From NCBI GenBank assembly GCA_037190965.1, contig JBBCKI010000072.1:47821-111820 (forward strand): DNA of 64,000 bases. Reading direction: 5' to 3'. This document shows, in pieces, positions 1-64,000 of this stretch. Made by a program: the position numbers and the translations under genes. The first letter of the stretch is position 1. Every line of letters starts with the position of its first letter. The notes below the pieces were generated by a model. The model was not told the origin of the DNA. It searched no databases and saw only the letters and a list, made by a program, of their open reading frames with translations. The DNA comes from Chthoniobacteraceae bacterium. Lineage in GTDB: Bacteria; Verrucomicrobiota; Verrucomicrobiia; Chthoniobacterales; Chthoniobacteraceae.

Positions 1-29
1 CAAATCGAATATGATAACGTTTTGGATTG

Positions 30-213
30 AACCTAAAAACGGCGTGGATCGGGGCGATCTGACGCAAGATGCGGCCAGGGTACGGGCTCCGCGCAGAGAC
101 TGCGCTTCGCTCCGTAAGAAGTAAACCGCTGATCGCGATAAAGCGGTCTGCTGGCCGCGAGTGACTTTCGTCGAGCTCAGCAGCTCATCCCCTCCCATTA
201 CCGTTTTTAGGTT
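30..213 (-). ncRNA. Candidate structured ncRNA or leader, family unassigned
   Basis: Perfect 13-bp closing inverted repeat (AACCTAAAAACGG 30-42 / 201-213) with nested stems GCGGCCAG/CTGGCCGC, TACGG/CCGTA, GCGCAG/CTGCGC and ACCGCT/AGCGGT. The minus strand gives a GAC-GAAA-GTC GNRA hairpin. Confidence 0.45.
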
Positions 214-371
214 GAAACTTTTCAGGGTTTGATGTCCGATAAGGGGCGACGATCAATAAGAAGGCTGGATGTAAAACGACGGTGAATGACGGGTGAATTT
301 ACTGGGGCAAGCCTGGGGCGAGCCAGGGCAGATCAAGGAAAACTTGGAAAATTGGGTAAACTGAGGAGGTT

Positions 372-2276
372 TTGAACCTGAAATATTCCGGAGAGTTGAG
401 ACATCTGAGAGAGATGGCGGGCCTGGATGAGCCTTCACCCAGGCCGACGATTCGAGTGTTTTTTGATGAGGTCGTCGGCGCGCTGTTTTTGCACGGGCAA
501 TTCATGTCTCTCTGGCGTGATCCGGAGGAGGAACACGAAGGAGCGAACCCTACGGAGCAGGAGAGGGTGGATGTTGCCCTCATTTTTTCCCGTTCACCGG
601 GTGAGGTCCCGCTTGCCATCGGGCGCGATCTGGCGGTTCGCCTGGGCGAGGTTACCGAAGCGATTCCCGATGCCGCGGTGATGGTGGTGTTGACTGGAGG
701 GCTTCCTTCGGGCGATTGCGCGATGATGCTCTGCCATGGCGGCGACGGATTACATGGTTTTTTGACGAGTGAAACGCTGACCCCCGAAACTCTCGCCCTG
801 GCGATTCGCATTGCCGCAAAGCGGCAGCAGGGCATTCTGGAGATGCGCCGCATCGTGGCAGAATTGAACTGGCGGGTGAAAGAGCGGACCCGCGAGAATC
901 GCGAAGCCGGAGAGCGTCTGGAAAAGGCGGTGGCGGAAAGGGAACGTGCGGAGCGACGCCTCAGCGAGGCTCATGACGAACTCGGGATTCGCATTCTGGA
1001 GCGGACCTCGCAACTGGCTCATGCCAATGAGCTCTTGAAGGTGGAGGTGGCGGAGCGAAAACGGGCTGAGCGCGAGTCGAAGAAGGCGAAGGAGCAGGCT
1101 GAGGCGGCCAATCGTGCCAAGAGCGAATTTCTCGCCAACATGAGCCACGAGATTCGTACCCCGATGAATGGGATCATCGGCATGACGGAGCTGGTGCTCA
1201 CCACTCCCCTGGATCCTTTGCAAAGCGAGTATTTGCATCTCATCAACCGTTCGGCGGAGTCGCTGCTTACCTTGATCAATGATGTCCTCGATTACGCAAA
1301 GATCGAGGCGGGCAAGTTGTTGCTGGGTGAAGAGCCCTTCAGCGTCCGGGAGGTGCTGGAAGATGCGGTAAAAACATTGAGTGTGCAGGCTTCGCAGAAA
1401 AACCTTCAATTGGTTTTAAGCGTCTGCCCCGAGGTTCCTCTCCTGGTCGTTGGCGATCCGGGGCGGCTTAGGCAGGTGATCCTCAATCTCGTGGGGAATG
1501 CCGTGAAGTTTACCGAAGCGGGGCAGGTGATCGTTTCGGCGAGCGCTTCCCTGGCGAGTGAGGAACGTGAGGACCTGGAGGGCCGGGTAGAACTGCGCTT
1601 TGAGGTTTCCGATACCGGCATTGGAATTCCTCCGGAAAAGCAGCAGCAGATTTTCGAAGCGTTCACGCAGGTGGATGGTTCGGTGACTCGTCGTTATGGT
1701 GGGACGGGGCTGGGCCTTGCGATCGTGACCAGCCTCGTGCAACAGATGGGGGGCGAAATCCAGCTCGACAGCCAGGTCGGCGCGGGGAGCACCTTCAAGT
1801 TTGCGATCCCGGTGGATATTTTTCTGCGGGAAGAAGGTTTGCCTTCGCCGGACGCAGGTTTCAAGCTTGGGCAAGAGCCCTATCCGTCCTATACGCCTTT
1901 CGGGACAGAGCGACGGGTCTTGATTGTGGAGGACAACCCGGTCAATCAACGGGTCGCGGAGACCATGTTGCTTCGCGGCGGTTACCAGGTCACGATTGCG
2001 GCCAACGGCAGGGAGGCGTTGAACGCGGTGCAGAGAGAGGTTTTCGATCTGGTGCTGATGGATATTCAGATGCCTGAGATGGACGGTCTGGAGGCGACCC
2101 GGCAGATTCGGTTGCTCGACCGTATCGATGGAAGACTGCCGATTGTGGCGATGACCGCCCACGCCATGAAGGGTGATCGCGAGCGTTGCCTGGAAGCGGG
2201 GATGGATCACTACCTGTCCAAGCCATTCCACAAGCGGGAATTGCTGGAAGTCGTCGAACGCTTTGTGCGGCGGTAG
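372..2276 (+). CDS. Hybrid sensor histidine kinase/response regulator (cytoplasmic)
   Basis: H-box [17 protein letters not shown]-box [11 protein letters not shown]-boxes DTGIGI and GGTGLGL, C-terminal receiver (VEDN, LMDIQMP, SKP). Alternative start ATG 414. Confidence 0.95.
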
Positions 2277-2390
2277 ACGGTAAAAACGAGAGGCAAATCT
2301 CCTTTTCGCGTGATTTTGGGCGTGCCTTATGCTTTCTCGCATGACGTGGTCCGGCTTCCTTCCGGCCCGAAGAGTTCTCTTATCAGCCCT

Positions 2391-2876
2391 ATGAAAAACC
2401 AGACTTATTCCATGTTTGCGGCTTCCGTCTGTGCGGCCGCGCTTGTTCTGAGCGGATGCGCCAGCAACGAGCCGAGGCCCGTTCACCGGCAGCCTTCCAA
2501 GTACTCCAACAAAGCCAAACACCGGGATGACCGGAGAGACGATCGGAGAGATCGCAGAGACGATCATCGGGATCGCCGCGATGACCGAGACGACCGCCGG
2601 GACGATCGCGGTGATCGCAGCGAGTGGAACCGGGCTCCCTCGGTGGGGATGACTAAATCGGAAGTGCGGAGACGCTATGGAGCCCCCGTGGAGGTTTCAT
2701 CCACCCCGCAGGGAGAGGTTTGGTTTTACACGGCGAGAGTGAGTGGCCGCGATTTCATCCCAATCTACGGTGCCGTGACGCACCGTAGGAATGGAGGCTC
2801 GATTGGGTTTGATTCCCATGGCCGTGTGAGCGCCTTCCAGTGGGGCCGCGATTATCGCAACGCCTGGTGGTACTAA
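2391..2876 (+). CDS. Lipoprotein with Arg/Asp repeat tract and SmpA/BamE-like C-terminal domain
   Basis: Lipobox LSGC; RDD repeats; GMTKSEVRRRYGAP...W.Y motif. Confidence 0.7.
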   Translation: MKNQTYSMFAASVCAAALVLSGCASNEPRPVHRQPSKYSNKAKHRDDRRDDRRDRRDDHRDRRDDRDDRRDDRGDRSEWNRAPSVGMTKSEVRRRYGAPVEVSSTPQGEVWFYTARVSGRDFIPIYGAVTHRRNGGSIGFDSHGRVSAFQWGRDYRNAWWY

Positions 2877-3028
2877 AAGCGTCTCTCAAAATCTTTTCCG
2901 AATGCACTGGCGCGGCGTCGCTGAGCTTGGGCAGGGGCACTGCGGCCCCAGCCACTGCGCTCTGCTCGTTGCTTCAGAAGCCATGGCGCTCCCATTACCT
3001 TTCGGACATTATTTTCGAGAAAACGCTA
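2877..3028. mobile_element. MITE-like element
   Basis: Imperfect terminal inverted repeats (AGCGTCTCTCAAAAT..TCCGAA / TTCGGA..ATTTTCGAGAAAACGCT) flanked by TAA on both sides (2874-2876, 3029-3031). Confidence 0.45.
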
Positions 3029-3066
3029 TAAAATCAACTGACCGCCAAGCAGGCTGAACAATAACC

Positions 3067-3105
3067 GGGCCGTGCCCTCGGGGGAGAGGGGCACGGCCCT
3101 TTTTT
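3067..3105 (+). terminator. Rho-independent terminator
   Basis: 11-bp stem GGGCCGTGCCC/GGGCACGGCCC followed by TTTTTT. Confidence 0.85.
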
Positions 3106-3296
3106 GGGATTCTGATGGGGATGCCTCCCCGATTTGCCATCTTTTTCCCCCGGTGCACGCCACAAGCCGATTGTTTGGGGGACGGTGAGTTACGGTGTAA
3201 TGAAGCCAGGGCTCACGGTTTCCCGTTCCGCCAGACTAGCGGTATCGAGGGCTAAGAGGAATCAGGCAGATGCCGCTTGGGGGGTGGTGCAATCCC

Positions 3297-4544
3297 TTAT
3301 CCCGACTTTGTTGCGGCCATCGCGTTTCCCGCGATCCACCCGGTCGTCCAGGCTGCCTGGAAGTTGAAGCCACCGGTAATACCGTCGATGTCGAGGAGCT
3401 CTCCCGCGAAATGGAGACCAGGGACAATCTTGCTTTCCATCGTCTTGAAGTTGACCTCGCTCAGGCGAACTCCGCCGCAGGTGACAAACTCCGCCTTGTT
3501 TGTGCTTTTGCCGGTGACATGGAACTCGGTCGCGGAAAGTTGGTCGGCCAGCTTTAGCAACGCCGGTCGCGAAAGCGCGGCCCAGCGGGTATCCGGGGCG
3601 ATTCTGGCGGCGAAAACCAGTTGCTCCCAGAGTCGGGACGGGATCGGTTTGATCGGCGTTTTGATAACCGGCGTTGATTGGCGTCGGGCGCGCAATTCTT
3701 CGGCGATGGCTTCGCGGGTCAACCCGGGCAGCCAGTTGATTCGCAGGGGAAACCGGTACTCCATGCCGTGAAGCTCGCGTGCTCCCCAGGCTGAGAGCCG
3801 CAGGATGACCGGGCCGCTCACGCCCCAGTGGGTGGCGAGCAGGGGGCCGCGCTCACGTAATCGGGTGCCCGGCACGGAGGCTTCCACCGGCTCCACGGAG
3901 ACACCCGCCAAATCCCGAAGCCACGGCGTTTCGATATGAAAAGTGAAGAGGGAGGGAACCGGGGGTTCGAAGGTATGCCCCAGTGCGACCGCCGGTTCCG
4001 AAGAACTCGCGGAGCGGGGGCCACCCGTGGCGAGGAGGAGGCGGTCGCAGGAGATCGTCTTCCCGTCGGAAAGCGTCACTTCAAAGCCTTCGCTTTGCGC
4101 CTTTCGGGCGATTTTGCCGGCGCCGCATTGCGACACCAGTTCCACCCCGGCCTCGCGAGCCTCGCCCATCAAGCAGTCGATGATGGTTTGCGAGGAATCG
4201 GTGATGGGGAACATCCGTCCGTCGCTCTCCGTCTTGAGTTTGACGCCGCGCGATTGGAACCACTCCACCGTATCGGCGGCCGCAAAGCGGGAAAATGCGC
4301 CAAGCAACGCCCGCTCGCCTCGAGGATAGTGAGCCGCCAGGGCGCGGGTCTCAAAGCAGGAGTGGGTGACATTGCAGCGGCCTCCCCCCGAGATGCGGAC
4401 CTTGGACAGAAAATGCGGCCCTTTTTCCAGCACGACGACCGAAGCGGCGCCTCCGCTGGCGCGGGCACAGGCGATGGCGGCAAAAAAACCGGCCGCGCCT
4501 CCGCCGACCACGCAGGCGGAGTAATGATCACGGGAAGGACGCAT
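3297..4544 (-). CDS. HI0933/BaiN-family NAD(P)/FAD-dependent flavoprotein
   Basis: GGGAAG, KVRISGGGRCNVT, VTCGGV, GELLDIDGITGGFNFQAAW. Confidence 0.92.
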   Translation of the reverse strand: MRPSRDHYSACVVGGGAAGFFAAIACARASGGAASVVVLEKGPHFLSKVRISGGGRCNVTHSCFETRALAAHYPRGERALLGAFSRFAAADTVEWFQSRGVKLKTESDGRMFPITDSSQTIIDCLMGEAREAGVELVSQCGAGKIARKAQSEGFEVTLSDGKTISCDRLLLATGGPRSASSSEPAVALGHTFEPPVPSLFTFHIETPWLRDLAGVSVEPVEASVPGTRLRERGPLLATHWGVSGPVILRLSAWGARELHGMEYRFPLRINWLPGLTREAIAEELRARRQSTPVIKTPIKPIPSRLWEQLVFAARIAPDTRWAALSRPALLKLADQLSATEFHVTGKSTNKAEFVTCGGVRLSEVNFKTMESKIVPGLHFAGELLDIDGITGGFNFQAAWTTGWIAGNAMAATKSG

Positions 4545-4554
4545 CCAGGATTAA

Positions 4555-6186
<1,632 letters not shown>

Positions 6187-6204
6187 GCTGCGGCGTGCAA
6201 AGGC

Positions 6205-6375
6205 TTAAAACCGGCGCGGACCCGGCTTGGGAGTGCGGGGGGCGGATGTCTCGTATCCGCCGTTAACGGCCTTCATCCCGCCGTCCACAAAAGTTTTATA
6301 AAACTCGAACAGGACGGCGGTCACAAAACCCGCCAGAATGACGAGGATCAATTTCTGAAAGAATGAGTTTTGCAT
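6205..6375 (-). CDS. Small single-TM hypothetical protein
   Basis: Hydrophobic segment; fills the gap between co-oriented genes. Confidence 0.5.
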   Translation of the reverse strand: MQNSFFQKLILVILAGFVTAVLFEFYKTFVDGGMKAVNGGYETSAPRTPKPGPRRF

Positions 6376-6414
6376 GGGTGCGCCGCCGATCATAGCGGAG
6401 GCGGCGCGCCGATG

Positions 6415-7191
6415 TCACCAGAAACCCCATTGGCCGGTCTGCATAATGTAGAGGCCAAGGATGAGGTTTGTGATGGCGTGGGCAACGACGCACGCGGCAA
6501 GGCTGCGGGTGCGGATGGCGATGAGGTTGTATAACGCGCTGGTAATGAGGGCGGTCCAGAAGTCCTGCCCGGGTTGGAACGTGAAGGTCTTCAGGCCAGG
6601 TAGAAAGTCCGGGGACAGGTGCGCAAGCCCAAAGCAAAGAACAACCGCCAAGAACGAGAACCGCGTGGCGGTGCCAAAAGGAACCTTCTCAAAATCCTCA
6701 CGGATGAGATACCGGAGCAGAAAGCCGCGCCAGAAAATCTCTTCCAGGAGCGGGACCACAATGACAAGCCGCGCGAAGCGAAGCGCGAGACTTCCCCAAT
6801 AGGTGGGGGAGCCATGGACAAAGACGTTGGGATCGAAACCTTCCAGTCGTGGAGCCGCGCCGAAAATTTCCTGGGGAGAAATCCAGATGCCTAGAACGAG
6901 AATTGCTATTCCAAGCGTCCATGCCCAATCTTTCCCCTGTTTTGGCCAGCTTAACGAATAGTACCGCCAGTAGAAGGCAAGTAGGCCGCCGCACACCAGC
7001 GTTTGCAGCGGGAAGATCCAGTATTTCGGCTGCGCGAGCAGGAACTCCGTGCGTCCCAAGCCCTGAATCCACCCCGGCAGCATCATGAAAAACATGAACG
7101 CAAAGAACGGAAAACAGAAAGCCCGTAATGCCGGAGTCATGAGGGGCTCGGCAGGCGGCTTGGAGGCTTGGGGTGCTTGAGCGGGAGTCAT
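6415..7191 (-). CDS. CAAX prenyl protease-related (CPBP) membrane protein, PEP-CTERM-associated type
   Basis: VVPLLEEIFWRGFL, FGLAH and AHAITN motifs; multiple TM segments. Confidence 0.88.
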   Translation of the reverse strand: MTPAQAPQASKPPAEPLMTPALRAFCFPFFAFMFFMMLPGWIQGLGRTEFLLAQPKYWIFPLQTLVCGGLLAFYWRYYSLSWPKQGKDWAWTLGIAILVLGIWISPQEIFGAAPRLEGFDPNVFVHGSPTYWGSLALRFARLVIVVPLLEEIFWRGFLLRYLIREDFEKVPFGTATRFSFLAVVLCFGLAHLSPDFLPGLKTFTFQPGQDFWTALITSALYNLIAIRTRSLAACVVAHAITNLILGLYIMQTGQWGFW

Positions 7192-7247
7192 GGCGCGGGT
7201 AATCTTGAGGAAAGCGGCGAATAATACAACTTTTCTAACAAACGGAC

Positions 7248-7493
7248 ATGGCTGACGTCGATCCCGAGAAGATTCTTGCGGAGCTGGAGGCGGCGCGGTT
7301 GGCGGCTTCATCCCGACGCGCCAAACCCGGTCGAAACGCCGTGCTCGTGGTTATCGTGCTTCTCATCCTTGCGATAGCTTCCATCGCGCTTTGGGTCCTG
7401 ACGCTGATGCTCGACGGGCTGCCAAGGCCTGAAAGGTCTGAGGGCAAAGGCTCGCCCTCCGCAGCCGCGCCCGCCGTCGGGAAGGCTCCGTGA
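7248..7493 (+). CDS. Small single-TM hypothetical protein
   Basis: ATG start; one long hydrophobic helix. Confidence 0.6.
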   Translation: MADVDPEKILAELEAARLAASSRRAKPGRNAVLVVIVLLILAIASIALWVLTLMLDGLPRPERSEGKGSPSAAAPAVGKAP

Positions 7494-7601
7494 CTTTTAT
7501 GAAAAATCTCCTTTGCCCCAGTCTGTTGAAGTTCCTAAAATCGTCATCTGCCGGGCTGAACTGGGCCTGATTCAAATTTCCTGTTTACCCGCTAACACCT
7601 T

Positions 7602-8630
7602 ATGGCAAAACCCCCTTCCTCAGCCATCGGCGTTGACCTTGGCAGGCACTCGATGAAAGCAGTGCTTCTTGCGCGCAAAGGCAATGGCCGTCTCTCGCTC
7701 ACCCGCTTTGCCACGCGCGATTTGGCCGTTGAGCTCCATACCGCCGATGAACTGGCTGCCAACCTCAAGGCGTTGCTCCAGGAGCTGGGGGGGAGCGCAA
7801 AGGCCTGCGGGATCGCCATTTCTTCCTCCGACTCGTTTTTGCGCATTATCGAGCAGCCCGAGATGGAGCCGGAAACCCTGCGCGATGCACTGCGGTTCAA
7901 CAGCCAGATGCTGCTTAACCAGGATTGCAAAGATTTTGTGCTCGATTGCGACCGGATCTCCGCCGATTCGTCCGGGGGAAACAATGGGTCCTCGCGCTAT
8001 ATCGTGGGAGGCCTGCCGAGAGCGCAGGTGCAGGTGATCCATGACGCGTGCCTGAAGACGAAGACCCCGATGACGGCGCTGCAGCTCAGCCCAATGGCGG
8101 TTTTCAACGCATTCGAGTTTGCCAATGAGGAAACCTTCAATACCCAGGGGTTCGTCCTTGTCGATATCGGCCATCTCTCTTCAGAAGTAATTGTCGGGGC
8201 AAAGCGCGAGTTGATTCTGGCCCGAACACTTGGCTACGGCGGCAACCATTTTGTGGAAGAGTTGATCTGTCACGGGGCGTCGGGTCCCGAGGAGGTGGCT
8301 CAGGCGCTGGCCGAGGAGGAGGTGCTTACCATCGAGAATGCGCGGCTTTCGCTCACGGAGCTTGTCCGTTCGATCAGTTCCTCCATCGGATTCGTTGAGG
8401 CGCGGCATGAGGTGGCGATCCCGAGAGTTTTTATTTCGGGCGGGATGGCGAAGTCACCCGCGATTCTGAAGATTCTCTCCGAAGAACTGCAACTCCCGTG
8501 CGAAACATGGGACCCCTTTGCCAAATGCGAAGTCGCTGTTCCTGCGGCACGCAAGGAGGCGTTGGGAGGGCAGCTTCCGGTATTAAGCGCGGCCTGCGGG
8601 GCGGCGGCGGAAATTTTGAAAGGACGTTGA
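7602..8630 (+). CDS. pilM: Type IV pilus assembly protein PilM (actin-like)
   Basis: IGVDLG..SMKAV, LVDIG and FISGG motifs; heads a four-gene operon. Confidence 0.85.
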   Translation: MAKPPSSAIGVDLGRHSMKAVLLARKGNGRLSLTRFATRDLAVELHTADELAANLKALLQELGGSAKACGIAISSSDSFLRIIEQPEMEPETLRDALRFNSQMLLNQDCKDFVLDCDRISADSSGGNNGSSRYIVGGLPRAQVQVIHDACLKTKTPMTALQLSPMAVFNAFEFANEETFNTQGFVLVDIGHLSSEVIVGAKRELILARTLGYGGNHFVEELICHGASGPEEVAQALAEEEVLTIENARLSLTELVRSISSSIGFVEARHEVAIPRVFISGGMAKSPAILKILSEELQLPCETWDPFAKCEVAVPAARKEALGGQLPVLSAACGAAAEILKGR

Positions 8631-8639
8631 GGGGAACTC

Positions 8640-9299
8640 ATGGCGCTACATCTTAATTTTTATCACGAAATCCAGCGCGAAGCTCAGGCCCGGGCGCGGG
8701 ACCCGGTGAAACTTGCAGGGTTGGCAGGAGCGGCGCTGGCGGTCCTGCTTCTCGCCTACTATGGCTACCGGAGCTACGCCGTGAGCCGTGTGGAGGCCAA
8801 GCTCGCCTCGGTCCAGAAAGAATGGAAACGGCTCGAACCGGCGCAGGCTGAGGCCAAGAAGCGCGAGGCTGAGCTTTTCGTTCTGCAAAAGAGCAACAAG
8901 GCATTGGTCGATCGTCTTCATGGACGCCTCTATTTTGCCCCTCTGCTTGACAAGATTGCGACAGCCACGCCCCCCACGGTCCAGATCACTTCGCTTGCCG
9001 CTGATTACGCCGATCCTGAGAAACCGGCAACGGTCCTGGTTTCGGGCATCGCCGCGGGGCTCCAGCCACGGAGCGCCGCCGAGGCATTTCGTCTTGCGCT
9101 GGAGAAAGAGGTTTCAGGGCAGTATCCGAAAGCGACCGCCAGCTTCGACGCCAACTCACTGGAGGAGGCTGAGGAGAATATCGAATGGAGCGGGGAATCG
9201 CTTCACACCGCCCGTTTCAAAATTCGGCTGACGCTTGAGGGTCGTCCGCCAGCAAAAGAAGAGGCACCCCCGGCCCCCAAGAAAGCGAAAACCAAATGA
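8640..9299 (+). CDS. PilN-like protein
   Basis: LNF motif, TM helix, coiled coil, P.TVQITSL; position after pilM. Confidence 0.7.
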   Translation: MALHLNFYHEIQREAQARARDPVKLAGLAGAALAVLLLAYYGYRSYAVSRVEAKLASVQKEWKRLEPAQAEAKKREAELFVLQKSNKALVDRLHGRLYFAPLLDKIATATPPTVQITSLAADYADPEKPATVLVSGIAAGLQPRSAAEAFRLALEKEVSGQYPKATASFDANSLEEAEENIEWSGESLHTARFKIRLTLEGRPPAKEEAPPAPKKAKTK

Positions 9300-9856
9300 A
9301 TCTGACCAAGGAACAACTTCAGAAGGCCGCGCTGGGAGTGGTGCTCGTCCTTGTCGCCCTGTATGCCTATTTCAGCATGCTGTTGGGGCCGCTCGGAGCG
9401 CGGGAGAAGCGGGCGCAAAAGGCGATGGACGCCCTTGCGCCGAAGATGAAGGAAGCAAATACCCAGATTACCCGGACCCGCTCCATCGAAGCCGAAGACC
9501 CATTTGGAGCGGCGGCTGGAATCGCCCGGGAGGCAATGGCGACGCGCATCCCCGACGGGGCTGCCATCGTCTGGTTGCCGCAAAGACTCTCGGAGTTTTT
9601 CCATAGCCAAGGAATCAAGAAGATTACCTCCAAAGCGGAAGCCGAGCAGGATGATCTTAGCTTGCCGGGCTACCGCCTTTCGACCTGGCAGGTTAATATC
9701 GCCGAAGTCGAGTTTGTGCCTTTTGCCGCTGCCATCGCCGCGATGGAGAACCAGGAGGGCTTGGCACAGATCACCTCCCTGCGGATTGAGACCAATGCCG
9801 CCAACGTTCAATTCCAAAACGCCAGCCTGAAGTTCTCAACCCTGGTTAAAAAGTGA
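9296..9856 (+). CDS. PilO/GspM-like protein
   Basis: TM plus coiled coil plus ferredoxin-like tail; ATGA overlap with the upstream gene. Confidence 0.65.
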   Translation: MNLTKEQLQKAALGVVLVLVALYAYFSMLLGPLGAREKRAQKAMDALAPKMKEANTQITRTRSIEAEDPFGAAAGIAREAMATRIPDGAAIVWLPQRLSEFFHSQGIKKITSKAEAEQDDLSLPGYRLSTWQVNIAEVEFVPFAAAIAAMENQEGLAQITSLRIETNAANVQFQNASLKFSTLVKK

Positions 9857-10305
9857 AAATCCTCTCTTTTCTTTCCCTGCTGTCATTGGCTTTTGCCGTG
9901 CTTCCCGCCAGCGCTCAAACGGTTGAAGATCTTCAGATCAAAGAGCGGTCGTTTTTTACGGCGTCAACGGCCAGAAATCCGTTCTTGCCTGTCGGTTGGG
10001 CAAAGCCTGAGCCAATCGTTCCTACGGTGGGTAAGCCTGTCAACCCGACGGCCGTGGTGTCGGATGCATTCTTCAAGCCGGAGCGCTTCGTGGTGACCAG
10101 CATTTCCATCGGCGCGCTTCCGCTGGCCTTGATCAATGGGAAAACTTACGGCGAGGGCGACCTCATTCCCGTGGAGGCCGGGATCAACGTGCAGGTCTAT
10201 GCCATTCGCGACGGGGAAGTGACTTTGCGTTACCAGAGCAAAACGATCGTTTCGGCGATCCAGAGCGCGGAGGCCAAGAAGCAAAGGCCGAAGCCGAAGC
10301 ATTAA
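9853..10305 (+). CDS. PilP/GspB-like periplasmic protein
   Basis: Signal peptide, RNPF motif, ALINGKTYGEGD motif; GTGA overlap. Confidence 0.6.
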   Translation: MKILSFLSLLSLAFAVLPASAQTVEDLQIKERSFFTASTARNPFLPVGWAKPEPIVPTVGKPVNPTAVVSDAFFKPERFVVTSISIGALPLALINGKTYGEGDLIPVEAGINVQVYAIRDGEVTLRYQSKTIVSAIQSAEAKKQRPKPKH

Positions 10306-10410
10306 CGAGCGGAGCGGCCTACTTCATAAAAATCCGCCGCGACTTGCGCCGGGGGGCCAATCGCCCCTATCGTTGGGTTCCTGTCTCCCAAGCCAGATTC
10401 CAACAACGAT

Positions 10411-11745
10411 ATGTCGCCTTCTCTTGAATCTCTTTTCGACTTCACCCGGTTTCAGAGCATTTCCGCCGATGCGAATTACACCCCGCAGGTGGCGGCGTGT
10501 GCGGAATGGCTGAAAAGCCGTTTCCTTGCCATGGGGTTGGAGGCGAAGGCGTACCCGACTGCCGGGCATCCTGTGGTGCTGGCGCGCAATGTGCCGAGGG
10601 CGGATCGTCGCACAGTGCTCATCTACGGGCATTATGATGTGCAACCGGCGGATCCGCTCAATGAGTGGACGACACCTCCCTTTGAACCTCGCGTGGAGAA
10701 TGGCATGATCTATGCCCGGGGCATTGCCGACAACAAGGGGCAGATCATGGCGCACATCCTTGGTGTGGAGAAGGCGCTGGCCGAGAAGGGGGATCTCCCC
10801 GTGAACGTGATTTTTCTGGTGGAAGGCGAGGAGGAAATCGGCAGCGGGCATCTGGAAGCCTTCCTCAAGGAGCATCGTGAGGCGTTGAACCCCCATGTGA
10901 TCGTCATTTCTGACACCAGCATGGTCGCGCCCGGCGTCCCTTCGTTGGACTATGGGTTGCGGGGTGTTCTGGCGATGGAGGTTCGCCTGCATGGCGCGGC
11001 GACGGATCTGCACTCCGGGAGCTACGGCGGGATCGCGCCGAATCCCGCGATGTTGCTCGCGCGGCTTCTCGCAACGCTTCATGACGAGCAGTTCCGTGTG
11101 GCGGTGCCGGGCTTTTATGACGCGGTCATTCCCGTTCAGGATTGGGAGCGGAAGGAGTGGGCTCAACTGCCGATGAGCGGGGAGGAGGATTACAAGAATG
11201 AGATCCGTTCTCCCTCCCTTTTCGGGGAGGCGGGATACACGCCGTTGGAGCGGCTCTGGGCCCGGCCCACGGCGGAGGTCAACGGAATTGGCGGCGGATA
11301 CCAGGGGCTGGGAAGCAAAACGGTGATCCCGCGCGAGGCCTTTGCGAAGCTGACCTTCCGGCTCGTTCCCAACCAGACCCCGGAGGAGATCGAGGAGAAG
11401 GTGATCGCCCATCTCAAACGGCATTGCCCACCGGAGGTGCGGCTGGAGATCAGCCCCGGGCATGGCGGTGCACCGTTCTTGTGCGATCCGAAAGGAGCCA
11501 ACAGCCTGGCCGCGGGTCGTGCGGCAATGCGGACCTGGGGTCAGGATCTGGCACTGATCCGGGGCGGGGGTTCGATTCCGATTTTGCAGACTTTCCAGCG
11601 GATTCTCGGCGTCGATATCCTGCTTATCGGACTGGCGTGGCCGGGGTGCTGCGCGCATGCTCCCAACGAAAACTTCCCCGTGGAAAGCTTCGAGACCGGG
11701 ATCCGCTTCAATCAGGCGTTGCTGGAAGAGCTAGCCGCAGGGTAG
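10411..11745 (+). CDS. M20 family dipeptidase (ArgE/DapE-like)
   Basis: YGHYDVQP, ARGIADNKGQ, EGEEEIGS, DLHSG, HAPNE. Confidence 0.93.
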   Translation: MSPSLESLFDFTRFQSISADANYTPQVAACAEWLKSRFLAMGLEAKAYPTAGHPVVLARNVPRADRRTVLIYGHYDVQPADPLNEWTTPPFEPRVENGMIYARGIADNKGQIMAHILGVEKALAEKGDLPVNVIFLVEGEEEIGSGHLEAFLKEHREALNPHVIVISDTSMVAPGVPSLDYGLRGVLAMEVRLHGAATDLHSGSYGGIAPNPAMLLARLLATLHDEQFRVAVPGFYDAVIPVQDWERKEWAQLPMSGEEDYKNEIRSPSLFGEAGYTPLERLWARPTAEVNGIGGGYQGLGSKTVIPREAFAKLTFRLVPNQTPEEIEEKVIAHLKRHCPPEVRLEISPGHGGAPFLCDPKGANSLAAGRAAMRTWGQDLALIRGGGSIPILQTFQRILGVDILLIGLAWPGCCAHAPNENFPVESFETGIRFNQALLEELAAG

Positions 11746-11819
11746 CGAGGGCGCGGGAATTTTGCGCGGCGGGGGCAATCTCGCCGTGCGCCGCCGGGGC
11801 GGGTTCTTACGCTCGTGGC

Positions 11820-13775
11820 ATGATTAAGACTGCGTTGACGCTGACAGGGGATCAATTGCAACGGATGGCCCGCTATGTGCGCCATCGGATCGAGGGGATC
11901 GAGGCCGCCCGGAGCCATGGGTGGATTGCCGACCGCGAACGGTTCGACCGGGAGTGGAACGATGACTTTTCGCACAGGAGCCGGGAGAGTGCGGTTTTTG
12001 CGAAGTCCAACGAATCGCTGAACATGGTTGGCTCCGGGGTTGACTATATCCGCTCCCGGATCATGGAGGAGATCTTCGGGAGCAAGCCGTGGTTTTCCGT
12101 CGATTCGAAATCGCGCCGAAGCGGCGGGGCGGCGCTTTCCGATCAGGTGGCGCGGCATCTCCGCTGGAAGCTGGGTCAAGATCAGATCAACTTCGAGGGA
12201 GTGGCGGTCGATCTGATCACGCAGGCCTGCAAGATGGGGGAATGCGTGGCCAAGATTTTTTACAAGACTGACGAAGAGAGCTTCGAGCGGATTGCCTCGA
12301 TTTTGTGGGATACGGAAACCGCTTCGCCGGTACTGACCCCGGAGGGCGATTTTATTTTTGAGGAGGACGCGCATCTTTCAGGGCAGAGGAGTGGCGAGTC
12401 TGAGGCGGAATGGAGACCGGGGCAGGAGGGTTCCTCGGCGGCGCCCAAGCCGTTGCCACCCGGAACCTGCTGGAAGGAGCAGATTGTCTCGGAGCACCGG
12501 GTCCATTACACCGGGGCGAAGGCGGTGCCCATGCACTTCAAGGACTTCTATTGCCCCTTGAATGCGCCCTCGATCCACGAGGCCGACTTTGTGGCGCACA
12601 GGACTTCCATGCGTCTGTCGGATTTGTGCAGGCATCTCGGCATTTCTCCGGAGACTTTCGCTGACCGAGGGGAGGAGAACTATCTCGCGCGGGCCTTGGA
12701 GCAAATCCGACGGGCGGGCGCGCGCGCGGAGACGGGGGCGGAACAGCCGCGGGCGGGAGAAGGCGAGGAGCCGGATGCCGCCGAAGCCGATCCGGAGTTC
12801 CGGCTGGTGGAGGCTTACTTTCAATTCGACGCGCGGGACGATGGCCGCTCCTGCCGGATCTTCATGATGATGGCGTATGACTTCGATCTACCCATCTTCT
12901 GGGACTACAGCGCCAACGTGACTCCGGGCGGACGCTATCCGTTCGAAGCCGTGGTCATCAACAAGGAGCCGCATCGTTGGTACGGGAAGAGCTGGTTCAA
13001 GAAGTACGAGAAATTTCAACAGTTGATCGACAAGCTCCTCAATCAGATCCTTTATCGAAATGAGCTCGCGGCCAATCCCGTCAAATTCCGTCGCAAGGAG
13101 GCGGTGGTGCAATGGCAGGATGATCAACCGTTCGAGATCGGACCGGACAAGGTGTTCGATCTCAACGACGGCTACACCGCTGACGACGCCTTGCAGACGG
13201 CGAAGATTCCCGAGTTGGACGAGCAGACGAAATATCTCCTTGAAACCGTGGTGTCCAGTTGGCGGACCCGGTCGGGAGTGACGACGGCGACACAGGGGAT
13301 GTTCGGCGGTCTCCCCTCGGAGCATACCGCCACGGGGGTGGCGCAGATCGTGGAAAGCGGCACCACGATCTTCAAACCACAGGTCCTGGACATCAAGCGG
13401 GGTTTGGAGGCCGTGCTCAGGCAGTTGGTGACGCATCAGTATACCTGCCAAACGACGGACGAGACGTTCACGTATATGGAGGGGAATGAACGTGTCCAGG
13501 GGACGCTCTCCTGTGAAAGCGTGCGCAATCTGGATTTCAATATTGAACTGACTTTGACGCGCGCTCGCCAGATCCGACGGCTTGAAGCCGCGCGGGTGGG
13601 GGCGGAGTTCTTCAGTAAATTCCTGGCCGTTCCCGACGAGTTCAAGCCGGTGGCGGCTCCGCTTTTCGCGACGATTTACAAGAACCTCGAAATCGACAAC
13701 GCCGACGACTATTTCCGGCAGGCTGTCGAGATTGCCCGGGAGCGGGACAATGAAACGAAGGAGGCACGCGCGTGA
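11820..13775 (+). CDS. Phage portal-like protein (podovirus N4/SU10/P22-type), orphan
   Basis: 651 aa with ordered portal-like motifs: IFGSKPWFSV, GECVAKIFY, DFYCPLNAPSIHEADFVAHR, LVEAYFQFDARDDG, YPF..PHRWYGKS..Q..LLNQ..ANP, SGVT..QG..TATGV. Confidence 0.8.
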   Translation: MIKTALTLTGDQLQRMARYVRHRIEGIEAARSHGWIADRERFDREWNDDFSHRSRESAVFAKSNESLNMVGSGVDYIRSRIMEEIFGSKPWFSVDSKSRRSGGAALSDQVARHLRWKLGQDQINFEGVAVDLITQACKMGECVAKIFYKTDEESFERIASILWDTETASPVLTPEGDFIFEEDAHLSGQRSGESEAEWRPGQEGSSAAPKPLPPGTCWKEQIVSEHRVHYTGAKAVPMHFKDFYCPLNAPSIHEADFVAHRTSMRLSDLCRHLGISPETFADRGEENYLARALEQIRRAGARAETGAEQPRAGEGEEPDAAEADPEFRLVEAYFQFDARDDGRSCRIFMMMAYDFDLPIFWDYSANVTPGGRYPFEAVVINKEPHRWYGKSWFKKYEKFQQLIDKLLNQILYRNELAANPVKFRRKEAVVQWQDDQPFEIGPDKVFDLNDGYTADDALQTAKIPELDEQTKYLLETVVSSWRTRSGVTTATQGMFGGLPSEHTATGVAQIVESGTTIFKPQVLDIKRGLEAVLRQLVTHQYTCQTTDETFTYMEGNERVQGTLSCESVRNLDFNIELTLTRARQIRRLEAARVGAEFFSKFLAVPDEFKPVAAPLFATIYKNLEIDNADDYFRQAVEIARERDNETKEARA

Positions 13776-14041
13776 CGCCGGAACAGAAGATGGAGCGGGT
13801 GGCCGAGATCGCTCAGGAATTGACGCTGCTCAATCGTCTGCCCGCGGAAGGGGCGGCGATTCTGGACCGCGAGCTGGAACGGCTCGTGGCGTTTCATACC
13901 GAGAAATGCTGCGATTGCAGGCTCCCGCCCGAGCAAAGCGCGATGCACCGGGAGGCCCGTGCCCTCGCGCGCGGTCTGCTCGGGTTTTTCGACAAGCGGA
14001 AGACCGCGCTCAAGGACGAGTTGGGCCAGTTGCGGCGATAG
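13772..14041 (+). CDS. Small helical protein translationally coupled to the portal gene
   Basis: GTGA start/stop overlap; 89 aa, helical pattern. Confidence 0.75.
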   Translation: MTPEQKMERVAEIAQELTLLNRLPAEGAAILDRELERLVAFHTEKCCDCRLPPEQSAMHREARALARGLLGFFDKRKTALKDELGQLRR

Positions 14042-14098
14042 GTACAGTAACCACTCCGGTTGGAACAGCCGCTTCGGCAGCAGGCTGCGTTGTCAACA

Positions 14099-14128
14099 TC
14101 AAGCTGTTATCTACGGATAGCAGCTTGA
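14099..14128 (+). terminator. Strong hairpin between convergent genes (terminator-like)
   Basis: TCAAGCTGTTATC-TACG-GATAGCAGCTTGA: 13-bp stem with cUACGg loop; weak U tract. Confidence 0.55.
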
Positions 14129-14188
14129 GTTTCCTCCTTGCCTGGGAAAAGAATCCGGCGGTCGACGCGACTCAGCGTTGACTGGATA

Positions 14189-16096
14189 CTAGATCCCGTT
14201 CCTCCTGCGGCGGAGCAGGAACGCTGCAAGAGCCGCGCTTCCGGTCAAAGCCCACGTCGTCGGTTCAGGCACCGCAGCCAGGATCGTATAACCGCCAAGA
14301 TTATGGTAGCCGGTGTAGTTATACGCGTCGCCTTCGTTCAGGAAATAGAGCGCTTCGAAGCCGCCGGTGTCGGTCGTGACCCAGGCATCGCCATCCCAAA
14401 CCTGGAAAACTCCTTGACCAAGGAGAGTTGTCAGGTCGGAGCGGCGATCGCCATCCCACGCGAAAAAGCCGCCATCGAGGCGCAGGAGATTATTGGTGCC
14501 GCCATTCTGATTCATAACAAGGTTGCCGCCGAGGGAAAACAGCGCCTTGTCCGCGATCGTAATGGTATTGTCACTCCCGAAATTTCCGAAAGTCAGGTCC
14601 CCGGAGTTATTCCAGATGGAGCCCTCTCCGGTCACAACAACAGTATTATTCTTTGCATTGGCATTCGATTCACCGATGCCGGTGCTGCCGCTCTCCAAAA
14701 GGGCTCCACTTTCAACCTTCAGGCTTTGCCAGCTGGAGAAGCTTCCGACACTCAGGACCGTCGTGCTCCAGGAGGTTCCCTCTCCTTTTACCGTGACCGA
14801 GTGCCCGGTTCCCGAATAACCGACCGTTCCGGTTCCGCTCGTCACGGTAGCTCCGTTCTGGATGGTGATGGAGTTGGATGTCCCGGACCGTGCGCCAAGC
14901 TCACCGGAAAGAGTCACCTGAGTCCCCGGTCCCGTGATGAGAATCGAGTTGTTCACTGCCCTAGAGCCTCCTCCAGCACGAATAATGGCTCCGTCTACCG
15001 TAGCACCGTCTTGAATTGTCAATGTGTTGTTGGGCCCGGCCTCTCCCACTGTTACCGATCCGGTGAAGGAGGTGCCAGTGCCGGTAATGAGCATGGAGTT
15101 TGAAGAACCAAGCGTACCGCTGGCAATGAGGGTGGCGACGCTTGTGGAACTCACGACGACCGCCCCATCCTGGATGGTCAGGGAATTTCCTGTGCCGTGG
15201 CTACCGACCCGGAATCGACCGGTCGTGGTGATGCTGGAACCGGATCCACTCACCACGATCGAATTGCTGCTCCCCCTGACGCCGTCATTCCCTCCACCAA
15301 CGTAAATATCACTCGCGGAAGTCCAGGAACCGCCATCTTCGATAGTCAAGGAATTATTGTTCCCGAAAGCGCCGATTTGATTGGCACCGTAATTGGTAGT
15401 TACCAAGGTAGAGCCGGAGCCTGAAATGAGGGCCGTATTGTTCTTCCCTCGACCGGCGGTATTGCTGTTGCCCCATCCAACCACGAAAGACGAGAAAGTC
15501 ACTGAGGCTCCATCCAGAATCTGCAACGAGTTCGAATCGCCCTCCTGCCCAATACTGGCATAAGTACCCGATAGAACCGTGCCGGATCCCTTCACCGTCA
15601 CCGAATTACCGTTCGAACCCAGATTGTAACCGGCTGAAAGCCCTATATTGGAAGACACCAGCCCGAATCCGAAATACCCCCCATCCTCAACCGTCAAGGA
15701 GTTATTGCTCCCATTGTAGCCTATTAAAACGTTGCCGTTCCCCGCAAAACGGGAACCCTCCCCGGTAACCTTGAGCGAGTTTCCCCCGCTGGTCTGGTTA
15801 TATCCGAGGCTCGCCAAACTGTCTCCCACCACGGCGGAGCCGTTGCGAATAATCAATTCATTGTAGGATGTGGTGCTTCCCGTTGTCATTGCGCCGGAAA
15901 AAGTTTTGGGAAACGCTTCCGTATCTCCAATGATATATTGTGCCTTGTCTACCTCTGTGCCTCCTGAATTCATAAGCTCTGGCACTGAGTTATCCACGCT
16001 GACAATTCCTGCATGGGCTGGAGTCATAATCGAAGACACCGCCAGGGAACTGAGAGCGAGGGTTACAGCAAAGGCACGAGAGGAAATTGAATTCAT
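14189..16096 (-). CDS. PEP-CTERM surface protein with G.GS beta-repeat units
   Basis: Signal peptide; repeats such as NSLTIEDGG and V.G.GS; C-terminal VPEPTT-TM-RRRR. Confidence 0.92.
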   Translation of the reverse strand: MNSISSRAFAVTLALSSLAVSSIMTPAHAGIVSVDNSVPELMNSGGTEVDKAQYIIGDTEAFPKTFSGAMTTGSTTSYNELIIRNGSAVVGDSLASLGYNQTSGGNSLKVTGEGSRFAGNGNVLIGYNGSNNSLTVEDGGYFGFGLVSSNIGLSAGYNLGSNGNSVTVKGSGTVLSGTYASIGQEGDSNSLQILDGASVTFSSFVVGWGNSNTAGRGKNNTALISGSGSTLVTTNYGANQIGAFGNNNSLTIEDGGSWTSASDIYVGGGNDGVRGSSNSIVVSGSGSSITTTGRFRVGSHGTGNSLTIQDGAVVVSSTSVATLIASGTLGSSNSMLITGTGTSFTGSVTVGEAGPNNTLTIQDGATVDGAIIRAGGGSRAVNNSILITGPGTQVTLSGELGARSGTSNSITIQNGATVTSGTGTVGYSGTGHSVTVKGEGTSWSTTVLSVGSFSSWQSLKVESGALLESGSTGIGESNANAKNNTVVVTGEGSIWNNSGDLTFGNFGSDNTITIADKALFSLGGNLVMNQNGGTNNLLRLDGGFFAWDGDRRSDLTTLLGQGVFQVWDGDAWVTTDTGGFEALYFLNEGDAYNYTGYHNLGGYTILAAVPEPTTWALTGSAALAAFLLRRRRNGI

Positions 16097-16352
16097 AGTC
16101 ACTGAGAAACTCTCAGATTTTAGAAAACTGCGCCGCGTGGGGAAGAAAATTCCGGCATGCCTCTGGGGATGGTGTATCGAAGCATTTGCAAGTTCTTGAT
16201 ATCGAGCATCTTGCATTCGAGGTGGCAAGAATACGTAATATTACTTAGTTGGCTTGGATGGTCTGCTCTGCCGCCTGGCGGACGGTGAATACCTCCGGAT
16301 CAGGTTGTGTCCACGATTTAGTTGCCTTTTGGCAATTCGTGACTTGGACGAC

Positions 16353-18299
16353 TTACACCGTCTTGGCCGCAAGCGCTTCCCATTCCGCCGTGAGGCGTTC
16401 GAGGTCCTCGGCGATGGAGAGGAGATCGCGATTGAGTTGCATGGCGTTCCCGCCGGGGGCATAGCTCTCGGGTTTCTCCAGTTCGGCGGTCAACTCCCGT
16501 TGGCGGCCTTCGTGGTGAAGGATCTGCATCTCCAGTGCCTGCACACGCTTCTCGTGCTCGCGCTTGGCGGCGGCGACGGCTTTGCGCTGTTCGGCTTCCG
16601 CGCGTTTCTGTTGCCGGGTTTCGCGCATCGAGAGGCCCGGGGCGTCGGTCTCCTCAGTTTTCGCCGCGCTCGGTTTCTCGTCCGGCTGGGCGTTGGAAAG
16701 TTTCTCCCCGGCGGTCAGGGCCGAGCGCGCGGATCCGGCGCGCGTTTTGTCGAGGTAATACTGGTAGTCGCCCGCATAGGGGGTCAGCCGCCCTGCGCTG
16801 ATGTGGAGCACGGTCCGCGCGATCGACCGGATGAAATGGACGTCGTGGCTGATGAAGATCAGCGTTCCCTCATACTGCTGGAGCGCGCCGATGAGCGCGT
16901 CGATGGAGCCGACATCGAGGTGCGTGGTCGGCTCGTCCATGAGGAGGAGGTTTGGGGGATCGAGCAGCAGCTTCACGAGCGCGAGGCGCGTTTTCTCTCC
17001 GCCGCTCAGGACGGCCACCGGCTTGAAGACATCGTCGCCCCGGAAGAGGAAGGAGCCGAGCACCGTGCGGGCGGTCTGTTCGGAGGGCGGGTTGGCCATC
17101 TCCTGCACGCTTTCCAAAACGGTATGCCGGGGGTCGAGCATTTCGACCCGGTACTGCGAGAAGTAGCCGACTTTTACATTATGCCCCAGCGTTCGTTCTC
17201 CGTTCTGTAGGGCAAGCGTTCCGGCGAGTAGTTTGAGAAGCGTCGATTTGCCCGCGCCGTTGGGGCCGACGAGGACCGTTCGCTGGCCGCGTTCCGCCTC
17301 GAAGTTCAATCCTTTGTAGACGGTCAGGTCGCCATAGGCGTGGTCGACGTCTTTGAGTGTAATGGCGCGAACGCCGCTGCGGGGCGGCTGGGGGAAGCTG
17401 AAGTGGACGGTCTTCTGCGCGGCAAGGGGAGCCTCGATCTTCTCCATCCGGTCGATCTGCTTGAGCTTGCTCTGCGCCTGGGAGGCCTTGCTCGCCTTGG
17501 CGCGAAAGCGGTCGGCAAACCGTTGGAGCGTCTCGATCTCTTTCTGCTGGTTTTTGTACGCGGCGAGATGCTGCTCCTCGCGGGCGGCTTTTTCGGCGAC
17601 GTACTTGTCCCAGTTGCCCCGGTAGCGGTTGAGCTTGCGGTGCGCGATCTCGACAATTGAACCGACGAGCGCGTTGAGGAACTCGCGGTCGTGGGAAATC
17701 ATGAGGATCGCCCCCGGATAGCTTGCGAGGTACTCCTGAAACCAGACGAGCGATTCGAGGTCGAGGTGGTTGGTCGGTTCGTCGAGCAGCAGGAGGTCGG
17801 GCTCCTGCACCAGGAGCCGCGCTAGATGTGCCCGCATGATCCAGCCGCCGCTCAACGCACGGGCGGGGCGGTCGAAATCCGAGGTGCGAAAGGCGAGGCC
17901 TGCAAGAATCCGCTTGGCCTTCGGCTCCAGTTGCCAGCCGCCGTGCTCATCGAACACGGCGAGCGCTTCGTGGTGTTCGGGCGAGTCATCGGGCGTCGTT
18001 TTCAGGGTGCGTTGCGCCTTGGCCAGTGCCGGGTGAATGGCCATGGCCAGTTCCAGCACCGTTTCTTCACCGACCGGGGCGCTTTCCTGCGGCAGAAAGC
18101 CAAGGGTGGCGGCGCGTTCCATGGAGACGCGCCCCTCGTCCGGCGAGGCTTCTCCCAGGATCAACGAGAAGAGGGTCGATTTGCCCGCGCCGTTGGGACC
18201 GACAAGGCCCACCCTGTCGCCACGGTTCACCTGAAGGGAGGCATTCTCGAAAAGAACGCGCCCACCGAAACTCTTGCTGACCTGAGAAATTGTAAGCAT
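16353..18299 (-). CDS. ABC-F family ATP-binding protein
   Basis: Two GPNGAGKST Walker A motifs, LSGG signatures, DEPTNHLD and DEPTTHLD, no TM, C-terminal coiled coil. Confidence 0.95.
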   Translation of the reverse strand: MLTISQVSKSFGGRVLFENASLQVNRGDRVGLVGPNGAGKSTLFSLILGEASPDEGRVSMERAATLGFLPQESAPVGEETVLELAMAIHPALAKAQRTLKTTPDDSPEHHEALAVFDEHGGWQLEPKAKRILAGLAFRTSDFDRPARALSGGWIMRAHLARLLVQEPDLLLLDEPTNHLDLESLVWFQEYLASYPGAILMISHDREFLNALVGSIVEIAHRKLNRYRGNWDKYVAEKAAREEQHLAAYKNQQKEIETLQRFADRFRAKASKASQAQSKLKQIDRMEKIEAPLAAQKTVHFSFPQPPRSGVRAITLKDVDHAYGDLTVYKGLNFEAERGQRTVLVGPNGAGKSTLLKLLAGTLALQNGERTLGHNVKVGYFSQYRVEMLDPRHTVLESVQEMANPPSEQTARTVLGSFLFRGDDVFKPVAVLSGGEKTRLALVKLLLDPPNLLLMDEPTTHLDVGSIDALIGALQQYEGTLIFISHDVHFIRSIARTVLHISAGRLTPYAGDYQYYLDKTRAGSARSALTAGEKLSNAQPDEKPSAAKTEETDAPGLSMRETRQQKRAEAEQRKAVAAAKREHEKRVQALEMQILHHEGRQRELTAELEKPESYAPGGNAMQLNRDLLSIAEDLERLTAEWEALAAKTV

Positions 18300-18348
18300 C
18301 GCGAAAGGCGATGACTCTCGCGAGGATGAGCTTCGGGCGCAAGCCCCA

Positions 18349-20037
18349 TCAGCGATTCCTTGATGAGCTGCTCGTTTCCAGCAATGGGGCCAGCGACCCG
18401 TAGAGAAGACTCTCGTAGATCGCGTAGTAAACCGGCGAATCTTCGCTTCGGGCCAGCATGGTTTCCAGCACATTGCGGGCAAGCGCCTGTTTGCCCTGGG
18501 CGATGTAGCAGGCGGCGATGGTCAGCCCTGCCTGCTGGTTGTAGCCGTCGCAGGCTTTGAGGTCGTCAGCGGCCATTTTCCAGGAGGTCGTGCCGCCAAG
18601 GACGGCTTGGGCGGTCTTGTAGGCGGGCCGGTCGCTCTTGTATTCGAGGAATGACTTGAGGAGCGCCGCCGTCTGCGCGGTGTCGCGCCCGCGCGCCGCA
18701 CAAAGAAACAGCGTCGCCCGCCCGGTCAAATTCCAGGGTCTCATGGTGTCGAACCGTTTCGCCGCCTCTGCGGCAAGTTTCCATTCTCCCACCAGGGGGG
18801 CAATCCGCGCCGTGCCGCAAAGGTCATCGGCGTGAGCTGTGGCCGGGTCGAGATCGAGGTCGCTATGAACGGTGATGGCTTGATATTTCTCCTTCATCCC
18901 ATGCTTGAGATAGAACATCTCCAGCCATGGGTTGGTGCTTGGGTCGCCGGTGAAAGAGCCGTAGGTTTCTTCGGCTTCCTTCAGACTGCCTGAACGCTCC
19001 AGAGCTCGGGCTGCCGCGATTTTGGCTCCGGCTCCTGACCGGTTGCGGAGACGGACGAATTCTCTCTCCCGGCCAAAATAGTCCGGGTTGTAACGCGGGC
19101 CGAGCTCCAGAAAGAGCCGGGTTGCCGTTTCATTGTCTCCTTTCCGGGCGGCGAGATGGCACAGACTGCTCAACGCGCGGAACCGGGTGTGTTTGTCATT
19201 GGACTTCATCCCGAACTCGAACCCCCGCCGGACGCGATCATAGTCGGCCATGGAATCATCGAAGAACTCATCTCCAAAATCCTGGGCTTTCAACTGGATC
19301 AACCCCGCATAAAGCAAGTCACCTTGCGCGTCGGGGAAATGGTCTGCAGCATCAGCGGCGAAGGTTTCGAGATCGTCGTGGTCTCCGCGCCACTTCGGCA
19401 GCAGAAAGTAGCCTTTGCTGTTGTAGAGAGGATAATACTCCCGGGCGACGGCGGCCCCCTTTTCGAAATATCGGTTCATCTGGGAGAAGCTCCAGCTCTG
19501 CCCGAGGGCGACCGTGAGCCATATCCGGAAATATTCGGGGTCATCCACCTTGTTGGCATCGATGCTGGTCAATACCTCTTCGGCTTTATCGAGGCGGTCG
19601 CTCATCTGCTTCCATCCCTCTTCGGTGACGGTGCTTGCCCACCCGTACCCGCGGGCTTCCCAGGCATAGTCGGTCCACCAGTCCGCCAGCGCGGTGCGGG
19701 CAGCGGAAGATTCCGGGACCGCCGCCGCCCATTTCTCCAGATCTTCCCGGCGCTTCCCCCATCGATCCTTGCCGGCGCCCTTCTGCAACGAAAAGGCCCT
19801 GTAGAAGGCGGAGAGCTCTGTGTTCGTATCGTCGAGCCGATAACCTTTGGCCTTGATGGATGCTACGAGCGATTCCAGACCCGCGTAGTCCGCATTCTTC
19901 AAAAGGGCTGCGGCCCTGCCTTGGGCGGCATCGCGTATTTCCTGGCTTGCCGCGGAGGCGCCGACCGGCAGATGCATCGCCACAACGAGCGCAATGGCTC
20001 GAAGCGTGGAGGTAAAAGCGCTCTTTAGAAATTCCAT
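18349..20037 (-). CDS. DUF4034-like exported protein with helical repeats
   Basis: Signal peptide; W...PES, YAWEARGYGWASTV and LLPKWRG motifs. Confidence 0.8.
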   Translation of the reverse strand: MEFLKSAFTSTLRAIALVVAMHLPVGASAASQEIRDAAQGRAAALLKNADYAGLESLVASIKAKGYRLDDTNTELSAFYRAFSLQKGAGKDRWGKRREDLEKWAAAVPESSAARTALADWWTDYAWEARGYGWASTVTEEGWKQMSDRLDKAEEVLTSIDANKVDDPEYFRIWLTVALGQSWSFSQMNRYFEKGAAVAREYYPLYNSKGYFLLPKWRGDHDDLETFAADAADHFPDAQGDLLYAGLIQLKAQDFGDEFFDDSMADYDRVRRGFEFGMKSNDKHTRFRALSSLCHLAARKGDNETATRLFLELGPRYNPDYFGREREFVRLRNRSGAGAKIAAARALERSGSLKEAEETYGSFTGDPSTNPWLEMFYLKHGMKEKYQAITVHSDLDLDPATAHADDLCGTARIAPLVGEWKLAAEAAKRFDTMRPWNLTGRATLFLCAARGRDTAQTAALLKSFLEYKSDRPAYKTAQAVLGGTTSWKMAADDLKACDGYNQQAGLTIAACYIAQGKQALARNVLETMLARSEDSPVYYAIYESLLYGSLAPLLETSSSSRNR

Positions 20038-20551
20038 GCGTTTTTCTCTATAAATGATACCGCAAAAATGATAAACCATTAATGAGAGGGGAAGCGATTG
20101 CTGCCAAGCTCACGAAACCGGGGGTGGAATAGGGATTCAGGGGCAAAATTCGTGAAAAATGGGGATTTTTTTGGAATGCGTAAAAAGGGAGGTCGCCACA
20201 GGTTTGGGGTGAGCTTCACTGGGATCGCAGGAACGTCCGGCGGATAAAAACCCGTGAGGAGGCGAGCGATTGAGGCCGTAAACGGTGGAATGACGAAAAA
20301 ATTTTGAGAGAATTGTCAGTTCTTTCGGGTTATCTCCCGTAATAAATGGCTCTCTGCCAGAAAGAAGGAAAAGTTCGAGGTTCATCTTTTCCCGGGTAGG
20401 CGTATGGGCAGTTTTCGTTGACGCGGATAAGGGAAGATTGTTAGAACGCGTCCCGGCTTTTATCGAAAAAGATAAAAGCAAGCACTTGAAACTTGGGAAC
20501 CCTCGCCGTCGCAGAGGAAAAGCACGGCTTAAAAAATCCGAATATCTGCAC

Positions 20552-23500
20552 ATGAACAACGGAACACGCCTCTTTAAACAAACCGCCCTACAGGCAAGGG
20601 CCCGCTCTGCGGGTCGCGCGTTGGGTAGTACACTTTCTGCCGCGGTGCTTGCCTCCGCAATGATGGCGGGAAGCTCGGCCTTTGCCGCCGACATCGTCGT
20701 TGATAATCCTGCCAGCCCGTTGGTTCTGACCAATTCAGAACAGATCAACATCGAGAACGTTTATCTTCAAAACGGTGCTGAAATTCAGGGAAACGGTACC
20801 GCCGATATTCTCGCCAGCGGAACCTTCGCGCTGGAGAGCGGCAGCGTTCTTCAGGTAGGTCTCGGTGGAACTGCCGGGCTTGAGAAAACGACAGCAGGAT
20901 GGGTTACGCTGACAGGGTCGAATTCCTATACCGGCACCACGGAAGTCTTTGGAGGGACCTTGCAGATCGGTGACGGGGTTACCGGCTCGCTCAATAGCGC
21001 CAGCGCGGTCAATATCCGCATCAACGCGCGCGTTGAACTGAACCTCGCTTCAGGCAGCACTTTTGCCAACAACGTTTACATCGAGAAAGTAGGCGGGGAC
21101 TTCGGGAATTTCGTGGTGAATTCCTCGGGAACCACGACGATTTCCGGAGTAATCTCCGGCGGCGGCGGCTTCTTTCAGTTGAACTCTGACGGTCACACGA
21201 TCCTGACCGGCGAGAATACCTCCACTGGCGCGTATGGTGTCGAGGGGGGGACATTGCAGATTGGCGACGGAACCACAGGCTCGATCAGCTCCGCTGCCTC
21301 TGTTTATATTCATGACTCTGCTCAGCTCCTGATCAACCTCGCGGACAACGGGGTTTTCGCTAATGACATCGGCAACGGTGGCTTGCTTCAGACGATCGCC
21401 AACGGGACCAATACTCTCGCGGGAGCGATTTCCGGCACGGGCGCATTTATACAGTCCGGGTCCGGTACCACGATCCTCACCGGGACAAACACCTACACGG
21501 GATATACCGCAGTTAGTTCCGGCACGCTCCAGATCGGTGACGGCGTCAGCGGGTCGATCAATGATTTGAGCGACGTCTATGTGGAAGAGGCCGGCTCGCT
21601 GGTTCTCCACCTGCGTAACGACGGCATCTTCGGTAGCGACGTTTACAATGATGGCAAGGTCTTCACCTCTGCCTCCGGCACCAACACGGTCTCCGGCGTC
21701 ATCAGCGGTACGGGTTCTCTGACCCAGAACGGCAATGGAGTTACAATCCTCGACAACCAGAACACTTACAGCGGTGCCACCTCGGTGCTGAGCGGCACGT
21801 TGAAGGCAGGCGCTGATTACGCCATCTCCTACGAATCCGCGGTTTCGGTTGACGCAGGAAGCACCCTCGACTTGCGGTATACCGACCAGGAGATCGGCTC
21901 CCTGTCCGACGGCGAGAACGGCGGCGGGACCGTCCGGATCCGCCGTGGCGAACTCAGGACCGGCTACGACAACACCGACACCACCTTCAGCGGTTCCATC
22001 ACCGGCTGGCGCGGTCGGTTGGTCAAGACCGGCAATGGTACCTTTACGCTTACCGGGGCCAATACCTACACCGGCAGCACGGTTGTTGCCTCCGGCACGT
22101 TGCAGATCGGCGACGGCGTCAGTGGTTCGATCAGCGCCCAGTCCCGCGTCTACATCGACAGTGACGCCAGCTTGGTGCTGAATCTCGCTGACGGCAGCGA
22201 GTTCGAAAACCGCATCCGTAACCGGGGCTCGATCTTCTCGATTGCCGACGGAACGACGACGATCTCCGGGCGCATCAGCCGCGGCGGCGACTTCTACCAG
22301 GCCGGTACCGGAACGACGATCCTCACCGCCAACAACACCTACTGGGGGAATACCTACGTTCAGAGTGGCACTCTTCAGATTGGTGATGGATCGACTTACG
22401 GGTCCGGCATCTCCAATTCGGAATACGTTCAGGTTGACGCGAATGCAACGCTCGCCATCAAGCTTGCTCATAACGACGAGTTCAACAACGATGTGACCAA
22501 CAACGGCACAGTCCGTTCCATCGTTGGCGAAGTGGAAATCGTTCCAGATGACTGGGTTCCCGCGGTCAATAACATCTCGGGCCAGATTGTTGGCACGGGT
22601 GGATTCATCAAAGAAGGCAAAGGAACGACGGTCTTTACCAACGCATACAATGATGATCCCTCGTATGATACCGCGCATTACTACGCAGGGGATACCGAGA
22701 TCCGTGAAGGGACGTTGAAGACGGACGGGTTGTGGAACCTCAGCATCTATTCCAAGCATAACGTTTCAGAAGACGCCGTGCTGGATCTGAACGGGTATAA
22801 TCAGAATATCCGGGCGCTGACTGGCGCCGGTCGTGTGGAGAATATCGATGGCGATCTCTACATCGGGTATTTGTATGACTTCGACGAAGAGGACTGGGTG
22901 ATCGGGGAGTCGAGCGATTATGGTGTGTTCGACGGCGTCCTGGCCGGATCGGGAAATATCTATAAAGGCGGTTACGGCCTCTGGGCTCTCAACGGGGAGA
23001 ACACCTTCGACGGTTACCTGGAGAATAATGCGGGGGCGATCGCGCTCAATGGCTCCATTGAGGCGCAGGTTGACAACAACGCCTTCTTCTTCGGAAACGG
23101 CTATGTCGGTGGTGGCTTCCACAACCATGGAGAACTGATTGCGCTCGATTACGAGACCGGTAATCCGGGAACTCTTACCATCGGTGAAAACTTCGAACAA
23201 TTCGACGACTCCATCTACTACGTTGCGGTCAAGTCGGCGAAGAACCACAGCAAGGTCGAAGTGCTTGGAGAAGCTCATCTCGACGGCACTGTCGTTCTGA
23301 CTTCGTTTTCCAAATACAAGCCCAAGCGCGACGACAAGTTGACGATCCTCACCGCTGACGATGGCGTCGAAGGTAAGTTCGACAAGCTCGAGAGCCGGCT
23401 GCAGAAAACGATGCTCAAGCCGAAGCTCGTCTATAAAGACGACAAGGTTATCGTCGAATTCCAGCAGCGGAAGTTCGCGAGCCTCTCGGGCCTCACGCCG

Positions 23501-24697
23501 AACCAGAAGGCAGTCGCTCGCGCCCTCGACAAGGACTCGAACCGGAAGAGCCTCAACAAGCTGTTCGACAAGCTTAACGACCTCGATTTCGACGACGTCC
23601 CCGGCGTTCTGGCAAAACTCTCGCCTGAGCAGTTCGCGGCGATCTTCAACATCGGGTTTGCAACCTCTCAGTTGCAGTTCACCAACATCGAGCGCCGCCT
23701 CGACGACGTCCGCCGTGGTAAGGCTGGCTTCAGCACGAACGGCCTCGCGTTGAGCAACTCGCATGGCACGCTCAATTACGACGGCATGCCGATCGTCAAC
23801 GAGAAGAACGGCCTGACCCTCGCGGGCTGGGACGGCAAGAGCGTCGTCGGCAAGCAGACGGTGGCCCCGGTCATCTCTGAGAGCCGCTGGAGCTTCTTCG
23901 CAACCGGCAGCGGCGAATGGGCGGACGTGGAATCCACCCGCAATGCTCGCGGTTCCGACTTCCGTACGGGCGGCGTGAACATCGGTGCGGACTACCGCGT
24001 CAACGAGAACCTCGTTCTCGGTATCACGGCGGGTTACACGAATACGACCTCGGACCTGTTTGACGGCGGCAAGATCGACGTCAACAGCGGACGCGGCGCG
24101 GTCTACGGCACCTGGTTCAACGATGGGTTCTACGTGAACGCCCTCGCGGGCGGCGCGTACAACTCGTACGACACCAAGCGCTCGACCTTCGGCGGCAAGG
24201 CTCATGCGAGCCCCAACGGCGGTGAGTTCGACGCGTTGCTGGGTGGTGGTTACGACTTCTGCGTCGGCGGGTTGACCGTCGGGCCGATCGCTTCGTTGCA
24301 GTACACCTACCTCGGGCTGAGCAGCTTCAATGAATCGGGTTCCGATGCACCGCTGCACTTCCGCTCGCAGCATCAGGATTCGTTGAAATCCACCCTCGGT
24401 CTGAAGGCGGCTTACACCTTCAATATCGGGAGTGTGGCGATTACGCCGGAAGTTCGCGCTCAGTGGGTGCACGAGTACCTCGACAGCACCGCTGCGGTTG
24501 AATCCAGCTTCGCTTCGGGTGGCAGCACGTTCACGGTGAACGGCCCGAACATCGGTCGCAATGGGGTCCTGATCGACGCGGGTGTTTCCGCCCAGATCAC
24601 CCAGGGCGTCTCGGTGTTCGCTTACTACACCGGTGATTACGGCCGCACGAATTACACTTCCAATAGTGTGAACGGCGGTTTCCGGATCAACTTCTAA
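20552..24697 (+). CDS. Autotransporter with PATR beta-strand repeats and C-terminal beta-barrel
   Basis: Repeated G.GT.ILTG.NTY.G.T.V..GTLQIGDG units; GLTPNQKAVA linker; barrel ending in FRINF. Confidence 0.95.
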   Translation: MNNGTRLFKQTALQARARSAGRALGSTLSAAVLASAMMAGSSAFAADIVVDNPASPLVLTNSEQINIENVYLQNGAEIQGNGTADILASGTFALESGSVLQVGLGGTAGLEKTTAGWVTLTGSNSYTGTTEVFGGTLQIGDGVTGSLNSASAVNIRINARVELNLASGSTFANNVYIEKVGGDFGNFVVNSSGTTTISGVISGGGGFFQLNSDGHTILTGENTSTGAYGVEGGTLQIGDGTTGSISSAASVYIHDSAQLLINLADNGVFANDIGNGGLLQTIANGTNTLAGAISGTGAFIQSGSGTTILTGTNTYTGYTAVSSGTLQIGDGVSGSINDLSDVYVEEAGSLVLHLRNDGIFGSDVYNDGKVFTSASGTNTVSGVISGTGSLTQNGNGVTILDNQNTYSGATSVLSGTLKAGADYAISYESAVSVDAGSTLDLRYTDQEIGSLSDGENGGGTVRIRRGELRTGYDNTDTTFSGSITGWRGRLVKTGNGTFTLTGANTYTGSTVVASGTLQIGDGVSGSISAQSRVYIDSDASLVLNLADGSEFENRIRNRGSIFSIADGTTTISGRISRGGDFYQAGTGTTILTANNTYWGNTYVQSGTLQIGDGSTYGSGISNSEYVQVDANATLAIKLAHNDEFNNDVTNNGTVRSIVGEVEIVPDDWVPAVNNISGQIVGTGGFIKEGKGTTVFTNAYNDDPSYDTAHYYAGDTEIREGTLKTDGLWNLSIYSKHNVSEDAVLDLNGYNQNIRALTGAGRVENIDGDLYIGYLYDFDEEDWVIGESSDYGVFDGVLAGSGNIYKGGYGLWALNGENTFDGYLENNAGAIALNGSIEAQVDNNAFFFGNGYVGGGFHNHGELIALDYETGNPGTLTIGENFEQFDDSIYYVAVKSAKNHSKVEVLGEAHLDGTVVLTSFSKYKPKRDDKLTILTADDGVEGKFDKLESRLQKTMLKPKLVYKDDKVIVEFQQRKFASLSGLTPNQKAVARALDKDSNRKSLNKLFDKLNDLDFDDVPGVLAKLSPEQFAAIFNIGFATSQLQFTNIERRLDDVRRGKAGFSTNGLALSNSHGTLNYDGMPIVNEKNGLTLAGWDGKSVVGKQTVAPVISESRWSFFATGSGEWADVESTRNARGSDFRTGGVNIGADYRVNENLVLGITAGYTNTTSDLFDGGKIDVNSGRGAVYGTWFNDGFYVNALAGGAYNSYDTKRSTFGGKAHASPNGGEFDALLGGGYDFCVGGLTVGPIASLQYTYLGLSSFNESGSDAPLHFRSQHQDSLKSTLGLKAAYTFNIGSVAITPEVRAQWVHEYLDSTAAVESSFASGGSTFTVNGPNIGRNGVLIDAGVSAQITQGVSVFAYYTGDYGRTNYTSNSVNGGFRINF

Positions 24698-24728
24698 GCG
24701 AAGAAATCCCTGTTGGTTGATTGTTGTG

Positions 24729-24766
24729 AAGTCCCGCCCCTTTAACCGGGGGCGGGGCTTTTTTTT
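24729..24766 (+). terminator. Rho-independent terminator
   Basis: AAGTCCCGCCCC/GGGGCGGGGCTT stem followed by a T run. Confidence 0.9.
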
Positions 24767-24974
24767 ATCCCGGATTGCGGAAATCCGGAGCGCCCGGTGG
24801 ACCGTATTCGCCGGAAAGCACGGTATCGGCTTCCAGCGCCGCTCCAAATTCCGAGTTGCCCGTACGCATCGGAGGCGATAGGTTCGCGCCCCATTTCGTC
24901 GGATCCGCCTCTTCTCCCGATTGAGAGAGGATGTTTTCCGGCATATCTCGCGCGCTATTCACTTCCGAGACAAA

Positions 24975-26348
24975 ATGAAACTCCGTCAACTCATGCAGGA
25001 GAACCGGCTCACGCTTGGGCTGGCGTCTCCGATGATTGCGGGGCAGCTCGGGCAGATGATGATGGGATGGGCCGATACGATCATGGTTGGGCGGCTCGGG
25101 GTCGTGCCCCTGGCGGCTTGCGCTTTCGCCGTCATGGCGGTGCATGTCTTCCTGGTATTCGGTTTCGGGTTGATATCGTCGGTGTCGATCCGTGTTTCGC
25201 ACGCATTTGGTGCAAAGAAGCCGCGCGAGACGGGAGAAGTCTTGATCGCCGGCATCTTGATGGGATTGCTGACCGGCTTGGTGATGGTAGGGCTGATGTA
25301 TTTGGCTGTTCCATGGCTCCCACTCCTGGGGCAAGATCCTCAGGTGCTTACCGAAGGCCGTGGCTTTATGCTCCTCCTCGGGTGGTCGATCATCCCTGCG
25401 TTGCTGACGATTGTCGGCAAGGATTTCTCCGAGGCACTCTCACGTCCATGGCTTCCATTCTGGATCATGATGGGCGGTGTGGGGCTCAATATTTTCCTGA
25501 ACTGGTTGCTCATCTATGGCCGTTGGGGCATGCCTTCCCTGGGCCTCGCTGGTGCGGGTGTTGGTACTCTCGTGGCGCGCATCGCGGTGGTAATCACTCT
25601 TTTCGCAGCACTCTTCCTTGGCAAAAGCTACCGACCTTACCTCGTTAAAAGCATTTCGCGAAGCGATCTTTGGCACCAGCTTGGCTCGCTTTTCCGACTT
25701 GGCTGGCCCTCGGCGTTGCATCTGTTGGGAGAGGTCGGCTTGTTTGCCGCAGCAACCTTGATGATGGGGTGGATCGGAGTGACCGCGCTGGCCGCGCATC
25801 AGGTGGCCCTTACCTGCGCCTCGACGGCCTTTATGTTTCCGCTCGGGCTTGCATTCGCCGTCACGGTGAGGGTTGGGCAATCCCTGGGGGCGCGCGAGTT
25901 GCACCGCATTCGGCCGATCACCTTCGGGGCGCTGGGGATTGGGGTGTTGATGATGAGCAGCTTCGCGTTGTTCTTCATCACCGGCGGGGCATGGCTCGCC
26001 CGTTGGTTTGTGGATGACCCTGCGGTGGCAGCCCTCGCCACGATGTTGTTGATGATCGCCGGGTTCTTTTCGCTCTTCGACGGCTGCCAGATCATCGCGA
26101 TGGGTGGTTTGCGCGGCCTGGCTGATGTGCGCGTGCCGATGATCTTTGTCTACGTGGCCTACTGGGCAATCGCACTCCCTTCGGCGTACTCGCTCGCTTT
26201 CCACGCAGGTTGGGGGGCATCCGGAGTCTGGGTCGGCCTGCTGATCGGGCTTTTCTGCACCGCAGTGGCCATTGTCACCCGCTTCTGTCTGACCAGCGGG
26301 AGGCCCGTGGCTTTCTCCGTGAGCCGCGAGGCGGCGGAAGTATTCTAA
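24975..26348 (+). CDS. MATE family efflux transporter
   Basis: DTIMVGRLG, NWLLIYG..G.P.LG..GAG, RVGQSLGA, LRGLAD; about 12 TM. Confidence 0.93.
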   Translation: MKLRQLMQENRLTLGLASPMIAGQLGQMMMGWADTIMVGRLGVVPLAACAFAVMAVHVFLVFGFGLISSVSIRVSHAFGAKKPRETGEVLIAGILMGLLTGLVMVGLMYLAVPWLPLLGQDPQVLTEGRGFMLLLGWSIIPALLTIVGKDFSEALSRPWLPFWIMMGGVGLNIFLNWLLIYGRWGMPSLGLAGAGVGTLVARIAVVITLFAALFLGKSYRPYLVKSISRSDLWHQLGSLFRLGWPSALHLLGEVGLFAAATLMMGWIGVTALAAHQVALTCASTAFMFPLGLAFAVTVRVGQSLGARELHRIRPITFGALGIGVLMMSSFALFFITGGAWLARWFVDDPAVAALATMLLMIAGFFSLFDGCQIIAMGGLRGLADVRVPMIFVYVAYWAIALPSAYSLAFHAGWGASGVWVGLLIGLFCTAVAIVTRFCLTSGRPVAFSVSREAAEVF

Positions 26349-26425
26349 TCATCCACGAGCTGATCCATCGTAATCAACCATTCGCTTTGCTTGCGGTTTC
26401 CGGGTGATTCGCGCATGTTTGGGTA

Positions 26426-26815
26426 ATGCAAGTGACGTTGTTGAAGTCGAAGATTCACCGGCCCGCCGTAACCGGTGCCAGTCTGCATTACGAGGGGAGC
26501 CTCACGATTTCGGCGGATTTGGCCGAGCAGGTCGGGCTTTTGCCCTATGAGCGAATTCTCGTGAGCAACATGGGCAACGGGGAGCGGTTCGAGACTTACG
26601 TGATCTATGGAAAACGCGGAGAAGGGATCATCGAGCTGAACGGCGCCACCGCTCATCTCGGCAAAGTCGGCGATCGGCTCACCATCATGAATTTTGGGTG
26701 GTACACCCCGGAAGAAGCGGCCGCCCACAAGCCACGCGTCATCGTCCTGAACGAACGCAACGAAGTGGTGCGTGAGGGAATTCAGAACCCTTCCGCTCTT
26801 CAGCCTGTCGGCTGA
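26426..26815 (+). CDS. panD: Aspartate 1-decarboxylase
   Basis: KSKIHR, YEG|S self-cleavage site, NGERFETY, LNGA.A. Confidence 0.95.
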   Translation: MQVTLLKSKIHRPAVTGASLHYEGSLTISADLAEQVGLLPYERILVSNMGNGERFETYVIYGKRGEGIIELNGATAHLGKVGDRLTIMNFGWYTPEEAAAHKPRVIVLNERNEVVREGIQNPSALQPVG

Positions 26816-26867
26816 GGCCAGGTGATCGGGGCAGAGCCCCGTTGCTTGCCTTTGGAACGCGTTTGCC

Positions 26868-27452
26868 ATGAAAGGATTTCTCGAACAACCGGTATTGACC
26901 ACGGAGCGCCTCCAGTTGCGGCCTTTCGGCCTGGAGGACGCCCCCGACGTGCAGCGGCTCGCGGGGGCTCCCGAGATTGCCGCCACGACCCTTCGCATCG
27001 CCCACCCCTACCCGGTGGGTGCCGCGGAGGTTTTTATTTTCGGGCAGGAATCGGCATTCATTGATGGTCTTGGAGCGACCTTTGCCGTTGTCGAAGCCAC
27101 GACCGGCACCCTTTGTGGCTGTGTCGGGCTGGGATGCGATCGAGAGCATTCCCATGCGGAGTTGGGTTACTGGATCGGCGTTCCCTACTGGGGGCGCGGT
27201 TATGCGACCGAAGCCGCCCGGCGAGTCCTGGCCTTCGGTTTCTCTCATTTCGGGCTGCACAGGATCGCCTCCCGGCATTTTGCCTCCAATCCCGCCTCCG
27301 GGCGGGTGTTGCAAAAGATCGGTATGAAATACGAAGGTCGTCGCCGCGAGGCATTCTTTAAGCAGGGACGCGGCTTTGAGGACAGCCTCGAGTACGGCTT
27401 GCTGAGCCGGGAATGGGCGGACTCGATCCGGGGCGGTTTAGAAACGCCGTAA
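26868..27452 (+). CDS. RimJ/RimL-family GNAT acetyltransferase
   Basis: TERLQLRP, ELGYWIG..YWGRGYATEA, NPASGRVLQKIGM. Confidence 0.92.
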   Translation: MKGFLEQPVLTTERLQLRPFGLEDAPDVQRLAGAPEIAATTLRIAHPYPVGAAEVFIFGQESAFIDGLGATFAVVEATTGTLCGCVGLGCDREHSHAELGYWIGVPYWGRGYATEAARRVLAFGFSHFGLHRIASRHFASNPASGRVLQKIGMKYEGRRREAFFKQGRGFEDSLEYGLLSREWADSIRGGLETP

Positions 27453-27488
27453 CGCTCTGCGCGCGGGCGAAACCCGAAACCTGATCGG

Positions 27489-28010
27489 GTGAATGTCCTC
27501 TCAAAACTGTTCGATTTAGGAGCATGGTATTTCTCTCCCGGGCTCTCCATTCCGGAGGGAGTGACCCCGGTATCGGGTTTTAACGCGCAACGTTATCTTG
27601 GCCGGTGGTACGAAATCGCCCGGTTCGATCATTTTTTCGAAACGGGTTTGAGTCGCGTGATGGCGGATTATTCGATGCGCGAGGACGGATCCATCGATGT
27701 GTTTAATCAGGGTTTCGACGCCCGTAGGTCGAAATGGCAGGAGGCGCGGGGGATTGCGCGCTTCATGAGCACCCCGGACATCGCGAGCCTGAAGGTCTCG
27801 TTCTTTTGGCCCATCTGGGGCGCTTATCACGTCTTTGCCCTCGACCATGCGGACTACCGGTGGGCCATGGTTGCCGGGGCAACCCACTCCTATCTCTGGA
27901 TCTTGAGCCGGGAGAAAACCATGGAGCCTGACCTGCTGGAGTCTTTGCTCCAGCAGGCTCGGGCTGCGGGGGTCGATACCGGCAAACTGATGCTCGTCGC
28001 TCAGGAGTGA
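27489..28010 (+). CDS. blc: Bacterial lipocalin (Blc-like)
   Basis: RYLGRWYEIAR, LKVSFF.P, YLWILSR. Confidence 0.88.
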   Translation: MNVLSKLFDLGAWYFSPGLSIPEGVTPVSGFNAQRYLGRWYEIARFDHFFETGLSRVMADYSMREDGSIDVFNQGFDARRSKWQEARGIARFMSTPDIASLKVSFFWPIWGAYHVFALDHADYRWAMVAGATHSYLWILSREKTMEPDLLESLLQQARAAGVDTGKLMLVAQE

Positions 28011-30976
28011 GGCGCCTTGGCTAACCAGTCCGCCACGGCTTTGCATTCCTTTCTCCCCAGCCGGAGGAAAGCGGTCTCAGCCCACTGCGCCGGTGTGGTC
28101 CGGTGCTCTTCATCCGTTAAAGCCGAGTCCGCCCCATTCGCGAGGAGGATCTTGACCAGAGAAAGCTGCCCATGCCATGCCGCCGCGTGGAGCAGCGTGC
28201 CTTTTGACTGGTCGGCATTCCGCCCATTGACCGGCAGCCCTTGCGTGAGCATCCATTCCACCACGGTGGTCTGCCCGGCTTGGATGGCGGCGACGGCGGT
28301 GGCCGGGTCGCGGGCGATCTCCGGATCGAACTCCGCGGCGGCCTGGAGACGCGCCAGATCGCCCAGCGCCGCGTAGACCCACGGGGGAGCTTCCGCTCCC
28401 TGTTCGAGCAACAGGCGGAGGAGAGGAGCGGTCTCGGCAACGGTTTCAGGGCCAGCCGAGACGATCGACTCCAGAGGCGTCTGCCCGAAGCGGTCTTTGC
28501 GGTCAAGCGGTGCGCCAAGGGCGAGAAGCCGTTGCGCCGCTGCGGTTGTGCGCGCAAAGCGGATCGGCGAAGCAAGGCTGGGGAAGGCCCGGGTCACGCT
28601 CTCCGGATCGCTTTTGAGGAAAGCTTCGACCCGGGCGTCATCGCCCAGCATCAACGCTTCGGGCAGGCCGATGAATGCGCCGCGTTGCACGAGCGTCTGC
28701 GCCATCGCTCGCCGACGGTTATGCAGCGCAAGGAGCAGCGGCGTCCAGCCATCGTAAGACGCATCCTTCCCGTCGATGTCTGCCCCGGCGGCGATCAACC
28801 AGTCGAAGATCGGCCGGTTTCCGCGTTCGATGGCCACATGCAACGCCTGGGGAGTCCCTCCCCAGAGCGGGTGAGGCGCAGGCTGGCTGATAAGTTCGGG
28901 ATTTCCGGCGACCATCGTCTTGAGAGAGGCAAGGTCCTCACCCGTGCTCTCGCTGATCGCGCGAAGAAAACGCCGGGGCAGGTCATCCTGTTCCGGAGCG
29001 CGCTTGCCTCCTTTTCCGGTGAGAAAGGCGATCATCGGGTGTCGGCCCCGGTCGATGGCAAACTCAAGCGGGGTCCAGCCGTCAGCGGCGGGAGCGTTGA
29101 TGTCCGCGCCGAATCGCAGCAGCACTTCGGCGGTTTCCGGCGTGGAGGACCATTCCCCGCAATGATGCAGCGGCCGCATTTCTTCCTCCTTCGGGTTGAC
29201 GGCTTCGACATCCGCGCCCGCTTCGCAAAGAAGGCGGACGATCTCCGCGCTACGCTCGGGGTGCCTGCGGTTGCGACAGGCCCAGTGTAGCGCCGTCATC
29301 CCTTCGGGGTCGGTCGTCTTCGCGGCCTTCGGGTTCTGCTGCAGGCATTCACGCACGCGGTTAAGGAGGCCGAGCGTGCAGGCGGTCCAAAGATCGATCT
29401 CCGCACCCCGGCGAATCAGTTCATCCGCCACCGCCTCGCCTTCCGGGAAGGCCCCGTAAACACAGGCCGCCCGGTAGAGCGCGGTGCGACCCTCGGCGTC
29501 GGGTTGGTTGAGCAATTCGGGCTCGTCCTCGATGCGGCGGATGACCTCTTCCTTCAGGCCGCAACGCGCCAGCGACGGGAGATCGGCGTCGGTGCCGTGG
29601 TCTACCAGCAGTTGGGCAATCTCATGCATGCGAGGGCGGTGCCAGACGCACTTGAACGCGATCCCTTCCACGGCGGTTCCTTCCCAGCGCGGCGACCAGG
29701 GATGGCTGTTGGTGAGCTCGGGGTGCTCGTGGAGGAGCCGGTGCACGGTGTCGATTTCACCCTCGTTAATGGCGTCGAGAAAACCCTTCGCGGCTTCGGG
29801 AGCCACTACCGGGGCAGGGGATGCAGGGGCTGCTGGTGCTCCGAATCGGGAGAGAAGGCGCGTTTCCCTGGCGTTGCAGGCGGCGTATTCCACCGCCGTA
29901 AGCCACTGTGGTTTGCTGGCTCCAGTGTGATCGGGCGGAGCCAGCATCGCTCGGAGGCTCCAGTCGATGCGGCTCGATTCCCTCTCCAGAAGATGCCGCA
30001 GCAGCTTGAAGTGCGCGCCCTTCCACGATTGCACGGCATGGAACAGCGGTGTTTGCGTGCCGGTACCATCTTCGCGGGGCTCCGCCCGGGCGTTGATATC
30101 CGCGCCGCGATCGAGGAGCAGATCGACGCATTCGGTTTCGCCAAAATCAATGGCAAAATGCAACAGCGTGGCTCCTGCGAGATCGGGATTCCCGCGCCCC
30201 GCAAGTTCAGGGAACCGACGGGTGATCAGGCCGGGATCGGCATCGAGAAACCCAGCCAACCGGGCGCGGTCGCCGCGCAGGATGGCGAGGAAGACGTCGT
30301 CCTGGTGCACCGCGCCGTGCTCGATGAGAAGGTCGAGGCAACGATGCCGCGAGGCATTGCTCCCCCGAACATACGTCCACGCAGCATGAAAGAAGGGTGT
30401 CATCAGGCCATATTTGGTGGGGATCGGCTCGAAGGAGACATCGGCCCCATGGGCGAGGAGATACTCCAGCCCATCGACGTCCACCCCTTCGCAAACGGCA
30501 AAGACGATCGGCCCGTAGTTGCCGCCGTACTGCCCATTGGGGTTGGCCCCGACTTCGATCAGCAGATCGGCAATCGCGTACCGGAGGGCGCGGGTGTTGC
30601 GTCCGCCCCCGCCGCAGATGCCGCGAGCAAGGGCGAGATCGAGGTCGTGCTGGCCGGGAGTGGCTTGCTTCAGAATCTCTCGCACGCGGACAATGTCCTT
30701 GCGGTTGGCCGCGCTGACCAGCGTGTCGGAGGCCTGGAGAATGATTGGCGGGTTCACGACCGCTTCCACATACGCTTTCAGCGCGCGCCAGCTTGGGAAC
30801 CCATATTCCCTGGCGAGGGCGAACTGGGCTTCGGTGAGCTTTGTTGCCGGGGAGGCAACTCTCAAGGTTTTGAGCCGTTGCTTGGCTTCATTGCGGAGCC
30901 GCTCCAGATTGGGGCGAATGGGGAGCGAACGCTTCGATGGCGTTGGCGTCGGAGACGATGAATCAGATTTGGACAT
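28001..30976 (-). CDS. Large ankyrin repeat protein with small helical N-terminal domain
   Basis: N-terminal LPIRPNLERLRNEAK..LTEAQFALAREYGFPSW; many T.LH.A and GADIN repeats. Confidence 0.9.
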   Translation of the reverse strand: MSKSDSSSPTPTPSKRSLPIRPNLERLRNEAKQRLKTLRVASPATKLTEAQFALAREYGFPSWRALKAYVEAVVNPPIILQASDTLVSAANRKDIVRVREILKQATPGQHDLDLALARGICGGGGRNTRALRYAIADLLIEVGANPNGQYGGNYGPIVFAVCEGVDVDGLEYLLAHGADVSFEPIPTKYGLMTPFFHAAWTYVRGSNASRHRCLDLLIEHGAVHQDDVFLAILRGDRARLAGFLDADPGLITRRFPELAGRGNPDLAGATLLHFAIDFGETECVDLLLDRGADINARAEPREDGTGTQTPLFHAVQSWKGAHFKLLRHLLERESSRIDWSLRAMLAPPDHTGASKPQWLTAVEYAACNARETRLLSRFGAPAAPASPAPVVAPEAAKGFLDAINEGEIDTVHRLLHEHPELTNSHPWSPRWEGTAVEGIAFKCVWHRPRMHEIAQLLVDHGTDADLPSLARCGLKEEVIRRIEDEPELLNQPDAEGRTALYRAACVYGAFPEGEAVADELIRRGAEIDLWTACTLGLLNRVRECLQQNPKAAKTTDPEGMTALHWACRNRRHPERSAEIVRLLCEAGADVEAVNPKEEEMRPLHHCGEWSSTPETAEVLLRFGADINAPAADGWTPLEFAIDRGRHPMIAFLTGKGGKRAPEQDDLPRRFLRAISESTGEDLASLKTMVAGNPELISQPAPHPLWGGTPQALHVAIERGNRPIFDWLIAAGADIDGKDASYDGWTPLLLALHNRRRAMAQTLVQRGAFIGLPEALMLGDDARVEAFLKSDPESVTRAFPSLASPIRFARTTAAAQRLLALGAPLDRKDRFGQTPLESIVSAGPETVAETAPLLRLLLEQGAEAPPWVYAALGDLARLQAAAEFDPEIARDPATAVAAIQAGQTTVVEWMLTQGLPVNGRNADQSKGTLLHAAAWHGQLSLVKILLANGADSALTDEEHRTTPAQWAETAFLRLGRKECKAVADWLAKAPHS

Positions 30977-31105
30977 AAACCTTCCTTCCAAGGGTGCCCG
31001 ATGTCCGCGATCCCGGGCGGGAAGTTAGGTTGTTTGTTTGTCGCAAACCGAGTAGGCTTTGCCCTTTACGCGGACCGTTGGTGTCTCGAATCACCGGGTT
31101 GGATC
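30977..31105 (-). promoter_or_regulatory. Structured 5' leader RNA (candidate cis-regulatory motif)
   Basis: Stems GTCCGCG/CGCGGAC, CCCGGTG/CATCGGG and GGC-AAA-GCC, directly upstream of the GGAAGG Shine-Dalgarno and ATG. Confidence 0.5.
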
Positions 31106-31159
31106 ATTTGTGAAACCGGCGGCAACGGCAAGGGAAAAATCCAACGGTGCGGTAGCACC

Positions 31160-31303
31160 GGTAGTCCGCTCGCGCCGCGAGCGCGGGTTTGACTTTCGTG
31201 TCTCCTTGAAAGTCGCATCCCAACAAGTATAGCCCGTTCGGCAGGGATGAATTCAAACGAGCCTCCTGATCGTCTCCCGCGCTCTCGGCGAGAGCGTGCT
31301 ACC
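31160..31303. repeat. GTAG-type REP doublet (REPIN)
   Basis: Inverted 28-mers at 31160-31187 and 31276-31303, 24/28 identical, each GTAG plus a palindrome. Confidence 0.7.
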
Positions 31304-31377
31304 TTGGCCCGTCCTGCAAAGCACCTCTCCATTTCCAGGATCGCCAAGGGACCTGTTTCGACGGCAGACTCCCTCCC

Positions 31378-32049
31378 GTGCTTTTCGAAGAAATCGAACT
31401 CCTCAACGACCCCGAACCCCGGGGGGCTGCCTTCAACATGGCCCTGGACGAAGCCCTGCTTTTTCATGCGCACGGGCAGAGACCTCTTCTGCGCGTTTAC
31501 CGTTGGGTCAGGCCGGCGGTTTCGTTCGGGTACTTCGAGAGGTGGGAGCCTGTCGTGGCGGCAAGCCCGGAGCGCGAAGCGATCCGTCGCTGGACCGGCG
31601 GGGGCGTAGTCCTGCATGGAGAGGATTGGACCTACTCGGTAATTGTCCCCCGAAGTCATCCGTTTGCCCGGAATCGTGCCACGGAATCATACCGGGTTCT
31701 GCATGCGCTGCTGGCGAAAGCGATGGAGGCGGAAGCCGGAGGACTGGTCCTTACCCCTGAAGCCGCCGAAAAGCGATCCCGCGCCTGTTTTGAAAATCCG
31801 GCTCAATATGATCTCCTGCGCAACGGCGAGAAGATCGCGGGGGCGGCTCAGCGGCGTTCACGCCTCGGGCTCTTGCACCAGGGGAGCGTGCAAGGGGTTT
31901 CGCTACCCTGTCAGTTTGCGGAGCGGTTTGCGGCGGTTCTCGCGGTACGCATCATTCCCCGTGCCGTCACCTCGCAGGAATGGGAGGCCGCGTTGCAACT
32001 GGAAGAGGCCAAATACGGCACGGAAGCGTGGAACCGTCGGATTGGCTAG
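31378..32049 (+). CDS. Lipoate-protein ligase A / LipM-like protein
   Basis: NMALDEAL, LRVYRW, RRWTGGG.VLH, KIAGAAQRR, LHQGS. Confidence 0.9.
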   Translation: MLFEEIELLNDPEPRGAAFNMALDEALLFHAHGQRPLLRVYRWVRPAVSFGYFERWEPVVAASPEREAIRRWTGGGVVLHGEDWTYSVIVPRSHPFARNRATESYRVLHALLAKAMEAEAGGLVLTPEAAEKRSRACFENPAQYDLLRNGEKIAGAAQRRSRLGLLHQGSVQGVSLPCQFAERFAAVLAVRIIPRAVTSQEWEAALQLEEAKYGTEAWNRRIG

Positions 32050-32292
32050 GTTGTGTGTACGAATTGAGAAAAGTGAGCCTTCGGTTGCAAGGATTGTGGC
32101 GTCGCGGAGCTCCGCCCTCCGTTGGAGGGTATTTCACTCTGGAAGCCTTCACCCTGCGCGCGCTTGCCGCGCGGTAGATGGAGGGCGGAGCTCCGCGACG
32201 CCGCCTATGGCCAAAGGCCCTCTATTCAACGCCTGCTTGTGCGGCCTTTTCTTGACCGCACCGATCTTTCCAAATTCGTAAACACAACCTAG
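32046..32292. mobile_element. MITE with terminal inverted repeats and an internal REP doublet
   Basis: Ends CTAGGTTGTGTGTACGAATTGAGAAA / revcomp CTAGGTTGTGTTTACGAATTTGGAAA (23/26); perfect internal 23-bp inverted repeat at 32098-32120 / 32180-32202. Confidence 0.75.
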
Positions 32293-32294
32293 CC

Positions 32295-33527
32295 TTACCT
32301 TCCGTGTAAAAAAGCCAAGGCGCTTTTGGCCGCGCGAGTCCCCGTGGCAAAGCATCCTTGCATGAGATAGCCGCCTGTCGGGGCTTCCCAGTCGATCATC
32401 TCGCCCGCGACAAACACGCCGGGGCGTTGCCGAAGCATCAGGCCGTCCGTCAGTTCCTCCCCGCGAACCCCTCCTGCGGAGGAGATTGCCTCCGCGATGG
32501 GGCGAGGGGCACTGAGCGGCAGCCGGAAATCCTTGGTTTCCGCCGCGAGCGCCTCGGCGGAGGCAAACGGCTCGCGGGTTTCCAGCAGGGCAAAAGCGGC
32601 CTCGCTCAAACGCCAACGTCCCCGCGCCTCCGCGAGCCAATTCTTCCGGAGGGGGCCGAGGCGCGCAAGGAGGCTTTTTGCGCTTGAACCGGGCTTGAGA
32701 TCGATCGACAGAACGGCCCCTCCCTGTTGCTTTGCTGCCGTTCGCAAAGCCGCGCCAATCTGGTAGAGAGCGCCCCCTTCCAGGCCGTAGCGAGCAATCA
32801 TTAGTTCGCCCGTGGCTTCATGATCGCCGCAACGCACGGCAATATTTTTGAGCGGTTTACCCTCTGCTTTGGCAAGAAACTCCGGCGTCCATAACGTCTC
32901 CGAGACTTCCCAACCGCAGTTCGCCGGTTCGAGCGGGGCAATCGAAATGCCCAGCCTTTCCAGCGTGGAGCACCATTGGCCATCGGAGCCGGTTTCCGGC
33001 CACGATCCGCCACCCAACGCAAGGATGACGGCATCCGCTGAGAAGAGAACGGGGTTGTCGTCCACGGTAAATTCCAGAGAGATTGGCGTCCCTGGGAGGG
33101 CATCCGCGATGCCGGTCCAGCGGTGGTTCATGGCAAACTTCACACCAACCCCCCGGAGTCGCTCGATCCAGCGGCGCAGCAGGGGAGCCGCTTTCAGGGC
33201 CTTGGGATAGACCCGTCCCGTGGAGGCTGCAAAGGTTTCCACCCCCAGGCCCGCCGCCCATGCACGTAGGGCGTCCGCGTCGAAATCCGCTAGCATTGCC
33301 TCCCACTGGGGCGGGGAAAGCCCCGGCCCGGAGTAACGTGTTACAAACTGCTCGCGAGGTTCGGCTTTCGTCAGGTTCAACCCGCCGCGTCCGGCCACGA
33401 GGAACTTGCGTCCCACGGAACGCTTTGCGTCAAAAAGGGTAACTTCCGCATTGGCTCCAGCGGCTTCGGCGGCCACTTCTGCCGCGCGCAAACCGGCCGG
33501 GCCGCCGCCAACCACTGCAATCTTCAT
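32295..33527 (-). CDS. HI0933-family flavoprotein (second paralog)
   Basis: GGGPAG, GRKFLVAGRGGLNLT, AISSAGG, GEMIDWEAPTGGYL. Confidence 0.9.
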   Translation of the reverse strand: MKIAVVGGGPAGLRAAEVAAEAAGANAEVTLFDAKRSVGRKFLVAGRGGLNLTKAEPREQFVTRYSGPGLSPPQWEAMLADFDADALRAWAAGLGVETFAASTGRVYPKALKAAPLLRRWIERLRGVGVKFAMNHRWTGIADALPGTPISLEFTVDDNPVLFSADAVILALGGGSWPETGSDGQWCSTLERLGISIAPLEPANCGWEVSETLWTPEFLAKAEGKPLKNIAVRCGDHEATGELMIARYGLEGGALYQIGAALRTAAKQQGGAVLSIDLKPGSSAKSLLARLGPLRKNWLAEARGRWRLSEAAFALLETREPFASAEALAAETKDFRLPLSAPRPIAEAISSAGGVRGEELTDGLMLRQRPGVFVAGEMIDWEAPTGGYLMQGCFATGTRAAKSALAFLHGR

Positions 33528-33539
33528 AGACCCCGTAGT

Positions 33540-34352
33540 TCACAAGGGTCCACACGCCGCGTCGAGCATCTTGTGGAGCGGTTTCTCCGCGATTCTCATA
33601 TACATGGCGGAGTCCAGCTCCCAAGCGTGGCGCAAGGTATCGAGATGGTCGGCGGGCAGTACGGCGGGGCGGGGTAGCGAGGGGTCGTACGGCAGTTCCA
33701 GCGTCACCATCGCGGGGGCGCTGCCGTCGGGGTAACGCAGCCCGTAGCCGCACCATTGGCCGAGCGAACCGGGGCAAACCTGCGTTTCGAAGCCCGGGTC
33801 GGGTGCGTCCTCCCAGACGCGAAACCGGTACGGCGCGCGTTCTTCTTCGCTGAGCGCCTCCCACATCGCTCTGGCGAGGGGCGTGGATTGCGGCCCGTCG
33901 GCATCGATCTCCGCCAGCGCCCAATGCAGGCTGACGATGCGGCTGGGGCGCATTTCGATAATCAGGTCGCGCAACGCACGGCTCTCCGGTTCCGACCACG
34001 GGGCGGGTCCCGGCGGCTCTTCGCTCGATGGGCTCCAGTTCGTTTCACAATTGCGATTCAGGTCAACCCGGTTGGCGTTGTACCGGCTGTTGCGCGCGTA
34101 TCCGTCGGGGTTGGCCACCGGAATGGCGGCAACGCCGAGATTAGGTGCACCCGGGCGCAGGCGATTTTCCAGAAAGGACTCAAGAACGAGCACCGTCGCG
34201 CGTTCGTCGCCGTGCAGCCCTCCGATCAGGAGCGTTCCGCCCGCGGGATCCCCTTTGCCATGGAGAAAAAGATCCCGTCCTTCTACCGATTGCCCGTAAA
34301 TTCGGGTGAAAAGGGGGGTTGAGTTACCGAGGTTCCGCCCGGAAAGTGTCAT
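33540..34352 (-). CDS. M14 zinc carboxypeptidase, MpaA-like murein peptide amidase
   Basis: GQSVEGR, GGLHGDE, NPDG, RYNANRVDLNRN, SEPE, SLH. Confidence 0.8.
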   Translation of the reverse strand: MTLSGRNLGNSTPLFTRIYGQSVEGRDLFLHGKGDPAGGTLLIGGLHGDERATVLVLESFLENRLRPGAPNLGVAAIPVANPDGYARNSRYNANRVDLNRNCETNWSPSSEEPPGPAPWSEPESRALRDLIIEMRPSRIVSLHWALAEIDADGPQSTPLARAMWEALSEEERAPYRFRVWEDAPDPGFETQVCPGSLGQWCGYGLRYPDGSAPAMVTLELPYDPSLPRPAVLPADHLDTLRHAWELDSAMYMRIAEKPLHKMLDAACGPL

Positions 34353-34374
34353 GAGCATGAGTAAACAGAAAAAA

Positions 34375-35436
34375 ATGCATGCCGTCATCCGCGCGATGCA
34401 TCCACGTAAGGTGTTCCGCATCAGCCGTGGCGCAAGGACGGAAATCACGAACGTTTTTGTTCGAATCACCGCGCGGGGTGTTTCCGGCTATGGCGAGGCC
34501 TCCCCAAGCCTCTTTTATGGAGAATCGGCGGCGGGCGTCCTCGCGCGTTTGGAGGCGGCCCGTCCTCTGGTTGAGGCGTTGGAGATCGAGACCCCTGGCG
34601 ACATCGCCCTCGCGTGGTCGGACCTTTGGCCGGTGGTCTCCCCGTCGCGCGCGGCGCAATGCGCGCTCGATATCGCCCTCTGGGATTGGCTGGCTCGAAG
34701 CCGGGGGCAAACCGTGGCGGAACTCGCGCTCGGCAGGCTGCCCGGCCCCGTGAAGAGCTTTTGCACCATCGGGCTTTCCGATTATGAGGAGTTGGACGAA
34801 AAAGTTCGGGAACTTCACGGCTTCCCCGCGATCAAAATCAAATCAGGCACGGAGGCGAGCCTTGATCCCATCCGGTTCGTTCGCGAGCGAGTAGGCCCGG
34901 GACCGGCGATTGCCGTCGACGCGAACTGCTCGTGGGCGGAGGCTGATATCCCGATGCTCTCCGGCGAGCTCTCCCGTCTCGGGGTGGTCTTTTTGGAGCA
35001 GCCGCTCCCACCGGAGCAAAATGGTCGGATGCCTGCGCTTGCAGCTGCTTCGCGCGTCCCCATCATGGCGGATGAAAGCTGTGTCCTTCAGGAGGATGTG
35101 GAGCAGATCAAGGGGGTGTTCGCCGGGTTCAATATCAAGCTCGTTAAATGCGGTGGGCTCACCCCGGCGTTGGCGATGTTGCGGCGAGGGCGCGAACTGG
35201 GCCTCCGTGTCATGGTCGGCTGCATGCTCGAAAGCAGCCTCTTGATTTCCGCCGGTGCCGTGATCGCTCAGGCGACTGATTATGCCGACCTCGACGGCTC
35301 CTGGCTGCTGGCGGATGATCCCTTCGTTGTTCCCGGAACCGAGGCCGGATTGCCATTGAGCGCCGGGATTCTCTCTCCCGGGGCGGGAACGGGCTTCGGG
35401 GTCGAGCCGGTCGAGGGATTATTCCAGGAGTTTTAG
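34375..35436 (+). CDS. L-Ala-D/L-Glu dipeptide epimerase (enolase superfamily)
   Basis: FRISRG, GYGEA, KIK, VDAN, EQP, ADES, NIKLVKCGG, GCM.ES, DLDG. Confidence 0.9.
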   Translation: MHAVIRAMHPRKVFRISRGARTEITNVFVRITARGVSGYGEASPSLFYGESAAGVLARLEAARPLVEALEIETPGDIALAWSDLWPVVSPSRAAQCALDIALWDWLARSRGQTVAELALGRLPGPVKSFCTIGLSDYEELDEKVRELHGFPAIKIKSGTEASLDPIRFVRERVGPGPAIAVDANCSWAEADIPMLSGELSRLGVVFLEQPLPPEQNGRMPALAAASRVPIMADESCVLQEDVEQIKGVFAGFNIKLVKCGGLTPALAMLRRGRELGLRVMVGCMLESSLLISAGAVIAQATDYADLDGSWLLADDPFVVPGTEAGLPLSAGILSPGAGTGFGVEPVEGLFQEF

Positions 35437-35445
35437 CTGGACGTT

Positions 35446-35778
35446 CTAAATCTCGGTGGGTTGGGCAGGCTGGGCGGCGGGAGCAGCTTTACGAAACCGG
35501 GAAGCCACCGCAAGGCAACCGCGCACGGCCGTTCCGGCCAAACCGCCGATACCGACAAAGCCGATCAAGTTAAGCGCCCAGGCCTGCTGGGTCACCGTCA
35601 GCGGAAGGCGCGTAAAATTTTCTTGAGCTCCCTTCTCTAGCAGCCTGATGCCGGCTGTTCCCGCAGCCACGAAAAGGATGGCGCAAACGAACAGAACCCA
35701 GCCCTTGCGACCCCGGCTTGCCAGGAAGGTCAGAACTGCTGCTGCGGCGACGATGAGGCCGATAAAAGTCAGGGTCAT
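35446..35778 (-). CDS. Small membrane protein
   Basis: Three hydrophobic segments; ATGA overlap with the upstream gene. Confidence 0.65.
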   Translation of the reverse strand: MTLTFIGLIVAAAAVLTFLASRGRKGWVLFVCAILFVAAGTAGIRLLEKGAQENFTRLPLTVTQQAWALNLIGFVGIGGLAGTAVRGCLAVASRFRKAAPAAQPAQPTEI

Positions 35779-36002
35779 TTGGATTTCAGAAGGTTGACGA
35801 GCCCCTCGGCGAGGAACCCGATTCCGAGACCGATCAGTGCACCGAAAGGAACGGTGAAGAGGGAGAAAACGAAAAACTGGACGATGATGCCGCCCGTTGT
35901 CGCCTGAACAGGAGCGCCTTTATAGGCGGTGATCAGACCGATGATGGTATAAGCCAATCCGGCCAGCGCCCCTACGATGGAGATTTGTTTTCTAAGAATC
36001 AT
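35775..36002 (-). CDS. Small membrane protein
   Basis: Two TM helices; coupled to the downstream gene. Confidence 0.6.
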   Translation of the reverse strand: MILRKQISIVGALAGLAYTIIGLITAYKGAPVQATTGGIIVQFFVFSLFTVPFGALIGLGIGFLAEGLVNLLKSK

Positions 36003-36086
36003 GAGCGTGAAGGCAATTCGCAAGAATGGCCCTGGCACCTGCCAAGATTCCAAAGTCGTGGGTAGGATACAATCGGAAAATACGGG

Positions 36087-37172
36087 TTAAACCCTGGCAA
36101 CCGTGTTGTTCTTGAAGAACGTCGGGACAGTCAGATTCGCCGGTCCTTGTTTGGAGGTGGGATGGGTCACCAGACGGCAGATCTTGCGCGCATGCTCCCG
36201 AGGGTCGGTGTAATACCAGGCGGGCAATGGCCGGAGCCGATCCAGGAAGCTCTCCCACTGAAAGGAAATGAGGGAAACCTCCGTTGGAATTCGAATTCCC
36301 TTCTCCAAAAACCAGCTCATGGCCACCAGCGTGTCCATTGCGTGGGAGATCAGGATGGCTGTGGGATGCGGCCTCTGGGTGAACATGCGTTGCAGGCGCG
36401 AGCGAATTTGGTCCACCTGGCCGGAATGCTTGACCACCCGATGGGTCGCGGCGGCCGACCCGATTCCTTGAAAGGCTTCGACAAACCCTGCTTCCTCCGC
36501 CGCTTCGCCAGCCGAGCCGAGGTTTCGCATCATGTAGACGATGTCGCGATGGCCGAGCCCCAGGAAAACACCGGCTGCGTGTCGGGTCACTGCCCGCAGG
36601 TCATCATTGACGAAGGAAAAGGTAATCTGGGGAAAGGTGTTTCCCATCATCACCAGTTTCAGCTTTCGATCTTGGAACCAGCGCTGGACGGCGGCGGAAG
36701 CCTTGGCCAGGATCCAATAATCCGCCTGGGCTTGCCGCACCAGTTTCTCCAGCACGGCTCCCGAGCCTCGCCCTCCCAACCGCAGCTCTACCACCAACTC
36801 GAAATGAAAGCCGTGACGGTGGAATTCCTTTCGCATCTCATCGATCACGATCAGCGGCCATGAGGAGACGGAATCCGGGTTTTCTCCAAAAAGCAAAACC
36901 ACCCGTTTCTCTTGCGATCTCGCAGCGGTTCCGGAGAAGCCGCCGATGATCTTGGCAGGATGTCCTCGGGTAATCCGCAGCAGACCCTCGTCCTGGAGAG
37001 CATGTAGAGCTCTCCGAAGGATCGGGCGGCTGACATCGAAGGACTTGCATAACACGCGTTCCGCGGGAAGTTGCATGGCCCAAAGCCCCGCGCGAATGGA
37101 ATCGCGCAGACCCTCGGTGATTTGATCCACCAGGGTCGTTCGTTTGAAGTCAGGCTCGCCGGGATTCGTCAT
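36087..37172 (-). CDS. GntR wHTH plus LacI-type ligand-binding transcriptional regulator
   Basis: LPAERVLCKSFDVSRPILRRAL; C-terminal GIRIPTEVSLISF. Confidence 0.88.
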   Translation of the reverse strand: MTNPGEPDFKRTTLVDQITEGLRDSIRAGLWAMQLPAERVLCKSFDVSRPILRRALHALQDEGLLRITRGHPAKIIGGFSGTAARSQEKRVVLLFGENPDSVSSWPLIVIDEMRKEFHRHGFHFELVVELRLGGRGSGAVLEKLVRQAQADYWILAKASAAVQRWFQDRKLKLVMMGNTFPQITFSFVNDDLRAVTRHAAGVFLGLGHRDIVYMMRNLGSAGEAAEEAGFVEAFQGIGSAAATHRVVKHSGQVDQIRSRLQRMFTQRPHPTAILISHAMDTLVAMSWFLEKGIRIPTEVSLISFQWESFLDRLRPLPAWYYTDPREHARKICRLVTHPTSKQGPANLTVPTFFKNNTVARV

Positions 37173-37263
37173 CTTCAAGGCGGCAATTAAGGTTATGGAT
37201 TCGTGGTGGGCAATGGAATTTTCCACGGCTTTACGATGGATGCACGGAATGCGGCCGCTCTTA

Positions 37264-38757
37264 ATGGCTCAAAACACGATGAAAACCACTGAAGATCATG
37301 ATGGCGGTAACGCTTCCCTCCTGGCCGGTGTCGGCAAGAACGAGATCACGACCCGCAGGGCGGCCGCACTCATCCGCGATCCGCTTTATGCCAAGGCTTT
37401 GGTGCTGGCCGATGGATCGAAGGAGATCGTCATCATCACGATGGACGTGGTCGCCATCGGGGGGATCTGCGATGTGAGCGACGCCTTCCTGCCTTCATTG
37501 CGGCGGCGCATCGAGGCCGAACTGGGTATTCCCGGCAATCGTGTCATGGTGAACGCCTCTCACACGCATCCTCCCGGCGAAATTGTTTGTGGGGAAGAGG
37601 AATTGATTGAGCGGACTTTCGATGCCGTTCGGCAGGCGCGGGGAAGCCTTGTGCGGGTGGTGATCGGCGTCGGTTCCGGATCCGAAAGCCGGATCAGCAT
37701 GAACCGCAATCTGAGTCTCAAGGACGGCAGCCATTGGACGATTCGCCACGCCAATCCATGCCCGCCGGATGAGGTCATGGCCGACATCGGGCCGTCGGAC
37801 CCGGAAGTCGGCGTCCTTCGGATCGACCGCGAGGATGGCGCCCCTTTTGCCGTGGTCTATAATTTCGCCTGTCATCCCTTGTTCGGGGATGCCATCGGGA
37901 GCGTGACGGCCAACTACCCCGGTGTCGCATCCCGGATCATTGAAGAGCATTGGGGTCACGAAACCATGGCCTTCTTCCTCCAAGGCGCCGCAGGGGATGT
38001 CATTGACGTGGAGTTCAAGGATTTCCACCGGGCGAGGGATGTCGAGCCGATGGGCATCCTGCTCGGGTTGGAGGTTCTCCGTGTGCTCAAGCGAGTTTCA
38101 CCCGGGAGTTCCACCATGGAGATGATATCCGAGTCCCTCGAACTTCCCCGAAAGGATGATTTTTGCGACCGGATGGCCAGTCTCAGGAAGGAGAAGGAGG
38201 AACTTTTTGAGTCTCTCCGGTTCACCAGTCTGAATTTCGCGGATTTTCTGTCGCTCTATCATCAGCAAACCCTCAATGCCAATTTCCCTTCGGGGTACGC
38301 GTATCACTATCTTCGGGAGGCAAAGCAAGGGGACGAAAAGCGCGCGCAGATGGATCGCTTGAACCGCGCGAATATTGAGAAATACCTAAGTAACATCCAG
38401 GCGATGGAACGAATGGCAAGGATCTGCGACGATCTGGCGACCTTGCGGCGGCATCAGATCATCAATAAGGAAAGCGGAAGCCAAACCATTACGGCAGAGA
38501 TTCAGGGAATCCGAATCGGGAGTGCCGTAATCCTGACTGCTCCGCTGGAGGTTTTAACGCAGGTGGCGCTCAACGTCAAAGCGGCGTCCCCTCACAGGTA
38601 TACCTTCATCGCGGCCTTCTCCAATGGCTATATGCACTACGGCCCCCCGTCCACCGATTACGACAAGGGAGGTTACGAGGTGACCGAATGCTTTCTGGCG
38701 CCGGAATGGCAGGCGCTTTTCGAGTCCAAAGCGCAGGAAATTCTTCAGCGGTTGTAG
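37264..38757 (+). CDS. Neutral ceramidase-like metallohydrolase
   Basis: DPLYAKAL, NASHTH, NR, YNFACHP, ANYPG, QGAAGD, GGYE. Confidence 0.78.
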   Translation: MAQNTMKTTEDHDGGNASLLAGVGKNEITTRRAAALIRDPLYAKALVLADGSKEIVIITMDVVAIGGICDVSDAFLPSLRRRIEAELGIPGNRVMVNASHTHPPGEIVCGEEELIERTFDAVRQARGSLVRVVIGVGSGSESRISMNRNLSLKDGSHWTIRHANPCPPDEVMADIGPSDPEVGVLRIDREDGAPFAVVYNFACHPLFGDAIGSVTANYPGVASRIIEEHWGHETMAFFLQGAAGDVIDVEFKDFHRARDVEPMGILLGLEVLRVLKRVSPGSSTMEMISESLELPRKDDFCDRMASLRKEKEELFESLRFTSLNFADFLSLYHQQTLNANFPSGYAYHYLREAKQGDEKRAQMDRLNRANIEKYLSNIQAMERMARICDDLATLRRHQIINKESGSQTITAEIQGIRIGSAVILTAPLEVLTQVALNVKAASPHRYTFIAAFSNGYMHYGPPSTDYDKGGYEVTECFLAPEWQALFESKAQEILQRL

Positions 38758-38775
38758 CCGCTTTGCCTGGGGCGT

Positions 38776-39219
38776 TCAGACCGCGACGGAGGGAGGCGGC
38801 GCTTCATCGGTTTCCACTTCATCGGCTTCTTCTTCGCTGGCATCTGCCAGGGCGAGAGGGGAATCGTGGACCAAGCTGTCGAGCACCTGTTTCAACTCGA
38901 TCAGCCGGATCGGTTTGGCAAGAAAGGCCACCGCGCCGGAGGCTGTTACGTAGGGGTGATCCGCCGTCAGCTTTCCTGAGAAAAGGATGATCTTGGTCTG
39001 CGGGAAACGGGAGAGAATGTGATGGCAGACCGTCAGGCCGTTGAGGCGCGGCATCATGATGTCCATGACGATGATGTCGGGCTGGAAACGATCGACGTTT
39101 TTCACGACATCGATGCCGCCCGACGTGACGGTTGCCACTACCTCTTCGTTGCAATGACGCACGTAAGAGGCAAGGGCGGAGGCCAGCTCCCTGTCATCAT
39201 CGGCTATTAGAACACGCAC
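38776..39219 (-). CDS. Single-domain response regulator
   Basis: IADDD, MDIMMPRLNG, AKP. Confidence 0.9.
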   Translation of the reverse strand: MRVLIADDDRELASALASYVRHCNEEVVATVTSGGIDVVKNVDRFQPDIIVMDIMMPRLNGLTVCHHILSRFPQTKIILFSGKLTADHPYVTASGAVAFLAKPIRLIELKQVLDSLVHDSPLALADASEEEADEVETDEAPPPSVAV

Positions 39220-39256
39220 GGAGGTACTCTGTAGAATTTTCCGTGCCAGATTGGCC

Positions 39257-40078
39257 TTATTCCTTCAACCCCGAGAGAGACATGCCTCGGATGATCTGTT
39301 TTTGGAAGAGGAGGAAGATGATAATGACCGGGAGCGTGCAAAAGACGCTGACGGCAAAAGTGAGCCCGTAGTCCGACGCATAGGAGGTCTGGAAAAGGGC
39401 AATCCCGACCGGGAGGGTATAGCGGTCGAGGGAATCGAGGAAGACCAGCGGCGCGAGAAAGTCGTTCCACGAGCCGATGAAAGTGAAGATGCCAAGGGTT
39501 GAAAGCGCCGGGCGCGCGAGAGGAAGTGCGATGGACCAGAAGATGCGAAGAGGGCCCGCGCCGTCCATTGCGGCGGATTCTTCGAGTTCTTTCGGGAGAT
39601 CGACAAAGAACTGGTGGAGCAGGAAAACGCCAAAGGCCCCGGCTCCCGCAGGGACGATCAGCGCGAGCGGCGTGTCGAGCCACCCAAGCCAATTGAGGAT
39701 CAGGTAGACGGGGACAAGCAGGATTTGCCCGGGCACCATCATCGTGGCGATCAGAAGGGGGAAGAACCATCGCTTGCCGGGCGGTTGTAGCCGCGCCAGC
39801 GCGTAGGCCGACAGCGACGAAACCGCAAGAACGAGAAAAGTCACCGAGCCGGAAATGAGAAAACTGTTAAAAAACCAACGGGCAATCGGGATCTCCTCCG
39901 CGTTGCCGAGCACCGTGCGAAAGTTATCGAGCGTCCATCGCTGCGGAAGGATGCTCTCGAAATGGATGATCTCGGATTCGGGCTTGAACGCGGTGAGAAA
40001 GATCAGCGCCACCGGGGCGAGAAAGAGCAGCGCAAGGAGCATGACGAAGAGTTCCAGCAGGCGGGATTTTCGTTTCAT
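39257..40078 (-). CDS. Carbohydrate ABC transporter permease
   Basis: LPKELEESAAMDGA EAA loop; WNDFL.PL. Confidence 0.93.
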   Translation of the reverse strand: MKRKSRLLELFVMLLALLFLAPVALIFLTAFKPESEIIHFESILPQRWTLDNFRTVLGNAEEIPIARWFFNSFLISGSVTFLVLAVSSLSAYALARLQPPGKRWFFPLLIATMMVPGQILLVPVYLILNWLGWLDTPLALIVPAGAGAFGVFLLHQFFVDLPKELEESAAMDGAGPLRIFWSIALPLARPALSTLGIFTFIGSWNDFLAPLVFLDSLDRYTLPVGIALFQTSYASDYGLTFAVSVFCTLPVIIIFLLFQKQIIRGMSLSGLKE

Positions 40079-40941
40079 CGTTGTGACCTTCCTAGGCGGA
40101 ATTGGATGGCGGCGAACACCGCGATGATGAGAAACAAAAGCCAGCTCATCGCCGCGCCATAGCCCATCCGGTAGTGGTTGAATGCGGTTTCGTAGATATA
40201 TTGCACCAGCACCCGAGTGCTTAGTTCCGGGCCGCCGCGCGTGACCATGAAGGTCTGCCCGAAGACCTGGAACGCGCCAATCAGGCCCGTGACGACAACA
40301 AACAGAAGCACCGGGCGCAGTAGCGGGAGGGTGATATAGCGGAACTGCGCCCAGCGTCCCGCCCCGTCGAGGGAAGCGGCCTCGTAGTAAGACTCCGGGA
40401 TCTGCTGGAGACCCGCGAGTAGCACCAGCATGGAGCCGCCCACCGTCCACCAGAGCGTCATCAGGACAATGGAGGGCATTGCAAATCGAGGGTCGGAGAT
40501 CCAGGGGATCGTGATGCCGATGCGCCCCAGCCACGCGTTGAAGAGGCCGAAGTCATTGCTGTAAAACCAGCGCCAGAGGATGCCGACGACGCTCACGCTC
40601 ATCATCGTCGGGAGCAGAAAGGCCGCGCGGTAGAACCCCTGCCTGCGCGGGATGTTATTGAGGCACACCGCGATGCCGAGCGCGAGCGCGAGGGTGCAAG
40701 GGACCGCCAGTACGGCGAAGTAGAGAGTCGCCCTCAGGGCGCGCCAGAAATACTCGTCATTCAGTGCTTCGGTGTAGTTGGCCAGCCCGGCGGGCGCGGG
40801 CGGCGCGGGCGAGAGCATCTCCCATCGGTAGAAGCTCAGGCCGAGGCCAAAGATCAACGGCAGAATCAGGAAGCCCACGAAAAGGATCAGGTGCGGGGCC
40901 AAAAAAAGGAGCGACGAGAAGCGGCGAGTGCGAGAAGTCAT
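40075..40941 (-). CDS. Sugar ABC transporter permease
   Basis: YEAASLDGA..W.QFRYITLP. Confidence 0.93.
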   Translation of the reverse strand: MTSRTRRFSSLLFLAPHLILFVGFLILPLIFGLGLSFYRWEMLSPAPPAPAGLANYTEALNDEYFWRALRATLYFAVLAVPCTLALALGIAVCLNNIPRRQGFYRAAFLLPTMMSVSVVGILWRWFYSNDFGLFNAWLGRIGITIPWISDPRFAMPSIVLMTLWWTVGGSMLVLLAGLQQIPESYYEAASLDGAGRWAQFRYITLPLLRPVLLFVVVTGLIGAFQVFGQTFMVTRGGPELSTRVLVQYIYETAFNHYRMGYGAAMSWLLFLIIAVFAAIQFRLGRSQR

Positions 40942-42224
40942 GGCGCGGGGGAGCGGGCCGGGGCGGCGTTCTCCCGGCGATCGCGCTCAATGGCTTTGTT
41001 GATGCGCCTTGTGGCGATTTCGAGCGCCTCTCGGGCCGGAAGCGTGCCGCGCAGGGCGCGCTCAACGGCAAGATCGAATTCGGTGAAAAATTCGAAGATG
41101 AACGGAACGCGCGGAGAGTATCGGACGTAAGGGATCTGCCGCGCGAACGCGCTCTGGATGCGCATGGCGGCAAACTCCGGAGTCTCGCGAAGGCTGATGC
41201 GGACGGGAATCTGCCCGGCGCGCGCCCATTGAAGGCTGTGGTCGGAGAGAAACGTGATGAAGCGCCACGCGGCTTCCCGTTTCCTGCCCGCAAGCCCGGG
41301 GCTCAGGCAAAGCCCGTGGGAGTCGGCCCAGGTGGCAGCTTGTTTTCCCAGCACCGGGAGGGGTGCGCCGCCGAAGTCGAGCTCCGGCTGTTTCTCAAGA
41401 TCGGAGAGGAGGAAGAGCCCCTCGAAAGTCAGGGCGACGCGCCCCTGCCGGAAACCGATCCAGGCGTTGAAGTTCTCCGGTCGGGGGGTAAGCCCTTCGC
41501 GGATGAGCCCGGCGCAGAACTCCAGCGCGGCAATGTTGGGCTCGGAGTCGAGCAGGCAGCGCTGCCCGTCCTCGCTGACCAGTCGCCCGCCGAATTGGGC
41601 CATGATCGCCATGAGGTTCGTGCGGAACGTGGTGAAGACGAACCCCCACACTGGCGCGCCGTCGGCGTTGCGGTTTCTGAAGTGTCGGAGCACGGCGAGA
41701 AATTCCTCCCGGTTCGTCGGCGGTTGCGTGAAGCCGCCTTCGCGCAACAGCCGTTCGTTGGTGAACATCCCCAGAGGGTGAATGTCGAGGGGGACGGCCA
41801 TCTGGACGTGGTTGATTTCCATGGCTCGCCAGACGTTGGGGTCGAAATCATTCACCGGTAGGGGCGGCAGGGGGGCGGGCCCGGCAATCAGGGGGCCGAG
41901 CGGTTCAAGCAGGTTGGCGCGCGCGAATCGCGGGAGGCTGCTGGCGTGAACCACGAAGACCTCCGGGGCGCGTCCGCCGAGGCTGGCGACGAAAAGTTTG
42001 TTGTAGTAGGTGCCCCAGTCCATGCGCTGCATGAGCACCCGGATATCGGGATTCTGCTGGTTGAACTCGCGGATGATCTTCAGCATCGTCCGTCCGTCGG
42101 GCCCGGTGAATCCGTTCCAGAAGCGAAGCGTGACAGCCTCGGAAGCGGTGGTTCCGGGCCGTTGGAGAAGGAAAAATCCTCCCGCGAGCAGGGCGAGCAA
42201 CAGGATGACGCGCAGGAGTCTCAT
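40938..42224 (-). CDS. Sugar ABC substrate-binding protein
   Basis: N-terminal hydrophobic anchor; FWNGFTGPDG..FN..NPDI; operon context. Confidence 0.88.
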   Translation of the reverse strand: MRLLRVILLLALLAGGFFLLQRPGTTASEAVTLRFWNGFTGPDGRTMLKIIREFNQQNPDIRVLMQRMDWGTYYNKLFVASLGGRAPEVFVVHASSLPRFARANLLEPLGPLIAGPAPLPPLPVNDFDPNVWRAMEINHVQMAVPLDIHPLGMFTNERLLREGGFTQPPTNREEFLAVLRHFRNRNADGAPVWGFVFTTFRTNLMAIMAQFGGRLVSEDGQRCLLDSEPNIAALEFCAGLIREGLTPRPENFNAWIGFRQGRVALTFEGLFLLSDLEKQPELDFGGAPLPVLGKQAATWADSHGLCLSPGLAGRKREAAWRFITFLSDHSLQWARAGQIPVRISLRETPEFAAMRIQSAFARQIPYVRYSPRVPFIFEFFTEFDLAVERALRGTLPAREALEIATRRINKAIERDRRENAAPARSPAP

Positions 42225-42323
42225 TCGGAACTCACTTCGCGGCGGGCCTTGCGTTTGCGGGCGCTCGTGCGACGTTTTCATGGGCTCGGGGAGGCCCGGG
42301 TGTCGCCATCAGACAAAGATCCA

Positions 42324-43364
42324 ATGACGAAGAAGCAATTCCATCACCGGTTCCTGCTCCGCCTGCTGGCGGCGACGCTTGCTATCGCCGTGCCGATACC
42401 GTTGGTCTTTGCCGACCGGGCCGGTGCGCCGGACGCCATGTTTTGGGTGCAGAACCCGGTTTTTCCGGCTCCTTCACAGGACCCGTGGGTGGTGCAGGGA
42501 AATGGCCGCTTCTACGAAGTGCGTTCCGACGGATTGCGGATTCTGGTGCGCACCTCGGATCGATTCCGCGATCTGATGGGGCAGCTTTCCCACGAGGTTT
42601 GGAGGGCTCCCGCTCTTGGGCCGAACTCGCAGAACGTCTGGGCTCCCGAGATGCATTGGTTGCAGGGGAAATGGTGGATCTTTTATGCGGCGGATGACGG
42701 ACACAACGCGAACCATCGGGTCTTCGTGATGGAATCCAAAACGGCGGATCCCGCCGACGGTTTCGTGGATCGCGGGCGTTGGGAGACACAAGGCTGGGCC
42801 ATCGACCCTACGGTTTTCGCCGGAGAGGACGGGGCGCTCTACGCGCTTTGGTCGGGCTGGCCGGGCAACGCCGATGGCCAGCAGAATCTTTATATCTCCC
42901 GGATGCGCGACCCCGCGACCTTGATGGGAGAGCGGGTGCGGATCGCCGCTCCGACGTTGATGTGGGAGCGGATGTCGCTGCCGGTCTGCGAGGGGCCGCA
43001 GGTGTTGAAGCGGGGCGGCCTGACCTTTGTGGTCTACTCCGCGAGCGGCTCGTGGACGAAGGATTATTGCCTGGGAATGCTGGTCAATCGCCAGGGCGAT
43101 TACATGAACCCGGACGCCTGGGAAAAACTCCCCATCCCGGTGCTGACCTCCACGGACGCCGTCTGGGGCGTGGGGCATTGCGCCTTCCTGAGTTCAAAGG
43201 AAACCGGCGATCTCATCTTCTACCATGCCAAAACCCGGCAGGCGGCGGGTTGGGAAGACCGCAATGTCCGGGTGCAGCCGTTCAGCTGGCGCGAGGATGG
43301 TTTTCCCAGCTTCGGGAAGCCGGTGAACCCGGGGCTGCCGGTGGCAATTGTTCCGGGGGGATAG
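42324..43364 (+). CDS. GH43 glycoside hydrolase (arabinofuranosidase-like)
   Basis: DPWV, WAPE, WAIDP, EGP, YSAS, GH motifs; signal peptide. Confidence 0.9.
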   Translation: MTKKQFHHRFLLRLLAATLAIAVPIPLVFADRAGAPDAMFWVQNPVFPAPSQDPWVVQGNGRFYEVRSDGLRILVRTSDRFRDLMGQLSHEVWRAPALGPNSQNVWAPEMHWLQGKWWIFYAADDGHNANHRVFVMESKTADPADGFVDRGRWETQGWAIDPTVFAGEDGALYALWSGWPGNADGQQNLYISRMRDPATLMGERVRIAAPTLMWERMSLPVCEGPQVLKRGGLTFVVYSASGSWTKDYCLGMLVNRQGDYMNPDAWEKLPIPVLTSTDAVWGVGHCAFLSSKETGDLIFYHAKTRQAAGWEDRNVRVQPFSWREDGFPSFGKPVNPGLPVAIVPGG

Positions 43365-43387
43365 AGCGCCTCTCCAAAACTCGATAA

Positions 43388-44584
43388 TTATTTCATCATT
43401 TGATTTCCGTTTGCATCCACGAGGATCGGCTCGTAAGGCCACTTTGACTTATCCTGGTAGATTAATTCCTTCGTCTTCACATTGAGGTAAACTGATGTGA
43501 AGCGGGGCTCCCCCTTGGCGTCGATGATCAAGTATCCCCAATGGCCGAGTTCATTATCTTTAGGTTCCGAACCAGTGATCTTTGTCAAAATTTCTATGAG
43601 TTCCGGCGTGTCCCAATGAAGTCGGTCGCCCTGCGTTCGGAGTCGAATGCCAGTCGCTTCTCCATCCTCAAACCGTTTGGAGACAAAAGGATGTTCGAAG
43701 GCGGTCTTGAGTGCGCCAAGGATATCGGCGGGCGTCATTGAAACCTCGAGGCGCTTGCCTTCAATAACGGGAAAAACGACGTTTACTGTCGCGGTGTGAA
43801 GCAATTTCCTTTTTGGCGTTAAGTCGGCTTTCCATGTTTCGCCTTTCAGAGAGCAACTTGAGTACGTCCAACGCATGGCACCGATACCGGATACCTCAAA
43901 GTGCTTCTTGAAAGTGTTTTTGAACGAACTTTTATTGAAAAGTTCAACGCCCTTTTCGTTCGCTTTAGCCTCTTCCTCAGCCCAAACCTCACGTGCGCTC
44001 CTGGCTCCTTCATCCTCGCGGCTGGAGATGATATTTCCCGTCGTGTAGTCAAAACTATAGGCGGTCTTATCAATCATGACCAAATGAAACGCTTCTCCAC
44101 TGAAACCGGTTGGTTCTGACTGAATTCTAGGACGCCAATCGTAATGGCTTGTGGAATCTTCGAGAAGGGCGGGCTTTTTGATGAGTTCCCGTACTTCGTA
44201 CTCCTTCAGTAGTTTTCCCCGATCGTAGAACGCAATCGCCAAATCTGTGTGCTTTTCCTGATCGCTTGCTCAGGGGCCAAACCGGACAAAATATTTTCCA
44301 TCCTCCGAGAGGTAACCTTCAAAGGTATACCATCCGTTCGTTCGCCACAGTTCATGGAACTCTCCGTCTTCGGTAATCTGATAGGCGACGCCAAAGGCGT
44401 CGCGTTCGGTAACGAAATTTTCGCCTTCTTCCCGCCACTTAGGGGGAACCATCTTGAACAGGAAATTACCGCGCTCAGTGGTTTTCACCCACGGAACAGG
44501 CATTGCAGGACTGTCTGCAATGGCATCGATTTGGGTGATCGTCCAAGCAACAGCAATGAATGCGATGAGGGGAAGGCTCTTCAT
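43388..44584 (-). pseudogene. Secreted hypothetical protein interrupted by one in-frame TGA
   Basis: ORFs 44270-44584 and 43388-44242 are in the same frame: VRFGP-TGA-ASDQEKHTDLAIAFY. Visibly AT-richer than the flanks. Confidence 0.7.
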
Positions 44585-44703
44585 TCTTTCTACAACGTGC
44601 CGTAGGCGGAACGTAGAAGAAAGACTGCGGAAATGAAAGCCTATAGGGGGGCGTCTCCTGGACTGGAGGGGCGGTGTGGTGGTTGGGACTCTGGGCCGCC
44701 GCG

Positions 44704-45549
44704 CTACACCAACTCTTCCAAAAACTTCCGCCCGTCGAACGGCTCCAACTGCTCCAGCTTCTCCCCGCGCCCAATGAACCGGGTCGGTAGCCCCAGTTCA
44801 TTCTGGATCGCGATGACAGTGCCTCCTTTGCCGCTGCCGTCGAGCTTGGTGACGATCACACCGGTAAGGCCTATCGCCTGGTTGAACTCCCGCGCTTGTT
44901 GAAGGGCGTTGCTGCCGGTGGTGGCGTCGACGACGATCCAGACTTCGTGCGGCGCGGTTTCGTCGTGCTTTGCGAAGATGCGCTTCACTTTGTTGAGTTC
45001 CGCCATCAGGTTCTGCTTGGTGTGCAGGCGGCCTGCGGTGTCGCAGATGAGAAATTCGATGTTCTTGCGCGCTGCGGACGAGTAGGCGTCGTAGCAGAGC
45101 GCGGCGGGGTCGGCGTTGTATTGCCCCTTGATCATCTCCACGCCGATTCGCTCCGCCCAGACGCCGAGCTGCTCGATGGCGGCGGCGCGGAAGGTGTCGG
45201 CAGCGGCGAGCATGACGCTGTGCCGGCGGGACTTGAGGTAATGCGCCAGTTTGGCGGTGCTGGTGGTCTTGCCGGTGCCGTTGACGCCGACCATCAGGAT
45301 AACTTTTGGCTTGGCGGGGAAGGGGCGTAGCGGCGGGTTGTCGAGCGGCAGGACCTTGGCGATCTCGGCACGGGCCACTTCCACCACATCGTCGGCGGTG
45401 ACTTTCTCGCGGGCTTGCAGCGCCGTGAGAATCTTCATCGTCATCGGTACGCCGAGATCGGAGCGGATGAGCGTTTCTTCCAGTTCGTCCCAGTCCACCG
45501 GCTTCCCGGTGAATTTCTGGAGGATGTTTTTGAAGAACCCGAATGCCAT
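44704..45549 (-). CDS. ftsY: SRP receptor FtsY
   Basis: GVNGTGKTT, DTFRAAA, DTAGR, TKLDG. Confidence 0.96.
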   Translation of the reverse strand: MAFGFFKNILQKFTGKPVDWDELEETLIRSDLGVPMTMKILTALQAREKVTADDVVEVARAEIAKVLPLDNPPLRPFPAKPKVILMVGVNGTGKTTSTAKLAHYLKSRRHSVMLAAADTFRAAAIEQLGVWAERIGVEMIKGQYNADPAALCYDAYSSAARKNIEFLICDTAGRLHTKQNLMAELNKVKRIFAKHDETAPHEVWIVVDATTGSNALQQAREFNQAIGLTGVIVTKLDGSGKGGTVIAIQNELGLPTRFIGRGEKLEQLEPFDGRKFLEELV

Positions 45550-45557
45550 GGTGAAAA

Positions 45558-46007
45558 TCAGGCCGAGGCCGAACCGCCGCCTGTTCTGGCAGCGCGAGAA
45601 GGGCGAGGGAGGTCGGCGCGAATGCGGTCGAGGACACCGTTTACAAACCGGCCCGAATCCTCGGAGCCGAACCGCTTGGCGATCTCAATGGCCTCGTTGA
45701 TGGAGACGACAGGGGGCACTTCAGGGCAGAAGAGCATCTCGTAAATGGCGATGCGGAGAATGTTGCGGTCGACGGCGGCGATCCGGTGGAGATCGTAGTT
45801 CGAGGCCGATTTGCGGATGCGCTCATCGATGGCTTCCTGATTGGCCAACACCCCTTCGGCGAGATTGGTGCCAAACTCCCGAACTTTCTTATTCGCTGGG
45901 CGCAAATCCCAGAAGCCCTCGACGGAACCGGCGTTGATGTTTCCGTTAAGATCGCGTTGATAAAGAAACTGAACGGCCGCTTCGCGGCCTTCTCGGCGTG
46001 CTCCCAT
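45558..46007 (-). CDS. nusB: Transcription antitermination factor NusB
   Basis: RR.GRE.A.Q.LY, DRNILR, INEAIEIAKRF, FVNGVLD. Confidence 0.96.
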   Translation of the reverse strand: MGARREGREAAVQFLYQRDLNGNINAGSVEGFWDLRPANKKVREFGTNLAEGVLANQEAIDERIRKSASNYDLHRIAAVDRNILRIAIYEMLFCPEVPPVVSINEAIEIAKRFGSEDSGRFVNGVLDRIRADLPRPSRAARTGGGSASA

Positions 46008-46113
46008 GATTAAAATTTTGTCACTCGTTTTGAGTTCGGTAAGAGGTCAAAGATCGGCTCGAAACCGGGCGCGGGCGCGCGGCATGAGGATAAATGTTCT
46101 GGAAATCGGCGGA

Positions 46114-46605
46114 TTAAGACTCGGGATAACGTTGCTTGATATCCCCGATGACTTGGGTGATCCGCACCGCGGCCCGGGCGGCTTCCGTTCCCCGATTGAG
46201 TTCGGCGCAAAGGGTACGGGCACGCGCTTGCTCTTCATTTTTGACGAGGAGAACCTCATGAATGACGGGAGTGCGGAAACGGAGAGCGATGTCCTGGATC
46301 GCGTTGGTCACCGACTGGCCGATCAACTCGGCATGCGCGGTTTCCCCCTCGATGATGACGCCAAGGGCGATCAGGGCGTCCATCCCGCCGCGATGAGCAA
46401 GTTCCTGCAAAACCACGGGAATTTCAAATGCCCCGGGGACTTCAAAGAGGGTGACCTGGACATTCGGAATGAGGACTTCAAGCTCGGCGCGGGTGGCCGC
46501 GACAAGGCCCTGGACGTATTCCGGATTGTACTGGCTTGCGACAATGCCGAACGACTTCCTCTGGAACGGCGCGAAACGCGGGCGATTGGGGATGATGTTC
46601 GACAT
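46114..46605 (-). CDS. ribH: 6,7-dimethyl-8-ribityllumazine synthase
   Basis: VPGAFEIP, LGVII.GET.H; located between ribBA and nusB. Confidence 0.92.
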   Translation of the reverse strand: MSNIIPNRPRFAPFQRKSFGIVASQYNPEYVQGLVAATRAELEVLIPNVQVTLFEVPGAFEIPVVLQELAHRGGMDALIALGVIIEGETAHAELIGQSVTNAIQDIALRFRTPVIHEVLLVKNEEQARARTLCAELNRGTEAARAAVRITQVIGDIKQRYPES

Positions 46606-46682
46606 AGGTTTGAAAGTGGTTAAAGCGGCCCGACTTTAGAGAAGTCGCTGGAATCTGCAAGCACCGCCAAAGATAAAAATGA

Positions 46683-47882
46683 TTAAAGAAGATGCCCCAT
46701 TTTGAGCCGTTTGGTCTCCAAATATTTGGCATTGTGGGGGTTTGCGGGCGTGCGGATCGGGACGATCTCGACGATCTCCAGCCCGTATGCCTCCAGCCCG
46801 ATGACCTTTTTTGGATTATTGGAGAGAAAACGCATCTTCCTCACGCCGAGGTCGGCGAGAATCTGCGCACCGAGGCCGTACTCGCGCAATTCGGCGGGGA
46901 AACCGAGGCGTTCGTTTGCCTCCACGGTGTCGAGCCCTTCTTCCTGGAGTTTGTAGGCGTGAATCTTTGCGGGCAGCCCGATGCCGCGCCCTTCCTGCCT
47001 CATGTAAACAAGAATGCCGCTCTCAGCCTTCTCAATCTGTTGCAACGCCGCATGGAGTTGCGGCCCGCAGTCGCATCGCATCGAGCCGAAAACGTCGCCG
47101 GTGAGGCATTCGCTGTGAACGCGCACGAGAGTGGGCTCGGTTTCCGAAATCTCGCCTTTGACGAGTGCCAGGTGGTGCGCTCCGTCGATGACCGAGCGGT
47201 ACATGTGGAGCTGGAAATCGCCGTAGTCGGTCGGGAGATTGATGACCTGCTCGCGCTCGATCAGCTTTTCCTCCTTGCGGCGGTAGGCGATGAGGTCGCT
47301 GATCGTGCCGATCTTGAGGCCATGTTTTTCCTTGAACTTCAACAGTTCGGGCAGGCGGGCCATGGTTCCGTCATCGTGCAGAATCTCGCAGATGACCCCG
47401 GCGGGCTGAAGTCCCGCGAGGCGGGCGAGATCGACGGCGGCTTCGGTGTGGCCCGCACGCTGGAGCACCCCGCCGCCCTTGGCCTTGAGCGGGAAAACGT
47501 GGCCGGGCTGGACGAGATCGGTCGGTTTGGCCGCTGGATCGACAAGGATGCGGATCGTGGCCGCGCGGTCGACGGCGCTGATTCCGGTGCCAATGCCGTG
47601 CGCGGCGTCCACCGAGACGGTGAAATCGGTCTTCTGGCTTTCACGATTTTCCAGCACCATGCGCTGGAGGCCAAGTTGTTCCGCGCGGCGGGCGGTGAGG
47701 GGGGTGCAGATCAACCCGCGCCCGTGCATCGCCATGAAGTTGACGGCTTCGGGCGTGACTTTTTCGGCTGCCATCAGGAGGTCGCCCTCGTTCTCGCGGT
47801 CGGCGTCGTCGGTAATGATGACCATCTTCCCGGCGCGGATGTCGGCAAGCACCTCTTCGATCGTATTAAACTGAATCTCCAT
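46683..47882 (-). CDS. ribBA: Bifunctional DHBP synthase / GTP cyclohydrolase II
   Basis: [35 protein letters not shown]. Confidence 0.96.
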
Positions 47883-47941
47883 CGGAATCTCTATTGATAG
47901 GCCGGAAAGGGCGGGCTTGCACGTAATTCCGGCAGTTTGCG

Positions 47942-49120
47942 CTAAAACCCCGGGGGGCGATGAAAGGTGAGGAGCGGTTCGCCGGGGAGATGACCTCCCG
48001 GATAGTGCCTCGGCAGCCCGAAAAAGGCGGCAAGGGTGGCGGCGACGTCGGTGAAGCTCTCGCGAATTCCCAGCGGGCCGGTGCGCCCGTCGTAATGCGC
48101 GAGGATGGGGACTTCCTCCCGGGTGTGATCGGAGCCGGGCAGGGTGGGGTCGTTGCCGTGATCCGAGGTGATGAGAATGAGGTCGTCGCTGTCCGTTTCT
48201 TCGAGAAAATCGGCTAGCCAGTCGTCGAAATGTTCCAGAGCCCTGGCGAATCCGTGGGGATCGCGCCGGTGCCCGTAGAGGGTGTCGAAGTCGCTCACGT
48301 TGGCGAAGATCATCCCGTCGTTGGAGGCGTTCCAGAGGCGAGTAATGGCCTCCAGGGTTTCGCGGTTGGAGTCGGTTTGGTGATCCCGGGTAACACCGCT
48401 GTGTGCAAAGATATCGCTGATCTTGCCGATCCCTTCGACCGGGAGGCCCGCTTCGGCTATGGAGTTGAGGATGGTGTGCGGCGGCGCGATGGAGTAATCG
48501 TGTCGGCCCGGGGCTTCGGTCCAATGCCCCGGTTCCCCGGAGAAGGGGCGGGCAATCACGCGGCCGATGTGCCATTCATCGCAGAGACGGCGGGCGATGC
48601 GGCAGATTTCATAAAGACGGGCCAGCGGCACGGTGTCGACGTGCGCGGCGATCTGGAGGACGGAGCTGGCAGTGGTGTAGAGGATCGGTTTGCCCGTGCG
48701 GCGATGTTCCTCTCCATGGCGGGCAAGGAGGGCTCCAGTGCTTCCCATGCTGTTGCCGAGGAATTCGACGCCGGCATCCCGGGTGATTGCGGCGATGAGC
48801 GGTTCCGGGAAGCTTTCGAAGGTGGCAAAGGGAATTTCGGTGATCGTCCCGGCAAGCTCCCAATGGCCGCTCGTAGTGTCATTGCCCGCGGAGCGGGGGC
48901 GCATCCGTCCGTAACAGCCGGAGCACTTGCGGGCGGGCGGATCGAAAACGCGCCCTTCCAGGACTTCGCCCAGGCCGAGGGAGAAGAGGGTGGGTAGATC
49001 GAGATCGGGAACGGCGATCTTCAGGTGGCCCAGCGTGTCCGCACCGGGAGCGTGAAAACGGTCCGCGTCAGGAGCGTCACCCACGCCGAGCCCGTCGAGA
49101 ACAAGGAGGAGCGCTCTCAT
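47942..49120 (-). CDS. deoB: Phosphopentomutase
   Basis: [41 protein letters not shown]. Confidence 0.9.
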
Positions 49121-49165
49121 GATTGCGGGATGGGGCGGAAAGAGGAGGGCATCGAGCCGTTGTCC

Positions 49166-49248
49166 CAAAGCGGCGGAAAACCGCCGCACTCCAAGACGCT
49201 CCCGCGCTCCGTCACGCACCAGACAGGCGCGGAGTGTCTGGGAGTGCG
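49166..49248. repeat. REP-like palindromic element (GGAGTGCG type)
   Basis: GCGGCGG-AAAA-CCGCCGC hairpin plus inverted CGCACTCCAAGACGCTCCCGCGC / GCGCGGAGTGTCTGGGAGTGCG. Confidence 0.6.
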
Positions 49249-49333
49249 TACGTGAAGTGCTGCTTTGTCGCTACTCTCTCTCTTCAAGGCCATGCCTTTG
49301 CGGGTTTCGTTTGTGTTTCCGGGCCATTGGCCG

Positions 49334-49366
49334 AAAGAAAAAGGGCTCCGGCGCGAACCGGAGCCC
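49334..49366 (-). terminator. Rho-independent terminator of rpoA-rplQ
   Basis: GGGCTCCGG/CCGGAGCCC stem with a U tract on the minus strand. Confidence 0.85.
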
Positions 49367-49400
49367 CTCTTTAATTCATTCGGATTCGGATGAACCTGCT

Positions 49401-49925
49401 TTATTCAGCGGATTCCTTGGATTCCGGAGCAGCCTCGTCGGCGGCGGGCTTGGCCTTCTTGGCGCGGGGCTTCTTGGCGGGCTTCTCAGCCACTTCTTCA
49501 GCGGCGGGAGCTTCCACGACCGTGGTCGAGGAGGCCGAGGAGACGGCCAGCGGCGCTTCCGTCACGACCTGATCAACCCACTCGAGGTAAGCGATCGGCG
49601 CGGCGTCGCTCTTGCGGTAGCCGAGCTTGATGATGCGGGTGTACCCCCCGTTGCGCGAGGCGGAGCGCGGTGCAACCTCCGTGAAGAGCTTGCGGACGGC
49701 GGCTTCGTTGTGGAGCAGGTAAGCCAGCGCGGTACGGCGGGCATGCAGGGTGCCTTTCTTGCCGAGCGTGAGCATCTTCTCCGCGAGCGGCCGGACGGCC
49801 TTGGCTTTCGCCAGGGTGGTCTGGATGCGGGAGTGTTCGATCAAGCTGACGACCTGATTGGCCAGGAGGGCGTCCCGGTGGGAAGCGGTTCTCCCGAGTT
49901 TGACGGTCTTTTTCTGATGGCGCAT
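49401..49925 (-). CDS. rplQ: 50S ribosomal protein L17 with Ala/Glu/Lys-rich tail
   Basis: MRH..KLGR..SHR, I.TT.AKAK, RNGGYTRIIK. Confidence 0.97.
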   Translation of the reverse strand: MRHQKKTVKLGRTASHRDALLANQVVSLIEHSRIQTTLAKAKAVRPLAEKMLTLGKKGTLHARRTALAYLLHNEAAVRKLFTEVAPRSASRNGGYTRIIKLGYRKSDAAPIAYLEWVDQVVTEAPLAVSSASSTTVVEAPAAEEVAEKPAKKPRAKKAKPAADEAAPESKESAE

Positions 49926-49970
49926 GTCTAAATCGACTGTAAGTAGTCGCGGTTAAATGAGTTGGATGGA

Positions 49971-50984
49971 TTACCGGGTGTAGCTCTCGCTGCTCGGGGA
50001 CTCGATGAGAGCGGTGTCGAATTTCATTCCGAGCGCAAGGCCGAGCTGCGTGAGCTTTTCCTTGATCTCGTTGAGCGACTTCTTGCCGAAGTTGCGGTAC
50101 TTGAGCATCTCCGCTTCGGTCTTCTGCGCGAGTTGGCCAACGGTCGTGATGTTGGCGTTGTTCAAGCAGTTGGCGGCGCGGACGGAGAGTTCGATCTCGT
50201 TGACGCTCATGTTGAGGAGCTTCTTGAGAGCGGCGTTCTCCTGGCTGACTTCCTTCGGCGTTTCGTCGAACTCGACGGCGTTTTCGTCGTAGTTGACGAA
50301 CGGATCGAGGTGATGGCGCAGGATGGCCGAGGCCTGGAGGAGCGCGTCCTCGGGCTTGATGCGGCCATCGGTCCAGACTTCGAGCACGAGCTTGTCGTAG
50401 TCAGTGCGCTGGCCCACGCGGGTGGCTTCCACCGCGTATTTGACGCGGGTAACCGGAGAGAAGATGGAGTCGATCGGGATCACGCCGATCGGCATGTCCG
50501 GATATTTGTTTTCGTCGCCGGTGGCGAATCCACGGCCAACTTTGAGTTCGAGTTCGGCTTCGAACTTCTGCTTCTTATCGAGCGTGCAGATGACGAGGTC
50601 CTTGTTCAGGACTTCGATGCCGGTCACTTCCTGGATGTCCCCGGCGGTGACGGCGCCTTCCTTGTTGACGGAGATCGAGAGGCGGCGGGATTCGTGATCG
50701 GCCGACTTGAACTTGACCTTCTTGAGGTTGAGGACGATGTCGGTGCAGTCTTCGACGACGCCCGGCAGCGTGGCAAATTCGTGTTGCGCGCCATGGATGC
50801 GCACGGTGGTGATGGCGGCGCCTTCCAGCGAGGAGAGGAGCACGCGGCGCAGGGAGTTACCCAGCGTGTGGCCGTAACCAGCCTCGAACGGTTCAGCCAC
50901 GAACGTGGCGTAGGTATCGGTGGCATTGCTCTCGTCCTTGACGAGAGTTTTCGGCATTTCAAAACGTCCTAAACGGATCGGCAT
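49971..50984 (-). CDS. rpoA: RNA polymerase alpha subunit
   Basis: GYGHTLGNSLRRVLLSS, HEF, DSIFSPV, ELSVRAANCL, NFGKKSLNEI. Confidence 0.98.
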   Translation of the reverse strand: MPIRLGRFEMPKTLVKDESNATDTYATFVAEPFEAGYGHTLGNSLRRVLLSSLEGAAITTVRIHGAQHEFATLPGVVEDCTDIVLNLKKVKFKSADHESRRLSISVNKEGAVTAGDIQEVTGIEVLNKDLVICTLDKKQKFEAELELKVGRGFATGDENKYPDMPIGVIPIDSIFSPVTRVKYAVEATRVGQRTDYDKLVLEVWTDGRIKPEDALLQASAILRHHLDPFVNYDENAVEFDETPKEVSQENAALKKLLNMSVNEIELSVRAANCLNNANITTVGQLAQKTEAEMLKYRNFGKKSLNEIKEKLTQLGLALGMKFDTALIESPSSESYTR

Positions 50985-51355
50985 AATGGCAAGTTGGCAA
51001 GTGGGATCGGGAAGAGAAAAAGCGGCTCTCCGGTGCGGTTTGACGGTTTAATGGTCTAACGCACGGGCCGCGGGACGGTCTGTTTCAAAGATCTTCTTCT
51101 GTTCCTTTTCTTCTTGTTCTTGTAATCCGCCGGGTTACCCCTGGCGCAGATGGCTCGTGATCATGAGATCGGAGCCCAGGGACCAACGGCGGCTTCTTTA
51201 TTGCGCTTGGGAGGGGCGAAGAAACACCAAGTTTCCCCGGTTGTCCACCCGAAAATGCTTGCGCTTTGGATTTCGGGGAACCGCTGACCTTTGGGATGCG
51301 GAGAACCGTAGGCCGGGGAGGGGTAATGCCCTGGAACGGTTTTACTCAAACCGCT

Positions 51356-52684
51356 CTATCCAAGAGAAAGAAGCGCCTTTTCCGCGACCGAGGCGGTGGT
51401 TTCAAGATCGGAATCGGAGTGCGCCAGCGAGATAAAACCGGCTTCGAACTGCGAAGGGGCGAAATAGACCCCGCTTTCGAGGCAATAGTGAAAATAGCGG
51501 CCAAAGGCGGCTGTGTCGCTTCGCTTGGCGTCGGCGAGGCTCAGGATCTCGCCCCTGGTAAAGAAAAGGCAGAACATCGAGCCCACGCGATGAAAGGTGA
51601 AGCCTCGACCGCCCTCGACGCCGGGCATCCGCTTCAAGGTGCTCCGCACTCGGTCCTCGAAAGCCGCCCCGATTTCCTCCAGCCGCGCCCATCCGTTGAG
51701 GCGCTCCAATTCGCGGAGCTGGGCAAGCCCGGCCGCGAGGGCGAGCGGATTGCCGGAGAGAGTGCCCGCCTGGTAGACCGGGCCGTCGGGCGAAAGCATG
51801 TCCATAATCTCCGCCCGGCCACCAAACGCCCCGACGGGAAAACCGCCCCCGATCACTTTGCCGAGCGTCGTCAGATCCGGCGTCATCCCGAACAGTTCCT
51901 GAGCGCCGCCGCGGGCCACGCGGAAGCCGGTCATTACCTCGTCAAAGATAAGGAGCGCACCATACTCCGTCGTGAGGCGGCGTAGGGCCTCCAAAAAGGC
52001 GGGCGTCGGGAAATAGAGCCCCGCGTTGCCGGGGATCGGTTCCAGAATCACTGCCGCAATCTCGCGCCCTTCGCGCCGGAACGTCGCCTCCAACGCGGCG
52101 ACATCGTTGAATGGAAGCGCAAGGGTCAGATCGGCAAAGGCCTTGGGCACGCCCGCGCTGTCGGGCTGGCCGTGGGTAAGCGCGCCGCTTCCCGCCTTGA
52201 CGAGCAGGGAATCGACATGGCCGTGGTAGCAGCCCTCGAATTTGACAATCTTGTCGCGCCCCGTGAAGCCGCGCGCCAGCCGCAGGGCTGACATGGTGGC
52301 CTCCGTCCCGGAATTGACCATCCGCACCTTCTCAATGGAGGGCACCCATTCGCAGATCAACCGGGCCATCTCGACTTCCAGGGGATTGGGAATGCCAAAG
52401 CTGACCCCGCCCGGAGCCGTCTCGCGGATCGCCTTGAGGACCGGCTCGGGAGCATGCCCGAGAATGGCAGGCCCCCAGGTGCCGACGTAATCAATCAGCT
52501 CATTTCCATCGACGTCCCAAATATGCGCTCCGGCCGCCTTTTGGATAAAGAATGGCTCCCCCCCGACTCCCCGGAAGGCGCGAACGGGCGAATTGACCCC
52601 GCCTGGAATAAACCGCCGGGCTTCGGCGAAGACGGCGGCCGAGGCGGAATGCCGGCGGAGCGGGAAGTCGGGCAGCGTACTCAT
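51356..52684 (-). CDS. hemL: Glutamate-1-semialdehyde 2,1-aminomutase
   Basis: PGGVNSPVRAF, NSGTEATM, FEGCYHG, FDEVMTGFR, GKVIGGG, QAGTLSGNP. Confidence 0.96.
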   Translation of the reverse strand: MSTLPDFPLRRHSASAAVFAEARRFIPGGVNSPVRAFRGVGGEPFFIQKAAGAHIWDVDGNELIDYVGTWGPAILGHAPEPVLKAIRETAPGGVSFGIPNPLEVEMARLICEWVPSIEKVRMVNSGTEATMSALRLARGFTGRDKIVKFEGCYHGHVDSLLVKAGSGALTHGQPDSAGVPKAFADLTLALPFNDVAALEATFRREGREIAAVILEPIPGNAGLYFPTPAFLEALRRLTTEYGALLIFDEVMTGFRVARGGAQELFGMTPDLTTLGKVIGGGFPVGAFGGRAEIMDMLSPDGPVYQAGTLSGNPLALAAGLAQLRELERLNGWARLEEIGAAFEDRVRSTLKRMPGVEGGRGFTFHRVGSMFCLFFTRGEILSLADAKRSDTAAFGRYFHYCLESGVYFAPSQFEAGFISLAHSDSDLETTASVAEKALLSLG

Positions 52685-52799
52685 AAACGAATACCTTACG
52701 CCTAAGAAAACGGGGTGGTAGTCGATTTTTTGAGGAAAAACCGCAATAAATCCGTTGCAACTTTCCGTCAAGTTGGGCAGTTTGTCCCTTCCTTACAGC

Positions 52800-52874
52800 G
52801 GCGGGGTAGCCAAGTGGTAAGGCCGGGGTCTGCAAAACCCCTATTCGCGGGTTCGATTCCCGCCCCCGCCTCCA
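52800..52874 (+). tRNA. tRNA-Cys (GCA)
   Basis: Cloverleaf; anticodon loop CTGCAAA; GGTTCGATTCC T-arm; encoded CCA end. Confidence 0.96.
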
Positions 52875-53474
52875 TCCTGATTTCATCAGGCTTGGAGCCT
52901 GTAAATGGGCTTTGCAAACAACAAAGCATATAACGGATCCGGCTCAGTCTAAGGCTATCCAGATGCGTCTGATTTACCTCAAGTAGCCCGTCGTTCACTC
53001 CGAATCCAAAAGACCGATCCATCCGGCAGGAGGATGGTGATCGCTTCGACGAAATCCGGGATCTCCTCGATATGGTCAAATTCAATGGCGCCGACATCCG
53101 GCACACCATGAAGCCGAAGCGCCTGCCGTCGTCGATTGGCCTCCGGGACGCGCTCAAGGAATGGCTCAAGATCGGGACCCGGCCTGAGGACGGTCCCGCG
53201 AATGATCGGGTCTCCACCAACTTCTGTGGATTGAATCACTCACCTTGGCAACTGTGAAGGTGAAGGGCTCTTGGCCCAGTCTCATGCACCCTCTCCCGGC
53301 TAGTTCTCTTCCCTCATCGCCATGTTTTTCGCTGCCAAGCAAGCCACCCAAACCAATGAAGCAGTACCTGCCGTAGGCTCCGAAGGGAGTGGGCCTCGGA
53401 TATCTCGCCGCATTCGGCTGAGCACTAAGCTTGTCGCAGAGAATCCCGCCGGGTATCATAAATGTCGTAGCTCG

Positions 53475-53935
53475 GATGCTATCGCGGTCGGGGGTGCTGG
53501 TCCTATAGCCGAAGCCCGGACCAGCTCCGCCGTCAAGGCTGGGGCCAATGTTGGTGAGGTTTTGCAGGAACTCGTGCTGCCAGAAGAGGCGGACTTCGGG
53601 GATGGTGACAATCTTCTCCGAGGCGTTCCGGGTGTAGCGATGCGGCCGCCCAAGTTGGTGCGGATGCTATTGGCGTTTTGCTGGGCGACGCGGAGGTCTA
53701 GGCCGTCGGCACCGGATTCCGTGAAGGGCGCGACGCCAATATAGTTATATTGCACACTGGCTATAGGGCCGAAGGTGAAGCTTCCGGCGATCCCATCGTA
53801 ACCGGCACCGAGGTAGGTGGTGAACTGGCCACCATTCGGGGTGCTGCGGGCGGTGCGGTAATGTTGCCGAACTCGATGGAGCGGCGGGCGCTGTAGTCGT
53901 TGTAGCCGCCGATCATGGCGTCGGTGTAGAAGTCG
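53475..53935 (-). pseudogene. Autotransporter beta-barrel fragment with two frameshifts
   Basis: Spliced translation FYTDAMIGGYN..PNGGQF..GPIASVQY..FTESG..IPEVRLFWQHEF parallels the barrel of 20552-24697. Confidence 0.82.
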
Positions 53936-54474
53936 CTACCTCCTGTGTCGCTTGAACCCGTATGGTGTTCAATTCGCAGAGAAAACCCTTGAGATTGGAA
54001 TGAGGTAGCGTTTTGAAGCGAACCGGCGATACGGTTAACAGGCCTGAATGGAGCGTCCTGTGAGTTTGAAGGTACTTTCAAATTTTCACCGTGTGTGCTG
54101 GCCGTGATGTGACCGATAGTCAGTATCGCTCGTGAAGAGTTCTGTTTCCGCTAATAGAGGAGGGTTATTGATGCTTAAGAAGCAAGGAGCGCAATTGTCC
54201 GTAGATCTTTTATTCATGGGCTTTACAGTGGTAGATCGCGACTCGAATGAGTGGCTGCCCTATCGGGATTTTAACCCGTTTAGGACTCTTCGCACAAATG
54301 CGTGATTTCTGATATGAAGCGGAAGGAACTGGAGGTCGGGCGATTTGGCATGAATCAGCGATGTTTTTTTCCAGCACTCTAAGAACGTGTTCAGTTTCAC
54401 CAAGGCGTATCCATGTCCATAGATTTGGTTCCGCCCCGGCGGCCCGAAGTCGGGCGATGATCTTTTGGTCCTCC

Positions 54475-54730
54475 TCATCGCGTGAACCGGGGATCAGACC
54501 CCATAAAAATCGAGCGACATAAAGCTCTCACCATTGGAACGTGGGGATCGGCACCGCCTTCCAACAGAATTTCGACCACATTCGGCAGCTTGCAGGTAGC
54601 GGCCAAATGCAATGGCTCGCGCGACGGGGGAATATCGGTTGGGATCGAGTCCTCGGCCCAGCAAGAGTTGACCCGGCGTTTGGCCTGCTTTCGCAGGTAT
54701 TCCAAGCCGGGATTGACAGGCAGCCGCTTG
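54475..54730 (-). pseudogene. Remnant of an ankyrin protein with the LP..P.LE.L.K.AK N-terminal motif
   Basis: KRLPVNPGLEYLRKQAKRR followed by PLHLAA..VEILLEGGADP; no start codon upstream of the motif. Confidence 0.65.
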
Positions 54731-54788
54731 CGCGGCTCGTTACTGCGCTTTAAGATAGAGCCCTTTGAGGTCTTGTCTGCTACCTCGA

Positions 54789-55952
54789 TTACTCGATGAT
54801 TTTCAACTCGGGCTGAATAAGCCGAAGCTGAGGCTCGGGCGGAAGTTTTCCTTTCAACCGGGCAAGAAGGAGAGAAGTCAGTTCATGCCCTATTGAAATG
54901 TTGAGTTTGTCAACCGTGGCAAGGGGGCGCGATGTCTCCCAATGGCCGTCCGGGCTTTCCTGCCAGTAGTTATCGTAACCTACGATGGCAATGTCCCGGT
55001 TTGGTTCTTTGCCGAGAATGCGACAGGCGGCGGCGAGTGCATAGCAATCGCCGTCGGTGAGGGCGAGGAGGGCGTCCACCGGCTTGGGGCCCTTGAGATG
55101 CTCTACAAGGTAGCCGGCCATGAGGCGTGCTCGAAGTTCGAAGTGTTCCTGGGTATCGACCTGAGGATTCCAGAGATTGGGGTACTCGGTGACGGGAAGC
55201 AACTCCAGCCCGTGTTCGGTAATGGCCCGTTCGAAACCGGCGGCGCGCTCGCGAAGCCATTTCGGCTTTTCTCCTTTCGGTGAGGCGGGCCAGACTCTCA
55301 GGAGACGCCGCCGCCCTCGGGAGATCAACCAGTTCGTCAACTCATAACAGCCGGCGGCGCTGTCGGAGGCAACGGTGTCGAACTTTGCGAGGTCGGTAAA
55401 ACCGTAAAAGACAACCGGAACGCCCTTATCCCGCAGGGCGATGGCGAGTTCAAGGCTTGCAGAGGGGTGGAGGGAAGGACGCAGGACGACGAGACCTCGT
55501 GGCGGATGGGCGATGAGGGTCTGGATCAACTCGTTCTGCAAAAGATCGATGTGCAGTGTCAGGGCATGCATCCGCGCGCCGCGGAGGGAATCGATAAGGC
55601 CAATCTGGATGTATCGCTCCCAGCCGGTTTGCGCTTGGGAGGGGAGGTGGTCGGAAGGGGTGTCGGTAAGGTGAGTCAGGATCGCGACGGTATCCGCCAC
55701 CAGGCCGCCACTCGGTTGGGCGGGGCCGACGATAATGCGGCGGCGATTTTCGTTGTAGCGGAGAAGCCCCTCTTGCTCGAGTGCTTTGACGGCAGCTCGT
55801 ACCGTGGTGCGTGAGACGTTAAGAAGCCTGGCGAGTTCATTTTCAGCGGGCAGTTGCTCCCCCCGGAGAAGCTGGCCTTGATGAATCCACTGCTTGAGGG
55901 TTCTTACCGATCGGGCTTTCGGCGAGCTGTTCTTGATGACCTGATTTTCCAC
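54789..55952 (-). CDS. GntR wHTH plus LacI-type transcriptional regulator
   Basis: LPAENELARLLNVSRTTVRAA; DIAIVGYDN; LATVD. Confidence 0.9.
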   Translation of the reverse strand: MENQVIKNSSPKARSVRTLKQWIHQGQLLRGEQLPAENELARLLNVSRTTVRAAVKALEQEGLLRYNENRRRIIVGPAQPSGGLVADTVAILTHLTDTPSDHLPSQAQTGWERYIQIGLIDSLRGARMHALTLHIDLLQNELIQTLIAHPPRGLVVLRPSLHPSASLELAIALRDKGVPVVFYGFTDLAKFDTVASDSAAGCYELTNWLISRGRRRLLRVWPASPKGEKPKWLRERAAGFERAITEHGLELLPVTEYPNLWNPQVDTQEHFELRARLMAGYLVEHLKGPKPVDALLALTDGDCYALAAACRILGKEPNRDIAIVGYDNYWQESPDGHWETSRPLATVDKLNISIGHELTSLLLARLKGKLPPEPQLRLIQPELKIIE

Positions 55953-56120
55953 TCGTTTAACTGTCTATGGCGAATTGCGTTGCAAGACAATAAAAATCAT
56001 CAGGTGGTCCTCTGAGGTAAGATTCTTTCTTTGGGTGAGATAATGCTGGTGCAATGCGCGATTTTAATGTACCAAAAAGAACAATTGTTTAGAAATTGTC
56101 TTTTCTGATTCCCTTGACGT

Positions 56121-59100
56121 ATGAGTCCGTCCCCCGTTCATTCGTTGTCATCCTCTCTGCTGGAGCCGATTGAATCGGCCTCTGGGCCGATGTGGCGTTG
56201 GGTTGAGAGTTGCGGGCTTCGCCATGAGCAGCAGGTGCTCTCCTTAAGAGTGAGGGACGAGTGGGGCGACGGGTTTTGCGATGCCAAAGGGAACCGGGCG
56301 CCATCGCAGCGGTCACTGGAGTTCCCGGAGAAGGTCTTCTTGTTGCGGGGGGTGGAACCGTTTGAAGCGGTGGAGATTCGCCCGGTTACAGAGCAATGGC
56401 CGGTTCAGGGTGAAACGGTTTCTTTCCGACGGTCGGGGGAAGTGGGGGTTCTCACCAATGGGCGGTTTAGTCTGGAGGTGTGGATGGGGAATGAGCAGGC
56501 TGCGCCATTGGACCGGGGGCTCACGGGGCCGATCATCCGGTTCCAGATCGGCGATGGAGCATGGCGCGGCACCAGTTTCCTCGACACGCGCAGGAAAGTG
56601 GTTTCCCAAGAGGGAACTGTGGTGGAAGAGGGGCCAATCCGCTTGGTGTACCGTTATCGGGTCGGCTTTGGCGGAGGGGGATTCTATACAGCGGAGTTGA
56701 CGGTGGATGCCGGGGCGCTGTTTGCCCGGGTGGACGAGCATTTCGAGCCCGGGGCTTCTCAAGCGGGGTGTGGCGATCAGGTCGTTTGGGATTTCACGGC
56801 AGACGATTTGCCCAAAGCGTTTTATGCGCTCGATTCCGGCGCGGGCTTCAAGAACCGTCCCGTGACCTATCACTATGATACCCGGCTCGCCCGCCTTGCA
56901 GCCTGGACGCAGCAGTCCCAGCATCTCGACTACGTGGACGGGTTCGCGCTCGGATTCCGCCAAGGGGACGAGGTTGTCGGCTTTATCACGCTGGAAGGAG
57001 GTGGCTGGAAGGGAGGCAAACTGAATCATCTGGAGGCGTGGACGAGGCGTTGGTTGCCCGGCGTTCGAGAGAGTCGTCGTGACCTCCCAGCCAGTGCCAA
57101 GGCCGACAGCTATCCTGGGCCGGAGAGAGTGGCGGCGCGCGGGGGCGTGGTGTGTGAACCTCACTTCAACGTGGAAGGGTGGATCGGATCCGGGCGGCGC
57201 TCTTATGCCCTTGTGTTGACAACTCTGCCGGAGATCACGCCGCAGACCGCAGCGGATGAGATTCCACTCGGGCATTTCGATGTGGTTCCGGTGCGTGAAC
57301 ATTATCGGAGCCAGCAGAGCTTGTTGCGGCGGATTCATATTCAATACGGAGTGATGCCGCTTCAGGCGATTTTGGGGTCTGTCCTCTCATGGCCGGAGGA
57401 GGAGAACCGCGAGTCGATATTTCACTATCCCAACTCCGTGTTGGATCTTCATTTCGGCAAGCGTGTGGAAGCTTCCCAGGCAGCGCGGGAGATGGCCGAT
57501 TATCTTGCAGCGCGTGTCTACGGTTTCTGGGAGGGATCGGGGACCGCCTATTCCAATCCGGTGGTTAGCCGAAAGATCGCTCCGGAGATGTTCCGTTACG
57601 AATGGCTGGTGAAAAACGGAACATTGACGGAAGACGAGCGACGGCTGCTGCGGGCTCATTTTGCGTTCCTGACGCTGCTGTTCGAGTCTGAAAATTATTA
57701 CACGGGCGACGCTGCCATGTTGCCTTCCGAGGATCGCGATTCCACGGAGCCTAGCCTCGCGGGGATGGCGAATCAGAACTTTTATACCGACACCTTCAAT
57801 GTACTGGGTGTCAGTGCCCAGGTCTTTTATCGGCATCCTCGCGCGGAGGTCTGGCGGGCGCGATTTGCGGAGCAGTGGGGGAAGCAACTGGCTTTCCATG
57901 TTTACCCTGAAAGCGGGGTTTGGGAGGAGAGCCACACATACTATGAGCATGTGCTTCATACCGTGCTGCCTACCCTGCTTCGCAGGAGGACGGATGGGTG
58001 CGATGACTTTTTTGCCGATCCAAAAATGCAGAAGTTGGTGAGGGCTGCGCTTTGCCAGCTTACCCCTCGGGATGCCTTCCTCGGCGGGAGGCGGTGTCTG
58101 ATCCCTTTTGGCGATCATGGGGCCGAGCCGAAGCCGGCCCTTTTCCGCGAGTTCGCGGAGGCGTTCGAATTGACCGCGCCTGAGCTTTCGGCTCAATTGG
58201 CCTGGGCATCGCGGGAGTTCGAGGGAGCGCCGGCCGGCGAGAAGGAGTATCGCCCCCCATGGCAGAATGAGGCGGTGCAGGGATTGGGGATCTTGTTCCG
58301 CAGCCGGGATGCGAACGGGGAGGAGGCTCTTTTTGCGTTGCGAAGCGGGGCGGCGTGGGGACACCACCATAACGACGACGGGAGCTTTCAGTTCTATGCA
58401 AAAGGGCGCTCGCTGGTGGTCGATTCCTGCTTTGGGAACAACCAGCCGGAGCGGCGGAAGTTTGAGGCAACCGGACATAGCCGGTGGTCGCTGCGGGATG
58501 TCGCGCCGGTGAATTTCTACTGGCGGTTCAATCGCGGGTGGGTCACGGAATCAGTTCTTGAGGGGCGGTTCCCGTATGCCCGGAGCTTCAGCCCTGTTTA
58601 CACCGTCCGGGGCGGAGCGGCATTCGCAGAGGCCCTCACGCCTCCCGTCCTGCATTGGCGAACGGTGGTGCAACTTGGCGCGACAACCTTTCTGATTCTG
58701 GATGAGGCGAACTCTGAGTTTCCGCAGGTGGTGCATTTCCACCTTGCGGGAGGCGGTGCCGTGCAACGGGAGAACCGTACGGTGCTGGAGTTCGAGAGCG
58801 GAAAGCTGGAATTGCTTCCTCTTTGGGGCGCTACGAAGGCCCCCGTCTTGATCGAGCGGGAAGCGCCCGGCGACAAGTTGCCCGGTGTTTTCCGGTCGAG
58901 CGAGGTGACGTTCGATATTGGGCATGTTTCCTCGGCGGCCTTTCTCCTGCATGCGGGGAACGCGGACGAAGAGCTCAGGATCGAGGAGGTCAATGAAAAG
59001 TATGAGCTGGGATTTTCAGGAAGAGAGCTGGTGCTTTCCCGGGATGTCACTGGGGAAGCCGGTGGCGCACTGGTTCTGAAAGACCGGGTCAGTGGAGAGT

Positions 59101-59138
59101 TTTTGATTTTGGATTTTAACAACGATGTCTTTAACTAA
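56121..59138 (+). CDS. Large protein with heparinase II/III-like (polysaccharide lyase-like) region
   Basis: NQNF, GVWEESHTY, PFGDH, GHHHNDDGSF..LVVD, HS motifs; no obvious signal peptide. Confidence 0.65.
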   Translation: MSPSPVHSLSSSLLEPIESASGPMWRWVESCGLRHEQQVLSLRVRDEWGDGFCDAKGNRAPSQRSLEFPEKVFLLRGVEPFEAVEIRPVTEQWPVQGETVSFRRSGEVGVLTNGRFSLEVWMGNEQAAPLDRGLTGPIIRFQIGDGAWRGTSFLDTRRKVVSQEGTVVEEGPIRLVYRYRVGFGGGGFYTAELTVDAGALFARVDEHFEPGASQAGCGDQVVWDFTADDLPKAFYALDSGAGFKNRPVTYHYDTRLARLAAWTQQSQHLDYVDGFALGFRQGDEVVGFITLEGGGWKGGKLNHLEAWTRRWLPGVRESRRDLPASAKADSYPGPERVAARGGVVCEPHFNVEGWIGSGRRSYALVLTTLPEITPQTAADEIPLGHFDVVPVREHYRSQQSLLRRIHIQYGVMPLQAILGSVLSWPEEENRESIFHYPNSVLDLHFGKRVEASQAAREMADYLAARVYGFWEGSGTAYSNPVVSRKIAPEMFRYEWLVKNGTLTEDERRLLRAHFAFLTLLFESENYYTGDAAMLPSEDRDSTEPSLAGMANQNFYTDTFNVLGVSAQVFYRHPRAEVWRARFAEQWGKQLAFHVYPESGVWEESHTYYEHVLHTVLPTLLRRRTDGCDDFFADPKMQKLVRAALCQLTPRDAFLGGRRCLIPFGDHGAEPKPALFREFAEAFELTAPELSAQLAWASREFEGAPAGEKEYRPPWQNEAVQGLGILFRSRDANGEEALFALRSGAAWGHHHNDDGSFQFYAKGRSLVVDSCFGNNQPERRKFEATGHSRWSLRDVAPVNFYWRFNRGWVTESVLEGRFPYARSFSPVYTVRGGAAFAEALTPPVLHWRTVVQLGATTFLILDEANSEFPQVVHFHLAGGGAVQRENRTVLEFESGKLELLPLWGATKAPVLIEREAPGDKLPGVFRSSEVTFDIGHVSSAAFLLHAGNADEELRIEEVNEKYELGFSGRELVLSRDVTGEAGGALVLKDRVSGEFLILDFNNDVFN

Positions 59139-60180
59139 TCATTCCAAGATCCCGATCGCCGTGGTTGGGTTGAATTTCGGTCGCCATATTATCGATAGTC
59201 AACTATTGAGCGGCCCGGGAGCGCCCTATTTTTCGTTGGCGGGGATCTGTGACATTGATGGAAGGCGGGCCGCCGAGTCATCGGCGGCGTTGAATGTGAA
59301 GGTGTATGCCGACTTGGACGAGATCCTCGCTGACCCCTCGGTTCCTGCGGTGGCGCTGTATACGGGGCCCTTTCGGAGGGGCGATCTATTGCGAAAGATC
59401 ATTCGGGCCGGGAAGGATGTCATCACCACGAAGCCATTTGAACTGAATCCTGAACTGGCTCTCTCCGTGATGGAGGAGGCGCGGCAGACTGGGCGCGTTG
59501 TGCATTTGAATTCCCCGGCCCCGGTCTACCCGATGGATATTTGCCAAATCCTGGATTGGCAGAAGCGCTATGACCTGGGTCAGCCGGTGGGATGCCGCGC
59601 GGATGTCTGGGTGCAGTATCAGGAGGGCGCCGACGGTACATGGCTGGATGATCCGGAAAAGTGCCCGGTCGCGCCGATTTTTCGTCTCGGAATCTATCTG
59701 ATCAACGATCTCATTGCCCTGTTCGGACAGGCGGACGAAGTGCAGGTGTTCTCCTCGCGGTTGACGACGGGACGCCCAACGCCGGATACGGCGCAACTCG
59801 GTATCCGGTTTAAGAATGGAGGGTTGGCTAACATCTTCGCCAGCTTCTGCGTGAAAGACGGAGACCATTACCGGGATGGGTTGACGCTCAATTTCCAGAA
59901 CGGAACGGTCTATCGCAATGCGGGGCCGGTCCGTAGCGCATCGGCGGACAATGGTGTTTCCGAGTTATCGCTAGTGATTGCGCGGGGGAATGAGCGCGTG
60001 CTGGCGGAGCAGACAGAGGTGAGTGCCAGCGGGCATTATCGCTGGGATCTCTTCTACCGGGCGATGCGGGGCGAGCGGCTTGAAGGAGAGATTTCCCCCG
60101 AGCAGGTGGCGGGAGGCTTGAAGGTGATTCGGGCAATGGCTCAAGCGGCAGAGAGCGGGCGGTCCGTGCGTGTTGAATAG
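59125..60180 (+). CDS. Gfo/Idh/MocA oxidoreductase
   Basis: IAVVGLNFG, AGKDVITTKP. Confidence 0.85.
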   Translation: MSLTNHSKIPIAVVGLNFGRHIIDSQLLSGPGAPYFSLAGICDIDGRRAAESSAALNVKVYADLDEILADPSVPAVALYTGPFRRGDLLRKIIRAGKDVITTKPFELNPELALSVMEEARQTGRVVHLNSPAPVYPMDICQILDWQKRYDLGQPVGCRADVWVQYQEGADGTWLDDPEKCPVAPIFRLGIYLINDLIALFGQADEVQVFSSRLTTGRPTPDTAQLGIRFKNGGLANIFASFCVKDGDHYRDGLTLNFQNGTVYRNAGPVRSASADNGVSELSLVIARGNERVLAEQTEVSASGHYRWDLFYRAMRGERLEGEISPEQVAGGLKVIRAMAQAAESGRSVRVE

Positions 60181-60199
60181 CAGGAAGCCACGATCTTTT

Positions 60200-61054
60200 A
60201 TGGTTGGAATTGATCTCGGTTTTTGTTGGGCATTCGGGTCTTCTTCCGTGCCGGAAGATGAGCTGCCTTATTTGCGGGATTGCGGCTTCGATGGCATCGA
60301 GCTTTGGCCGCAGGCATTGGAGCAGTTCGGAGTAGCGCGCTGGGCGCGGACTTTGCGTAATGAGGGCATGAGGGCGTTGCAGCTTTGCCCTTATTTCAAC
60401 TTTGTGGGAGGGCCGGAGAAAGTTTGGGCGAGCCGGGAGATGTTTTTCCGGTATCTGGAGATGGCGCAGGAGCTGGAGTGCAGCCGGTTGCGTGTTTTTA
60501 CCGGGCCGCCCTGGGGTGAAGGAGTCGTGGGAGCAAAGGCTGCGACCGAGGCACAGTGGGCTTCCGCGATTGAGAACCTCCGTGAGTACGGTGAAGTCGC
60601 GGGGAAGGCTGGCGTGGAGCTTTGCCTGGAGTGCCATGAAGGAAGCCTGATGGAAGACGCCCCTTCGGCATTGCGCCTCCTGCGTGCGGTGGACCACCCC
60701 GCGCTGACGACGAATCTACAACTGCCGTTGCTCAATGAGGCATGGGAGCGAAGCCTGGAACTCCTCGGTGCCTATACGTCGCATATCCACATTCATAACT
60801 GGACAGAGGGGCTTGGGCGCGGGGAGCAGACCTATCTCGGTGAGGGAGCCTTTGATTGGCTGCCCGTCATTAATCGCCTGGTGGGCGATTTCGAGCGGTC
60901 GCTATGTCTTTCCGTGGAGCATCCTGATCATGGAGGAAAATCGACGCTCCGTGAAACAGCGCGCCGGGATGGAGCAACGCTTCGTCAGTGGCGGCGAATA
61001 GCGGAGTACAAAAAGGTGCAAAGTTTATCAAAGGTTCTTTTTTGTAGAAATTAA
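60200..61054 (+). CDS. Sugar phosphate isomerase/epimerase (TIM barrel)
   Basis: GFDGIELW, LECHE, HIHIHN, LGEG.FDW, SVEH. Confidence 0.85.
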   Translation: MVGIDLGFCWAFGSSSVPEDELPYLRDCGFDGIELWPQALEQFGVARWARTLRNEGMRALQLCPYFNFVGGPEKVWASREMFFRYLEMAQELECSRLRVFTGPPWGEGVVGAKAATEAQWASAIENLREYGEVAGKAGVELCLECHEGSLMEDAPSALRLLRAVDHPALTTNLQLPLLNEAWERSLELLGAYTSHIHIHNWTEGLGRGEQTYLGEGAFDWLPVINRLVGDFERSLCLSVEHPDHGGKSTLRETARRDGATLRQWRRIAEYKKVQSLSKVLFCRN

Positions 61055-61140
61055 TTGACCTTGTATTTTTTCGGTGTCACGATTTCCGCTGGTTGGTCAA
61101 AAAAGTTTTCACTTCGGAAACTTACTTGGTACTGCTGATT

Positions 61141-64000
61141 ATGAAAAAGCCAAAATCCCCCCTCTCTTCTGCCAGTAAACTTGCTTCCCTCATTATTGCC
61201 GCTTGTCCGATTCTTCCGATGACCGCCATGGCGGTGGATGCGAACTGGAACGGCTCCTCCAACAGTGTCTGGACGAATGGCGCAAACTGGGTAGGCGGAG
61301 TCATGCCGAATGGAAACGGCGGGACGGCCCGGTTCGTCGACGGCGGGAACGGGAACACGGTTATCGATCTGACGGCGTCGCAGCAGACGATTTTCACCCT
61401 CATCTTCGACTCGGCGAATGCGGCCTCCTATACGATCGGGGCCGGCGGCGTCGGATCGCAGTCGCTTCGGCTGTGGGATTCAGCCTTCATTACGTTGAAT
61501 TCCAACGTCACGACGAGTCAGACATTCAATGCCAATCTCTATCTCGGCAGCAGCACCGGGGGGCATTGGTTTACGATCTCCAACCATAGCACGGCTCCCG
61601 GCCAGCTTTTGACTTTTGCAGGCGATATCATCGCCAATACCGGGAATAATAGTGCCAGAACGCTGGCCTTCGTCGGAGCCGGGGATATTGCGCTGACCGG
61701 CGCGATCAGGGATGGCACGAACGGGCCTGTGCGCCTGACGAAGACCGGGCCGGGCGACCTGACGCTATCCGGCGCCAATAAATACTCGGGGGAGACGGTG
61801 GTGGGGCTCTACATGAATGCGGTAGGGCAGAACCCCTCGAATTCCCTCGGTGGAGGAACGTTGCGTCTCGACTTTTCCGCAGCAGGTGCCCCTTCGCAGG
61901 ATATTCTTTATAACGGCATCACCAAGGGACAAGTGGTTCTGGGCGCCGGGAACCTGGAAATGATTGGAAAGGCTGGGGCGAACAATAGTCAGACCGTGGG
62001 CAATCTCGTTCTTTACGCGGGACTTTCCAACGTTTCCGTCAAGGCCGGGGAGGGTGGTAAGGCAGTTTTGAATTTTGGGAACATCGTCTCGACCACGAAC
62101 CCCAGCCATTCGCAGTTGAACTTTGACATCGGGCCGGGAGTCCAGGATTCGACCAACGGCATTACCACTACCCAGTTGAACAGCAACGGAGTCCTGACGG
62201 CCGGAGCCTCCGTGGCAACCGTCAATCGCACCGATTGGGCGACTAATGCCACGAATACAGCAGGCGGCAACATCGTTGCCTATACCGGCTATACCTCGAA
62301 TACCCCCACGGGATTGGGAACCGACCGTGCCCAGAATCTTGACTATGTGGTCGACACGACCTGGAGCGGTGGATTCAAGGAGATCAATACCCTGCGTTTC
62401 AATAAAGAGAACGCCGCCGGGTTCACGAATACTTTGACGATTGCCGCGGGGTCGACGCTCGCTTTGCGGGGGCACGCCATGATGGTGACGGCAAATACCG
62501 GCGCCAACGATGTCGTAATCAATGGCGGCACCCTGATGGGCGGGGGAAACCGAGGCCTTTCCATCTACCAGTATAACACGGAGAATGTGCTTCGGATCAA
62601 CTCGGTCATCGCGGATAACGGGAACGGGGGGAATGCGGGGTTCGTCATCATCGGGGGAGGAGGGAAGGTGCAGTTGAACGGTGCCAATACCTTTACCCAA
62701 GGGGTTTTGGTGAACGAAGGCAGCACCGTGATCGCTTCTTCGGAAAGCAATCTCGCCGGGAACAACGGGACGTTGACGGTTTCCTCAGCCACCACGAGCA
62801 GCAAGAACGTCACGATCACCGGGGCGCCTGCCGGGTTTGGCGTCGGGAGCGCCTTATTGGGCAGCGTCGTTGTCAGTTGGAACGGAACCACCGCGACCCT
62901 TGCTGATTTCCCGACGATCGATATCTCTTCGCCATCGACCGTTTCGTGGGCGACTTCGGCGGCTGTGAGCCTCAATGGCGGGACACTGGCCGTCACGGAA
63001 TCCTTTACCATGCAGCAGTCGAACGCTGCGGGAGCGGTCGGGGGCGCTGTAGCGGTGAACCGGAACATTGGTCTCGGGGCCTACGGCGGAACGATCGACG
63101 TGGCCAGTGGTAAGAACCTGACGGTGACCGGGGTGGTGAGCAGCCAGGCGACGGACGAACTGGGCGGCTTGACCAAAGCCGGTGACGGCACCCTTACGCT
63201 TTCTGGCAACAACACCTATGTCGGCGGCACAAAACTGAAGGCCGGGGTGCTGGCGCTCAATAGCGCCGGAGCGTTGGGAACCAAGGGACAGATTGAATTC
63301 AATGGCGGCACCTTGCAGTACGGGGCGAACAACGCCACCGATTACTCCAACCGCTTCAGTGACAAGACCGGGCAGGCATTCAAAGTCGATACCAACGGGC
63401 GCGACATTACCTTTGCCTCGGGACTGAAGAGCACGGGCGGCGGTCTTGCCGTGGGTGATTCATCCGGTACGGGAAGCCTTACCTTGACGAGTGCCAACAG
63501 TTATACCGGCGAAACAACGGTGGCTGGCGGGACGCTGAAGGCCAATCTGGCCGGAGCGATTGCCAATAGCTCCGCAATCAACGTCAATGCAGGGGCAAGG
63601 CTGGACCTCACCGCGATCTCGAATTATTCGACTGGCGCGGCGCAGCGCTTCGGCGGCAGCGGGACGGTGCTGGCACAGTCACTAACGATTCAAGGTGGCT
63701 TCCAAACCCATGACGGCGCTTATGGAACCGGGACGCTCAATGTGACCAACACCGGCGCGCTCACCTTCGCCAATAATGCCCATTACACAATGAATATTGG
63801 GCTGACAGGGGCGGATTCCCTTGTGGCCAGCGGTGTCGTGAAGCTGGGCGTTGTTTCCAGCGACAGGATCACCCTGAGCCTGAACCTCACCGGCCAGGTG
63901 CTTGAAGGAACGATCTATACCTTCATGACCGCAGGCAACGGGTTGCTGGAGAATAACGGGCTCTTTGTCTATAACGGAATAGCCCTCGGCGATAATTCGG
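61141..64000 (+). CDS. Secreted autotransporter-associated beta-strand repeat protein (3' end beyond the window)
   Basis: Absent from the ORF track because no stop is reached. Frame from ATG 61141: signal peptide, W.G..NSVW..ANW, LTKTGPGDLTLSGANKYSG, LTKAGDGTLTLSGNNTYVG. Confidence 0.9.
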   Translation, partial: MKKPKSPLSSASKLASLIIAACPILPMTAMAVDANWNGSSNSVWTNGANWVGGVMPNGNGGTARFVDGGNGNTVIDLTASQQTIFTLIFDSANAASYTIGAGGVGSQSLRLWDSAFITLNSNVTTSQTFNANLYLGSSTGGHWFTISNHSTAPGQLLTFAGDIIANTGNNSARTLAFVGAGDIALTGAIRDGTNGPVRLTKTGPGDLTLSGANKYSGETVVGLYMNAVGQNPSNSLGGGTLRLDFSAAGAPSQDILYNGITKGQVVLGAGNLEMIGKAGANNSQTVGNLVLYAGLSNVSVKAGEGGKAVLNFGNIVSTTNPSHSQLNFDIGPGVQDSTNGITTTQLNSNGVLTAGASVATVNRTDWATNATNTAGGNIVAYTGYTSNTPTGLGTDRAQNLDYVVDTTWSGGFKEINTLRFNKENAAGFTNTLTIAAGSTLALRGHAMMVTANTGANDVVINGGTLMGGGNRGLSIYQYNTENVLRINSVIADNGNGGNAGFVIIGGGGKVQLNGANTFTQGVLVNEGSTVIASSESNLAGNNGTLTVSSATTSSKNVTITGAPAGFGVGSALLGSVVVSWNGTTATLADFPTIDISSPSTVSWATSAAVSLNGGTLAVTESFTMQQSNAAGAVGGAVAVNRNIGLGAYGGTIDVASGKNLTVTGVVSSQATDELGGLTKAGDGTLTLSGNNTYVGGTKLKAGVLALNSAGALGTKGQIEFNGGTLQYGANNATDYSNRFSDKTGQAFKVDTNGRDITFASGLKSTGGGLAVGDSSGTGSLTLTSANSYTGETTVAGGTLKANLAGAIANSSAINVNAGARLDLTAISNYSTGAAQRFGGSGTVLAQSLTIQGGFQTHDGAYGTGTLNVTNTGALTFANNAHYTMNIGLTGADSLVASGVVKLGVVSSDRITLSLNLTGQVLEGTIYTFMTAGNGLLENNGLFVYNGIALGDNS

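Follow-up and report, generated by a model that had tools for sequence, protein, structure and literature searches.

A podovirus-type portal gene among host genes in Chthoniobacteraceae, probably part of a dispersed and vertically inherited packaging system

The 651-aa gene studied here probably encodes the portal protein of a head and DNA-packaging system of phage origin, whose genes would be inherited vertically as ordinary chromosomal genes at three or more loci. It lies in a 64,000-nt stretch (hereafter, the window) of contig C72 of a Chthoniobacteraceae genome (G000), and the genes of a large terminase (TerL) and of a head module with the major capsid protein (MCP) lie on contigs C56 and C66, respectively (Table 1). 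Judged by its genes, this dispersed, podovirus-derived system looks like a gene transfer agent (GTA).

Table 1. Features of the portal locus (window positions) and of the associated loci in the same genome (contig positions).
Feature	Position	Strand	Basis or context
M20 peptidase gene	10411-11745		Pfam Peptidase_M20, E 1.2e-29
Upstream box 1, GGGAATTTTGCG	11755..11766	+	~54-65 nt before portal ATG
Box 2, CGTGCG	11785..11790	+	18 nt after box 1, 17 nt before -10-like hexamer
-10-like hexamer, TACGCT	11808..11813	+	6 nt before portal ATG
Portal gene, SU10/N4-type, 651 aa	11820..13775	+	Pfam, PHROG, AF2 + Foldseek
Shine-Dalgarno-like AAGGAGG of 89-aa gene	13758..13764	+	Read directly; inside portal 3' end
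89-aa partner gene	13772..14041	+	ORF read; translational coupling to portal
PEP-CTERM candidate, convergent	14189-16228	-	Weak match: E 8.8e-4, 19.7 bits vs cut-off 20.7
Large terminase (TerL) gene	C56:1417-3222		Homology to PHROG 2
Head module	C66, about 16.1-20.3 kb		Scaffold-like, major capsid, 150-aa, and 310-aa adaptor-like genes

Portal gene and its surroundings

The open reading frame translates without stops into 651 aa, and Pfam, PHROG, and the AlphaFold2 (AF2) model compared by Foldseek agree on its product, in line with the original prediction of an intact, full-length portal gene. In the public collection the product is called at 636 aa, so translation may instead begin at an ATG 15 codons downstream; a longer frame with a TTG start at 11424 was set aside as unnecessary and as overlapping the M20 gene. 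The product matches the Pfam family SU10_portal (PF23899; E 6.5e-26, 91.3 bits against a cut-off of 30, residues 74-515), which is also matched by all eight portal homologs in relatives' loci (E 1.3e-22 to 6e-28), as well as PHROG 1216, "portal protein" (E 3.9e-21). The AF2 model (pLDDT 76.0, pTM 0.69) has 108 PDB matches at E<=0.001, headed by the portals of Pa223 (2.2e-15), N4 (1.2e-14), and SU10 (7z44; 2.6e-14), and the Foldseek probability is 1.00 against the portals of Pa223, N4, SU10, A4, DEV, VP1, PaP3, and T7 (TM 0.41-0.53). The fold check that had been proposed thus returned podovirus portals; the comparison, made on the whole model, recovers the fold of solved portals with wing, stem, clip, and crown. 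By family and by predicted structure, therefore, the product is a podovirus-type portal of the SU10/N4 kind. It shares the SU10_portal family and the fold with the SU10, N4, and Pa223 portals, although identity in the structural alignments is 11-15% and the present gene lies among host genes rather than in a phage. An alignment profile of 34 portal homologs had no matches among PDB sequences.

The neighbors of the portal pair are genes of an M20 peptidase, a PEP-CTERM protein, and an ABC-F protein. The portal starts 74 bp after the end of the peptidase gene, as had been noted; the PEP-CTERM gene expected after the pair is present as a convergent gene, its family assignment being weak and under the cut-off. 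A Pfam scan of 47 other ORFs of the window, all host-type, bore out the claim that terminase, capsid, tail, and integrase families are absent, and among the ORFs scanned there is no contiguous block of replication, integration, head, tail, and lysis genes, as in an ordinary (pro)phage. The GC content is host-like, as had been judged by eye (0.602 at 12001-14000 within the window's range of 0.549-0.657). Two Logan contigs from run X1, possibly the source sample, span both junctions (10000-13482 and 13459-16500); run X2 yielded short contig pieces only.

Partner loci, distribution, and selection

The isolated terminase and capsid genes that were to be sought elsewhere in the genome were found, and no tail gene was. 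Three TerL orthologs match PHROG 2 (E 4e-12 to 1.3e-9), and five motifs, which we take to be the ATPase and nuclease motifs, are invariant in all nine aligned sequences (KPRQKGSST, LHVSE, TTANG, CDTATG, and HDDDV), the Walker B-like motif being SE, not DE; the TerL alignment profile had no matches among PDB sequences. The head module was located via homology to genes on contig C7 of a relative, G002. The MCP matches PHROG 334 (E 3.3e-25) and Pfam Phage_capsid_3 (1.2e-14), as well as, under the cut-off, NCBIfam N4-gp56 (8e-5). In G012 and G021 the middle part of the 310-aa gene is missing, and the homolog of this gene on G002:C7 has a weak SU10-adaptor match under the cut-off (E 0.011). Searches of G000 with the capsid families PF25209, PF24175, and PF17236 returned nothing, and the API480 capsid protein reached E 0.36. 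The only PF05065 capsid match in G000 was set aside, as it belongs to an unrelated complete myovirus-type prophage on C62.

A related and fuller set occupies one 50-kb stretch of G002:C7, comprising exonuclease/RecT genes, TerL and a small terminase (TerS), a head module, an endolysin-like gene, and a portal followed by a small gene and a tail-fiber-like gene. Queries from this set have homologs in G000 only in TerL, the portal and its small gene, the four head genes, and non-conserved genes on C51; a tblastn search of G000 at E<=0.1 recovered no counterpart of the TerS-like gene (PHROG 51, 7e-13). The C51 module, which runs from adaptor-like to endolysin-like genes, was rejected as a fourth locus, its 263-aa gene being matched strongly only in G000. 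No tail, lysis, small-terminase, or regulator gene with the same phyletic pattern was found by tblastn and HMM searches, for which any tail genes may be too diverged.

The loci are dispersed in the relatives as well. In the one-contig genome G161, MCP (0.70 Mb) lies 0.56 Mb from the portal (1.26 Mb), which in turn is 0.99 Mb from TerL (2.25 Mb); the portal is flanked by different host genes in each genome, and TerL adjoins it in only three of eight genomes. The family search took in 151 genomes. Three Chthoniobacteraceae genera have a high-identity portal (60-78% identity) in each of the 16 genomes other than G000 (g1, 5/5; g8, 10/10; g17, 1/1), and the portal ORF is intact in all 17 genomes, including G000. 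MCP is present in the same 16/16 genomes and TerL in 15/16: G156 (90% complete) gave no TerL match, and in G157 the gene appears as two adjacent pieces. None of the three genes was found in 16 genomes of the order's other families. Since the holders are kin, these counts of co-occurrence are not independent events.

The dN/dS values of the system genes are in the range of host genes and well below 1 (dS saturated), which agrees with the proposed selection on the module. For the portal, NG86 estimates are 0.088-0.273 in 20 of the 21 pairs of seven aligned copies (the G001 copy was left out, and dS was not computable for one pair), and these values are rough because dS is saturated (0.94-2.3). 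The corresponding values are 0.10-0.14 for TerL (NG86) and 0.05-0.16 for host genes in the same genome pairs. The trees of portal, TerL, and MCP all contain the pairs (G000, G004), (G001, G002), and (G012, G021), with the second copy of G002 as the outgroup; G003, with only a partial MCP copy available, is absent from the MCP tree and groups with (G000, G004) in the other two. In a FastTree phylogeny of the host marker MnmE, six of seven holders form one clade free of non-holders, and G005 falls outside the holder clade in this single-gene tree. Hence, the expected congruence holds among the gene trees and largely with MnmE, and the pattern is that of mostly vertical inheritance and co-diversification with the host, as judged on one host marker.

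Among viral sequences, the only matches to the portal in a tblastn search of 50,697 phage records were the portals of two Paenibacillus phages, 26% identical over 29% of its length. A single-sequence pattern scan of IMG/VR returned nothing, and an alignment-based scan returned two loci. The closest virus-labeled relative found is the 58-kb IMGVR_UViG_3300044635_001982 (L096), with 34% identity for the portal, 37% for MCP, and 29% for the 310-aa homolog. Its order is portal, then, further on, scaffold-like gene, MCP, an additional gene, and 310-aa homolog, contiguous within about 11.5 kb, in contrast to the dispersed genes described here; this arrangement of homologs supports the phage origin of the system. 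The gene before the L096 portal is, by motifs read by eye, an SNF2-type helicase.

Upstream elements and the 89-aa partner

The portal and head-module loci have a common upstream architecture. Box 1 (consensus GRRAAWTYTKRCG), a possible activator site or promoter part, precedes the portal in all eight high-identity loci read and, in all seven genomes read, the head module's scaffold gene. The shared promoter box is denoted GGGAAATTTKRCG. At the position of box 2, CGTGCG or CTTGCGG is kept in the upstream regions of both portal and scaffold genes. A simple sigma-70 consensus and terminator scan of 11500-14400 was uninformative and gave no canonical promoter at box 2, so the assignment of this box as a candidate -35 element stays inferred. 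Both the portal loci and five TerL loci have a hexamer of the TAnnnT type 5-9 nt ahead of the start codon; the close spacing of the -10-like hexamer and the ATG suggests that the portal transcript may be leaderless or near-leaderless. The MCP upstream regions have A-rich leaders devoid of the box.

Genome-wide, a two-box regular expression gave 23 loose matches in G000, most of them intragenic, against two in the reversed sequence. Among these matches the G-rich GGGAA prefix, which the orthologous loci also have, was seen by eye only before the C72 portal and the C66 scaffold gene, and no further regulon member could be named from the whole genome. The match at C29:168507 has a similar prefix.

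The 89-aa gene was read where it had been described, with a GTG start overlapping the portal TGA by 4 nt (GTGA). GGAGG-type runs occur at the site equivalent to its Shine-Dalgarno-like element in most of the orthologous loci printed, and an NTGA start/stop overlap was found in five further loci. In all seven relatives' loci that extend beyond the portal stop, one of them the divergent second copy of G002, the gene follows the portal directly; locus L012, which begins ~30 bases past the portal end, was left out of this count. The dN/dS of the 89-aa gene is 0.11-0.18 (NG86). The protein contains four invariant residues (H42, C46, C47, and H59), and its AF2 model consists of four helices (pLDDT 95.6). 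No family was found in Pfam, PHROG, or NCBIfam, neither PDB nor BFVD yielded a fold match at E<=0.001, and the viral contigs searched contained no relative; the best ESM Atlas score was 0.79, under the lead threshold, and hhalign comparison with the gene after the L096 portal was not significant (probability 15.7%). A few N4-like phage proteins are among the weak BFVD matches (E about 0.6-0.9). The predicted complex with the portal (score 0.00, mark 0.32) bears neither way. With low confidence, we regard the 89-aa protein as most likely a small accessory of the portal vertex or of assembly and, equally tentatively, as perhaps binding metal via its His/Cys residues.

Interpretation and alternatives

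As set out in one published account (PMC9662315), GTAs are virion-like particles formed by caudoviricete-derived proteins and containing mostly random host DNA; their genome is fully endogenized, often in several loci, and not fully packageable in one particle; and they are inherited mostly vertically, co-diversify with the host, and deliver the packaged DNA to other cells. The same account lists three independently exapted GTA groups with an established genetic basis (PMC9662315). In the present case, the portal, TerL, and MCP have significant similarity to phage families, and the genes occupy three loci with host genes on their flanks. Because these genes are 0.5-1 Mb apart, one particle is unlikely to carry the whole set, joint packaging of loci at least 0.5 Mb apart being implausible; any DNA packaged would be mostly host DNA. 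We suggest that the loci would be switched on jointly via the common promoter architecture of portal and head module, a variant of which is present at TerL. Twelve portal subunits would then, as their protein families imply, seed a procapsid made by the scaffold and capsid proteins, on which the terminase, with its invariant motifs, would dock and pump DNA in; by analogy with GTAs, this would be mostly host DNA.

The system resembles RcGTA of Rhodobacter capsulatus and other described GTAs in that phage-derived head and packaging genes are endogenized over several loci, inherited vertically, fixed in a clade, conserved by purifying selection, and apparently incapable of moving together as a unit. 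It differs from RcGTA in its host, a member of Verrucomicrobiota, in its apparent N4/SU10-like podovirus ancestor, and in its dispersed core head genes; the searches recovered no tail, lysis, or regulator gene belonging to it. RcGTA has a siphovirus-like ancestor and its core head genes in one cluster. To our knowledge, none of the three established GTA groups descends from an N4/SU10-like podovirus. Among the papers listed in full-text literature searches, none links GTAs or domesticated portal and terminase genes to Chthoniobacter or Verrucomicrobiota.

It is highly improbable that the portal pair is a decaying prophage relic, i.e., the uneroded leftover of an integrated podovirus with no function for the host. 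The set on G002:C7 indicates that phages of this lineage visit the genus, and G000 carries strain-specific remnants on C51 and C34; nonetheless, this reading is already largely refuted by intact portals conserved across three genera, host-like dN/dS, congruent gene trees in which the second G002 copy is an outgroup and not a source, a conserved promoter, and housekeeping-gene flanks in a window with no integrase. Of the findings named beforehand as speaking against domestication, none was obtained: the portal fold is present, and the high-identity homologs lie among host genes, not in complete prophages, and occur in all close relatives searched. As far as sequence data reach, this supports the proposed maintenance of the module by selection in a scattered verrucomicrobial capsid or GTA-like system. 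We consider it quite improbable that the genes were exapted for something beyond gene transfer, such as an anti-phage decoy or interference system, a DNA channel built from the portal, or a compartment with or without DNA. Such a role would accord with the failure of the searches to find a delivery apparatus and with the His/Cys partner having no assigned function; however, the packaging triad of TerL with invariant motifs, portal, and capsid with scaffold is kept together, and a channel-only or shell-only role needs less than that. The host DNA channel offered in the original prediction is now less likely, given that terminase and capsid genes travel with the portal.

Delivery is the point on which a further alternative turns, namely, that a tail-less capsid system depends on outside help, either borrowing tails from a resident or infecting phage or releasing DNA for uptake via type IV pili and competence proteins; we regard this as unlikely. 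No tail gene of the set was recovered in G000 with the G002:C7 queries, the weak adaptor match of the 310-aa homolog suggests that a tail-docking surface may persist, the C62 prophage is a complete one of myovirus type, and two G000 loci of the system, like the TerL locus of G003, adjoin type IV pilus genes. Yet the pilus neighborhood is not kept in other genomes, and tail genes may exist that escaped tblastn and HMM searches. Capsid-forming phage satellites do borrow tails in this way, and the capsid-forming phage-inducible chromosomal islands (cf-PICIs) likewise encode capsid, portal, and terminase and no tail, but these satellites are compact mobile islands with integrases, whereas the genes described here are dispersed and fixed in whole genera. 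A bolder and rather unlikely version of the domesticated packaging system is that a whole clade of Chthoniobacteraceae makes tail-less podovirus-derived capsids from genes dispersed in the chromosome behind one promoter box, and that these capsids package chromosomal DNA, which is passed on by pilus/competence uptake or borrowed tails, with the 89-aa His/Cys protein as a new portal-associated factor. If true, this handover with no tail of the system's own would set its route of gene exchange apart from that of every GTA described so far.

The three gene sets, the common promoter box with a regulator that can be sought, and the new 89-aa portal partner provide handles for testing. For annotation, lone portal, terminase, and capsid genes in these genomes should not be taken for prophage debris. 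If the system works, it would represent an independent domestication in Verrucomicrobiota, a major phylum of soil and freshwater, and its dispersed core head genes with no visible tail would widen the view of where and how capsid-mediated gene exchange arises.

An orphan portal gene pair in the window

The presence of an orphan portal gene and its coupled partner among the host genes of the window was confirmed. The 651-aa protein, encoded by an intact frame as originally predicted, matches Pfam SU10_portal (E 6.5e-26, 91.3 bits, cut-off 30) and PHROG 1216 "portal protein" (E 3.9e-21); its start codon is possibly located 15 codons downstream, as the public call has 636 aa. The AlphaFold2 model from 34 homologs (pLDDT 76.0, pTM 0.69) has 108 PDB matches at E<=0.001, and the best of these are podovirus portals (Pa223, 2.2e-15; N4, 1.2e-14; SU10 7z44, 2.6e-14), followed by the A4, DEV, VP1, PaP3, and T7 portals, in agreement with the proposed fold. 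The GTGA overlap with the 89-aa gene and the placement of the pair between M20 peptidase and PEP-CTERM-type genes were confirmed. The absence of terminase, capsid, tail, and integrase genes from the window also stands for the 47 other ORFs scanned with Pfam, which gave host-type families only, and the portal region has host-like GC. The portal gene is single-copy in the 4.2-Mb assembly of the source genome (G000), and both of its junctions are bridged by Logan contigs from one run, possibly of the source sample.

Features of the portal set and of associated loci (C, contigs; G000 unless another genome is named)
Feature	Location	Strand	Remarks
Type IV pilus genes	window 7602-10305; C56:3320-6037		adjoin portal and TerL loci
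M20 peptidase gene	window 10411-11745		stop 74 bp before portal start
GRRAAWTYTKRCG box	window 11755-11766
CGTGCG box	window 11785-11790
TAcGnT hexamer	window 11808-11813
Portal gene, 651 aa	window 11820-13775	+	uninterrupted frame
89-aa gene	window 13772-14041		GTG start shares 4 bases with portal TGA; AAGGAGG before start
PEP-CTERM-type gene	window 14189-16228		convergent; ABC-F gene beyond
Autotransporter/PATR-repeat proteins (two, large); ankyrin-repeat protein (996 aa)	window 20438-24697, 61093-63999, 28001-30991		three regions listed jointly
TerL gene	C56:1417-3222		contig other than portal's
~99-aa ORF	C56:3241-3519	-	convergent to TerL
Head module	C66, ~16.1-20.3 kb
Myovirus-type prophage	C62:8000-27999		L032
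Small-gene run	C51:6698-10129; C34:33400-35258		L020 (C51); strain-specific
Split TerL of G157	G157 C127:20602-22328		residues 27-413 and 418-601
Second gene set of G002	G002 C7, ~95000-151453		L039, L040, L041, L017; 50-kb stretch

The portal and the small gene occur together in all seven relatives' loci that extend beyond the portal stop. Domesticated copies of the 89-aa protein share 64-79% identity with one another, against 42% to the second copy of the relative G002, and the invariant residues include R9, D32, E36, H42, E44, C46, C47, D48, H59, and F72-F73. It was modelled with high confidence as four helices (pLDDT 95.6), and searches gave no family (Pfam, PHROG, NCBIfam), fold match, or Atlas lead for it; the small genes after the portal of a phage-like IMG/VR relative have no significant similarity to it. 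Given its coupling to the portal, their co-conservation, and an H-x3-CC-x11-H pattern, our guess is that this small protein might act at the portal vertex or in assembly and possibly binds metal.

The eight high-identity portal loci share an upstream layout of GRRAAWTYTKRCG, 17-20 nt, CGTGCG, approximately 17 nt, and a TAcGnT hexamer 5-9 nt ahead of the ATG. Both boxes also precede the scaffold gene of the head module in 7/7 genomes, with an A-A/G-G-G-T-type hexamer ~9 nt before the start. A variant is carried by the loci of the large terminase, TerL (GGGAAA(T/A)..GaCGC, GGATCGC, and TAgcCT 6-7 nt before the ATG), and the second set of G002 has a differing, perhaps related promoter pair (CGACTTGCC ... 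ATAGACG). A loose two-box regular expression gave 23 hits over G000, most of them intragenic, versus 2 in the reversed sequence; on inspection, the GGGAA G-rich prefix of the orthologous loci was seen among these hits only at the portal and scaffold genes, with a similar prefix at C29:168507. A canonical sigma-70 scan of the portal upstream region found no promoter, and the boxes may represent a candidate activator site, -35, and -10 of a leaderless transcript.

Terminase and head genes at separate loci

Isolated TerL and major capsid protein (MCP) genes, which the original prediction proposed to seek elsewhere in the genome, were both found. Directly upstream of the portal in the relatives G001, G002, and G005 lies a ~600-aa protein matching PHROG 2 "terminase large subunit" (E 4e-12 to 1.3e-9), the ortholog of which in G000 adjoins PilB/PilT-like ATPase genes. 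The stretches KPRQKGSST, LHVSE, TTANG, CDTATG, and HDDDV are invariant in nine aligned TerL sequences, and we take them to include Walker A, a Walker B-like motif whose Asp is replaced by Ser, the coupling motif, and acidic residues of the nuclease. The convergent ~99-aa ORF occupies the same place in G001, G002, and G005 (48-60% identity) and is still found with TerL in G000 despite the portal's move away; it has no family match, and its stretch GIWVIW...VIEVGES.NVR is reminiscent of GIY-YIG nucleases. Type IV pilus genes adjoin both G000 loci, with a PilM-like gene and three small genes preceding the M20 peptidase gene in the window and the PilB/PilT-like ATPases after TerL; TerL of G003 is also located beside PilB/PilT, and the other genomes have no pilus neighbors. 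In G157, a g8 genome, TerL forms two adjacent matching pieces, as would result from a frameshift or from an error in sequencing.

The head module of G000 was located by homology to four consecutive genes of the second set of G002. It encodes a coiled-coil scaffold-like protein, the MCP (486 aa; PHROG 334, 3.3e-25; Pfam Phage_capsid_3, 1.2e-14; NCBIfam N4-gp56, 8e-5, below its cut-off), a 150-aa protein, and a 310-aa protein, the second-set homolog of which weakly matches SU10-adaptor (E 0.011, below cut-off). This order is kept in 7/7 genomes read and in the second set. Only the first ~60 and last ~80 residues of the 310-aa gene align in G021 (L093) and G012 (L094), representatives of the genera g8 and g17, where a middle domain is missing. 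Three other capsid/adaptor families searched in G000 gave no match. A C62 capsid from the family search was rejected as the portal's partner, since it belongs to an unrelated, apparently complete myovirus-type prophage with TerL (PHROG 15, 1.5e-252), lambda-type portal, protease-capsid fusion, neck, baseplate, tail fibre, late activator, and replication genes.

Distribution, selection, and inheritance

Among 41 relatives (G000 included), exactly the same eight genomes are hit by the portal, by the TerL, and by the MCP query, and the 16 genomes that belong to the order's other families yield no match. In the family-wide search (151 genomes; counts exclude G000), the portal (60-78% identity) and MCP (80-93%) were found in all genomes of three genera, g1 (5/5), g8 (10/10), and g17 (1/1), whereby the portal is present in 16/16 close relatives; TerL (69-82%) was found in 5/5, 9/10, and 1/1, respectively, and not in G156. 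Outside these genera, portal matches are sporadic and remote (19-35% identity, six genomes), as expected of ordinary phages.

In the synteny check across relatives, the portal is kept and its host flanks differ between genomes: PtsI / ABC-F; NDK / PEP-CTERM; pseudouridine synthase / Fe-S assembly protein; OpcA / RecD2-ExoVII-RecA; LysR. The downstream ABC-F and DUF4034 genes of G000 are common only to G004. The genome G161 consists of a single contig, on which the MCP, portal, and TerL lie at 0.70, 1.26, and 2.25 Mb, so the scattering is real and not an assembly effect.

Every portal match is an open frame; an apparent TGA inside the G002 portal was rejected, being the natural stop in an alignment that runs 9 bases beyond it. 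NG86 dN/dS for the portal is well under 1 (0.088-0.273; 20/21 pairs of seven aligned copies, the G001 copy left out and one pair's dS not computable), although all such figures are rough because dS is saturated (0.9-2.3). The values are 0.11-0.18 for the 89-aa gene and 0.10-0.14 for TerL, and, for the same genome pairs, 0.14, 0.155, 0.06, and 0.05 for host ABC-F, PilT-like, PilB-like, and AroC genes, respectively.

The portal, TerL, and MCP trees (FastTree, rooted on the second copy of G002) all contain (G000,G004), (G001,G002), and (G012,G021), with G005 apart; G003 joins (G000,G004) for the portal and TerL, and the MCP tree does not include its MCP, a partial copy. The main copy of G002 groups with that of G001 and not with its own second copy. 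In the single-marker MnmE tree (30 genomes, omitting G021 with its partial MnmE), six of the seven genomes carrying the set form one clade free of other genomes, and G005 lies elsewhere; the identity ranking to G000 is similar for MnmE and the portal.

Phage ancestry and proposed function of the portal set

A 58-kb IMG/VR contig carries the portal (34% identity), MCP (37%), and 310-aa (29%) homologs within ~11.5 kb and shows the contiguous phage arrangement ancestral to the dispersed set. The second set of G002 is fuller and divergent: exonuclease/RecT, TerL (65% identity) with TerS (small terminase), the head module (MCP 77%), an endolysin-like gene, and the portal (51-53%) with the small gene, a 117-aa gene, and a tail-fibre-like gene. 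Since host-type genes (pilin-like, PEP-CTERM, glycosidase-like, LamG, ceramidase-like) are interleaved in it, it could be a prophage, a degraded prophage, or a second domesticated set. The small-gene run of G000 has homologs in this second set, ends in an endolysin-like gene (PHROG 9589, 1.3e-9), and resembles a phage remnant more than a core part; C51 was rejected as a further core locus, as conservation of its 263-aa gene does not extend to the other genomes with the dispersed set.

By sequence, the findings are consistent with a system for head formation and DNA packaging that derives from a podovirus, is dispersed, and is kept by the host, in line with the first of the two alternatives originally proposed, a scattered verrucomicrobial gene transfer agent (GTA) or capsid system: TerL and the head module are dispersed, the genes co-occur, and dN/dS and the gene trees point the same way. 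A decaying prophage relic, for which absence from close relatives and dN/dS near 1 had been anticipated, is unlikely. Against a full GTA claim, genome searches found no gene for a tail, lysis, TerS, or a regulator sharing the distribution of the portal set, one g8 genome gave no TerL match and another has TerL split, and the 310-aa gene is shortened in the g8 and g17 representatives; the other rival explanations are a capsid system that has no tail or borrows one, and a function of the set other than transfer.

The GTA criteria of PMC9662315 include, on the side of sequence, phage-derived proteins, endogenization at multiple loci, and vertical inheritance, which the portal/TerL/MCP set shows, and, on the side of experiment, particles, random host DNA, and delivery. 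Among the papers listed in the literature searches, no link of GTAs or domesticated portal/terminase genes to Chthoniobacter or Verrucomicrobiota was found. On genomic grounds, the portal set of these Chthoniobacteraceae is provisionally classed as a GTA-like system that was domesticated independently, occupies several loci, and apparently has no tail.
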